DNA of 63,835 bases, counting the filler, from Basidiobolus meristosporus CBS 931.73 (taxonomy: Eukaryota; Fungi; Basidiobolomycota): assembly GCA_002104905.1 (NCBI GenBank). It is 4 parts of 4 records of this genome, joined end to end, with 100 filler letters (N's around TTAATTAATTAA, not from the genome) between each part and the next. Parts side by side here need not be neighbours in the genome. Positions count along the whole stretch, not along the records: positions 1 to 26,993 come from MCFE01000909.1; 3 more parts are not named here. One strand, written 5' to 3'. Positions within the stretch are counted from its first letter, which is position 1; the number at the start of each line of letters is the position of its first letter. This document shows, piece after piece, positions 1-63,835 of this stretch. Made by a program: the position numbers and the translations under genes. The notes beneath the pieces are model-generated. The model saw only the letters and a program-made list of their open reading frames with translations, searched no databases and was not told where the DNA came from.

Positions 1-1439
1 CAAGAGCCCATTACAAGCAGGGCCAAAAGCTCCAGATGAGCATCAATGTGAAGCCAGGTAGCTGGAAGAGTGCCAATTAGGGACAAGCAGGCAGACACAG
101 ATGCACCAGCACACCATTTATCAAGGAAACAGCATAGTACCACTCAAGAAGCACCCAGTCAAGGTAGCAGTGAAGGACCTGGCTGTGATAAGAACCAGCT
201 GCTTTTATAGGAACCCATCACAACTACGGTTGAGAGCTCAAAACAAGCACAAAAGAAATGTCAGGTTGCCAGAAGAGTGCCAGAAGAGCACCAGCAAGGG
301 ACAAGCAGGCCAAAACAGATGCATCAGAGCAGAATTCATCCAGGAGAAAGCGTAGTTCTTTACAAGAAGCACTCAGACAAAGTAGCAGTGAAAGGCCTGG
401 CAGTGATAAAAGAAAAGGCAAAAGGAAAAATGTCTACCCAAGCCTGAGACAGGTAGGCATGCAAAACAAACTGCAGTTCTTGCCAATTAATGCTGCAAAC
501 CAGGAACAGACTGAATCCCATCATAGCCAACAAGTATTACCAACAAGAAAACAGCTGTTTTCACAAGAGTTAGAAGTGCAGCCAGTTGAGCTACACTCCA
601 GCAAGGTAGATGAGTTTGCCAAAAGAGGCAATTTGTCTATCACAGCCACCACAGCCTCCACTGCTGACAGAGTGGAGGTCCCACCAACAGACATGGCTAC
701 AACATCAAGAGCTTGAAAGACTATCACAATGCCTTCAGTGGAGTTTTGGAACATTAATAGGCACACCAAGAGGTTGCACAACTTCTTCACAACCAGTGCT
801 CAAGAAAACACACTGGAATATTGAAAGCATTTATTGCAAAGACTGGAAGATGAGGAGCTAGACCTTGCAGTGCTGGCTGAAGACCAGGACATGTGGGAAC
901 CAGTGAATGAACAGTGGCATAAAGCTGTTTGGTTCCTGCCAAAGTTGTGGAACCAGAGCATTACAGCAGAAATACTGATTGAGTTGTAGATTTTAATGGA
1001 GCTACTTGTTGAGTGTGGGGTTGAGCTTAATGTCAGTGTAGGGTATAGAGACTTGTATAGGTCAATGCAATTGGCAATCAAGGTACAATTGAAGTTTCAA
1101 TGGAAAAGGTCAGATTGTACACATGAAAAGTAAGAAAAACAAATGAGTCAGGAAGTAAGGAGTGTGAAACAGAGCCAATAGCCAATCAACTCACACAAAT
1201 GTAGGAGGTGATAGAGTGTCCAGGATCAGAAAGTGAGCAAATTGACAGGGAACCAATCAAATGCCATTTATACAATGATCTGATGAAAAATCTTGACTAA
1301 GATTTTTGTGTAATCTGGGGTGCAATTATTTTTCAACAGTTTCTGGACAGTGTCCTGACAAGATCAGTACCTCTTAGTCACGGGACTTTAACTTTGTGAT
1401 AGCCTTTTGATGGAATCATCTCAAAAATGTTTCATAGGG
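1..1439 (+). mobile_element. CACTA/CMC-like DNA transposon fragment: 3' part of accessory ORF2 plus right terminus
   Basis: Homologous to 38147-39740 and ~52150-53510. Ends ...TTTCATAGGG at 1439 (reverse complement CCCTATGAAA), fitting the CMCWR terminal consensus; Copia internal sequence follows immediately. Confidence 0.65.
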
Positions 1440-1895
1440 AGAGATAATCAGTAAAAGAAGCCTGAGTATGGAAATGTTGCAACAACTGAAGATATACTAC
1501 TCATATCTGCACTGAATATGACTACAAACAAGGATTCTCAGATGTGGTACATTGACTCTGGAGCATCTGAACACTTTACACACAAAAGAGAACTTTTTAT
1601 CCAATATTAAGAGATTCCAATTAAGAAGGTTTTCATGGGTGACAATAGAATACTTGATGCAGTGGGAGAAGGAACTATCCAAGTAAGCCTAATAAGCAGT
1701 GAAGGAAGCCATACACTGACTTTCAAAGAAGTACTCTATGTACCAGAAATAGCCAAGAACCTACTATCTGTAAGCAAGGCCACTGCAGAAGGACTCAGTT
1801 TCAGCTTTGACAATTCTGGATGCAAGATCACTGATCAAAATGATGCCCATATAGCTTTGGGTATTAGAGATCAGAATCTATACAGGTTGTCTTAT

Positions 1896-3320
1896 CACAA
1901 GATTGTTAAAATGGATGACGAAGAAATTATTAACGCCTTTGAAAATAAAATTATTATTCTTGATGAAGCCCACAATATTAAAGATACTTGTCATGATGGT
2001 GTATATTCTTGTTTGATTAAAATTATGGATCTTACAAAAAATACTAAAATTATTCTTGCTACTGGTACACCTATGACAGATACCGTCCAACAAATTATTC
2101 CTGTTGTAAACGTTTTATTTCCCAAACATATGCGACTAAATTTCCAAACCAAAGATATTCCCAGCTCTCTTCTTTCTGGCATCATCTCTTACAATACTAC
2201 TGTTATCCAAAAACCTTGTGAAGTTTATCATGGCAACCAAACTATTCAAAACATGAAAATTATTTCTGTCACCATGACCGGCCACCAATTGAAGTATTAT
2301 GAAGAGGAAAGCAAAAAGGATGTTAATTACATTTACAGAAGTCTTTCACAAATTTCTTTGTTTGTCTTTCCTGATGGATCTTATGGCAGAACTATCAATT
2401 CCAGCAAGTACTACAGAACTAAACACAGAAAAATTATTATCTCTCCTGATAACGTTTCCAAAAAAATTACTTACCAGAAATATTTCTTGCAAGAAGAATA
2501 CCAAAAATATTTAAGTGGCAAGTTGTTACATATGTCTTCTTGCAAATATTATAGTTTTGTTGAACATATTCATCTTAATACAAGATATCCCGCCTTTGTT
2601 TTTGTCAATGAAGTCCAAGGCTCAGGGTAGATGATTTTAAGTCTTATCTTAGAGCATCAAGGTTACAAATTATATCTTGGGGAAAGTTTGGATACTATAG
2701 AGAAAGGTAAATGTTATACCTTCTGTGTTGGCAGTACAGATATCTCACCAAACAACAAAAATTGGCTTGAAGGCTTTAATTCTCCAAAAAATAAAAATGG
2801 TGAGTATGTACAAATTCTTCTTGGGAGTAAAGTCATTGGCAAAAGTATAACTTTAAAAAATGTTAAACAGTTCCACGGAATTACTCCTCATTGGAATGAC
2901 AGTACTGTTGAACAGGCTGTTGGGAGAGTTATTTGCAGTGGTTCTCATGATATGTTGCCTGAAGAAGAACGTTATGTTGACATTTATATTTATGCTGCAG
3001 TTACACCAGATAATAAAGGTGTTGACAAACTTAAACTTGAAATTTGCGCCCAGAAACAAATGGACATTGTTCATATGAAAAACAAACTTAAAGATGTTGC
3101 CGTTGATAGATATATATTTTGCAAAGAACTCACTGAAAAGGATCTTGAGTTAGATATTACGACGTTTGTTTTATATTATGTGGATAAGTATATGAATTTA
3201 TTTGTCCAGAAGATACAGCTGATATTTAAAGACAAAACCTGGTTGTTTCTGTCTTATGTCTTAAATGCTTCTAATATTAACAAAATTATTTTTATGGAAG
3301 CTATTTACAAACTTATTACA
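1896..3320 (+). pseudogene. SF2 helicase fragment, NCLDV D6/D11 (NPH-I/VETF)-like; lacks Walker A; one in-frame TAG at 2628-2630
   Basis: ORFs 1635-2630 and 2631-3329 are in the same frame. Motif II IIILDEAHNI, motif III ATGTPM, motif V LLGSKVIGKSITLKNV, motif VI region TPHWNDSTVEQAVGRVICSGSH, then PEEERYVDIYIY. Intronless and much more AT-rich than the flanks. Family assignment is from motif recognition, not a database search. Confidence 0.8.
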
Positions 3321-5393
3321 TCCATTTGAAGCATGGTATAGATACTGACCAAGTGCAGAGCATCTAAGAATATTTGGGTGTACAGCACATGCTAAGAAAC
3401 TGCCCGGAAATCAGCCAAAGTTTGAGTCAAAAGTGTAAATGCATATTTTTGGGCTATGGCAATGAGAGTAAGGCATACAGACCCTACAATACCAAAGCAA
3501 AAAAGCTAATCAAGTCCAGGGATGCTTTGTCTGATGAAATTTCAGAATTTTCACAAATAATGACTTCAGATGATGACAAAAATCTGGTCTTAACTCCACC
3601 AATAGTCAGGATTGAATCCAAGCAAAACAATGAAGTTTTTTCACTACAGAGGACTCTACAACCATGGTTCAGCCAGAATCAGCCCCCAGGGATATCCCAG
3701 AAGTGATCATTCCAGTATCAAATGCCTGGAGATCCAATTGGACAAGAAATAGCCCAGACTACTGTGTAAATGAGGGAACAAACTTAGCCTATGCCTATTC
3801 AGTCCATATTGATGACCCCAGACTGTAAAAGAGGCCCTAAATAGCTCTCAGCAAAGTTTGGGAGATCTGCAATGACTGAGCAATATCAGGACCTGATGGA
3901 AAATGAAACTTGGTACTTGGTCAAATTACCAATCAACCAAGAATCAATTGGATGCAGATGGGTCTTCTAGACAGTATATAAGGCTGATGGTACAATTGAA
4001 AGATTCAATGCACAACTTGTGGCCAAGTGATATTCTCAAACAAAAGGACTAGATTATACTGAGACCTTTGCACCAGTAGCCAAGTTTAATTCCATCAGAT
4101 TAATTGTGGCTATTGCAGCCAAATATATGTTTTTTATTCATTAAGTGGATGCAAAACTGCACTTTTGAATGGAGAACTTGATGAGGACATGCATATGGAC
4201 CAGCCTGATGGGTTTGTTGACCAAGATAGCCCCCATTTGGTCTGCAAGCTTAAAAAGTCACTATATGGTCTCAAACAATCACCAAGAGCCTGGAGTTGCA
4301 AGATAGATTCTTATTTGGAATCTCTGAGTTTCAAAAGGAGTAATGCTAACTTTATTATATACTATAAGCCAGATAGAGCAGATCAAGTTCTATTAGCTCT
4401 ATATGTGGATGATCTTATTATAGCCACCAATAATCTAGCAACATTAGAAACAACTAAATCCAGCCTATCTAAGGAGTTCAAGATGTCCAATCTTGGAGAA
4501 CCCAGTTACTACTTAGGGATTAAGTTCTCCATAGACAGAAGTAGCCAGGCTATTACCATAAGCCAATTCAAGTAAAATCAAGATATACTTAAGAAGTACC
4601 AAATGGAAGACTGTAAACTAGTAGCTACCCCAATGGAGACAAACCTTAATTTGGTCAATACTCAACCAAATCAAGAGAGCCTGGTGCAATATGAAAGCCT
4701 GGACTTTCCTTATCAGCCTATGGTCAGCAGTCTGATGTATTGCATGCTTAGAACACTTCCAGATATCTCATATTCAGTGGGAGTTGTCAACCAACATAAT
4801 CAGAACTATGGATCTGATCATATTGCAGCAGTTAAGCGGATTTTCAGAAACCTAAAAGGAACTGCTGATATCTGCTTACAATACACCTATAAGGATTCAG
4901 AACAGGATCTTGTGGGAAACTCTGATGCTGATTGGGGACATAATTTAGAAGACAGAAGATCCACTATAGGATACACCTTTCTTTACTGTCAAGGAGCAAT
5001 TTCATGGAATTCAAGAAAGCAACCAACCATAGCACTTTCTACCCCAGAGGCAGAGTAAACGGCATCCTGTGAAGCTACAAAAGAAGCAATGTGATTAAAA
5101 AAGCTTTTTACAGATTTAGGCCTATATTAAAGAATGCCTATTACTTTATTTCAAGATAATCAAGGATTTACACAATTAGATAGAAATCAAACTCTTCATG
5201 CTAGAACTAAGCACATAGATACTGGACATCATTTCACATGTGAAGCTATAAAGAATAACTTAGTTAGCTTAGTTGACTGTCTTTCAGATGAAATGATTGC
5301 AGACATATGTACCAAAATATTAACTAGAGACAAGTTTAAATATCCTAGGTCAAAATTAGGACTAGTCAGTATGAACATTTAGCTGAGTGGGAG

Positions 5394-5740
5394 TATTGTA
5401 AAAACTTGTAATTCCACCTAAATATTCACCCAACTTAGTCACTTAGATCATTACTTGCAAATCCTAGAGAATACTGATCAAATCCCCTGTTGGATTATAC
5501 ATAGAATATTTTCACCAAAATACCAGGTACCCAGAACATAAAATTCTCAAAGTTGTCCAAACAGCCCCACACTTTGCACACATGCTCTTAGGACCTTTGT
5601 TAGCCCACTCTATCTGTTTGTTATGCCAAGACCATATAAAGGTATAAATACTACTTTTACATTCAAAGATCATAAAGTGAAAACCACATAATCTACTTGT
5701 CCTCCCAATTGCTTCCAATATCTCCAAGACTCTTACAGCA
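5394..5740 (+). repeat. Copia 3' LTR
   Basis: Follows the PPT. TATTGTA...TTACAGCA, matching the family LTR with mutated termini. Confidence 0.92.
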
Positions 5741-6013
5741 ACAAAGAGGCAATAGCCAATCAATGCACACAAACACAGGAGGTGATAGAGTGTCTGGGAT
5801 CAAAAAGTGAGCAAATTGGCAGGGAACCAATCAAAAGCCACCTACATATTGTTGTGATGAAAAATTTTGACTAAGTGTTTTGTGAAATCTGGGGTGCAAT
5901 TATTTTTCAACAGTCTCTGAACAGTGTCCTGACAGGATCAGTACCTCTTAGTCACAGGACTTTAAATATGTGATGGCCTTTTGATGGGATCATTACAATA
6001 ATTTTTCATAGTG
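5741..6013 (+). mobile_element. CACTA/CMC transposon right end
   Basis: Homologous to ~1170-1439 and ~53240-53510. Terminates in ...AATAATTTTTCATAGTG, whose reverse complement is CACTATGAAAAATTATT. Confidence 0.7.
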
Positions 6014-7330
6014 TGTCCTTTATGTACCAGTCTCTCATATCCATTACAGACTTGAAGGTAATATTCCTGATAAGGTTGGAATATGTTGGTACTTGCAACT
6101 TGACTTGTCCACCTAACTCCCTTCAAATCCACTCCAAAGGAAACTTCCAAAGGCAATGAAAGGCCCAATATTGTTTGCATGCCAAACAAGATGAAGTAGA
6201 GATAGATACCATAGTGGATCTACCTATTCAGCTTCTGACCCATTGTATTGCTGCTCAAATCCAATCACAAACTCCTTGCATAAAAGCTCTATATGTGTCA
6301 AGTTAGCACTAGCAATCTTCTTGTGGATAAATATTCCTACAATGTCTACATATGACTCCCATTGCTTCCAATGCTCTATTGGTAGAAATTGCTTTTGAAG
6401 GCCACTTAGATAAATCCAGTTCATCCAATTCTTGCATTGCTATTATAGCTCATGAGTTTAAATATTAATGAAGTTTGTGGGAAAATCATTGGGTATCAGA
6501 AACCCTATGCAAAGTAAATTGGTTCCATGGGTGGATCAAATCCAGATCAATAGTCAGTATCCCTCAATGCATGCATTATAATGCTGGCATCATGGAATTA
6601 TCAACCCTCTACATAATCTTGTGAAGAGATTGTGTCAGTGTTTTGCTGAAGTTACTGCCAAATAAAGTTAAAAGTTTGACAGTGCTTAAGCAGTCTTTTG
6701 ACAGAAATTGCATGGTATTCTAATGGTCTTAGTGCACTCAGCATGTATTTAATTAGACCTAACCAGCTAATACATCCAATTGCCTTAGATGGCTAGAAGC
6801 TTGATGATATTCTGGCAGCCACATTGTGGACCTCTGAATGCCTTATAATGGCAGTACAGCAGCCAACAGCTAGTTTGATATAATGATACCATATCAATGT
6901 ACCAAATGGCATTATTTTCTACCCTCCATTACACCATCCACATACATGTGCCCAGAAAAGCTGGCTATCTTGCTGATGGCTGGGGTGTCTCCAATGCAGA
7001 TATTGATAAGTACTTTGATATAATGGCCTTTACTAGTGTCCCACTGAATAGCCTAAATATTCATCCAGTAATAGATTCAGGCAGCTATTCAGGTTGCATG
7101 ATGATTTAGGCCCAGATACCAGTGAGACTAGCATTAGATCTCTGCTCTGATACTGTAAGACAGGTGGCAGATTCAAGTTAATGAGAATCAGTGGCCAGCA
7201 GGATTTGCCAGCAGAATACTTGTTAAGTAAAAATGCCTCAAGTGCAAAGCAAAGGCATGATCATACATATCTTTAAAGTAGTCCTTACTTCTTAGTGATT
7301 TGTATTGTTTGCCATCAAATATATTGGAAA
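6014..7330 (-). mobile_element. Degenerate CACTA (Tnp2/Transposase_21-like) transposase fragment
   Basis: Minus-strand translation gives LMLVSLVSGPKS.CNLNS.LNLLLDE and, after a frameshift, ICIGDTPAISKIAGFSGH. Homologous to 48106-49195 and ~60240-60702. Confidence 0.72.
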
Positions 7331-7335
7331 TGCTG

Positions 7336-10300
7336 GTCAGGTGAATATTTAGGTGGAATTGCAAATTTTTACAATACTCCCACTCAGCTAAGTGTTCATA
7401 CTGACAAGTCCTAATTTTGACCTAAGATATTCAAACATGTCCCTAGCTAATGGTTTGGTAAATTTGTCTGCAATCATTTCATTTAAAGGACAATAAACTA
7501 AGCTAACTAAGTTATTCTCTATAACTTCACATATGAAATGACGTCTAATATCTATGTGCTTGGTTCTAGCATGAAAAGCTGAATTTCTACCAAATTTATA
7601 CATCCTTGATTATGTTGAAATAAAGTAATAGGCGTTTTTTGACATGGGCCTAAATGTGTAAAAAGCTTTCTTAACCACATTGCTTCTTTTGTAGCTTCAC
7701 AGGCTGCCAGATACTCTGCCTCTGGGGTAGAAAGTACTATAGTTGGTTGCTTTCTTGAATTCCATGAAATTGCTCCTTTACAGTAAAGAAAGGTATATCC
7801 TGTGGTAGATCATATGTCTTCCAGATTTTGTCCCCAATCAGCATCAGAGTTGCCCACAAGATCCTGTTCTGAATCCTTATAGGTGTATTGCAAGCAGATA
7901 TCAGCAGTTCCTTCTAGGTATCTAAAAATCCGCTTAACTGCTGCAATAAGATCAGATCCATAGTTCTGATTATGCTGGCTGACAACTCCCACTGAGGATG
8001 GGATATCTGGACATGTTCCAAGCATGATATACATCAGACTGCCATCCGTAGATTGATTAGGAAGTCAGGGCTTTCAGATAGCACTAAGCACTCTTAATTT
8101 GATTGAGTTTTGAACAAGTCAAGGTTTGTCTCCATTGGGGTAGCTGCCTGTTTACAGTCTTCCATTTGGTACTTCTTTAGCATATATTGAATACACTTAG
8201 ATTGGCTTAGAGTGATAGTCTGGGTACTTCTGTCTATGGAGAACTTTATCCCTAAGTAGTAACTTAGCTCTCCTAGATCTGACATATTGAACTCTTTAGA
8301 AAGGCTGGATTTAGTCTCTTCCAATGTTGCTAGGTTATTGGTGGCTATTATAAGATCATCCACATATAGAGCTAATAGAACTGAACTTGCTCTATCTGGC
8401 TTATAATATATACTATATTCAGCATTACTCCTTTTGAAGCCCAAAGATTCCAAATATGAATCTATGTTGCAATTCCAGGCTCTTGGTGATTGATTGAGTC
8501 GATATAGAGACTTTTTAAGCTTGTAGATCAGCTGGGGGCTATCTTGGTCAGCAAACCCATCTGGCTGGTCCATGTAAACATCCTCATCAGGTTCTCCATT
8601 CAAAAATGCAGCTTTTACATCCATTTAATGAATAAAATACTTATATTTGGCCGCAATAGCCAATATTGATCTGATGGAATTAAACTTGGCAATTGGTGCA
8701 AACATCTCAGTATAGTCAAGTCCTTTTGTTTGAGAGAATTCTTTGGGCACAAGTTTTGCTTTGTATCTTTTGATTGTGCCATCAGCCATGTATTTTGTCT
8801 TGAAGACCTATTGATTTTTGGTTGATTGTTAATTTGACTAAGTCCCAAGTTTCATTTTCCATCAGGGCCTGCTATTCCTCAGTCATTTCAGATCTCCAAA
8901 ACTTTGTTTGAGGGCTATTTAGGGCTTCTTCTACAGTCTGGGGCTCATCAATATGGACTGAATAGGCATAGGCTAAGTTTGTTCCCTCAGTGATATAGTA
9001 AATTGGGCTATTTCTTGTCCAATTGGATTTTCAAGCATCTGACACTGGAATGATCCCTTCTGGGATATCCCTGGGGGCTGATTCTGGCTGAATCATGGTT
9101 GTAGAGTCCTCTGTAGTGAAAAAACTTCACTGTTTTGCTCTGATTCAATCCTGACAATTGGTGGACTTAAGATCAGATTTTTGTCATCTTCTGATGTCAT
9201 TTTTGTGAAAATTTGGAATCTTCATCAAAGAATACATCCCTGGACTAGATTGGCTTTTTTGCTTTGGTATTGAAGAGTCTGTATGCTTTACTCTCATTGC
9301 AGTAGCCCAAAAATAAGCATTTTACACTTTTTGGCTCATATTTTGACTGATTTCAGGGCAGCTTCTTGGCATATGCTGTACACCCAAATTTTGTTATATG
9401 TTCTCCATTTGGTCTGTATCCATATCATGATTCAAATGGAGTAGAAACACAAAGTATTCTGCTACAACTCCTATTTTTAGGGAATACAGCTGTGGCAACT
9501 AATTCTACCCAAAAATCATAGGATAATTTTTGATCATGGATGATAGATCTTGCCATATCTATTATTGATCTGTTTGCACATTCTGCTACGTCATTTTGCT
9601 GTGGGGAGTTTGGTACAGTAGCCGCTTGCTTTATTCCATGAATCTTACAGAAGTGGATGAAGAGTTTAGAGGTATTTTCTCCACCATTATCAGAGCATAT
9701 TTTGTTGATTTTTTCACCAGTTTCTCTGTCCACCATGGCTTTGAACTCCCTGTAGATAGACAGAGATTCATCCTTTCACTCCATGATGTAGACCCACATG
9801 TATCTTGTGTAATCATCAATAGAAGTGATTGAATACTTCATCCTGCCTTAGGATAGGTTTTGCATATGTCCACACAGATCTGAGTGAATTAGATTAGACT
9901 TTTTCTTAGTTTTGATTAGCCCAGAGCACTTGGACAGTAGTCTGGCTTGTTTCCCATATTTGCAGGCTTCTCAGTGCTACAAATTAGCTGGGGGATCAAT
10001 TTTTACTCCGGAAATTAGCTGATCTTTGATCATTTTGTGCAAATAATCAAAATTGATGAGCCCAAATCTCCTGTGCCAAAGCATTAGTGTTTCTTCATTT
10101 AAGTTACTTATGTTGGCTTCCAAATATGATGGAATATAAGTCAACTTGTATAGATTCTGATCTCTGATACCCAAAGCAATATGGGCACCATTTTGATCTG
10201 TGATCTTGCATCCAGAATTGTCAATACTGAAACTGAGTCCTTATGCAGTGCCCTTGCTTACAGATAGTAGGTTCTTGGCTATTTCTGGTATATAGAGTTC

Positions 10301-10484
10301 TTCTTTAAAGGTCAGTGTATGGCTTCCTTCACTGCTTCTTAGGTTTACTTGAATAGTTCCTTCTCCCACTGCATCATGTGTTCTATTGTCACCCATGAAA
10401 ACCTTCTTAATTGGAATTTCTTGATATTGTGTAAAAAGTTCTTTTTGGTGTGTAAACTGTTGAGATGCTCCAGAGTCAATATAC
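7336..10484 (-). mobile_element. Truncated Copia copy (protease region to PPT, partial LTR)
   Basis: Minus ORFs 9425-9736 (integrase), 8094-8624 (RT) and 7388-7603 (RNase H end). PPT at 7377-7389 and LTR remnant at 7336-7376. Cut at the protease YIDSG motif by the element starting at 10485. Confidence 0.92.
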
Positions 10485-13400
10485 TGTTGTAAAAATTTGT
10501 ATTTCCACCTAAATATTTACCTAGCTTTGTAACTTAGATCATTACATTCATATCCCAGAGAATACTGACCAAATTCCTTGTCAGGATTTACTAAGAATAT
10601 TTTCACCACAATACCAGGTACCTAGAACATAAAAATTCCCAAAGTTGTCCAAACAGCCCCACACTTTGCACAAATGTTCTTGGGATCTTCCTTAGCCAAT
10701 TCTACATGTTTGTTATGCCAAGACCATGTAAAAGTATAAATACTACTTTTACATTCAATAAATCATTAAGTGAAAACCACATAATCTACTTGTTCTCCCA
10801 ATCACTTCCAATATCTCCAAGACTCTTACAACAGGTTATGAGCCCCAAGCTGTCACTCTCTGCAATGTCTACTACTGCTATTACTGGAATTTTTTCCTCT
10901 GCTGAAAAGTTGGATGGATCTAACTACCAAGTGTGGAAGGTGAAGATGAAGATACTGCTACAAGAAAGAGGCCTTTGGGATATTGTCATGGGAGAAGAAT
11001 GCCCTCCTAAAAACATGGGGAAGGAAGCCTTAAAGTACCAGAAGAAAGAACAAACTGCCTTTAACTTCATTTGCCTTAATGTTAAGGACAAATTGCTAAT
11101 TCAATGCTCAAGAGCAAAAACAGTAAAGAATGCCTGGAAGGCATCAGAAGACACCTACCAGTCATGTTCAGCTGCTAAGAAAATGTATCTGAGAGGAAGA
11201 ATCTTTACTACAAACATGTTGCCAGGAGAAGAAATGAAAAATCTAATTAACAGAATTACCCTGCTAGGTGATGAGATGGAATCTGTGGGCGTACCAACTA
11301 TTGATGAGGATACGGTAGTTACCATCCTGAATAGCCTGACAGACAAGTTTCAGGGCCTTGTATCAGCCCTAGAGTCCAGAACTGAAGATTTGACCTTAAA
11401 TTACATATATGGAAGGCTGCTGGATAAAGAATTAAGAAAATCAAGCGCAAGTAAGAAGGAAGAAGAAAATGCTTTAATAAGCATTGACAACCAACAAAGG
11501 AAGTACCCAAAACCCTACAAAGGCAACAGCAACCTGTTTTGTAACTACTGTAAAAGGAAAGTACACACATTAGACCTCTGTCTCAATAAGGGGGATAATC
11601 AGCAAAAGAAGCCTGAATATGGAAATGCTGCAACAACTGAAGATAGACTATTCATATCTGCACTAAATAAGGCCGCAAACAAGGATTCTCAGATTTGATA
11701 TTGATTCTGGAGCATCTCAATACTTTACACACCAAAAAGTACTTTTTACCCAATATCAAGAAATCCAATTAAGAAGGTTTTCATGGGTGACAATAGAACA
11801 CTTGATGCAGTGGGAGAAGGAACTATCCATGTGAGCCTAATCAGCAGTGCAGGAAGCCATACACTGACTTTGAAAGAAGTACTCTATGTACCAGAAATAG
11901 CCAAGAACCTACTATCTGCAAGCAAGGCCACTGCAGAAGGACTCAGTTTCAGCTTTGACAATTCTGGATGCAAGATCACTGATCAAAATGGTGCCCATAT
12001 TGCTTTGGGTATTAGAGATCAGAATCTATACAAGTTGGCTTATATTCCATCATATTTGAAAGCCAATATAAGTAACTTAAATGAGGAAACACCAATGCTT
12101 TGGCAGAGGAGATTTGGGCACATCAATTTTGATTATTTGTACAAAATGATCAAAGATCAGCTAATTTCTGGAGTAGAAATTGATCCCCCAGCTGATTTGG
12201 AGCACTGTGAAGCCTGCATATATGGGAAACAAGCCAGACAACTGTTCAAGAGCTCTGGGCTAATCAAAACTAAGAAAAAAATAGTTCTAACTCACTCAGA
12301 TCTGTGTGGACCTATGCAAAATTTATCCTTAGGCGGGATGTAGTATTTGATCACCTTTATTGATGATTATACAAGATACACATGGGTCTACTTCATGGAG
12401 AGAAAGGAGGAATCTCTTTCCAAGCTCAGGGAGTTTAAAGCCAGGATGGAGAGAGAAACTGGTGAAAAAATCAAGAAAATACGCTCTGACAATGGTGGAG
12501 AATATACCTCAAAACTCTTCATCCACTACTGCAAAATTCATGGGATAAATCAAGAGACTACTGTACCATACTCCCCACAGCAAAATGGAGTAGCAGAATG
12601 TGCTAACAGATCAATAATTGATATGGCAAGATCTATGATCCATGATCAAAAATTATCATATGATTTTTGGGCAAAATAGTTGCCACTGCTCTATACCTTT
12701 AAAATAGGAGTTGTAACAGAATACATTGTGATTCTACTCCATTTGAAGCTTGGCATGGATACAGACCAAGTGCAGAACATCTAAGAGTATTTGGGTGTAC
12801 AGCATATGCCAAAAAACTGGCCAGAAATCAGTCAAAATTTGAGCCAAAAGTGTAAAATGCATATTTTTGGGCTACTGCAATGAGAGTAAGGCATACAGAC
12901 TCTACAATACCAAAGCAAAGAAGCTGATCAAGTCCAGGGATGTGTGGTTTGATGAAAATTCAAAATTTTCACAATAAATGACATCAGATGATGACAAAAA
13001 TTTGATCTCAAGTCCACCAATTGTCAGGACTGAATCAGAGCAAAACAATGAGAATTTTTTCACTCCAGAGGACTCTACAACTATGGTTCAGCCAGAATCA
13101 GTGCCCAGGAATAACCCAGAAGTGATCATTCCAGTATCAAATGCCTGGAGATCCAATTGGAGAAGAAATAGCCCAAATTACTATATCAATGAGGGTACAA
13201 AAGTAGCATATGCCTATTCAGTTCATATTGATGAACCCCAGACTGTAAAAGAGGCCATAAATAGCCCTCAGAAAAAGGTTTGAAGATCTGCAATGACTGA
13301 GGAATATCAGGCCCTGATGGAAAATCTAACTTGGGACTTAGTCAAATTACCAATCAACCAAAAATCAAATGGATGCAGATGGGTCTTCAAGACAAAATAC

Positions 13401-15381
13401 AAGGCTGATGGTACAATTGAAAGATACAAAGCAAGACTTGTAGCCAAAGAATACTCACAAACAAAAGGACTTGACTATACTGAGACCTTTGCACTGGTAG
13501 CCAAGTTCAATTCCATCAGATTAAAATTGGCTATTGCTGCCAAATATAAGTTTTTTATTCATTAAATGGATGTAAAAACTGCATTTTTGAATGGAGAGCT
13601 TGATCAGGACATGTATATGGACCAGCCTGATGGGTTTGCTGACCAAGATAAGCCCCATTTGGTCTGCAAGCTCTAAAAGTCACTATATGGTCTCAAACAA
13701 TCACCAAGAGCTTGGAATTGCAAGATAGATTCTTATTTGGAATCTCTGAGTTTTAAAAGGAGTAATGCTGACTATAGTATATACTATAAGCCAGATAGAG
13801 CAAATCCAGTTCTATTAGCTCTATATGTGGATAATCTTATTATAGCCACCAATAACCTAGAAACATTGGAAGAGACTAAATCCAGCCTATCTAAGGAGTT
13901 CAAGATGTCCAATTTAGGAGAACTTAGTTACTAATTAGGGATTAAGTTCTCCAAAGACAGAAGTACCCAGACTATTACCCTAAGCCAGTCCAAGTACATT
14001 CAAGATATACTAAAGAAGTACCAAATGGAAGACTGTAAACCGGCAGCTACCCCAATGGAGACAAACCTTAACTTGGTCAAAGCTCAACCAAATCAAGGGA
14101 GCTTGGTGCCATCTGAAAGCCCTGACTTTCCTTATCAATCTATGGTTGGCAGTCTGATGTATATCATGCTTGGAACATGTCCAGATATCTCATATTCAGT
14201 GGGAGACTCTGATGCTGATTGGGGACAAAATTTAAAAGACAGAAGATCCACCACAGGATATACCTTTCTTTACTGTAAAGGAGCAATTTCATGAAATTCA
14301 AGAAAGCAACCAACTGTAGCACTTTCCACCACAGAGGCAGAGTATATGACAGCCTGTGAAGTTACAAAAGTAGTAATGTGGTTAAGAAAACTTCTTAGAG
14401 ATTTAGGCATATGTCAAAGAACACCTATTACTTTATTTCAAGATAATCAAGGATGTATACAATTAGGTAGAAATCCAACTTTTCATGCTAGAGCCAAGCA
14501 CATAGATATTAGACATCATTTCATATGTGAAGCTATAGAGAATAACTTAGTTAGCTTAGTCTACTGTCCTTTAAATGAAATGATTGCAGACAAATTCACT
14601 AAACCATTAGCTAGAGACAAGTTTGAATATCATAGGTCAAAATTAGGACTGGTCAGTATGAACATTTAGCTGAGTGGGAGTGTTGTAAAATTTGTATTTC
14701 CACCTAAATGCTCACCTAACTTAGTCACTTAGATCATTACCTTACAATCCTAGGGAATACTGACCAAATTCCTTGTCAGGATTTACTTGGAATATTTTCA
14801 CCAAAATACCAGGTACCCAGAACATGAAAATTCTCAAAGTTGTCCAAACAGCCCCAAACTTTGCACGCATGTTCTTGTAACCTTTCTTAACCTATTCTTT
14901 GTTGTAAGAGTCTTGGAGATATTGGAAGTGATTGGGAGAACAAGTAGATTATGTGGTTTTCACTTAATGATTTACTGAATGTAAGAGTAGTATTTATACC
15001 TTTACCTGGTATTGGCATTACAAACACATAGAATAGGTTCAAAAAGATCCCAAGAGCATTTGTGCAAAGTTTGGGGCTGTTTGGACAACTTTGAGAATTT
15101 TCATGTTCTGGGTACCTGGTATTTTGATGAAAATATTCTAAGTAAATCCCAACAAGGAATTTGGTCAGTATTCTCTAGGATTTGAGGGTAATGATCTAAG
15201 TGACTAAGTCAGGTGAATATTTAGGTGGAATTACAAATTTTTACAACATTCTACATGTTTGTTATGCCAGGACCAGGTAAAAGTATAAATACTACTTTTA
15301 CATTCAATAAATCATTAAGTGAAAACCACATAATCTACTTGTTTTCCAATCACTTCCAATATCTCCAAGACTCTTACAACA
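10485..15381 (+). mobile_element. Near full-length defective Copia element with an interrupted 3' LTR
   Basis: 5' LTR 10485-10833, PBS GGTTATGAGCCC 10834-10845, gag (10706-11698 ORF), then PR, IN, RT and RNase H fragments. 3' LTR is split into 14681-14899 and 15249-15381. Many stops; a short RT-RNase H deletion near 14204 has GTGGGA microhomology. Confidence 0.95.
14900..15248 (-). repeat. Solo Copia LTR inserted inverted into the 3' LTR of a same-family element
   Basis: TGTTG...CAACA termini with reverse-complement LTR sequence. Flanks TTCTT/TTCTA form a near-perfect 5-bp TSD, and the host LTR reads continuously once the insert is removed. Confidence 0.9.
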
Positions 15382-15625
15382 TTACAAACATGTAGAATTG
15401 GTCTAGGAAGATTCAAAGAGCATGTGTGCAAAGTTTGGGGCTGTTTGGACAACTTTGAGAATTTTCATGTTCTGGGTACCTTCCTAAACTTATTCCACAT
15501 GTTTTTATGCCAAGACCATGTAAAAGTATAAATACTACCTTAACATTCAATAAATCATTAAGTGAATATCACATAATATACTTGTCCTCCAAATCACTTC
15601 CAATATCTCCAAGACTTGTACAACA
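15382..15625. repeat. Two further Copia LTR fragments (one minus, one plus)
   Basis: About 15382-15480 matches the LTR reverse complement; 15481-15625 matches the LTR 3' half, ending TACAACA. Confidence 0.8.
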
Positions 15626-16310
15626 GGATCTCCTGGCATTTAATACTGGAATGATCACTTCTAAGTGGATAATGAGTGGCTAGATATTATTGCAATATTA
15701 GGGTGTGGAAAGGTGTGGCCAAATAGAACTATTTCAGCCATCTATGATGCACAAATAATAAGCATAGGCCATCCTATAGTAGTACAGGCATCATTGTGAG
15801 AATGTTAGGGGATAGTTGACATCCCACTACAACCCTATGATGCCAGTTATCATACAGGTCTTTCCTCAATTCTTTGCAACACATCTCTAACTTTAGTTTT
15901 ACAAGCTTCAGGGAGAAATATTGATTTGTGCTTAGACTGTATAGTCTGAAATTGGTACAGATGGGAGCTTGGAAGGGGTTTAGTCAATATAGTATACTAA
16001 GTATAGTGTCAAGAGAGTAGTGCAACAGTAGGGCATTAGTGCGAAGCAAAAGTAGGTTCACCTTGAAATTTCCATTAGCTAAGAGCAAGGCATATTGACA
16101 CAAGAAAACAACAAGTAGCACCATAGGATGGGCGACAGGAATCCTTTAATGATATCAGCAGAATTTGATTGCGTGGCATACGGATCCCAAACTGTTTGAG
16201 TTTGGTTGGGATTCTTTTAATCGCTTGCCTCATTTTGCTGTAGTGCCGCTTCAGAACAGTTAGATTTTATTTTCCGGAGTTTCGGAAGACCACGCTTCAT
16301 CACCATGGTG

Positions 16311-16318
16311 TATAAATA
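16311..16318 (+). promoter_or_regulatory. Candidate TATA box of the PLA2-like gene
   Basis: TATAAATA about 45 nt upstream of the ATG at 16363. Confidence 0.5.
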
Positions 16319-16362
16319 ACCAGCAGTCAGGATAGTTCCTAGTGGAGAATTGCTCGCTAACC

Positions 16363-16830
16363 ATGCTCCTCCGTACTATAGCACTGATGCTGGTCATAGG
16401 CTCTGGATCATGTGAGCCCCACCTCGGGATGCGTTACGATGCCACTCCTCCGCCCAGCTGTGTGGACGACAAGCTGGGCAACCACACGGTAAGCGAACAC
16501 AATGCCTGCGACTCCATAGTCAAGACATACCCAATGTATGAGCCGTGTTGTGTGAAGCATCGCGAATGCTACAGCAAGTGCGGACCGACAGAAACAAAAG
16601 AAGGCTGTGACAATGAGTTTCGATTCTGCCTGCAGCAGACTTGTGGGGCTGGAAAGCGAAAGTTCGTTCGTAGCAGGTGCAACACTGGCTGGTCTTGGTT
16701 CGGGCCCGGGATGAACAGCCACAGAGTGGCGGAGTCTTCTGATTTCAGTTGTAAAGAATACGCAGCCAAACAGGCGCAATCTTGCCATGACAGTGATCCC
16801 GCCGAGCCCTCCCCGATCTCGGAAGAATGA
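16363..16830 (+). CDS. Secreted cysteine-rich phospholipase A2-like protein (group XII-like fold), probably catalytically impaired; 155 aa, intronless
   Basis: Signal-peptide-like N-terminus MLLRTIALMLVIGSGSC. CCVKHRECYSKCG...KEGCDNEFRFCLQQTC matches the sPLA2 pattern CCxxHDxCYxxC...CDxxFxxCL. ATG at 16363 is preferred over the GTG used in the ORF track. Confidence 0.75.
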   Translation: MLLRTIALMLVIGSGSCEPHLGMRYDATPPPSCVDDKLGNHTVSEHNACDSIVKTYPMYEPCCVKHRECYSKCGPTETKEGCDNEFRFCLQQTCGAGKRKFVRSRCNTGWSWFGPGMNSHRVAESSDFSCKEYAAKQAQSCHDSDPAEPSPISEE

Positions 16831-17275
16831 TTTTGCGTCGAGTGATTAATCTACTCAGTGATTGATCTATTTAATGGAGCCAAGTGATTAATCTATTTAA
16901 TGGAGTGGCTGCAGAGTCATGAGCAGCAAGAAATTAATATGAACCCCAATAAAACCTTGCATCGAACCTTGCATCGTCCACTTCGCCATCTCCACACTGC
17001 CTGAATTGAGGAATGAATTTGGAACATCACGCTCTTTGGCCACTGATATGGCGATCTCGGCTCGATACGGTAGTGCAATTTAGCCATCTTTACCCATGGG
17101 AGAGGTGGTACATTGAGGTGGATGGAAATTTCGATTTATTTACAGGTGGAGAATGACTGAACCATCTCCAAATCAAAAATTTTACAGCTTAAGATTACTT
17201 GGTGACTCTGCCAAATAACTACTTGGTGACTATGCCAGATAGGAGAACGAAAGAGGAATGGGTTTGGGCTGCACC

Positions 17276-18312
17276 TCAGCGGATAAGGCAGGTGCGGTAT
17301 GTGTCGATGGTGATTTCCTTGTAGGAGGGTAGTTTCGGAGCGACGCTTTCCTCTACTGGTGTGTAGACGGGCAAACTCTCATCCTCCTGTCGTTTATGAG
17401 TGATCTCAATATTGAACGTGATGTAGCCACACTCGATCTTCCCATTGATGTCAAATCCCACCAATACGATGACTTCATGACTGGTCTGAATATACTTGGT
17501 TGAGCATCCTGGCTGAAAAATGTCATTTTTGGGCAATCGGACATTGAACAGGAATTCGCTACAGCTAACTGCTTGGTTGCTAATCTCGCGCCACTGCTGA
17601 GTTTTCTTCGAGTTTTCTTCTCCCAAGCTGACGTTTTGAACCAATCTGAATGCCACCCGGCGGACTTTCACCTTTTCCTTCAGAGGAAGAACCTTGACAT
17701 GTAATGGTACGACTTCCCCTAGGGTGTAGTTCCTCTTGGGCGCTTGGATACTAACGCTGGCCGCGGACTTGTACACCTGAGTAATGTGAAGCGACTCATC
17801 ATGGATGTCTGCACCCACTGAACGAAGGAATCTTTTGACGAGTACGGGCTTTTGGATACGGATATCGCAAAGAATATGAGGCCGCTCGATAGTGGCTTTG
17901 AGGCGGTAGGTTATTTGACCAAATTGAGTCACTACAGTCTCAGGAAGATGGCCTGGGAATCGGTATTCGAATTCAAAGGCATTTTTCCCAACGGCAAGAG
18001 AGTAAGTCGAGTTTGGCTCGATAAGCGTCAACGTGTCGTCCAGTATTATTTTGTTGGTGCCGTCAGAGTGACCTTTAGAGAAATTCGAGTTAGTCGATGT
18101 AAGGGACGGATCCTCGTTGTGTCGTGCATACCTGACTCCCGTATAATCTGAGCTCTTCCTTCAAGTCTCAATTGGATGGATTTGATCTTGGTCACCTTTT
18201 TCACATCCAAAATTAGTGCGCCTCGGAAGGCAACGCCAGCAGCCTCAGAGGGACTCCCATGCAGTATGATTGCAGGCTTCTCCAGGAGAATCTCACAACA
18301 CGAAGATTTCAT
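17276..18312 (-). CDS. Alpha-arrestin (ART-family ubiquitin-ligase adaptor); 2 exons (18312-18132, 18072-17276), 325 aa
   Basis: Arrestin-N motifs (RGALILDVKKVTKIKSIQLRLEG; FEFEYRFPGHLPETV; ITYRLKATIER) and C-terminal PY-type motifs LPVY and LPSY. A 59-nt GTATGC...CTAAC...AG intron joins the two ORFs in frame. Confidence 0.88.
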
Positions 18313-19388
18313 GATAGTTGTCGCGGACAGTTATGATTAATGAACAGAAACCGTCTCGCAGATACTTGGGCTATATATACGGCGGCTGGTCAAGGACTGA
18401 ACGACTCGGTTAAATGCATTCCACCATTTAAAGGAATCCCATATTCATGAAGATCCACCTCCCCTAGACTGCTTCGCAGACAGCAGATGCCAATCATCTG
18501 AGACTATTGAATGCCGAATATAGGGCTTGTATTAGGTTATTGGCAACAAGCCAAGGTGGGATCGGTTTAAATGATTACCAGATAAACTTTTGGCCAGAAT
18601 AGTCCAGATGTTGGGCATATTTGGGCTGCATGTGATGAGTGATATCATGTGTATTCTTAGATAAGCTTGATGACATTTTGGCATCTGCCACTGCTGGCAT
18701 CGCTTTTCAATACTGACAAACAGCTTCACCATTGGACGCTGCGAAAAGTGGGTATTACTTATTGCCGTTCTACAGAGCACCCTGATCAACCGCTCCCACG
18801 CTTTGAATCCTCTGTTGCTTATGATGGATAGCAACGACCATATGTCAGATGAAGTCCCAAAGTGACATACCCGCCATTGTCACCGTGAAGGAGTTGAGTG
18901 GGTTCCCGTTAACCTTAAGCAGCGGAGATTGACCACTTCAAATGGCAGTAGTCCATAGTAAGCCAGCCGTTTTAGATAAACTCTTGCCTTAAGAGCTGGG
19001 CAGCGTGTAACGGGAAGCGGTAGTTTGTTGGCTGCTTTTGGCCCACTGGATTCTTCATTTGGCAGGTCGGATTGGAAATGGCCTGTTTCACACCATTTCT
19101 ATTTTCTGTTACAGCATCGACCGATTCTAGACGAAGGATAACATGAATGTTCCTTACTAATCATTGGAGTCCGCACGTTTGTGTAAGCTTGAATTTCAGT
19201 TTGCTAGCTCTGGAGAATCACTCACAAATTGAATCTTGATCTCCAAGACGAATCAGTAGATTCGATTTTTGGACCTTAGATCTGTTGCCGCAGTAAGGTG
19301 CCAAATTCAACATACCTGCTGTATGTTCTGTGAGGGATTGCTTACCTGTGTATAGCATATGATCTGTAAAACTTAGATTCCATGTACA

Positions 19389-21654
19389 ATGTCTGACTTC
19401 AACAAATTCAAGCTTCCAAGTAAAAGCACCCAAAAGCCACAACCGAGACGTAAGACTCCATTGAGATCTGGGTTTGAACATCAGGAAGAGGAAAGCCCAA
19501 CCCGGCCCCGATTTCTTTCCAAATTTAATGTATCCTCGTCCATTTTTGATAGTATAGGTATTTTACGATTCAGAGCGCGTTCGAAATGCTTTGTAGCAGC
19601 TCACTAGATAAACCATGCAATTTAATATTTTAGACAAGTTTAATTCGGAAACAAACGTAGAGAAAAGTGGGATAATTGAAGAGGACAACCTTACCGGATC
19701 GCAAGCCCCAATCTCATCTCCTTCCAGAAATGCTGTCAGTTTCGCTGCATTTGTTCGTAGAGATCCGCTTCAGATCCAGCCTTCTACTGTGAAATGCGCT
19801 AGCGATGAGGGTGCTTCTAAGGAGGAAAATGGCACGCACATTGATAAACATTTATCCAGAAAGCAAATGTTGGAAGGTGCCCAATAATCACTTTATTTCA
19901 CGATGATTAAGCCTGCTTATGTCTTTTGGAATATGGTAGAATTGAACCCGACCAGCCTTGTCGACATAGCTGTTAATACTGTTAGCCCAGACAAACACAA
20001 GAAACCAGCTTGGCGAGGTATTTGTTACTGGCACGACACTTCATCCCATAGATAAGAAATGAACCTCATGCCCCCGCAGATAATGCTTTCTCTGGATCCT
20101 ATACACCACCTAATCGATATATCTTCGGGAGTCCAAAGAACGATAGACTCCCAGAGAATTGGCTAAGTCTCTCGGATGGTACATTTTTTACCCGCCTATA
20201 CACACTAGCAGAACGCTAACAATGCAAATTTATTGGTCAGACCCATCGGTGTACCCTTTTTTGACCAAGAGAGACTCATTTGGCAGGAAAGCAGGTACAA
20301 GTGACCCAACACACATGTCGGATTGCCATGTCAGTCCGGCTTCAAAATATCGATTTAATATCAAGCAAATCATCGAGAACGAATCCTCTCGGGGGCTCAA
20401 GGTATCTAAGTGGTATTATGGTTAAACTGCATGCTTTCGTTGAATGACTTTGGAAATGCCCTGCGTAAACTATTAGGAGGAGATCGAAGATTTCGTTGAT
20501 AACTCGCAGGTACGTTTGAATTCCTATTAATAGATATAGCAACGCATCTCTATATTTGCTCATTGTTTTACGGAACCTCGCTCTGACTAATGCCTCTCAG
20601 TTAAGTAATTGGGGAGAGGGATGTCCAGCTACCGAGGTTCATATGTCAACTGATCCTTCCGATAATGTATGTTGCCCTTCATTTCAGCCCTTTATCAGCA
20701 CCCCGAATCTGACGCGGGCTCGATTCTTTAGCTTGACCAAGATTGCTCAGCTTCTTCCTATTTGTCTGATGTCGAAGCTCCCCAATCCCCGGTCCATCCC
20801 GGGACATCAGCACAAACCCCGGGAGGTGGGTCGGCTTGTACTACTAACGTTTGTACAACTGAATCCCATCCCATTAGTGGAAATATCTCCATAATGGAAT
20901 TGGCACAAAACCCCAATTTCCTGAGCCATACGCGTAACTCCCATGATATGCCACTAGTAAGTCCGATGCAATGGCTTAATGGAGTGAAGATCCCAACCGC
21001 GTTGACGACCAGCACCAACGATCACCAGAGGAAGCGCAAGTACATGATGAGGTAAGGTGAGTTTCGTGTACAGTCAAATCCCTGACTCGTGTTTACAATC
21101 TTGCCTGGCTAGGGGCGGATATGAGGAGCGACTTGTGAACCTCTTGATCCGAGAAAAATCCGACCACGCAATATGGGCACACGGCCTACGACGTGAAGGT
21201 ATGGCATGGCTTGATGAAATCATCGCTAGATTCTCACGTCTTGATTATAGATAACCACACAGCCACCGAACGCAATCCGTCACTTTATGTAGAAGTGTAC
21301 CATGTGAAGGAAACCTATGGATCCATTATCTGTCGCTGTAGACTGCTTCCTTTGGATGCCATTAACGAGAAAGCCACGCACATTGATTTGCCCCCATTGG
21401 AGGATGAGTTTATTGATATACTGCTTTGTATGGAGCTTGATCCCAGTCACAGCACCCTCGCTTCTCGTCACTCGACACAGCCAGATCACGCAATTCATGT
21501 GGGAGATCTGCTGAAGATATACAAGCCTTATCAGGAGTTTACGTTCGGTTCATCAAGTATACTGGACGACTGGGAAATCCCTCGAAATGGGCTGATCGTT
21601 ACTCGATTCGTGGTTCGCAGCTCCGATGTTTCGGATAGAGATAAACCCATTTGA
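19389..21654 (+). CDS. Multi-exon (~9 exons) protein with a SPIDR/DUF4502-like motif and a possible C-terminal OB-like domain
   Basis: GT-AG introns can be threaded in frame (e.g. exon 1 19389-19557, exon 2 19634-19876, last exon 21251-21654). A Ser/Pro-rich N-terminus precedes KRKRKYMMRGGYEERLVNLLIREKSDHAIWAH and LYVEVYHVKETYGSIICRC, resembling from memory the GGLAERL..L..RE.S...W.H segment of SPIDR. Confidence 0.6.
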
Positions 21655-23035
21655 AGTCAGTTGAAAGTTAGAACGTTGTACTTATCAAGCAACCTCGTGT
21701 GACTTATCCGCGAGTTGTCAAGAATAGCAGTGTAGTGTACGAGATTTGTCTATGGGTGGATGCAGCCGGTGATAGGCCAAACCAAAAATGTCAACTTTAA
21801 TCTTAATACTCTAGATATCGGTGCGTGCAAATCCTGAACCACCCTGGCAAACCTCGTGTTTTGTTTGCATCCTTGCTGATCTCGAGGCTCACATCGCTGC
21901 TGTTGATAGGGAGTATGAAAAGGGTTAGAAAACTAGTATTACAAACCATTACTTTAGGCTTTGTTACGAGAATTCACCAATACGTGAATGGGGACAAATA
22001 AACCTCAACAAAACATGCTATCTGTTGTCTGACATTTCGTTGCTGCTGTAAACCATTTCATCACACCAAGTTGTTTTTATACTTGATCCCACATACGGCC
22101 AACTTGAAGATCTCCGCCTTTTCAATACCACACATTCTGAGTCAATATTTAGTATGTGGGTAGCAATGCTCATCACAAGAGTGCATTATGAAGTTACATA
22201 GCATTATTAATCCTAGAAATGTGTTGTAGAATTGCACTTCATCACATACTTACTCATCCCATCCTTTCCTTATTGGAATAACACCTACCTTGTCACATAC
22301 TTGCTCATCTTTATTTGAGTGGTTGACCTAGAAATTAGCTCTTTGAATTCATATTATGTGAGAATAACTTGGAGCAGTAAGAGGGATGAGAAAAGGTAGG
22401 GACAATAGCAAAGAAGAATAAAATCCAGGGTTGAAATATACAATAGTCATTTCCAAGGTTAAGCAATCTACCAACAATCCAATGAATGAAAATGAGGATA
22501 AAAATAAACAAATGAATTTAGCAGAAAACATGCACAAGTAGTTGGTTACAAGCCGAAACGAATAAAATGACTAAGGGGGAGCCTAAATGCATCAATTGCA
22601 TAGATAGATCCATAGACGATGTGCTAATATCCACCAGCAATGAGAAGCATAGATTGAGAACCCTTCGCCAATTTCCACGTTTGTTGGAGTTCATTTGTCT
22701 TACCTTCGTGGGACATCTCGGGGACGCAAGTTATATTTAGAAAACCGGACCCAATGCAAATCCTTTTCAATATTGGCAGTTACATCAACAAACCTGAATT
22801 GCCACCTGAGTTGCCACCTCTCTTAATCTAGATTAAGTTGGTTGATTTGACCTAAACCAATTGGAAATGGGCAGCATGACAGTACAACGCCAACTTCATC
22901 AGCTTCACATGCGGTATTCCAAGTCAAAAAAATTTTCCTACCCATTGGCCTCCGTTCCTACTAATTGCTATAAGCCATCGTATTTTGGACAGCGCCCTTT
23001 GTCCAATTTCCTCGTATTTTGCTTTCGTTTGTAAG

Positions 23036-24612
23036 ATGTTTGAGAGGTTTCGGTTTGGAAAACAGTCCGGTTACGTATCAGAGGAGGCGTTAAACAATCT
23101 CCGCTTCTACAAATATGCTGCGGAAGACAAGTCCTACATCAGCCATTACATTCTTCGCCACTACTGGAATTATGTGGTCGAGTTGTTTCCACTATGGATG
23201 GCGTCAGTATTGTGCTTCCCTCACCGAAACCCGTCAAGCCTTTTCTAATCCTCGCTCACTTTAGGCCAAATTTGATAACTTTGTGCGGGCTAGGCTTTGT
23301 CGTCATTAATTTCATATGTGTTCTAATCTACACACCCGACCTCGAGACACCCGCCCCTTCTTGGGTCTACTTCAGGTAGAGTTAGACTCCAAACATTATG
23401 AACGCTCCTCATTCTAAGTGTATATCTTAGTTTTGCCTTGGGGATCTGGCTTTATTCAACCTTTGACAATGTCGATGGTAAACAGGCTCGTCGAACTGGC
23501 ACCTCTTCTCCTCTTGGCGAACTCTTTGACCATGGCTGCGACGCGCTCAACTGTTCTATTGGTGGGATAGTCCAAGCAGCCGGATTAGGACTAGGGTTCA
23601 GTTGGTACACCGTTCTGATCACCGCTATGAGTATGTATTGGGTTTTCCTCTCTCACTGGGTCTTTGCAAGTAACACTTCAACGTCGACAACTATAGCCAC
23701 CATTCCTTTCTATCTATCCACTTGGGAGGAATATCATACCGGAGTTTTGTACCTCGGCGTCGTTAACGGACCTACCGAGGGTCTCATAATATCTTGTCTT
23801 ACAATGATCCTAACCGGAATCTACGGTACAAACTGTATTTGGTCCTTAGAATAAGCATTCTTGGGTCTAACGCTTATATTAGGCCCCCAAATGTGGAGAA
23901 CTTCTATTCATGATATCTTGGGTAACTCCACACCTGGGTTCATTCCGGAGAGCGCCATTCTTCTTGATGCGGTCTTTGTCGTTATGTACGCCTTGTTGTT
24001 TGTAGCTGTTGCCCCAGCAAGGTAGGTCACCCCCAGACGCCTACTGATGATTTGGTGATTTACACTTCATATACATAGTTTCATCGCTGTTTACAAGACA
24101 TGCCAGAGCAAATACCAGGACTACACCACCGCCTTAACTCAACTGCTCCCCATGACAGTGTACCTGGCCAGCACCTATTTGTGGCTTGCGTCGCCTTACT
24201 CGTATATACTGGAGAACCACTTGATCCTTTTCATTCTGACCATAGGAATCGTGTTCGGACGTATGGCCACCAAGATCATCCTGTCCCACGTTACTAAGAG
24301 CAGATTTCCTATGTACACAGTATTAATGCTGCCGATCGTAGTTGGCGCACTGCTGACCAATATACCTTATGTCCTTGGAATGTAAGTTTACTTTGGACGC
24401 TTGTTGCACCTTGTGCATCTTACTCAACTGTTCTCGTGAACGATAGGCAACCACTCCTTGGCCCAGTCACCGAGCTGTGGTATCTGATCCTGTTCTTCAT
24501 CTTCTCCGCTGCTGCCTACACCAACTGGGCTCTGTTAGTGATCGACAGCTTCTGCACACATCTTGGAATCAGTTGTCTAACGATCACCAGCAGACCCTAC
24601 AACAGACTGTGA
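23036..24612 (+). CDS. EPT1: Choline/ethanolamine phosphotransferase (CDP-alcohol phosphatidyltransferase, EPT1/CPT1 family), multi-exon
   Basis: N-terminal YKYAAEDKSYISHYILRHYW...LWMAPNLITL; catalytic motif DGKQARRTGTSSPLGELFDHGCD; multiple hydrophobic segments; ends ...LGISCLTITSRPYNRL*. EPT1 and CPT1 cannot be separated from sequence alone. Confidence 0.92.
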
Positions 24613-24970
24613 AAATAGAAAAGCGATTACATCTGTTGCGCCCACAGACGGATGTTGTACCAACAATATTTATTTTGTCACTAACCCAGCCCAGTCTACT
24701 AATATGATCGTCATTGCCCATGTTAATCTCGTCAAGTCAATAAAGTCCATTTCCATGTCCGAATGCAATCAACTGAACCACTGGCTATCGCCGAGGATCC
24801 CTGGATTCGGCTTTTTTTTAGCCAAATTTTTTTTGGCATTTTTTTTTCTTTTTGACTGGGTAAACGAGGCGGATTCGGGGTGGTGGTGAATGAATAGACA
24901 CCAAGCGTGGACATCCCAAAATACTTCGGTGGAAATAGTTCGTTCGTACTCTCGTTAATAATAATACGCC

Positions 24971-25552
24971 ATGACAAATCCTCTGGAGCAATTGGCCAAC
25001 ACAAACACCTGCGGTTCCCTCATTTTCTGCAAGGAATGCGGAAACCTTCTGGACATGTTGGGTGACAACGACATCATTGTATGCGGCATGTGTGGACTCA
25101 CCCAGAAGACTGACGGTGGGACTTGACCTTCCTTAACCATTGCTAGAAGTCTGGTTTCTGACGTAGTGTTTTTGCTTAGCTTTCGGCGACTTTGAGGTGA
25201 TCACACGTAGTAGTGAGCACGCTTTCCCTTCAGCCCTGAAAAACAAGCGCTCTCTGGTTCAGCAGCAACCCAAGAAGCGTGAAGCCGCAGCCACGGTACT
25301 TTCCCCCTGCTAACACGAAAAATGCCCACCAGCAACTAACCCTCCGCTCCAACAACAGATCAAAGAGAAATGTCCCAAGTGTGGTGCGCCCGAAATGTCC
25401 TTCCATACCATGCAGCTTCGTTCGGCTGATGAAGGACAGACCGTTTTCTACAACTGTACGAAATGCGGGTATGTAGCCAATAGTGCCTCCTCATGTTCAG
25501 TGGTTTCTGACGCTTTCTTTCCTCTAGTTACAAATACTCCATCAACAGTTAA
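24971..25552 (+). CDS. RPA12: RNA polymerase I subunit A12.2; 4 exons
   Basis: N-terminal Zn ribbon FCKECGNLL...CGMC and C-terminal TFIIS-like ribbon [40 protein letters not shown], including RSADEG. Confidence 0.93.
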
Positions 25553-25827
25553 TTCTCTGGGCGTCCGATGGTTTTCCTACTTTATTTCTCGGGTGTTGCG
25601 GGATCACTGGTTCCGTTAGACGATTTCATTTGATTGCAATGTATAGACAACGAAAAGTATTCTGAATAAATCTTGCCGACATACTTCCTCTCTACAAATG
25701 AGTCGATGGTGTATTTATTCAATTCTAATTGGAAGTAATATAATGTACGTCATTACAGTTACAGTAAACGGGGCTTTGATGGGCGGTGGTCAATGAGGTT
25801 TATGGGTGGTTCGTCAAGAGGAGAAGA

Positions 25828-26704
25828 TCACTGATGCTTGGACTTCTTCTTGGCGCTCTTCTCTTTCTTGGGCTTCTTGGATTTTTGGGGAGTCGAAGGT
25901 GTACTCTCAACCTCGGCAATCTCCCTCTTCTCCCCTAAAACGCGGGTCAGTATTGAGGTTGACGCCGTGCGAAATGGATGGCATTCCTACCTGTGTCGAA
26001 GCCATAGGGTTTGAATCGCATTTTAAGTCCTTCGGGGTGGGCGCGTGGGACGTATTCACGGTCACGAATGGTGGTGGCAACTTCGGTCGAGTCAGGGATA
26101 TCGACTTTCTGAACGAGATTGAGCTTGCGAGCGAACTTGGTAGGGGCTAATCAACAATAAATCTTGCTTGAGAACCCAGTATTCCACTGCCAATGCGACT
26201 TCCTAACGATCCTTACCGCTAGTGTACTTGCTTCCCTTGGCACCGTTAGGCAACAGACAGTACATGGCGTCCATCTCTTGACCGCCTCTGGAGTTGGATT
26301 TTTCGTTATCCTCCAGGACTTCAAAGAGCTCGTATTCCCGCTCGGCAGCAGCCTTCAAACTGCCGATTTTCTTCTCCTTCCCTTCGGGGAGTTTGATCTT
26401 AAGGCCGTTCAGTTGCTCTGCAGAAATCTTTCGAGAAGTCAATCGGACTAAATCACTTGAACTACCGAGAAGTACCCTTCAAACTTACATCGAGTGGAAC
26501 ACGAATCAACCACAGTTCTTTGTCGTCGCCGATCTCTGACAGTTGGAACGGGGTTTCCTGGGTGAATTTGGCCAAGGCGAAATCTTCGGGTGGTTGATAT
26601 TCCCTAGGAAGCAATTCACGTTGGTTTAGTCAAGTTTCCAGCCTCCAGGGCTGGCCGACAAACGAGTGCCGGACACCGGCCCGAACTTGGGGAAATGCTT
26701 ACAT
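25828..26704 (-). CDS. RPA34: RNA polymerase I subunit A34.5-like; about 5 exons
   Basis: The spliced product reads MEYQPPEDF...KELWLIRVPLDISAEQLNGLKIKLP...HPEGLKMRFKPYGF followed by a Lys-rich tail (KSKKPKKEKSAKKKSKHQ*). LWLIR.P, GLK.RF.P.G and the basic tail are hallmarks of the A34.5 family. The start is uncertain (AT|G split by an intron). Confidence 0.82.
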
Positions 26705-26993
26705 GTTGTCTAGTGGACCTTCTCTATCTGGAGTACTTGGGGAAATAAAACAAAAATAAAAAGGTTACCCACATATTTGGGAATGGTACGAATTTGTTGG
26801 TTAAGCAGGGTTTTTTTCATCCCGATTTTTTTTTCTTACACATTCAGTCACAAAAGTCGTCTAAGTTATGCAAATTGCCGAATGGTCGAGTGTTGCTTGG
26901 TAGCGAAACATTTATGTGGTCTTTGGGTGGAGTTCTAGTTGGAACCTATTGTATGTATGGGTCATTATGGCGGTAGGAGAGACTTATGTAAGT

Positions 26994-27093
26994 NNNNNNN
27001 NNNNNNNNNNNNNNNNNNNNNNNNNNNNNNNNNNNNNTTAATTAATTAANNNNNNNNNNNNNNNNNNNNNNNNNNNNNNNNNNNNNNNNNNNN
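26994..27093. other. Artificial contig spacer
   Basis: 44 N + TTAATTAATTAA (stops in all six frames) + 44 N. Confidence 0.99.
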
Positions 27094-29150
27094 GCACTTT
27101 ACAAGTCCAGGGAGCTTAAAGCCATGATGGAGAGAGAAATTAAGGAAAAATTAAGAATATACACTCTTGCAATGGTAAAGTATATGCCTCAAAACTCATC
27201 ATCCACTTCTGTAAAATTCCTAGGAACAGCAAGAGAATACTATACCATACTGAGGACATGTACACAGACCATCCTGAAGGGTTTGTTGACCTTGATAACC
27301 CCCATTTGGTCTGCAAACTTAAAAAATCTCTACATGGTGTCAAACAAGCATTGAGAGCATGGATTTGCAAGATAGATTCATATTTGGAGTCTTTGAGATT
27401 CCAAGGGAGCACCACTGACTATAGTGTCTATTATAAGCCAGATAGAGCAAATCCAGCTTTATTAGCTCTGTATAGGGATGATTTTATCATAGCCACCAAT
27501 AACCTAAAACATTTGAAGACACCAGATCCAGCCTATATAAAGAGTTCAAGATGTCTTATCTGTAGGAGCTCAGTTACTACTTAGAGATTAAGTACTCCAT
27601 AGACAAAAGTACTCAGACTATCACTCTAAGCCAGCTCATATATATTCAAGATATACTAAAGAAATACCAAATAGGGTAATGTAAACCAGCAGCTAGCCCA
27701 ATGGAGACAAACCTCAACTTGGGCAACACTCAACTAAATTAAGAGAGCTTAGTGCCATCCAAAAGTCCAGAGCTTCCTTACTAATCTATGGTCAGTAGTC
27801 TGAGGTATATCATGCTTGGAACATGTACAGATATCTCATATTCAGTGGGAGTTGTCAATCAGCACAATCAGTACTATGGATCTAATCATATTGCTGCAGT
27901 TGAGCAGATTTCTAGATACTTAGAAGGAACTGCTAATATCTGCTTAAGATACACCTATGTTGTATCCAAGAGAAAAGTGTTATAAAGCTCTTGTGTGGTT
28001 TAACTAAACTAAAACTACAATTAAGCACAGAGTCTGGAATTGTCAGAGAATGGTGGAAATATTAGCAGTGAGATTCTGCTCTAATATTGGTGTTTTATAT
28101 AGCTGGATTTGGCTATAAAGGCAACAGAGTTGGTTTGCTATGCAGGCTAGACTTGGTGTTCTTGGGAGTGCTAGATATGTTAGGCTTGGGTAGAAACTAG
28201 GACAGAACTATGAATTCTTATTTTTGCTGAGACACAATCTTAATTTCATTGAGACACACACTAAACCAAAACGTTCAGCAAATTTTATTCATACTTTTCT
28301 GATCAAGTTGAGCTACTAAGTGCCAAGAGACTGGATTAGTTGAAATCAGTTTGGGTGTTGATAGTTACATATGATATAAATATAAAATATGCATTATCAA
28401 TCAGCTAATGTCTTGGCAACTACTAAGTGGTTTGATAGATCTCAGATGAACAATCACTTTGAAACGCTTAGCAGATCAGTTGAGGGCATAATGACCACAT
28501 GAAAATTGATCAAGTGTGACAGCTAAAAGTGGATTCTGAGATGAGATAAAATAAATCACAACTGGGATTAGTTATGTTTGGGTTAGGGAAAATCAGTTAG
28601 AACACTAGATTTTTTAATGGAGTTAAATTAGTTACATTTTAAATGTTGATGCACAACAAACTATAATAATTTGGTACAAGATCTTGTGGGATATTCTGAG
28701 GCCAATTTGGGACAAAACTTTGAAGTCAGAAGACCCACCACTGGATACACCTTTGCATACTGTAAAGGTACAATTTCCTGAAATTCAAGAAGGCAACCAA
28801 TCATAGCACTTTTACCACAGAGGCAGAGTATATGGCAGCCTGTGAAGCTACAAAAGGTGGAATGTGGCTAGCAAAGCTTTTTAAAGACTTAAGTTTAAAC
28901 AGAATACACCTATTGCTTTATTTTAAAATAATCAAGGATATATAATATTAGGTAGATATCCAACTTTCCATGCTGAAATTAAGAATATAGATACAATATG
29001 TAATCACTAGCTACAAATTCCAGAGAATATTGAACGAAATCCTTGTTGGGATTTACATGGAATATTTTCACCAAAATAGCAGGTATCCAGAACATGTATA
29101 TTTCAAAATTGTCCAAACAGCCACAAGCTTTGCATACATGTTCTGTGGCA
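27094..29150 (+). mobile_element. Highly degenerate Copia fragment (IN/RT/RNase H pieces, partial LTR) interrupted by a Gypsy solo LTR
   Basis: ORFs 27258-27584 and 27788-27985 match the family RT. Copia resumes at ~28659, with partial LTR sequence at ~29000-29150. Confidence 0.85.
27958..28658 (-). repeat. Solo LTR (701 bp) of the Gypsy family at 60703-63835
   Basis: TGTTG...CAACA termini; reverse-complement homology to 60703-61377; flanks ACCTA/AACTA form a degenerate 5-bp TSD inside the Copia RT-RNase H region. Confidence 0.85.
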
Positions 29151-29820
29151 ATGGAGAGTATTCCATTACTACAATATCTCTAAACCAATATTGCACTCAT
29201 TTCTTGATTTTGCTTTTTGCTATCATAACACACAAGTGAAAGATCAAGAATTTCCAACTTTGAAGAGCCAATGCTCCAGACCCTAACAAGCAATCCACCC
29301 AAGAATATTATGTCATACAGAACACGTAGTAGCCAGCACATGTTTCAAATTGCAGCTCATTTGAAGCAGTACTTAAGGAGTTATGACCAAAAGAGTCCAA
29401 TTATTATATATACTATGCCTTATTGCTAGGATTACTAGGGTGACTTTGATCACGTGTAACTTTTGAACCAGCCAATCACATCACGTGAAATTTTCATAGG
29501 TGCTACGCCTATGTCCGATCTGCGCCACTGCAAAATTTTAGCTTTGTATCACGTGTATTGCTTGTGCATTCACCCAAAAACTTTGATCCTTCAAAATTTT
29601 CATATATATAACTTCCCCAGCTGAAAAATAAAGGAGAGCCTCTCTTTCCAGAATCTCCACACTACAATTGCAAGTTTAAAGGTTATAAGACTTCCCCTGC
29701 ATCACTTGCACTGTTGAGTATTCTGACTTTGATCAGTACTACATCAGTAAAGAGACTGCAAAGCTCACAAGAATCCAATCTAAGTTCTACAAGAAACTAC
29801 CACTTTTCTGTTGGAAAAGT

Positions 29821-30072
29821 CCCCTCTAAGAAGCCCCTTTACTCAAAAGACACCCCTTTAGACACCCCTTTAGTCTAAAGACCCCTTTAGAGACCCCTTT
29901 AAGAAACCCCTTTACTCTAAAGAAGCCTCTTTAGGCACCCTTTAGTGTAAAGTCCACTTTAGAGACCACTACAAGAAGCCCCTTTACTCTAAAGACACCC
30001 CTTTAGACACCCCTTTAGGTCTAAAGACCCCTTTAGAGACTTCTATAATACACCCCTTTAGGTTAAAGGGGA
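29821..30072. repeat. Minisatellite of ~11-13-nt (GA/CA)CCCCTTTAG-type units with a ~144-bp higher-order duplication
   Basis: Many CCCCTTTA-type units interspersed with TCTAAAG; the block starting AAGAAGCCCCTTTACTC occurs at ~29828 and ~29971. Confidence 0.9.
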
Positions 30073-30099
30073 GTTCAGAATTTCCATATTAGGAAATAT

Positions 30100-31250
30100 T
30101 TTCTCAGAAAGGAAAGTGACTTCCAAATAAGGAAAAGTTTCTATAAAAGCAAATAAGCCCATTAGTTGACAGAAGGTCAGAACACTGCTGTAGAAGTGAT
30201 AAACACTGCCTACAGTATATTTTGAGCCTAAGATTGAGGAAATTAGTGAAAGTTATATCTTCTATTGGTATATCAAGCTCCCAATAAACTATTTCAGTAT
30301 TAGCATACTGGAAGTTGTTGTATATTGTTGATTAGCCTCTACATTGTAGAACAAGCCCCAAACTAATCATAATACAACACAACAGAGTGTGGTACTTTTA
30401 AGCTTCATGTTATTTGTTGGACTGGAAGAGCTTCTTTGTATGGGGTACTGCTGAATATATTTGAAGTGTGAAGTATGTTTTACTCCTGTGGTGGAGTATT
30501 TCAACACGCTGGACACCTCCCCAGGGAGGCATATTCTGATATGGATGATATGCAGCTATTCACACATGCTGGTATCAGAACAGCCACTGGGTTATGTGCT
30601 GCCAGCTGCCTAACTGTTGATCAACTGTACAAATACACAGCAAGTTGCATACAGGGAAAATTTTGGCAAGAAGTAGCAGTAAGCTCTCAAAGCTCCCATT
30701 ATTAATATTGTTGGAGGTACACTACTTCTCTAGCCACAACACAACTTCATTAACAAGTAAATGGATTACTGGGCTCACTTGACTCCATAAGTATCTTTGG
30801 CAATTTTTTTCCATTGGTCTTGTCACATTGTATACTGAGATTTTGCTAGGATTCTAAAGGGTACTGTTGTGAGAGGAGTTAGGCTTACAATCAATCAGTG
30901 AGCTGTCTTCTCTGTATCAGTCACTGTGTGCTTTATACTCAGAAGGCTCAGGTGAGCCAAAAGGCATCACAAACTTACCTCAATATGTTTGTGCATGGTG
31001 ATAAGTAAGGCTATTTGCCATTATAGAGGTATAATGTGACCTGCAAGATATTGTTTCTATAGTAGTAGCTAATCACTGCTCAAATATGGCTTGTGAGGCA
31101 AAGCACCAACTGTGATAATTCAAATACTTTCTGTGCTGTCTATAAGCCACAGGGCTGAGAGGCTTCTCACAATAGGCACATGATTGTTTTTTCCTACTCT
31201 TACAGCTTTAAATAAAAGCAGTTTTGTCCATGGGGTAACCAGCTTGGTAC
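30100..31250 (-). mobile_element. Degenerate fragment homologous to the 5' transposase region of the CACTA-like element
   Basis: Shares blocks with 50400-50960 (e.g. CTCTAGCCACAACA, GGATTACTGGGCTCACTT, GGCTGAGAGGCTT, TGTCCATGGGG). Confidence 0.6.
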
Positions 31251-31401
31251 ACAATAGTTTGATGTTTATATCACCTTTTTATCAATACTGATGTGATTTT
31301 CAGGCAGTAGACATGTTCTAATATATAGTACCACATTGAGCCATGAGTGCCAAAGGATGCCAAAGTGTGCCAGGGAGGCCAAGTGAGCCTATACTTGGCC
31401 A

Positions 31402-31920
31402 CAGAGTGTGAAGCATATCTATACATTGTCATGCAAAGCAGCCCTTGCGTTTCACCCATTGTGTTGGAGAAAATTCATTTTTTGACCTTAATTTTGAAAT
31501 CAATGTTGTGGAAGATGTGTAAGAGCAGAGAAGAACTGACAACAGGCATCTGGTACTCAACACTCATGACACGCTGAATTTAGCTCCTGTGGCTTGTGAC
31601 ATGTCAAAAAAATGCATGGCACTATAAGTGCTTTGCATAGGTTTTACATCAGGGCTGATATTAAAATATAGTGCCCAATAGTGCCAGTGTACCAAGATAG
31701 TGCCATGCATTTTTGTGACATGTCACAAGCCTCAGGAGCTAGATTCAGCGTGCCTTGAGTGTTGAGTACCAAATGCATTTCTTCAGTTCTTCTGTGCTCT
31801 AACACATCTTGCTCAATATTGATTTCAAAATTAAGGTCAAAAAATGGATTTTTTCCAGCACATTGGGTGAAACACAGGGGCTACTTTGCATGAAGATGAT
31901 GATCTATATCTCACACTCTG
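31402..31920. repeat. Long imperfect inverted repeat (foldback/MITE-like): ~223-bp arms, 73-bp spacer
   Basis: 31402-31624 is the approximate reverse complement of 31698-31920 (e.g. TTTTTTGACCTTAATTTTGAAATCAAT vs ATTGATTTCAAAATTAAGGTCAAAAAA). Confidence 0.9.
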
Positions 31921-33267
31921 TATTTAGTATATCAGTATTATCTGTGAAATCAGTAATATCAATCTGCAGATAAATCAGCAGATCCTTATCAGACAGAAAC
32001 AGGTATACCATGTAAGATCTAATTGGGTGGTGATGATGCAATCAAATGAGTTATCAGCCATAGTTTACATTAGCAGATAGAACTGGTCAGCATTTGATCT
32101 GGCACAATATGCATCAGAAGTTGGGTAGTGTTGAAATATTGAACTATTTGGTATCATTTGGAAGCTAAAGGTATACTTAACAATTTTGGAATAGTCTTAA
32201 TCACTGTTGGACTAACTTACAGCCCTAACTTTGCCAATTTCCTTAGCTCTATGGTCCTATGACTTTTCCTCCATAGTCAAGATCAAATTAGCGCTCTTAC
32301 CAAACAATATGTCTTAACCCTAAAACTGTTATTGAATGCTCCTGAATGCTAAGAAGTCCCCCTTGGTGTTATAGCTGTATTACATGGTCTTTTTTTCTTC
32401 TCTTATGGCATTGAGTCAATGTAGTCTTGTCCATGGGGCAAACTGTTTGACCTTCAACAATGTTGTGGTAGGGTAAACATACCTCACACAGACAAGTTTA
32501 TTCATATAGCCACTATGATATACTTATCCATATTTTATCTTATCAGTATTATCCCATTCTTCTTTTGCCCATATTATCAGTATTATCCCCATATGATGTT
32601 AACCCTGATTAGTTATTAGCATTAGTTATCCCAGATGTTATTCAGCTTTGTGATCAGTATATGTATCTACATAAGGCAAGTACCTGCATCAGTACCCATG
32701 ACACATGACCTAGGTCTGTGTTACCTTCCTACCATTTCAGTACCATATATGGTATTTCTATGTTGCACAGGTTTCAGACTACTGATTCCTGATCGGTTGG
32801 ATATGCTGTGCCTTTCAGAACCTTCCAGGACATTCTTGGCATATTTTTAGCTCATAGTGATGTCATCAAGAATTCTACTGATGCCTAGAATTTTCTAGAA
32901 CCTTGTCATTAGTAATCACTTGGTAATCAGAAAAAGTATTTAAGGGAAAGCAATCCCTTATCAACAAATCACCCCTTCTATCAGTAACACTTCTCCCTTA
33001 TTGATCAGCAGCTGATCACTGCACCTGCCTTCAACAGTACATCTCAGACCTGCCATCAAGGAGCTTTTCAGGGTAGTACACAAGACACAGAGAGGCCTTT
33101 GGAGACACTTGGAGCACCTAGGAAGCTAGAGGAGCAGGAGCTTTTACCATAGTGACATATTAACAAAGACACCAGCAGTTTAGACCCAGAGGTTATTGCA
33201 CCCATCAGACACCTCACACACCTTGAGTTGTATAGCTTCTCCCAGGAGTACCTCTACACCACCACAA
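31921..33267 (+). repeat. Diverged LTR-like sequence related to the 1.08-kb Gypsy LTR family
   Basis: Shares motifs with 49196-50273 (AGTAATCACTT...AAAAGTATTTAAGGG; TTATTGCACCCA; ACACCACCACAA). Its 3' end abuts the minus-strand Gypsy LTR. Left boundary is approximate. Confidence 0.55.
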
Positions 33268-36200
33268 TGTAACGCTGTGGTGGTGTATAAGTACAAGGGA
33301 GATATACGTCCAACACTTCTCAAGTGTTTTGTGTGTGGGGTGTTCACTGGGTGCAATAACCTCTGGCAAAAGCTTGCTAGGAATACTTGGGTTCTGTCTC
33401 TAATCTAATGTGAAGGGGAATAAAGCCACAAGCTTGTCAAGGGAAAACTATTGAGCTACAATCCCCAACTTAGTTGGCATCTTAACAAAAGTATATGCTG
33501 GGTTCAGCGTCCTTTGAGATGACAATGTACTAAAGCTTCCAGAGTCAAAACAATTGTAAACTCCACCAGCAGGGACTTGATAAGAATGCAGCTGTGGTCA
33601 ACAGTTACAAAGACAGAAAAGTATCTTTGCCTGTACAAGAACAAACTTGGGAAAGAATCAAATATAATAAAAGTTACCTACTCTGAGTATTCCTCACAAG
33701 TAGTGCCTCCAAGGTCAGTTGGCTGTCAGCGCGGTTTCCTGGGAGTGTCCTGTGGTCTGGGGTTGGAAGTTCAGGTAGCAGCAGGTAGCAGTGATCACAC
33801 TAATCAACAAGTCGGTATATTGATAAAAGGGATGATGATTTAATGTTGAGGGATAGCCTCCCTTATATACTTTTCTTACTGGCTAAGTGATTACTAATCA
33901 TGGTATTCCAGAAGGTTCCAGATATCAATAGAAATCTTAATGACATCAGAATGACCTAAGAATGTTCTAAGTAGGTGCCGGAAGGTTCTAAGAGGCACAG
34001 CACGTCCAACCAATCAGGAATCAGTATTCTGAAACCTGTGTAACATGGGGATACCATATATGGTATGGAAATGTTAGGGATGGTGACACGGGTTGATCCT
34101 GTGTCACGGGTACTGGCACGGGTACTTGCCTAATATAGAAGCACTTGTAGCTAGTAATCTTACATAAAGTGAGGGGTAACTTATGCAATAAGGTAAGCAG
34201 GTGTGATAGTCAACCGGCTTATGGGATAGTACTGATTGGGTAAGACAAATGGGATAAAACTAAAATGAGTGTAGTAGGGATATAGGGAAGTAGAAAATAA
34301 GGGAATGAGCACATCTGTCAGTGGGTGTCACTGTCACCCCACTACATCCACCCCCCTCTCAGCCTTGAACTTGGGTCAAAGCAAACTAATCTTGATGTGC
34401 AAAATTCCCATGCTTGAATAACTTAAGTCAATTTCCAGCAACTGGTGCTCTCAACTGGGTGTTGTCAAGCTCAGATATGTAATAACTTCCATTTCCAATC
34501 ACTTTGGAAATGAGGTAGGGGCCAGTCCATTTGTTGTCAAACTTCCAACTCCATTGCTTGTCCAAGGTAGAATCATAGAGTAATACTGGGTCTCCTAGTG
34601 ATAGTAGTTTTGGTCTTGTTGGGAGTGATTTGTCAAAGGGCACCTTGTTCTTCAGTCGTGTATCCTTAAGTTGTTCAGCAGCTCTGCTGATATTCAAGTC
34701 ATGGTGATCAAGTTGCTGTATGCGAGTTGCAAGGAGGTCTTCAGTCTGCATATTGGATCTCCAACTCAATGAGTTCCAAGTGACTGTGTTTAACTCAACT
34801 GGTAGTATGCAGTCATGTCCATAGAGTAGTTTGAATGGCAATAATCCAGTTGTTCTCTTGGTAGTAATTCTATCTGCCCAGAGTGCAAGATGTAATTGCT
34901 GTGGCCACAGTGTTGTGTTATTCTCACAAGTCTTGACAAGAGAGTTCACCAATGGTCCATGTCCTCTCTCTATCATTCCATTGGCTTGAGGGTGGTAAGC
35001 TGTTGTGAAAACTATGTGTATCTTGTACTTTGAGCACAACTCCTGGATCATTTGGGATGTCATGTCTCCTCTGTCAGCAACAAACTGTCAGATGCAGCCA
35101 AATCTGCAGATGATGTTTTCAAGTATAAATCTCCATATGGTATGGCTCTTGTTGTTGGGCAAGGCTCAAGCCTCTGCCCATCCACTAAGGTCATCTCTAG
35201 CAACAATCAGGTACTTTTTTGATCCAGCTGTTGGCATGTGGACAAGGTCAATACCAAACTTTTGCCATAGACAGTTTGTGTAAGTAGGATGCAGTGGTTC
35301 TTCATAACGCTTGGAGGATCTCTTCTGGCAGGCTACACATGACTCAACAAAGTGTTGGATATCATAGTACATGTTTTCCCAGTAGTACCTCTGAGCTGTA
35401 GTATTGTATGTGGCTTCTTGTCCTCTATGTCCTCCTGGTTCTCCTTGGTGGATACTTGTCATGATGTTCAGTTGCTCTTGAGGGGTAGTGACTACTCTTC
35501 TTGGCATAAGTCCAAGCTTCACTTGCTTAAAGAGAAGATCATCTTTAAGATAGTAGTGGTGTGCCTTCTTCCTGAGTTTTCTAAACTCCTGAATATCCAT
35601 CCAACTAGGTTTCTTAAGTGTCCTTAGATATTCCTTGATCAGACTCCAGGTAGTTCTCTCTTGGTCTTTGATGGCAATCTGTCGGAACTCTGCATCAATA
35701 TTATCATCAAAGTGAGGGTCCAAGTCTTCAAATAATTGTGGTCCCTTCCTGGAGAGTGCATCAGCCACAACATTTGTCTTGCCAGGGATATGTTTGACCT
35801 CAAAGTCAAACATTTTCAGCCATGCCATCCATTGGTTTGTGGCATCATCAGGTAGGTCAGGCTTGTTGATCATTCCTATAAGTGGCTTGGCATCTGTCTC
35901 CAGGATAAAATGTGTCATGTAGAGTTGTGACTTCAGTTTCCTCAGCATCTTCACAACTCCTAGTAGTTCTCTCTTAATCTGTGAGTATCTTTGTTCTCTA
36001 GGAGAGAATAGGCAGCTATCATATCTGCAGGCATAGCGGTTGCCATCTTCATCATCTTGTCCAAGTAGTGCTCCAGCTCCTATGGGGCTTGCATCCACTG
36101 TCAAAATAGGTGGGCATTCAGTGTTTTGACAGTCAAGAGGTCTTAGAACTGGTGGAGATACTAAGGCCTCTTTCAGTAATTGCATGGCTTCTTCTTGCTC

Positions 36201-37990
36201 TTCTTCCCAGATAAATTGGGTGTTCTTTCTCTGTAGGTGGTAAATTGGTTCTGCTATCTCAGAAAATCTTGGGATCCAGATCCTAGAGAACCCACAAGCA
36301 GCCACAAAGCCACAAGCTTGTGTGAGATTTGTGGGGGTAGGCCAGTTGCATATCTTTTGTGTCTTGGAGTCTCCAGGTGCATGACCAAAGGTGTTGCATT
36401 ATTGTCCAACAATGGATATCTCTGATACACCAAAGCTGCTTTTCTCACCACTGATGGTGAGTCCAGCTTCTTCAATGGCTCCTAATATGGCATCATTGTC
36501 TACAATATGGTCATAGACAAACTTTCTTACTCCAGGCATAAATTCAGTGGTGTCCCAGAATTTTGGTCCTTTGATGCCTATGTCATCCACAAAGACAGCA
36601 AGTTTCTCAGGTATAAACTGATACAGCACATTTACCATGCATCTCTGGAACTGAGCCATGGAGTTTGTAGCCCCTTGACTGAGTCTTGTCATCCTTAACA
36701 GTCCAAATGGTGTCTGTAGTGCAAACATATCTCTTGATGTCTCATCAAGGGGGATCTGGTCATATCCTGAGTAGAGATCATATGTTGAGTAGATGGAGTG
36801 GCCACTAAAGCTTTATGCAAAGTCATCAATAGATGGAGGTATAGCAGCAACTCTGATAGTGACAGCATTTGTAGGTTGCATGTCTTGAGTGAATTGGAGC
36901 TTTCCATTCTTCTTTTTGGTCACAAACCATCGGTTAGCATAGGGTCCATGGCAAGGTTCTAGGATACCAGCTTCTATCTTCTTCTTAAGTAGATCATGCA
37001 CATCAGCTTGGAGTCCTCTGGGCAGTGGATAAGGCTTAAATGACCAGGGTGTGTGGGGCACTGTATGAATCTTGATGGGTTTTTCAACCAATGTCTTTAA
37101 GAGTCCCATCTCCTTGTCATTATATGAGAAGACCTTATCATGCCTTTTCAAGGTCTCCTTGAATAATAGTATCTCCTCTGGTGTTAGGTTTCCATCACCA
37201 ATGATAAGTTGCTTAAGTCTCTCAGGTGTAAGTTGTATATCATCTGGTGTTTCTTCTGGTGGTCTAATGTAATCAGCAGGTTGAGATCCATCAGTCAGTG
37301 GGGTAAGTGATGGTCTAATCTTCTGTTCTACTGTCTTGTATTTTGTTTGAACCATAGCTGTTTGCTCCTGTATACCTAATGAGCAGCTCCAAATGTTGGG
37401 GTGTATATTGTCAGGCTCTTCATCTTCTTCCATAACAAGATGTGCCTTCTGGCAAGCAGTATGTATCCTCATATTGTTGGGTGTTACACCACAGAAGGTT
37501 GACTGAAGTCCTGGATTGGATCCTTGTATGGTGTACCATACTGACCCATTGGAATAGTTGGTAGTTGTAGCCTTAGTACTGGTTTCCCATGGTCTACCTA
37601 GCAGAAGGTCAAAGTTTGCCTTCTGGCAGATGAAGAGGGGAAGCCAGACCTTGATTCCTTGTACCTCAATGGGAAACTTGTGTACTACACCGTAGAGTGG
37701 ACTAGATCCTGAGTTTGCATTGGTCATGTTCCATCCAATATCTCTATCAACAGGCAGTAGCTCCTTGCTTTTAAGTGTCTTCCAGAAGTCTAGCGGCATA
37801 ACACAAATCTCTGAGCCACTGTCAATATGGCAGTCAACAGGGTCATCATATATATACCCTTTCACCACAGCAGTTGCAACTGAGTAAAAGGTCTTATATT
37901 CAGTAGTGTTGTCATCCTTTTGGTGGTCTTCATGGTTTGTCTGAATTATATGAGTGTCCATATGTTCAACAGCTTGTCATCTTGTTGGTA
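33268..37990 (-). mobile_element. 5'-truncated Ty3/Gypsy retrotransposon (PR-RT-RH-IN plus 3' LTR), defective
   Basis: Minus ORFs: 36813-37961 (protease HIDSGSEI), RT pieces (SGYDQIPL, FVDDIGIKG), 35166-36305 (RNase H, HHCC zinc finger), 34428-35063 (integrase C-terminus with GPY). PPT GAGAGGGGGGTGGA and LTR 33268-34346 (TGTAG...GTTACA). Confidence 0.95.
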
Positions 37991-38146
37991 AGAATAAAAT
38001 TTACAAACAAGTCTATTAAACTTTCACGTATTTCTGTAATCAAAGGATTGGTTTGGATAACCTTGTAAATATACAACGCAATAGTTTTTTCATCATTGTC
38101 AGATAATTTATTTAATATATCTGATCTATGACCTACAAATTTGCTA
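37991..38146. other. Short AT-rich filler of unknown, possibly foreign, origin at a Gypsy/CACTA junction
   Basis: Matches neither neighbour; open on the minus strand (SKFVGHRSDILNKLSDNDEKTIALYIYKVIQTNPLITEIRESLIDLFVNFIL). Boundaries approximate. Confidence 0.55.
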
Positions 38147-39740
38147 TTTGCTACAAAGAAGGAGCTCAAGTAGCTCAATGTCACAGCCAAGAACTGAGTC
38201 ATTTCCCAATGTAACAGCAGAGGAACACTGTACAGTCTTTGAAGCACAACAACAGTGCCCAGAGATAAAGCCCACAGAAAAACCTATCACAGCATGGGAG
38301 GGAGACAATATGGTGTTTATACCAAAGCCCAAAAATCCAAAGACATTAAAGATCTGTGAAGCTGTTGAGTACAATAATGAAGGGCAGGCTAATATACAAG
38401 AGGCCATCAGAAGTCTAGCATGCCATCACCTTAAGGTTGGCATACCATGGGATCATCAGGAACTCAAGGCCAAGCAGAATGAACTTGAATTGTTCCATGA
38501 GCATTATCCTGGATTCAAACAGGCAAACAGATTTTGGGCCAGCATTGGTATGCTACAAAAGTATCTTAAGAATAGCGGAAACTCTCAAAGGCTGAAGAAC
38601 AAGGGTGCCAGGGCTAGAATCCAGTGGCTTCCTCAAGAGCCTGTTACAAGCAGGGCCAAAGGCTCCAGACAAGCGTCAAAGAGATGTCAGGCAGCTGGAA
38701 GAGTGCCAATTAGGGACAAGCAGGCAGACATGGATGTGCCAGCACAACATTTGTCAAGGAAAAAGTGTAGTACCACTCAAGAAGCACCCTATCAAAGTAG
38801 CAGTGAAGGACCTGGCAGTGACAATAGCCAGCCGCTTTTACGGGACCCTGTCACAACTATGGTTTAGAGCTCAAAACAAGCTGAAAAGAAACATCAGGTT
38901 ACCAGAAGAGTGCCAGCAAGGGACAAGCAGGCCAAAACAGATGTATCAGAGCAGAATTTATCCAGGAGAAAACGTAGTTCCTTACAAGAAGCACTCAGAC
39001 AAAGTAGCATGAAAGACCTGATAGTGCCAAAGGAAAAGATAAAGAGAAAAATGTCTACCCAAGCCTGAGACAGGGAGGCATGCAAAGAAAACTGCAGTTC
39101 TTGCCAATTAACACTGCAAGCCAGGAACAGACTGAATCCCATCATAGCCAAGCAGAATTACCAACAAGAAAACAGCTGTTTTCCCAAGAGTTGGAAGCAC
39201 AGTCAGTTGAGCCACACTCCAGCAAGGTAGATGAGTTTGCTGAAAAAGGCAATTTTTTTACTGCAGCATCCACAGCCTCCATTGTTGACAGAGTGGAGAT
39301 CCCACTAACAGACAAGGCTACAACATCAAGAGCTCAAAAGACTATCACAATGCCTTCAGTGGAGTTCTGGAACATTAATTGGCACACCAAGAGGTTGCAG
39401 CACTACTTCAAGAGCAGTGCTCAAGAAAATGCACTGGAGTATTGCAAGGATTTATTGCAAAGACTGGCAGATGAGGAGCTAGACCTTGCAGTGCCGGCTG
39501 AAGACCAGGACTTGTGAGAACCAGTGAATGAACAGTGGCATAAAGCTGTCGGGTTCCTGCCAAAGTTGTGGAAGCAGAGCATCACAGCCAAACAACTTAT
39601 TGAGTGGTGGATTTTAATGGAGTTACTGGTTGAGTATGGGTTGGGCTCAATGTTAGTGTAGGGTATAGTGACTTGTATAGGTCAATATAATTGGCAATTG
39701 AGGTACATCTGAAGTTTCAACAGAAATAAATCAATTTGTA
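38147..39740 (+). mobile_element. CACTA-like element ORF2 region (5'-truncated)
   Basis: ORF 38148-38867 and downstream pieces are homologous to 51670-53200 and 1-1130. Confidence 0.65.
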
Positions 39741-39840
39741 NNNNNNNNNNNNNNNNNNNNNNNNNNNNNNNNNNNNNNNNNNNNTTAATTAATTAANNNN
39801 NNNNNNNNNNNNNNNNNNNNNNNNNNNNNNNNNNNNNNNN
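39741..39840. other. Artificial contig spacer
   Basis: N44-TTAATTAATTAA-N44. Confidence 0.99.
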
Positions 39841-42800
39841 ATTGACTCTGGAGCATCTCAACCCTTCACACACCAAAAAGAACTTTTACCCAATATCAAG
39901 AAATTCCAATTAAGAATATTTTCATGGGTGACAATAGAGCACTTGATGCAGTGGGAGAAGGAACTATCCAAGTAAACCCAAGAAGCAGTGAAGGAAGCCA
40001 TACACTGACCTTTAAAGAAGTACTCTATGTACCAGAAAAAGCCAAGAGCTTACTATCTGAAGCAAGGCCACTGCAGAGGGACTTAGTTTTAGCTTTGACA
40101 ATTCTGGAGGCAAGATTGCTGATCAAAATGGTGCCAATATTGCTTTGGGTACCAGAGATCAGAACCTATACAAGTTGACTTATATTCCATCATATTTGGA
40201 AGCCCAATATAAGTAACTTAAATGAAGAGACACCAATGCTTTGGCACAGGAGATTTGGACACATCAATTTTGATTATATGTGTAAAATGATCAAAGATCA
40301 GGTATTTTTGGAATAAAAGCTGATCCCCCAGCTAATTTGGATCACTGTGAGGCCTGCATATATGGGAAACAAGCCAGACAACCATTCAAGAGCTCTGAGT
40401 TGATCAAAACTAAGAAAAAATTCAATCTAATTCACGCAGGTCTGTGCGGTCTTATGCAAAATTTATCCTTAGATGGGATGAAATATTTTATCACCTTTAT
40501 TGATGATTATACAAGATACATATGGGTCTCCTTCATGGAGAGAAAGGAAGAAGCTCTGTCTAAGCTCAGCAAGCTCAAAGCCATAGTTGAGAGAGAAACT
40601 GGTGAAAAAATCAAGAAAATATGCTCTGACAATGGTGGAGAATATACCTCAAAACTCTTCATCCACTTCTGCAAAATTCATGGGATAAAGCAAGAGACTA
40701 TTGTACCATACTCCCCACAGCAAAATGGAGTAGCAGAACAAGCTAACAGATCAATAATTGATATGGCAAGATCCATGATCCATGATCAAAAATTATCCTA
40801 TGATTTTTGTGCAGAATTACTTGCCACTGCTGTATATCTTAAAAGTAAGAGTTAATACACAATACCTTGTGGTTCTACTCCATTTGAAACATAGTATGGA
40901 TACAGACCAAGTGCAGAACATCAAGAATATTTGGGTGTACAGCATATGCCAAGAAACTGCCCGGAAATCAGTCAAAACTTGAGCCAAAAAGTGTAAAATG
41001 CATATTTTTGGGCTACTGCAATGAGAGTAAAGAATACAGACTGTACAATACCAAAGCAAAGAAGCTAATCAAGTTCAGGGATGTTTTGTTTAATGAAAAT
41101 TCAAAATGTTCACAAAAATGACATCAGATGATGACAAAAACTGATATCAAGTTTGCAAATTGTCAGGACTGAATCAGAGCAAAACAATGATAATTTTTTC
41201 ACTCCAGTGGACACTGCAACCATGGTTCAGCCAGAATCAGTGTGCAGGAATATCCCAGAAGTGATCATTCCAGTATCAAATGCCCAGAGATCCAATTGGA
41301 CAAGAAACAGCTCAAATTACTATATCAATAAGGATACAAACTTAGCCTATGCCTATTCAGTCCATATTTATGAACCCCAGACTGTAAAAGAGGTTTGCAA
41401 TAGCCCTCAGATGAAGTTTTGGAGATCTGCTATGACTGAGGAATATCAAGCCCTGATGGAAAATCAAACTTGGGACTTAGTCAAATTACCAATCAGCCAG
41501 AAATCAGTTGGATGCAGAGGGGTCTTCAAGATAAAATGCAAGGCTGATGGTAAAATTGAAAGATACAAAGCAAGACTTGTGGCCAAAGGATACTCTCAAA
41601 CAAAAGGACTTGACTATACTGAGACCTTTGCACCGGTAGCCAAGTTTAATTCCATCAGATCAATATTGGCTATTGCAGCCAAATATAAGTTTTTTGTTTA
41701 TCAAATGGATGTAAAACTGCATTTTTAGATGGAGAGCTTGATGAGGATATGTATATGGAGCAGCCTGATGGGTTTGCTCACTAAGATAACCCCCATTTGG
41801 TCTGCAAGCTTAAGAAACCACTAAATGGCCTCAAACAATCACCAAGAGCCTGGAATTGCAAAATAGATTCTTATTGGAAATCATTGAGTTTCAAAAGAAG
41901 TAATGCTGACTATAGTATAAACTATAAGCCAGATAGAGCAAATCCAGTTCTATTAGCTCTATATGTGGATGATCTTATTATAGCCGCCAATAACCTAGAA
42001 ACATTGGAAGAGACTAAATCCAGCATATCTAAGGAGTTCAAGATGACCAATCTAGGAGAACTCAGTTACTACTTAGGGATTAAGTTCTCCATCAACAGAA
42101 GTACCCAGACTATCACCCTAAGCCAGTCCAAGTATATTCAAGATATACTAAAGAAGTACCAAATGGAAGACTGTCAACCGGCAGCTACCCCAATGGAAAC
42201 AAACCTTAACTTGGTTAAAACTCAACCAAATCAAGAGAGCTTGGTGCCATCTGAAAGCCCTGACTTTCCTTATCAATCTATGGCTGCAATTCTGATGTAT
42301 ATCATGCTTGGATCACATCTGGATGTCTCATATTCAGTGGGGGTTGTCAGCCAACATTATCAGAACTATGGATCTGATCATATTGCAGCAGTTAAGTAGA
42401 TTTTTAGATATCTAAAAGGAACTGCTGATATCTGCTTAAGATAAACATAAAAGGACTCAGAACAGGATCTTGTGGGATACTCTGATGCAGATTGGGGACA
42501 AAATTTGGAACACAGAAGATCCACCACAGGATACACCTTACTTTACTGTAAAGGAGCAATTTCATGGAATTCAAGAAAGCAATCAACTGTAGCTCTTTCT
42601 ACCACAGAGGCAGAGTATATGGCAGCCTGTGAAGCTACAAAGGAAGCAATGTAGCTAAGAAAGCTTCTTACAGACTTAGGCCTTTGTCAAAAAACGCCTC
42701 TTACTTTATTTCAAGATAATCGAGGATGTATACAATTAGGTATAAATCCAACTTTTCATCCTAGAACCAAGCACATAGATATTAGACATCATTTCATACA

Positions 42801-43210
42801 TGAAGCTTTAGAGAATAACCTGACTAGCTTAGTTTACTGTCCTACAGATCAAATGATTGCTGACATATTTACCAAACCATCAGCTAGAGACAAGTTTGAA
42901 TATCTTATTTTGTATGTGAAGCTACATATAATAACCAAGTTAGCTTAGTCTGCTGTCCTTCAGATGAAATGATTGCAGACATATTTACCAAACCATTAGC
43001 TAGAGACACAACTGAATATCTTAGGTCAAAATTAGGACCAGTCAGTATGAGCATTTAGCTGAGTGGGAGTGTTGTAAAGATTTGTAATTCCACCTAAATA
43101 TTCACCTAACTTAGTCACTTAGATCATTACCTTCAAATCCTAGAGAATACTGACCAAATTCCATGTTGGGATTTACTGAAAATATCTTCACCAAAATACC
43201 AGGTATCCAG
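39841..43210 (+). mobile_element. Older Copia copy (5' end lost at the contig edge) whose 3' LTR (43070-43210 + 47898-48105) is split by a younger copy
   Basis: IN ORF 40337-40855, RT ORFs 41153-42399, a short tandem duplication of the RNase H end (~42.8-43.0 kb) and PPT before 43070. The LTR continues after 47897. Confidence 0.93.
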
Positions 43211-46200
43211 TGTTGTAAAAATTCGTATTTCCACCTAAATATTCACCTAACTTAGTCACTTAGATCATCACCTTCAAATCCTAGAGAATACTGACTAAAT
43301 TCCTTGTCGGGATTTACTTAGAATATTTTCACCAAAATGCCAGGTACCCAGAATATGAAAATTCTCAAAGTTGTCCAAACAGCCCCAAACTTTGCACACA
43401 TGTTCTTGGGACCTTCCTTAACCTATTCTACGTGTTTGTAATGCCAGACCAGGTAAAAGTATAAATACTACTTTTACATTCAATAAATCATTAAGTGAAA
43501 ACCACATAATCTACTTGTTCTCCCAATCACTTCCAATATCTCCAAGACTCTTACAACAGGTTATGAGCCCCACACTGTTACTCTCTGCAATGTCTACTAC
43601 TGCTGTTACTGGAATTTTTCCCTCTGCTGAAAAGTTGGATGGATCTAACTACCAAGTGTGGAAGGTGAAGATGATGATGCTGCTACAAGAAAGAGGCCTT
43701 TGGGATATTGTCATGGGAGAAGAATGCCCTCCTAAAAACGTGGGAGAGGAAGCCTTAAAGTACCAGAAGAAAGAACAAAGTGCCTTTAACTGCATTTGCC
43801 TTAATGTCAAAGACAAATTGCTAATTCAATGCTCAAGAGCAAAAACGGCAAAGAATGCCTGGAAGGCATTAGAAGACACCTTCCAGTCATGTTCAGCTGC
43901 CAAGAAAATGTATCTGAGAAGAAAATTCTTTACTACAAAGATGCTGCCAGGAGAAGAAATGAAAAATCTAATTAACAGAATTACCCTGCTGGTAGATGAG
44001 ATGGAATCTGTGGGCGTACCAACTACTGATGAGGATGTGATAGTTACCATCCTGCATAGCCTGACAGACGAGTTTCAGGGCCTTGTATCAGCCCTAGAGT
44101 CCAGAACTGAAGTTTGACCTTAAATTACGTATATGGAAGGCTCCTGGATGAAGAATTAAGAAAATCAAGTGCCAATAAGAAGGAAGAAGAAAATGCTTTA
44201 ATAAGCAATGATAACCAACAATGGAGGTACCCAAGACCCTACAAAGGCAACAGCAATCTATTTTGCAACTACTGCAAAAGGAAAGGACACACATCAGACC
44301 GGTGTTTCAAAAAGAGAGATTATCAGCAAAAGAAGCCTGAATATGGAAATGCTGCAACAACTGAAGATAGACTATTCATATCTGCACTAAATATGACCAC
44401 AAACAAGGATTCTCAGACGTGGTATATTGACTCTGGAGCTTCTCAACACTTTACACACCAAAAAGAACTTTTTATCCAATATCAAGAAATTCCAATTAAG
44501 AAGGTTTTCATGGGTGATGATAGAACACTTGATGCAGTGGGAGAAGGAACTATCCAAGTAAACCTTAGAAGCAGTGAAGGAAGCCATACACTGACCTTTA
44601 AAGAAGTACTCTATGTACCAGAAATAGCCAAGAACCTACTCTCTGTAAGCAAGGCCACAGCAGAAGGACTCAGTTTCAGTTTTGACAATTCTGGATGCAG
44701 CATCACTGATCAAAATGGTGCCCATATTGCTTTGGGCATCAGAGATCAGAATCTATACAAGTTGACTTATATTCCATCATATTTGGAAGCCAATATAAGT
44801 AACTTAAATGAAGAAACACCAATGCTTTGGCACAGGAGATTTGGACACATCAATTTTGATTATTTGCGTAAAATGATCAAAGATCAGCTAATTTCTGGAG
44901 TGAAAATTGATCCCCCAGCTAATTTGGAGCACTGTGAAGCCTGCATATATGGGAAACAAGCCAGACAACCGTTCAAGAGCTCTGGGTTAATCAAAACTAA
45001 GAAAAAATTAGATCTAATTCACTCAGATCTGTGTGGACCTATGCAAAATTTATCCTTAGGCGGGATGAAGTATTTAATCACTTTTATTGATGATTATACA
45101 AGATACATATGGGTCTACTTCATGGAGAGAAAGGAAGAAGCTCTGTCTAAGCTCAGGGAGTTTAAAGCCATGGTGGAGAGAGAAACTGGTGAAAAAATCA
45201 AGAAAATACGCTCTGACAATGGTGGAGAATATACCTCAAAACTCTTCATCCACTTCTGCAAAATTCATGGGATAAAGCAAGAGACTACTGTACCATACTC
45301 CCCACAGCAAAATGGAGTAGCAGAACAAGCTAACAGATCAATAATTGATATGGCAAGATCTATGATCCATGATCAAAAATTATCCTATGATTTTTGGGCG
45401 GAATCAGTTGCCACTGCTGTATATCTTAAAAATAGGAGTTATAACAGAATACTTCATGATTCTACTCCATTTGAAACATAGTATGGATACAGACCAAGTG
45501 CAGAACATCTAAGAATATTTGGGTGTACAGCATATGCCAAAAAACTGGCCGGAAATCAGTCAAAGTTTGAGCCAAAAAGTGTAAAATGCATATTTTTGGG
45601 CTACTGCAATGAGAGTAAGGCATACAGCCTCTACAATACCAAAGCAAAGAAGCTTATCAAGTCCAGGGATGTGTTGTTTGATGAAAATTCAAAATATTCA
45701 CAAAAAATGACATCAGATGATGACAAAAATTTGATCTCAAGTCCACCAATTGTCAGGATTGAATCAGAGCAAAACAATGAAAATTTTTTCACTCCAGAGG
45801 ACTCTACAGCCTTGGTTCAGCCAGAATCAGCGCCCAGGAATATCCCAGAAGTGATCATTCCAGTATCAAATGCCCAGAGATCAAATTGGACAAGAAATAG
45901 CCCAAATTACTACATCAATGAGGGTACAAACTTAGCCTATGCCTACTCAGTCCATATTGATGAACCCCAGACTGTAAAAGAGGCCCTAAATAGCCCTCAG
46001 ACAAAGTTTTGGAGATCTGCAATGACTGAGGAATATCAGGCCCTGATGGAAAATCAAACTTGGGACTTAGTCAAATTACCAATCAACCAAAAATCAATTG
46101 GATGCAGATGGGTCTTCAAGACAAAATACAAGGCTGATGGTACAATTGAAAGATACAAAGCAAGACTTGTAGCCAAAGGATACTCTCAAACAAAAGGACT

Positions 46201-47892
46201 TGACTATACTGAGACCTTTGCCCCGGTAGCCAAGCTTAATTCCATCAGATTAATATTGGCTATTGCAGCCAAATAGAAGTTTTTTATTCATCAATGGATG
46301 TAAAAACTGCATTTTTGAATGGAGAACTTGATGAGGACGTGTATATGGACCAGCCTGATGGGTTTGTTGACCAAGATAGCCCTCATTTGGTCTGCAAGCT
46401 TAAAAAGTCACTATATGGTCTCAAACAATCACCAAGAGCCTGGAATTGCAAGATAGATTCTTATTTGGAATCTTTGAGTTTCAAAAGAAGTAATGCTGAC
46501 TATAGTATATACTATAAGCCAGATAGAGCAAATTCAGTTCTATTAGCTCTATATGTGGATGATCTTATTATAGCCGCCAATGACCTAGAAGCATTGGAAG
46601 AGACTAAATCCAACCTATCTAAGGAGTTCAAGATGTCCAATCTAGGAGAACTTAGTTACTACTTAGGGATTAAGTTCTCCATAGACAGAAGTACCCAGAC
46701 CATCACCCTAAGCCAATCCAAGTATATTCAAGATATATTAAAGAAGTACAAAATGGAAGACTGTAAACCGGCAGCTATCCCAATGGAGACAAACCTTAAC
46801 TTGGTCAAAACTCAACCAAATCAAGAGAGCTTGGTGCCATCTGAAAGCCCTGACTTTCCTTATCAATCAATGGTCGGCAGTCTGATGTATATCATGCTTG
46901 GAACATGTCCAGATATCTCATATTCAGTGGCAGTTGTCAGCCAACATAATCAGAACTATGGATCTGATCATATTGCAGCAGTTAAGCGGATTTTTAGATA
47001 CCTAAAAGGAACTGCTGATATCTGCTTAAGATACACTTATAAGGATTCAGAACAGGACCTTGTGGGATACTCTGATGCTGATTGGGGACGAAATCTAGAA
47101 GACAGAAGATCCACCACAGGATATACCTTTCTTTACTGTAAAGGAGCAATCTCATGGAATTCAAGAAAGCAACCAACCGTAGCACTTTCTACTACAGAGG
47201 CAGAGTATATGGCAGCCTGTGAAGCTACAAAAGAAGCAATGTGGCTAAGAAAACTCTTAACAGATTTAGGCCTATGTCAAAAGACGCCTATTACTTTATT
47301 TCAAGATAATCAAGGATGTATATAATTAGGTAGAAATCCAACTTTTCATGCTAGAACCAAGCACATAGATATTAGACATCATTTCATACGTGAAGCTGTA
47401 GAGAATAACTTAGTTAGCTTAGTTTACTGTCCTACAGATGAAATGATTGCAGACATATTTACCAAACCATTAGCTAGAGACAAGTTTGAATATCTTAGGT
47501 CAAAATTAGGACTAGTCAGTATGAACATTTAGCTGAGTGGGAGTGTTGTAAAAGTTTGTATTTCCACCTAAATATTCACCTAACTTAGTCACCTAGATCA
47601 TCACCTTCAAATCCTAGAGAATACTGACTAAATTCCTTGTCGGGATTTACTTAGAATATTTTCACCAAAATGCCAGGTACCCAGAATATGAAAATTCTCA
47701 AAGTTGTCCAAACAGCCCCAAACTTTGCACACATGTTCTTGGGACCTTCCTTAACCTATTCTACGTGTTTGTAATGCCAAGACCAGGTAAAAGTATAAAT
47801 ACTACTTTTACATTCAATAAATCATTAATTGAAAACCACATAATCTACTTGTTCTCCCAATCACTTCCAATATCTCCAAGACTCTTACAACA
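43211..47892 (+). mobile_element. Full-length, young but defective Copia element with TCCAG target-site duplication
   Basis: LTRs 43211-43558 and 47544-47892 differ by 4 substitutions and 1 indel on manual comparison. TSD TCCAG at 43206-43210 and 47893-47897. PBS, gag (CCHC knuckle CNYCKRKGHTSDRC), PR (YIDSGAS), IN, RT, RNase H and PPT are present. Lesions include a frameshift at ~44113, stops at 45479 and 46274, and a frameshift at ~46290. Confidence 0.98.
43559..43570 (+). promoter_or_regulatory. Primer-binding site complementary to the anticodon arm of initiator tRNA-Met (half-tRNA priming)
   Basis: GGTTATGAGCCC directly after the LTR is the reverse complement of GGGCUCAUAACC in tRNAiMet; identical at 10834-10845. 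Confidence 0.9.
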
Positions 47893-48105
47893 TCCAGAAC
47901 ATGAAAATTCTCAAAGTTGCCCAAACAGCACCAAAAGTTGCACACATGCTCTTGGGATCTTTCTTAGCCAATTCTACATGTTTATAATGCCAAGACCATG
48001 TAAAGTATAAATACTACTTTTACATGCAATAACTCATTAAGTCAAAACCACATAATCTACTTGTTCTCCCAAATCACTTCCAATTTCTCCAAGACTCTTA
48101 CAGCA

Positions 48106-51100
48106 GAATATTCCTACAATGCTCACATATGTCTACCAGTGCTTCCAATGTACTCTTGGTAGGAATGGCTTTAGAATGTCACTTAAATAAATACATATTC
48201 AGTTTATCTAGTCTTTGCATTTGTAGTGTTGCATGTGTATGAATATTGATTGAAGCCCATGAGAAGTACTTAGGGTAGCAGATACTCTGTAATATCTTAC
48301 CAATTCTTTCAAGTTTTCTAATATCTCAAAGGGCTCATATAGCTTGAAATGCCCTATGTACATCTTAGTCATCAGTATAGGGATATTGTTGAAAAGCAAA
48401 TGCATTGCTCCCAGTGGAAAGATTTTGCTTCAACAGATACCCTCTATCTTAAGTATTTCAGGTTTCCAATTGATTCTATATTCTGGCCAATGGCTTATAG
48501 CTTGCCAACTTTGCTGCAATTGCATGCGGACTTCTGTATGTTCACTCTATGGGAAGACAATGTACTTAGTGTTGGTGCTTGGGTAACAATAATGTGTGTG
48601 AGTTATGGAGTAAATCCCCTGGATCTCACACACTCAATAGCAATACCATCCATTATGCCCAGAAAAGCCTGCTATCTTGCTGATGGCTCAGGTATCTCCA
48701 ATGCAGATAATAATATATGCTTTGACATGATAGCCATTTGCTGTTATCCTTCTGGAAAGCATACAAAAATCATCCAGCAATAGATACAGGTAGCTATCCA
48801 GGTTGGACAGTGATTTAGGCCCAGATACCAGTGAGACTACCATCAGATTTTGGCTCTGATCCAGTAAGATGAGTGACAGATTCAGGTTGATGAGAATCAG
48901 TGGGCAGCAGGATTTGCTGGTAGAGTACTTGTTTGTTGAGAATCCATCAAGTACAAAAGTAAAGGCATGATCATACATACCTTCAAAGTAGCCCTTACCT
49001 CTTAGCTGTTTGTAATGTTGTCATCAAATATATTGTATATGCTTGTGCTTAATTGATAATGAGTGTGGTACTTTATAGCTTTGCAATATTTGTTGGACTG
49101 TATGAGCTACTTTAAATGGGGTATTACCAGAATATATCTGGCATGTTAACAATGTTTCCCTCAATGGTAGTTGATTTTGGACCATTTGGACACATTGTAG
49201 TGGGGTCACAGTGACACCCACTGACAGATGTGCTCATTCCTATATTTTCTACTTCCCTATTTCTCTACTACCCTTATTTTAGTTTTATCTCATTTGTCTT
49301 ACTTGGTCAGTACTAACCCATAAGCTGGCTCACTATCACAGCTGCTTACCTTATTGCATAGGTTATTCCTCACTTTATGTAAGATTACTAGCTATAAGTG
49401 CTCTAATATTAGGCAAGCACCCGCACCAGTACCTGTGACACATGACTAAACTGTGTTGCCATCCCTACCATTTTCACCCCATATATGGTATCCCTATGCT
49501 ACACAGGCTTCATAATACTGATCCCTGATTGGTTGGATGTGCTGTGCCTCTTCAAACCTTCTGGCACATACTTAGAACATTCTTAGGTCATTCTGATGTC
49601 ATTAAGATTTCTATTGACATCAAGAACCTTCTGGAACACCATGATTAGTAATCACTTAGCCAGTAAGAAAAGTATTTAAGGGAGGCTATCCCTCAAAAAT
49701 AAATCATCATCCCTTTTATCAATATACTGACTTGTTGTTTAGTGTGATCACTGCTACCTACTGCTACCTGAGCTTCCAACCCAGACCACAGGACACTCCC
49801 AGGAAACCATGCTGACAGCCAACTTACCTTGGAGGCACTAACTGTGATGAATGCTCAGAGTAGGTATCTTTTATTATATTTGATTCTTTCCCAAGTTTGT
49901 TCTTGTACAGGCAAAGATACTTTTCTGTCTTTATAACTACTGACCACAGCTGCATTCTTATCAAGTCCCTGCTGGTGGAGTTTACAGTTGTTTGACTTTG
50001 GAAGCTCTAGTACATTGTCATCTCAAAGGATGCTGAATACAGCACATACTTTTGTTAAGATACCAAGCAAGTTGGGGATTGTAGCTCAATAGTTTTCCCT
50101 TTACAAGCTTGTGGCTTTATTCCCCTTCACATTAGATTAGAGACAAAACCCCAGGTATTCCTAGCTAGCTTTTGCTAGAGATTATTGCACCCAGTGAGCA
50201 CCCCACACACAAAACACTTGAGAAGTGTTGGACATATCTCTCCCTTGGACTTATACACCACCACAACATTGCAATGATGGCATTTTTGGATGTAAATGCC
50301 ATGCAAATGTTAACACATGCTAGAATCAGGACAGTCTCTGTGCCATATGTTGCGGGCCACATGATGGTTGTCCACTTGTACCATGTACATGGTCAGTTGT
50401 ATCCCAGGATGATTATGGCAAGAAGCCCCCATTACTAATATTAGTATAAACACACCACTTCTCTAGCCACAACATTACATGAATTGCCGGTGGATGGATT
50501 ACTGGGCTCACTTGGCTCCATAAAGTATCCTTGGCATTTGCTTCAACAGGTGCTGTCTCATTGCATATTGGGATTTGACTGGGCTCATGCATGGTACTGT
50601 TGTTAAGGGAGATTGGCTCACAATCCATCAGTAAGCCTTTATTGTCAGAGCTATCACTCTGCATGCCATATTCAGAAGGCTGAGGTGAGCCTGAAGGCAG
50701 CACAAACTCACCTGACTCAGTTTGTGCAAGGTTACAAAGATGGCAGGTGCCAATATAGAAGTATCAACTGGCTGGCAAGATAATATTGGTACAGTAGTGA
50801 CTGATGAATGGTCAAATATGAATTGGGTGGCAAAACACTGGCTGTGATCCTTGTAATGCTTCAAATGCTGTCTGAGTCCTTCATGGCTGAGAGGCTTGCT
50901 ACAATAGACACATGGTCTTTTTTCTCTTCTCTTACAGTGTTGAGTCAAAGTAGTCTTGTCCATGGGGCAAACAGTTTGACCTGCAACAATTTGATGCTAT
51001 TCTATCACTTTTTGGTCAATACTCATGTGAATTTAAGACAGTCCTGTATTTGAGACATTGCACCTATATGAATGTAAGATTAAATGATGACCTGCCATTG

Positions 51101-53510
51101 TAAGCATTATAAATAAAGTTGTGGCATCATATACCCACATATATGTAGCACTATTTCCCCTTTGGCTTGACTCACTCCCATATATATGCTGCCAAAAAAT
51201 TAAGCAAGGTTGTCTGGTTCTCAACTAAACCCCACTGCTGACAGCAGCAGAAGAATGGTTGGACAACAGCTTGCTTTGACATTCAGTGCAACAAGTGGGG
51301 CCACATCCAAAAAAGGCCATGTTGACAGTGTGTCCACCAAAGGTAATAATGCAGACTCCTCAGGCTCTCAGTAAGGTAGTCAATTGAGAGCTTCCGCAGG
51401 GCTGCAAGCTGACTGTTATGTTCAGGCAGATGAGAGTGTAGCAAATGTAGTACCTTCAGTTGAAGACCAGAAGCTGGCCACTTTAATATCACCTCCACCT
51501 ATATTAGCAAGTACGTTGTCAGCTCATACTGAAGCATTAATGAAGCAATTGGGTGCTGTGGCTGATAGGATAGATGCAATAGCCCAGAGAAATCAGGAAA
51601 TAGTCCAGAAGCAGGATGAGCAGATAATACCTGTAGAGCAATCAACATCCCAGGTAGAGAAAGCAGTATCTTTGCTTCAAAGAAGGAGCTCAAGTAGGTC
51701 AATATCCCAGCCAAGAATTGAGCAATTTCCCAATGTAACAGTAGAGGAACACTGTACTGTCTTTGAAATACAATAACAGTGCCCAAAGATAAAACCCACA
51801 GATAAACCTATCACAGCATGGAAGGAAGACAATGTGGAGCTTATACCAAAGCCTAAAAATCAAAAAACAGTGAAAATCCATGAAGCCATTGAGTGCAACA
51901 ATGAAGAGTGGGCTAATATTCAAGAGGCCATCAGAAGTCTATCATGCCATCACCTTAAGGTTGGTATACAATGGGACCATCAGGAACTCCAGGCCATGCA
52001 GAGTGTGCTTGACTTGTTACATGAGCATTATCCTGGATTCAAATAGGCAGACAGATTTTGGGCCTGCATTAGTATGCTGAGAAAGTATCTTAAGAATAGC
52101 AGAAAATATCAAAGGCAGAAGAACAAGGGAGTCATGGCTAAAAACCAGTGGCTTCCTCAAGAGCCCATTACAAGCAGGGCCAAAAGATCCAAACAGTTGT
52201 TGAAGAGATGTCAGGTAGCTGGAAGAGTGCCACCTATGGACAAGCAGACAGACACAGATGCACCAGCACAACATTTATCAAGGAAAAAGTGTAGTACCAC
52301 TCTAGAAGCATTCACTCAAAGTAGCAGTGAAGGACCTTACAGTGATAAAAACCAGCAGCTTTCTCAGGAACCTGTCCCACCTACAGCTGAAAGCTCAAAA
52401 CAAGCAGTAAAGAAATGACAAGTTGCCAGGAGAGTGCCAGCAAGGGACAAGCAGGCCAAAACAGATGAGTCAGAGCAGAATTTATCAAGGAGAAAACATA
52501 GTTCATTACAAGAAGCATGCAGAAAAAGTAGCAGTGAAAGACCTGGCAATGATAAATGAAAAGGTAAAGGGAAAAATGTCTACCCCGGCCTGAGACAGGG
52601 AAGCATACAAAAAAACTGCAGCTCTTGCTAATTAATGCTATTAGCCCAGAACAGACTGAATCCCATCATAGCCAAGAAGAATTACCAACAAGAAAGCAGC
52701 TGTTTTCACAAGAGTTGGAAGCACAGGTGGTTGAGCTACACTCCAGCAAGGTAGATGAGTTAGCAGAGAAAGGCAATTTGTCTACTACAGCCTCCACATC
52801 CTCCATTGTTGACAGAGTTAAGATCCCAGTGACAGACAATGCTACCATGTCAAGAACTTGAGCAACTATCACAATGCCTTTGGTGAAACTTGGAACAATA
52901 ATAGGCACACCAAGAAGTTGCAGCACTTATTCTAGAGCAGTGCTCAGGAAAATACACTTGAATATTGCAAGGATTTATTGCAAAGACTGGCAGATAAGGT
53001 GCTAGACCTTGCAGTGCTGGCTGAAGACCAGGATGTGTGGGAACTAGTGAATGAACAGTGGCATAAAGCTGTTGGGTTCCTATTGAAGTCATGGAAACAG
53101 AGCATTACAGCAGATATATTTATTGAGTGGTGGATTTTAATGAAGTAAATTGTTGCATGTACAACTGAAGTTTCAACAGATCAATTTGTACACATAAAAA
53201 GTAAGAGAAACAATTGAGTCAGGAAGTACAGTGTGTGAAAAAGAGGCAATAGCCAATCAATGTACACAAACATAGGAGGTGATTGAGTGCCCAGGATCAA
53301 AGAGTGAGAAAATAGCCAGAGAACCAATCAAAAGCCACTAAAACATTGTTGAGATGGACAATTTTGACTAAGTTTTTTGTGAAATCTGGGGTGCAATCAT
53401 TTTTCAACAGTCTCTGCACAGTGTCCTGACAGGATCCATACCTCTTAGTCACAGGACTTGGAATTTGTAATGGCCATTTGATGGGACCATCACAATAATT
53501 TTTCATAGGG
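48106..53510. mobile_element. Most complete CACTA/CMC-like transposon copy: transposase on minus (~48106-51050, split by an LTR), ORF2 on plus (~51300-53100), right terminus at 53510
   Basis: ORF 48688-48978 contains NLMVVSLVSGPKSLSNLDSYLYLLLDDF...VKAYIIICIGDT (Tnp2-like). ORF 50628-50963 has a CxxC...H Zn-finger-like N-terminus (CVYCSKPLSHEGLRQH). Terminus ...AATAATTTTTCATAGGG. Linking both ORFs to one element is inference. Confidence 0.62.
49196..50273 (+). repeat. Gypsy LTR (1,078 bp), same family as 33268-34346
   Basis: TGTAGTGGGG...CACCACCACAACATTGCA, collinear with the reverse complement of 33268-34346. No TSD seen (CACAT/ATGAT). Confidence 0.9.
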
Positions 53511-54048
53511 GGTCTAAACTGCTGGTGTCTGTATCACTAAGACACTACAGTAAAGGCTCCTGCTTCTCTAGCTTTTTGGTGCTCAAAGTATCTCCAAAGG
53601 CCTCTGTGTGTCTTGCACATCACCGTCAAAAGTTCCTTGATGGCAAGTCTAAGGTGTAACTGCTGAAGGTAGGTCCAGTGATCAGCTGATACCTACTAAG
53701 GGCCAAGTGTTACTGATAAAATGGATGATTTATTAGTGAGGATTTGACTTCCCAATGAGAAATGACATGATCAGCTCTGCTATGCTAGTGCATTGGTGTT
53801 GCTTCATTCTTAAAGTCACTGGTATTGGCTTTGCAATATGATGAAACATACTTCAACTTGAACAGATTTCAATATCTGATGCTTAAGGTAATATGGATAC
53901 TATTTGGACTGGTGCTCCCGTATCTAGAATTGTCAGACCTGAAACCAAGTCCTCTTGATGCAACTACTCCTACATAGAGTACCTGCATGGCTTTGGAGTA
54001 CTCCTAGGAAGCTCTAAAGAGCATATGTGCATAGTATGGGGCTATTAG

Positions 54049-54398
54049 CATTGTAAAAATTTGGAATTCCACCTAAATACTCACCTAACTTAGTCACTTG
54101 GATCATTACCATCAAGTCATAGAGAATACTGACCAAATTTCTTGTCAGCATTTACTTGGAATATTTTCACCAAAATACCAAGTACCCAGAATATGAGAGT
54201 TGTCAAAGTTGTCCAAACAGTCCCAAAGTTTGTACACATGTTTTTGGGACCCTCCTAAACCTTCTCTATGTGTTTGTTATGCCAAGATCATGTAACAGTA
54301 TAAATACTACTTTTACATTCAATAAATCATTAAGTGTAAACCAAATTATCTACTTGTCCTTGCAAATCACTTCCAATATCTCCAAAACTCTTACAACA
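54049..54398 (+). repeat. Solo Copia LTR
   Basis: Family LTR sequence ending TTACAACA; flanks ATTAG/ATTTG form a degenerate TSD. Confidence 0.88.
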
Positions 54399-56137
54399 AT
54401 TTGAACACCTTTAATATTCTTAATGATCTATGCTCCTGCTATTCTGGTGAGAATATCCTCAGTAAATCTTGACAAAGAATTTGGGCAGAGCACTCCAAAA
54501 TCTGAAGACTTGGAACCTAGTGACTAAGCTAGGTGACTATTTAGGCTTAATGACAAAGTTGGCTGCTGGTGGTTGTTAGGTTCCTGATAATATTGGTAAT
54601 CTTGTCTCAATGAGTCACTGATTGAATCAAATCATGCTGTGAATCTTGTTAGGTTCTACAGAGCTTGTGTGAATCATCCATACAGATTTCTAACTATGTA
54701 GTGGTGTATAGGTCTCAGAGTGATTGATGACCAACACTGTGCAAATGGCTTGTGTGAGGTGCCCACTAGGTGCAAGAACATCTGGCCATAGTATGCTTGA
54801 AGTACTTGGGATTTGTCATTACACCAATATGATGGGAATAAAGTCTTAAACCTGTCCCCTCAAAAATCTGAAACTTGGATTCATCAGATTTCTCACTGGT
54901 ATTCTGCTGGCAATGAACCGGTGTTTTCTATTCATATTTTCAGGTGAAAACTCCCTCAAAGTAGTAGGTGGCTGATTATCAGGTTTGATATGAATGCTAG
55001 TTGGCCCAGCCTCCTTCTTGAAAATATATCTGCTTGTCTGCCAATAAGCCAATACATGGGATATTGAGGGCTGTGGGTATTGAGAAACTTGGAGTTTAGC
55101 TGCTGTTATGATGGTACACTGCTGGCCTTTTCATAACTTTTCTCTCAGGGGTCAGGCAAAAGTTATTGAGCCACAGTGCCCAGCTTGGTTGGTGTCATAG
55201 AAAAGTATGTGGTGGGCTCAGCATCAATTGTGGTGATTATTTATCAAAGGCACTGAAGTCAAGAGAACTGTAAACTCCACCAGCAGGGACTAAATCAGAT
55301 TGCAGATTTGTACAATAGTTACAAAGACAGAGAAGAATCATTGCTTGCAAAAGTACATATTTGGGAAAGATTCAAATACAATGAAGGATACCAACTCTAA
55401 GTACTCCTTAGAAGTAGTGCCTCCAAGGTCAGTTGGCTTGTACAGTTTCCTGGGAATATCTCTTGGTCCAGGATTAGAAACTCTGGTAGCACTAGGTAGC
55501 AGCAACAACACTGAGCAACCAAGTTCTCCCAAAAATCTTGAACAATACCAAGTCCCTCACAACACTGGATACCAGATGTTTTGGTGAAAATATCCAGAGT
55601 AAGCCCTAACAATGGGGATGGATAGGAAATAGTAAGGTTCATAGGTGGTGATCTGCCTGACCAAGCCAATGTAAATATACAGGTATAAGTATAATACTTA
55701 CCACAGGAAGTAGCATGGCTTGGCAAGCTTGTTAATCGCTAAGGATTATTTCCAATTCTACCACCGTGATACTTGAAGATAATCGAGCTTATATGCAATG
55801 AGGTAGAAATGCTATGTCTGAATAAAGTGTAAGGATGTTGGACACCATTTCATCCGAGAGACTATACTTGGCCACGGCAGCAGAGCGTGCGACAGTCGCC
55901 GAGAATATCCAGAAGTCCGTGTGACCCAGCAAGCTACCCACCGACTTGACTCGACATAATGGGGGATGGTCGGAGTATCATCCAGTTGGCAGAAAAAGGC
56001 ACAGTGACCGGATGTTCCCGGGCATCTCCAAAATACATCCCCCCCAAATCACTCTCCGCTGCCACCTTCAATCTGGTGAGCCAATGTTCGAACTCCCGGG
56101 ATCACTGCCAACACTTCGCATTCACTTGCAATAGGCT

Positions 56138-56489
56138 ATGGGTCTCAAGGTTGCTGTCACTTTGCTTTGGCTGGGCTTCTGCTGGCCTGGGGCAAGACTG
56201 CATGCTCTACACCACCGTTGGCATGAAGGATGTTGTTGGTTTTGCTGAGGTGAACCCTAACGTTGGCTATGGCACAGCTGAGCGTCAGTATACAAGCGAT
56301 CGGAACGACCTTCCAGAACTGTGTACCACAGCAGTAACCACAACTCAACATCCGTATTGGGGGGGCCGCTGCCTGGACCGCGGATGTCACATCCCAACTG
56401 CACCAACACTTCTGCAGAAGAAATGGACCCGCTTGCAAAGTGGGTTTGGAACCTCCCTCCCCCCGTGGCAACAAATCGGCGTGGCTTGA
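56138..56489 (+). CDS. Possible frameshifted or low-quality gene for an unknown secreted protein at a contig end
   Basis: ATG 56138 gives hydrophobic MGLKVAVTLLWLGF. A neighbouring frame gives QDCMLYTTVGMKDVVGFAEVNPNVGYGTAERQ with gene-like codon usage. The region is CpG-rich, unlike the repeats. Confidence 0.25.
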
Positions 56490-56956
56490 ACCATGGACCA
56501 GATCACGGTCCGACCGGAAGCCCACCAACCAGAGTAGGGATGAATTTCCAATGGATTACCGAGTCCTACCATCTACGATCAGGAGACCACCCTTCCCGAG
56601 ACGTGCTAGGACGTTGGGCGCCGTTCCCATCCCCCAACAAAGCGTGGGTTGGATCCAACCGGTTTCCGAGGTCTGGTGTCACATAACCTGACCGGTTGGG
56701 CATCCGGTCGTTGAGCACGAAGTACGGTTCCCCGTCCGCCATCCACTCGGAGCCGAATCTTACCCCCCCCCTCCTTCCCCACCAATCCAGTTTCTTCCCG
56801 GGCACGTTGTCCCATCCAAGAGCAACGGATCATCTAAATCCTATTGAGAGGGGGGGGGGTGAGAAAAAGGAGGGACTTCCCAAACTACCTTGGCCAAACA
56901 AAACAATCGAGGGGATGTTAAGTAAACAGGTTCACAGTTGTTTATTACCAGGTGTT

Positions 56957-57056
56957 NNNNNNNNNNNNNNNNNNNNNNNNNNNNNNNNNNNNNNNNNNNN
57001 TTAATTAATTAANNNNNNNNNNNNNNNNNNNNNNNNNNNNNNNNNNNNNNNNNNNN
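56957..57056. other. Artificial contig spacer
   Basis: N44-TTAATTAATTAA-N44. Confidence 0.99.
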
Positions 57057-57671
57057 TCTCCCATTGTCTTTGGATGCCCAACTTTGCGCGTGGCCTCACT
57101 TAAAAAATAACTGCAGATCAGGTTCAATACTCTTCTGTAGCATCAGTATATCCCCGTAACTGTGGTGATATAATCCATTGGGATTATGAATAAAGAAGAT
57201 GTATTAGTGTGGTGAAGCCTTCATATGGGACAGTGTGTACAATCCCCACATTACTTTGATATTTTGGTTGGGGCATATTGGTGAGTGTTTGTTTTCTTAT
57301 CGCCACACTTGCCATACCTTATGGCTAGCCTGAACAGCCTGTTAGATGTGGTTTTTGGAAAGATCATATCCAAAGAAAATTGGAGATAGGTTTATTCCAC
57401 CTGATTGGATGTGGATGCTGATTGTGTCAAATACTTTGTCACTCAATATGAGGCAAAGAATGCACAAGTTGGGGCTGTTGGCTGCAGTAAACATAAAGCC
57501 CAACAATGGAGATGGCCCCATGGATTGTACCACCTGGAATCCAAGGATCAAGTTGAGATGTTACACTGTTGTTAACATCCTGTTTACACCTAAACAATTC
57601 ATTGAACATAAGAGTTTTTAAGCTTATTACCAAGTTATGAGTCATTTACTTAGGGAATAAGATGTACAATA

Positions 57672-58002
57672 TGTTGTAAAAATTTGTAATTCCACCTAAA
57701 TATTCACCTAACTTAGTCACTTAGATCATTACCTTCAAATCCTAGGGAATACTGACCCAATTCCTTGTTGGGATTTACTTAGAATACTCTCATGTTCTGG
57801 GTAAATATTCTAAGTTGTCCAAACAGACCCAAATGTTTCACACATGCTCTTGGGACCTTCCTTGACCTATTCTACAAGTTTGTAATGCCAAGACCATGTA
57901 AATGTATAATACTACTTTTACATTCAATAAATTATTAAGTGAAAACCACATAATCTACTTGTTCTCCCAATCACTTTCAATATCTCCAAGACTCTTACAA
58001 CA
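57672..58002 (+). repeat. Solo Copia LTR (slightly shortened)
   Basis: TGTTGTAAAA...TTACAACA; flanks CAATA/CACTA form a degenerate TSD. Confidence 0.9.
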
Positions 58003-58516
58003 CACTATTGGCTGATCCTTGAAATTAGTGAAGGCCTGGACATTGTTCACATTATCAAACTCTCCAAAATGCCCTCAAACTCCACCCAGCTTCCTGGAGC
58101 CTCTCTCACAGCTTTATACTCACTAACTCTACAAAGTTGCACCACAGGTATAGATGTCTCATTGAACTCAACAAAGCTACAAGTGAATATTATGCCAATC
58201 CCTAAGCAATGATGGCTAGTGTTTTCAAGTGCAGACATTAATATATGCTCTGTCATGCCAGCTATTTCCTGGTGTTGCAATAGGCAGCATGCCAGATCCA
58301 TCCAGCAATCAGTGCAGATGGCTTTCCAGGTTGGACCACATTTTTGGCCTGAGCATTGTTGAGACTTCTATCAGATTTCTGCTTAGATACTACAAGATTG
58401 CTAGCAGAATCATGCTGATGAGAGTCAGTTGCCGGCAGGATTTTCTGGTGGGGCATTTATTCAATGAGAATGCATCTGGTACCAAAAAAAAGACTTGGTC
58501 ACATATTTCTTCAAGA

Positions 58517-59392
58517 TGTTGTAAGAGTCTTGGAGATATTGGAAGTGATTTGGAGAACAAGCAAATTATGCGGTTTTCACCTAATGATTTATTGGGTGTA
58601 AAGTAGTATTTATACTTTAGCATGGTTTTGTCATAACAAACATGTAGAATAGGTTTGGGCAGGTCCCAAGAGCATGTGTACAAAGCTTGGGGCTGTTTCA
58701 ACAACTTGTCTAATTTTCATGTTCTGGGTACCTGATATTTTGGCAAAAATATTCTAAGTAAATCCCCACAAGGAATTTGTTCAACATTCTCTAGGATTTG
58801 AAGGTAATGACCTAAGTGACTAAGTTTGATGAGTGTTTAGGCAAGATTACAAATTTTTACAACACTCCCACTCAGCTAAATGCTCATACTGACTAGTCCT
58901 AATTTTGACCTAAGATATTTAAACTTGTCTCTAATGTATGGTTTGGTAAATATGTCTGCAATTGTTTCATCTGTAGGACAGTAAGCTAAGTTAGCTAAGT
59001 TATTTTCTATAGCTTCACATATGAAATGGTGACTAATATCTATGTGCTTAGTTCTAGCATGAAAAGTCGGATTTCTACCTAATTGTATACATCCTTGATT
59101 ATCTTGAAATACAGTAATTGGCATTTTTTGACATAAGCCTAAATCTGTAAAAAGCTTCCTTAACCACATTGCTTCTTTTGTAGCTGCACAGGCTGCCATA
59201 TACTCTGCCTCTGTGGTAGAAAGTGCTAAGGTTGCTTGCTTTCTTGAGTTCCATGAAATTGCTCCTTTACAATAACAAAAGGTGTATCCTGTGGTGGATC
59301 TTCTATATTACAAATTTTGTCCCCAATCAGCATCAGAGTATCCCACAAGATCTTGATCTGAATCCTTATAGGTGTACCTTACACAGATATCA
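58517..59392 (-). mobile_element. Copia 3' end (RNase H, PPT, LTR 58517-58864)
   Basis: ORF 58876-59199 (KHIDISHHF) on the minus strand, followed by PPT and LTR. Confidence 0.9.
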
Positions 59393-59519
59393 GGTGAGAC
59401 ATTTATTCAATGAGCATGTATCAGGTACCAAGAAGAAACTTGGTTGAAGAAATTTGGTTGGAAGTTACTGGGGAGACAAGTGAGTCATGTGGTTTTAATG
59501 ATTTATAGGGCTTGTTTTT

Positions 59520-59747
59520 TTGTCATGTAGAATAGGCTAAGGAGGGTCCTAAGAACATGTGTGCAAAGTTTGGAGCTGTTTGGACAACATATCCAATTTT
59601 CATGTTCTAGGTACCTGAAATTTGGTGAAAAATATTCTAAGTAAGTCCCAACAAGAAATTTGGTCAGTATTCTCTAGGACTTGAAGGAAATGATCTAAGT
59701 GACTATGTTAGGTGAATATTCAGGTGGAATTACAAATTTTTACAACA
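59520..59747 (-). repeat. Partial Copia LTR
   Basis: Reverse-complement LTR sequence ending TTTTACAACA at 59747. Confidence 0.85.
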
Positions 59748-60239
59748 TTAATGTGATATACCTTTATTTGAGCAACCTAACCAGCCAGTACATGCAATTG
59801 CCTTATTTGGCAAGAAAGTGGATGGTGTTTGGATGGCCTTGATGAAGACCTCTGTTGGCATTACCATGGCAGTACAGTGGCCTAAAGCTGGTCATGTATA
59901 ATGCTACCATACCACAATGGGTATTCCATATATTGTACAAATCAAACAAAAACTATGGCTTCCTTAGCTTCTTGATTGCAAAGGAATAGTTGTCTCTATG
60001 TGTACATCTATCCTCAATATTCTCCAACTTTTCCTGGCTGTCCCCCATATATCAACTCATTGCACCCACAATGAATTTGAAGGTAACATTCTCAATGAGA
60101 TTGGTAAATGGAAGTACTTGCAACTTAATTTTTTTTTCCCAACTCCCATGCATCTGCTCTGTAGAGACTCTAATGGTGAAGCAAGGTCCAACATACTCTG
60201 CGCATCAAGTAAGATTGAGTAGAGAATGGATGCAGTAGT

Positions 60240-60702
60240 GGAAGATATCTATGCATTCAATCTTATACTTGTGGCATAGCTGCTCAAATTCTGTCACACA
60301 CTCCATGCATAAAAGCTGTCAATGTGTTAACTTTGCATTAGTAATATGCTTCTGGACAAATACTTCTACAATGTCAACATTTAACTCCAAATGATTCTAA
60401 TGTACTCAGGGTTGAAATTGCCTCAGAATGCCACTTAAATAAATGCACATCCAGTTCATTCAGTCTTTGCATTTGTATGGTTGAATGTGTATGATATATT
60501 CTGTATGTTCTCACTGTGCAAAGATGATGTACTTAGTGTTTGCTTTGGGATAGCATACTAATAATGTGTGTGAGTTGAGGAGCAAATCCCCTGGATCTCA
60601 TACATTCAATAGCAATACCAACCATTGTGCCCAGAAAAGCTGGCTATCTTGCTGATGGCAGGGGCATCTCCAATGCAGAAGATAATATGGGCATTGACAT
60701 GA
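60240..60702 (-). mobile_element. CACTA-like transposase fragment, interrupted by the Gypsy LTR
   Basis: Homologous to ~6300-7020 and ~48110-48730; contains the CIGDAPAISKIASFSGH-type block on the minus strand. Confidence 0.65.
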
Positions 60703-63700
60703 TGTTGTGCATCAACAGTTAAAACTTGGCCAATTTCACTCCATTAGAAATCTACCACCCTAACTGATTTTCCCTAACTCAAACATAACTGATCCCTGTT
60801 ATGGTTTATTTTATCACTTCTCAGAATCTATTTCTAGCTGTCACACCTGATCAGTTTTCATGTGGTCATTACATCCTCAACTGATCTGCTAAGCCTTTCC
60901 CAGTGATTAGTCATCTGAGATTTATCCAACCACTGAGCAGTTGCAAGACATCAGCTGATTAATGATGCAATTTTTCATTGATTGTATGCACCTATCAGCA
61001 CCCCAACAGATTTCAATTAGTCCAGTCTCTTGGCACTTACTAATGCTACTCAATCAGAAAAGTATAAATAAAGTTTACTGAACCTTTTGGTTTAGTGTGT
61101 TTCTTAACAAAATTAAGAGTTCAACAAATCCATTCTAGTTTCTACCTAAGCTTAGCATATCTAGCACTCTCAAGAGCACCAAGCCTAGCCTGCATAGCAA
61201 ACTTACTCTGCTGCCTTTATAGCCCAACTCAGCTATACATAAGATCAATATTTGATCAGAACCAATCTGCTAATATTTCTGGCACTCTTGAAAATTCCAA
61301 GATTCTACACTTAGTTATCACTTAAGTTCAGTTAACTCATTCAAGAGTTTTATTACACTTTTATCTTGGATACAACATTTTTTTGTTGAATTCCATTACA
61401 TTCAACCATATTACAATATGTCTTCAGCAGCAAGCAATCCAAATCTTTCCATGTTGGAAGAAGCCTGCAGAAATCACAAAGAACTAACTGAACAGCTTGA
61501 AAACATCATGCATGAAAGAAACACTTTGATGCTTGAGCACTCAAAGCTTGCCAAGACAAGATCTGACAATCATTGTAGAGATGAACTTCTTGAAGTTATT
61601 TCTGGTTACCAGATGAAATTGGAATTATTAAAGAAGCCCTGGAGAATGTTGCCATTGTAATTGACAGCATTGAAAATCCACCAAGCCTTGCTCAGCATCA
61701 GCCACCAAGAAGTCATGCCTTTGGATTCTCCAGATCTACATCTTGCTCCAGACCAACTGTGGTGGTTGTCCCAAGATCCTTGCCTCTTTATGCTGAAGGA
61801 GTCAATGCCAAAAAGAATCCTACTGAGTTACTTTACAAGTTTAGTCATGTCTTAGCCAAGCACCAGCTAGACCCTGACACTAATTGGGCTAGACTTCTGC
61901 CTCTCTGTCTCACAATGCAAGATGCTGACTGGGTTGAGGTGAACATTCCTTGCAATAGTGCATGGAAAGTTGCCCAGAACCTCTTTTGTGACCATTTTGA
62001 AGATCCCCTCAAGAAGCTCATCCAAACTGCAACTTATGGAAAACTACAATGCAAAAAGGTGTATCTGTGCAACACTTCTGTGATAGATTCAAGAGACAAA
62101 TGAGACTAGCTGGAGTTAGTGGTGACAATCCATTGCTTACTTCTCATTTTCTTTCAAACTTTTCACACCAGCTACAGAGCAATATTGCTATTGTCAAAGC
62201 ATGCAACACTGCATGTACCTATGACAAAATCTCAGAGATATGTACACTTGCAATCACCATGACTGCAGCTGTTAGCCAGGCATCAGGCAACTCCATTCAA
62301 GATGCAGCAACAACCAGAAAAGAGCGCAGTCATATGATTAAGAAGAAGTCAGCTGCTAGCAAGCATTGTGAGTGTCATGGAAGATGCTATCTTTTCTACC
62401 AGTGAGTGCAAAGGCATCACCAAGCAGTCAAACAAGTCCAGAAACACATCAGAGAAGCAGCAAAACCAAAACTGATCATCCATATGCTGATGACAAATGC
62501 TTAAATGTGGAAAGATGGGACATAGATCACCTGCCTGTCCTGAGAAGAACTCTACACCATTGGCAAAAATTACTCAGATTCTAGATGATCATTCAACCAA
62601 TGATATGACAGGGTATGAGGAAGCATAGGAAGAACTTACAGTTCAAGATTTTCACAACCTCTTTGAAATTCCGGCTAAAATGCAACTACCCAAGAAAAGA
62701 AGCAACCAATTGCGCAGCTAAAAGCTATAGAGGTGCCACTCAAACTCAATGGCCAATCATATGTAGCACTACTGGATACTGGATCATCCAGCTCTATTGT
62801 ATCATCTCATGTAGTCAAAGAACTCAATTTGGCAATAGAAAAGCAACCAGGAAAAATCATACCTGCAGCTAAGGACCTCTCAGCCCAAGAATTGGTATCA
62901 CCAACCCAATCAGCATACACTGCTATTCAATAACTATAATCCATCAGAAGGAAGTTATTAACATTCCAGCATAGTCTTTGCCTTGAAGAAGTTTCATCAG
63001 TACTTATGGGGTAACCCTTTTACCTTGTACACCAACCACCAAGCCCTTGTCTATATCCACACTCAAAAGACTCTGACTCCAATGCTTACAAACTGGCTTA
63101 ATACTCTACTTGATTAGGAATATTCAGTTATTCATTGCCCAGGAATCCTCAACATCCTGCCTGACCACCTTTCAAGTCTTTTCCCAACTTCACCTTGGGA
63201 GGGACATGTGATTACTGACATAATCAGTAAGCTCACTACAACTTCTGAAATAATTCCTCAACTGGATTCAGTAACCTGGAAAATCCCACATACCAATGAA
63301 AGGAAAATGTTGATACAGAGGAGTGATATACTTGGACGCTTTGGAGCTGACACACTTATGAAGAAGCTACACTCTAATGGATATCACTGGCAAAATATCA
63401 AAGCTGACTGCCTAGAATTTGTCAAGTCTTGCAGAGAATGTCAACTTTACAATATCAGCTGCCATGGATTTCACCCATTGAGTCCCATCCATGCAAGCCT
63501 TCCTATGGATCATATTGCAACTGATCTAGCTGGATCTTTCACCACTAGTGATGATGGAAATCACTACCTCTTTGTAACGGTGGATATCTGCACATGTTTT
63601 GTCTTCCTCAAAGCTATCCCAGACAAGTATGCTGCCACTGTTGCACAAGCACTATTCAGCTCTTCTGCCTCTTTGAGTTCCCTAAGGTCATTCAATTGGA

Positions 63701-63835
63701 TAATAGAACAGAATTTGTAAGACATATGATCAAAGCCTTCTGCCTGAATAGCGCCATTAATCACCGTCTGATTGCTCCATATCATCCAAAAGCTGTTGGA
63801 CTTGCTGAAAGACATGTTCAGACCTCAGTGAACAT
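60703..63835 (+). mobile_element. Ty3/Gypsy element (second family): 5' LTR 60703-61377, gag, protease, RNase H, integrase; RT absent; runs off the window
   Basis: LTR TGTTG...CAACA with TATAAATA at 61063. Coiled-coil gag from 61418, LLDTGSSS protease, RNase H-like ALKKFHQYLWGNPFTLYTNHQAL region, and integrase DHIATDLAG...VDICTCFVFL. Confidence 0.9.

Follow-up and report, generated by a model that had tools for sequence, protein, structure and literature searches.

The window analysed here, a stretch of 63,835 nucleotides from Basidiobolus meristosporus CBS 931.73 (assembly GCA_002104905.1; four parts joined end to end), contains a decayed Copia retrotransposon in which the integrase-coding segment is replaced by foreign sequence. 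In a self-BLAST of the window, positions 1428-1895 are 91.9% identical to positions 44303-44770 of a younger Copia copy, and positions 3321-5740 are 90.0% identical to 45466-47892, which reproduces the identity break at 1895 and the restart at 3321 described in the initial annotation. Between these points lie 1,425 unique bases (1896-3320) that are single copy within the window by both self-BLAST and tblastn. The same two points enclose 694-695 bp in all four sister Copia copies of the window, none of which carries the insert, and the proposed replacement of 695 bp by 1,425 bp is upheld accordingly. In the youngest sister copy (43209-47892), the counterpart of the insert is the 695-bp plus-strand segment 44771-45465, corresponding to residues 221-452 of the open reading frame at 44111 and comprising the HHCC region and the integrase core. 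The insert lies on the same strand as Copia and is collinear with the segment removed; its flanks keep their order and strand and, in Copia coordinates, are separated by just 695 bp. As previously annotated, the left junction (1895/1896) is in frame and the right junction (3320/3321) is out of frame.

The left flank (1428-1895, plus strand) encodes the end of the gag zinc knuckle and the protease domain, with 2 stops in 156 codons, and the right flank (3321-5391, plus strand) encodes the SH3-like region, the reverse transcriptase and the end of pol, with 7 stops and 7 frameshift indels across 597 compared codons. A 3' LTR follows (5392-5740, plus strand); it is 88.3% identical to the LTR of the youngest copy, is altered at both ends relative to other LTRs, and bears 14 private changes at 243 sites. 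No 5' LTR of this copy was found within the window, and neither of the marks of a mobile lineage, a young intact LTR pair and a target-site duplication, was seen. Just ahead of the left junction, two sites within the 12-base stretch 1884-1895 set the host Copia apart from every one of its four sisters; they may reflect decay or a trace of the joining event. The youngest copy, for its part, has LTRs that are 98.9% identical, yet contains a stop at 45479 and a frame change near 46240-46276.

Copies of an unclassified repeat family occupy positions 1-1439, 5743-6017, 38147-39726 and 51671-53514 of the window. The first overlaps the gag end of the host Copia by about 12 bases where the two join (1428-1439), the partial copy at 5743-6017 follows the host Copia 3' LTR, and one copy adjoins Ty3/Gypsy open reading frames at 34428-37976 (minus strand). 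An open reading frame of this repeat (39008-39517) gives a weak match to a partitivirus capsid (E 0.0066, under the cut-off) that is possibly due to chance.

The 475 codons of the insert (1896-3320, plus strand) contain SF2 motifs II-VI in order (DEAHN, ATGTP, LLGSKVIG, TPHWN and QAVGRVI), just as first listed, and lack motif I and the C-terminal third of the gene. Pfam searches returned SNF2-rel_dom and Helicase_C, and no NCBIfam model came near its cut-off. Among solved structures, only two matches were obtained at E<=0.01, to NPH-I (6rfl_Y) and VETFS (7amv_W), with E values of 3.5e-12 and 5.4e-11; no cellular helicase was among them. D6 and D11 are the vaccinia genes for the VETF small subunit and NPH-I, respectively. 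The structure scores for the two are near equal, and a match to NPHI_C is weak and under its cut-off. The insert shares motifs II-VI with both vaccinia proteins; however, the relation is distant, the vaccinia proteins having 631-637 residues and the insert's family about 800-950, and, unlike vaccinia D6 and D11, the window piece is broken and devoid of motif I.

The nearest full-length relative, P0174, is an open frame of 956 residues on a Logan contig; it is 86% identical to the insert, which corresponds to its residues 173-647 and begins after motif I. Eight of the nine Atlas rows listed for P0174 are 100% viral, with Nucleocytoviricota commonest (the ninth is not recorded), and one cluster bears the name early transcription factor 70 kDa. 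Three IMG/VR contigs carry relatives at 40-43% identity. The neighbours of these genes include PolB and RNA polymerase subunits on all three contigs, a 629-residue Rpb1 piece and UDG on two, and Rpb2, Rpb5, a cap methyltransferase and a ligase on one each. Together with the tree grouping described below, the solved-structure matches, viral neighbours and Atlas clusters identify the insert, by sequence comparison, as a piece of an NCLDV D6/D11-like SF2 helicase gene, as first proposed. A check against cellular helicases likewise favoured the original assignment, the nearest characterised relatives being VETFS and NPH-I rather than cellular SNF2 proteins, and a cellular origin appears very unlikely. 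A scan for close relatives of P0174 returned no loci in viral contigs and one distant locus (22%) in metagenomes. Among the helicase-related proteins listed (14; 120 of 193; 3), none had a retroelement Pfam domain, and hence no fused Copia-helicase product was seen.

Several features of the wider helicase group bear recording. In L003, a fundsalphavirus-like contig, a phage-type lysozyme with a peptidoglycan-binding domain (8289-9290) lies directly upstream of the helicase. In L001 (9523-12939) and L002 (12760-16533), the interval between the helicase and Rpb1 encodes a large protein (1138 and 1257 residues, respectively) that bears a mannose-binding B-lectin domain and may serve in host attachment. 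The group also includes records labelled as the alga Spirogloea muscicola (P0011), a chytrid, Spizellomyces sp. (P0054), and a Phenylobacterium MAG (P0175), the last label being likely a case of misbinning; none of these three names is in the species list of Gong et al., in the portion of that paper available (PMC7017919).

A near-identical match to the insert comes from the same species. P0008 (ORX78497.1), a partial B. meristosporus protein, is identical to it at 147 of 151 residues (97%) and runs 308 residues beyond the right junction point; a B. ranarum helicase piece is 82% identical. In a FastTree analysis of 77 rows (the window piece, the named matches, the top matches and every third of P0056-P0107), the window piece, P0008 and P0174 group with support of 100, within a larger 27-row group (support 90) that contains P0231, four other Mortierellaceae records and the three IMG/VR genes; the tree holds no named virus or cellular reference and drew long-branch warnings, and shows grouping only. 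P0008 lies on a contig of 33,329 bp, the size of MCFE01000822.1, and P0231 on one of 16,401 bp, the size of M. elongata KV442190.1; both contigs were matched by species and size, not by DNA.

These two contigs connect the insert to a described lineage. Fundsalphaviruses are Pithovirus-related NCLDV fossils that share D5, a D6/D11-like helicase, a methyltransferase, RPB2, RPB5 and a split RPB1; they have been reported from 14 fungi, B. meristosporus and B. heterosporus among them (PMC7017919). In the accessible part of that study, the 33,329-bp B. meristosporus contig MCFE01000822.1 is a fundsalphavirus element with POL and Helicase_C, and both it and KV442190.1 fall among fundsalphaviruses in the helicase tree; retrotransposon sequences lie near some elements and were suggested to aid integration, and two viral polymerase pieces of B. 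meristosporus, spanning 612 bp (MCFE01000191.1:77124-76513) and 468 bp (MCFE01000333.1:22315-21848), sit among Copia domains. The window piece resembles these elements in its helicase type, its decay, the retrotransposon domains nearby and the 97%-identical B. meristosporus record, and its source was likely a fundsalphavirus of Basidiobolus. The description of the source as an unknown virus is not supported, since the group has already been published from B. meristosporus and B. heterosporus (PMC7017919). The cases differ in that the published screen, as far as its accessible text describes it, used DNA polymerase and listed the flanking domains, whereas the window holds a helicase piece alone; a base-level collinear swap for a Copia integrase segment was not found in that text. 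No part of the polymerase or the other genes of L001-L004 was detected in the window by tblastn, in which 61 queries (the L001-L004 open reading frames and five helicases) matched only the helicase insert; no capsid gene was seen in the window either.

A second group, the Mycodnaviridae, is alike in that giant-virus DNA is integrated in early-diverging fungi (PMC13533422). According to the sections of that paper available, however, these viruses occur mostly in zoosporic fungi, as complete proviruses that carry capsid genes and reach about 350 kb, and they are placed near Algavirales and Imitervirales; the word Basidiobolus occurs 0 times in its main text.

The reading frame of the insert is interrupted by one stop (2628-2630), whereas the other five frames contain 15-49 stops each. 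In addition, the conserved arginine of motif VI is lost in the window copy. Inspection against the requirements of a working helicase shows that the piece starts past motif I and that its frame is closed by the stop at 2628; because motif I is missing and stops occur upstream (1452 and 1608) as well as inside (2628), no functional product is expected, and the helicase piece is dead and most likely without a function. Its GC content is 31.6%, compared with 37-38% in the Copia flanks, a moderate difference that bears out the lower GC of the initial annotation but not its wording of 'very AT-rich'. The CpG counts given there, 14 in the insert and 3 in 3321-5400, were reproduced. The observed/expected CpG ratio of the insert is 0.39, as against 0.93-1.10 in the three IMG/VR relative genes, and this low value may reflect methylation after arrival. 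The claim that the insert is itself decaying was borne out by the stop, the lost arginine and changes of CpG type.

Elsewhere in the window, positions 15663-27096 form a CpG-rich, single-copy island (observed/expected 0.78, GC 44.6%) among CpG-depleted repeats, its edge probably representing a sharp methylation boundary between genes and repeats. The island contains an arrestin gene (17276-18160, minus strand), a CDP-alcohol phosphatidyltransferase gene (23402-23854) and a group XII phospholipase A2-like open reading frame (16336-16830) that is under the cut-off. A second unique, CpG-richer stretch lies at 55525-57658 (observed/expected 0.57), in which the one open reading frame examined has no Pfam match. 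The top cluster for the arrestin is commonest in Zoopagomycota, in agreement with the early-diverging fungal host that had been proposed.

To establish whether the junctions are real, contigs assembled from the public runs X1, X2 and X3 were compared with the window, 32 of 35,676 matching pieces being listed. X1 and X2 derive from one sample, possibly the window's own source, and represent a separate assembly rather than a separate strain. An X2 contig of 228 bp (1848-2075, plus strand) differs from the window by one letter and crosses the left junction, 48 of its letters being Copia. No contig bridging the right junction was present among the 32 of 35,676 pieces listed. Contigs at 2134-2524 and 2589-3205 match the window without a single other letter, the stop at 2628 included. 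The fungal arrestin, the bridged left junction, the stop and the CpG-type changes mark the insert as resident, and decaying, in a fungal genome.

Contigs that match the insert exactly have depths of 85-97, in line with a 2-kb contig of another locus carrying a 91%-like gene piece (95-99), with that contig as the only baseline; the left-junction contig, at 143, is above this range. Across 15 bins within the insert, the summed X1 depth is 85-402, as against 10^5-10^6 on the Copia flanks. Between 2847 and 3028, a single contig accounts for the whole depth, and no second copy resembling P0008 is visible. Depth shows no sign of amplification of the insert and allows one or two copies. Together with the four sister copies that lack the insert, these values lend no support to the multicopy, virus-carrying retroelement lineage that had been envisaged. 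Other contigs bear small deletions at 2104, 2256 and 2556; the same sample holds further decayed pieces of the helicase gene.

Run X3, which has another organism code and comes from another study, provides a view of the gene outside Copia. One X3 contig matches 1895-2326 after 54 other letters, and another matches 2779-3324 and then continues for about 600 other letters; the helicase gene is uninterrupted in the X3 source. The X3 matches overrun the left and right junctions by 1 and 4 bases, respectively, and the chance of 3-4 matching bases at a junction is 0.02-0.006. The overlap on the right (3321-3324, plus strand) is a likely microhomology of up to four bases, and the pair suggests that the junctions formed at short microhomologies, with the caveat that the overlaps were observed in a relative instead of the donor.

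We next considered the age of the insert relative to its surroundings. The frame is broken once in the 475 codons of the insert, whereas the 753 Copia codons contain 16 breaks, of which 9 are stops and 7 are frameshifts (p=0.003), although frameshifts in repeats may be assembly errors; with stops alone, the comparison (1 in 475 versus 9 in 753) is borderline (p=0.055). Substitutions point the same way. The insert differs from P0008 at 4 of 150 residues, all four private to the window and three of CpG type, and P0008 itself has no private change; private changes affect 49 of 400 Copia codons (left flank, 6/85; right flank, 43/315), as against these 4 of 150 in the insert (p=0.0003). At columns conserved in three relatives, the insert differs at 12 of 191, 7 of the differences being of CpG type where the null share is 6.6%. 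Compared with the right Copia flank, the insert is clearly the younger of the two. Against the left flank alone it is not significantly younger (p=0.10-0.18), the flanks themselves differing in private base changes (9/290 on the left versus 89/1193 on the right, p=0.005), a skew that one sister Copia copy also shows (p=0.017). The CpG contrast was rejected as a clock because the Copia family is CpG-poor anyway: the aligned left flank contains no CpG in any of the five Copia copies, and the youngest copy has an observed/expected ratio of 0.17. The proposal that the insert arrived after Copia had decayed therefore survives for the right flank, on break and substitution counts, but not on the CpG evidence, and not significantly for the left flank.

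We consider it somewhat probable (roughly 0.55) that the insert is a dead viral helicase fossil, likely from a fundsalphavirus, that was patched by DNA break repair into an already decaying Copia copy. End-joining can capture foreign DNA. In such a sequence of events, a break or gap would arise in an old, methylated Copia copy, and viral DNA would be captured there, having been present in free form during an infection or having been copied from an endogenous viral sequence at another genomic site. End-joining or templated repair would join the pieces at microhomologies of 1 and up to 4 bases, with the viral DNA serving as filler or template and displacing the 695-base integrase segment; the new patch would then be methylated, lose CpGs and gain a stop. 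DNA-level repair is favoured because the patch is younger than its flanks, because the arrangement was seen at one locus, because the junction overlaps are short, and because the ends of the 3' LTR are altered, such that of the two routes initially put forward, reverse-transcriptase template switching and break repair, the evidence leans to the second. Set against it are the sense orientation and in-frame left joint, which have a chance of 1 in 6 and suit an RNA route, as well as the non-significant left-flank test, the unbridged right junction and the depth of 143 at the left one.

The RNA route remains the principal alternative, albeit an unlikely one: a viral transcript would have been copied into Copia cDNA by two template switches, and the resulting decayed hybrid, lacking an integrase, would have been integrated by the enzymes of another copy. 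The shared strand, collinear replacement, in-frame joint and junction depth all fit this account, as do the two B. meristosporus polymerase pieces among Copia domains (PMC7017919) and the short overlaps at junctions of virus-retrotransposon chimeras from Drosophila cells (PMC5857290). However, the decay of the flanks exceeds that of the insert, so that this route requires the remobilisation of a template already in decay; moreover, the 3' LTR is altered at its ends and carries its 14 private changes, no sister copy holds the insert, and depth gives no hint of amplification. Orientation discriminates little, since the viral sequence is opposite in the Drosophila chimeras (PMC5857290). As far as the available text of that study goes, the insect chimeras resemble the window case in joining viral sequence to an LTR-retrotransposon, with short overlaps at some junctions, but derive from RNA viruses and are circular DNAs formed by reverse transcription during infection, with the viral part of the cloned examples running the other way; in the window, a gene from a dsDNA virus is fixed in a fungal chromosome. 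A broader form of the RNA route, which we regard as rather doubtful, holds that Copia particles of Basidiobolus repeatedly capture transcripts of a living Pithovirus-related virus and swap gene pieces into pol. The further step of treating the helicase piece and the two published polymerase pieces as products of one such route is no less conjectural.

Two further histories fare worse than break repair on the same data. It is improbable that an older viral insertion survives here as an island, with two Copia copies having landed on either side and deletions having trimmed the three pieces together. The window is indeed a nest of truncated repeats, the host Copia itself being joined to another repeat at 1428-1439, and the flanks differ in private changes; yet an island that predated the Copia arrivals should show no less decay than they do, whereas the insert shows less, the flanks lie in order on one strand with just 695 bp between them in Copia coordinates, and their skew recurs in a sister copy. 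An assembly chimera of a repeat with viral or contaminating DNA is highly improbable overall. In its favour, each flank belongs to a repeat of very high copy number, no piece among those listed bridges the right junction, and P0008 is partial, its record ending inside the helicase gene. Against this stand the X2 contig across the left junction, the exact contigs that include the stop, and CpG-type decay that fits residence in methylated host DNA, and a chimera is left possible for the right junction only. Finally, derivation of the insert from a cellular SNF2-type helicase, whether fungal or bacterial, is largely refuted: the SNF2-rel_dom and Helicase_C matches, the fungal labels of several named matches and the Phenylobacterium label of one are outweighed by the absence of cellular proteins from the solved-structure matches at E<=0.01 and of NCBIfam models near cut-off, by the viral gene neighbours and Atlas clusters, and by the match (species and size) of fungal-labelled P0231 to the published fundsalphavirus contig KV442190.1 (PMC7017919).

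Earlier work had already described the virus lineage, recorded it in Basidiobolus and noted that it lies close to retrotransposons (PMC7017919). What the locus adds is a base-level anatomy for a link that Gong et al., in the part of their paper available, suggested from neighbourhood only; in the literature searched, outside which most subscription papers lay, no case was found in which part of an NCLDV gene had been exchanged collinearly into the pol of an LTR element. That link concerns the way in which giant-virus DNA comes to lie within the retrotransposon arrays of fungi; the capture of viral transcripts by Copia, if true, would be the DNA-virus counterpart of the insect virus-retrotransposon chimeras. 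The low decay of the insert, the 97%-identical copy without a private change, the B. ranarum version (82%) and the intact 86% gene suggest that Basidiobolus was infected recently by a lineage hitherto known as fossils. On the broader Copia-capture reading, the intact 956-residue relative, with versions of the gene in three Basidiobolus-like sources, would point to a recent or living virus. Basidiobolus is thus a genus in which to look for it.
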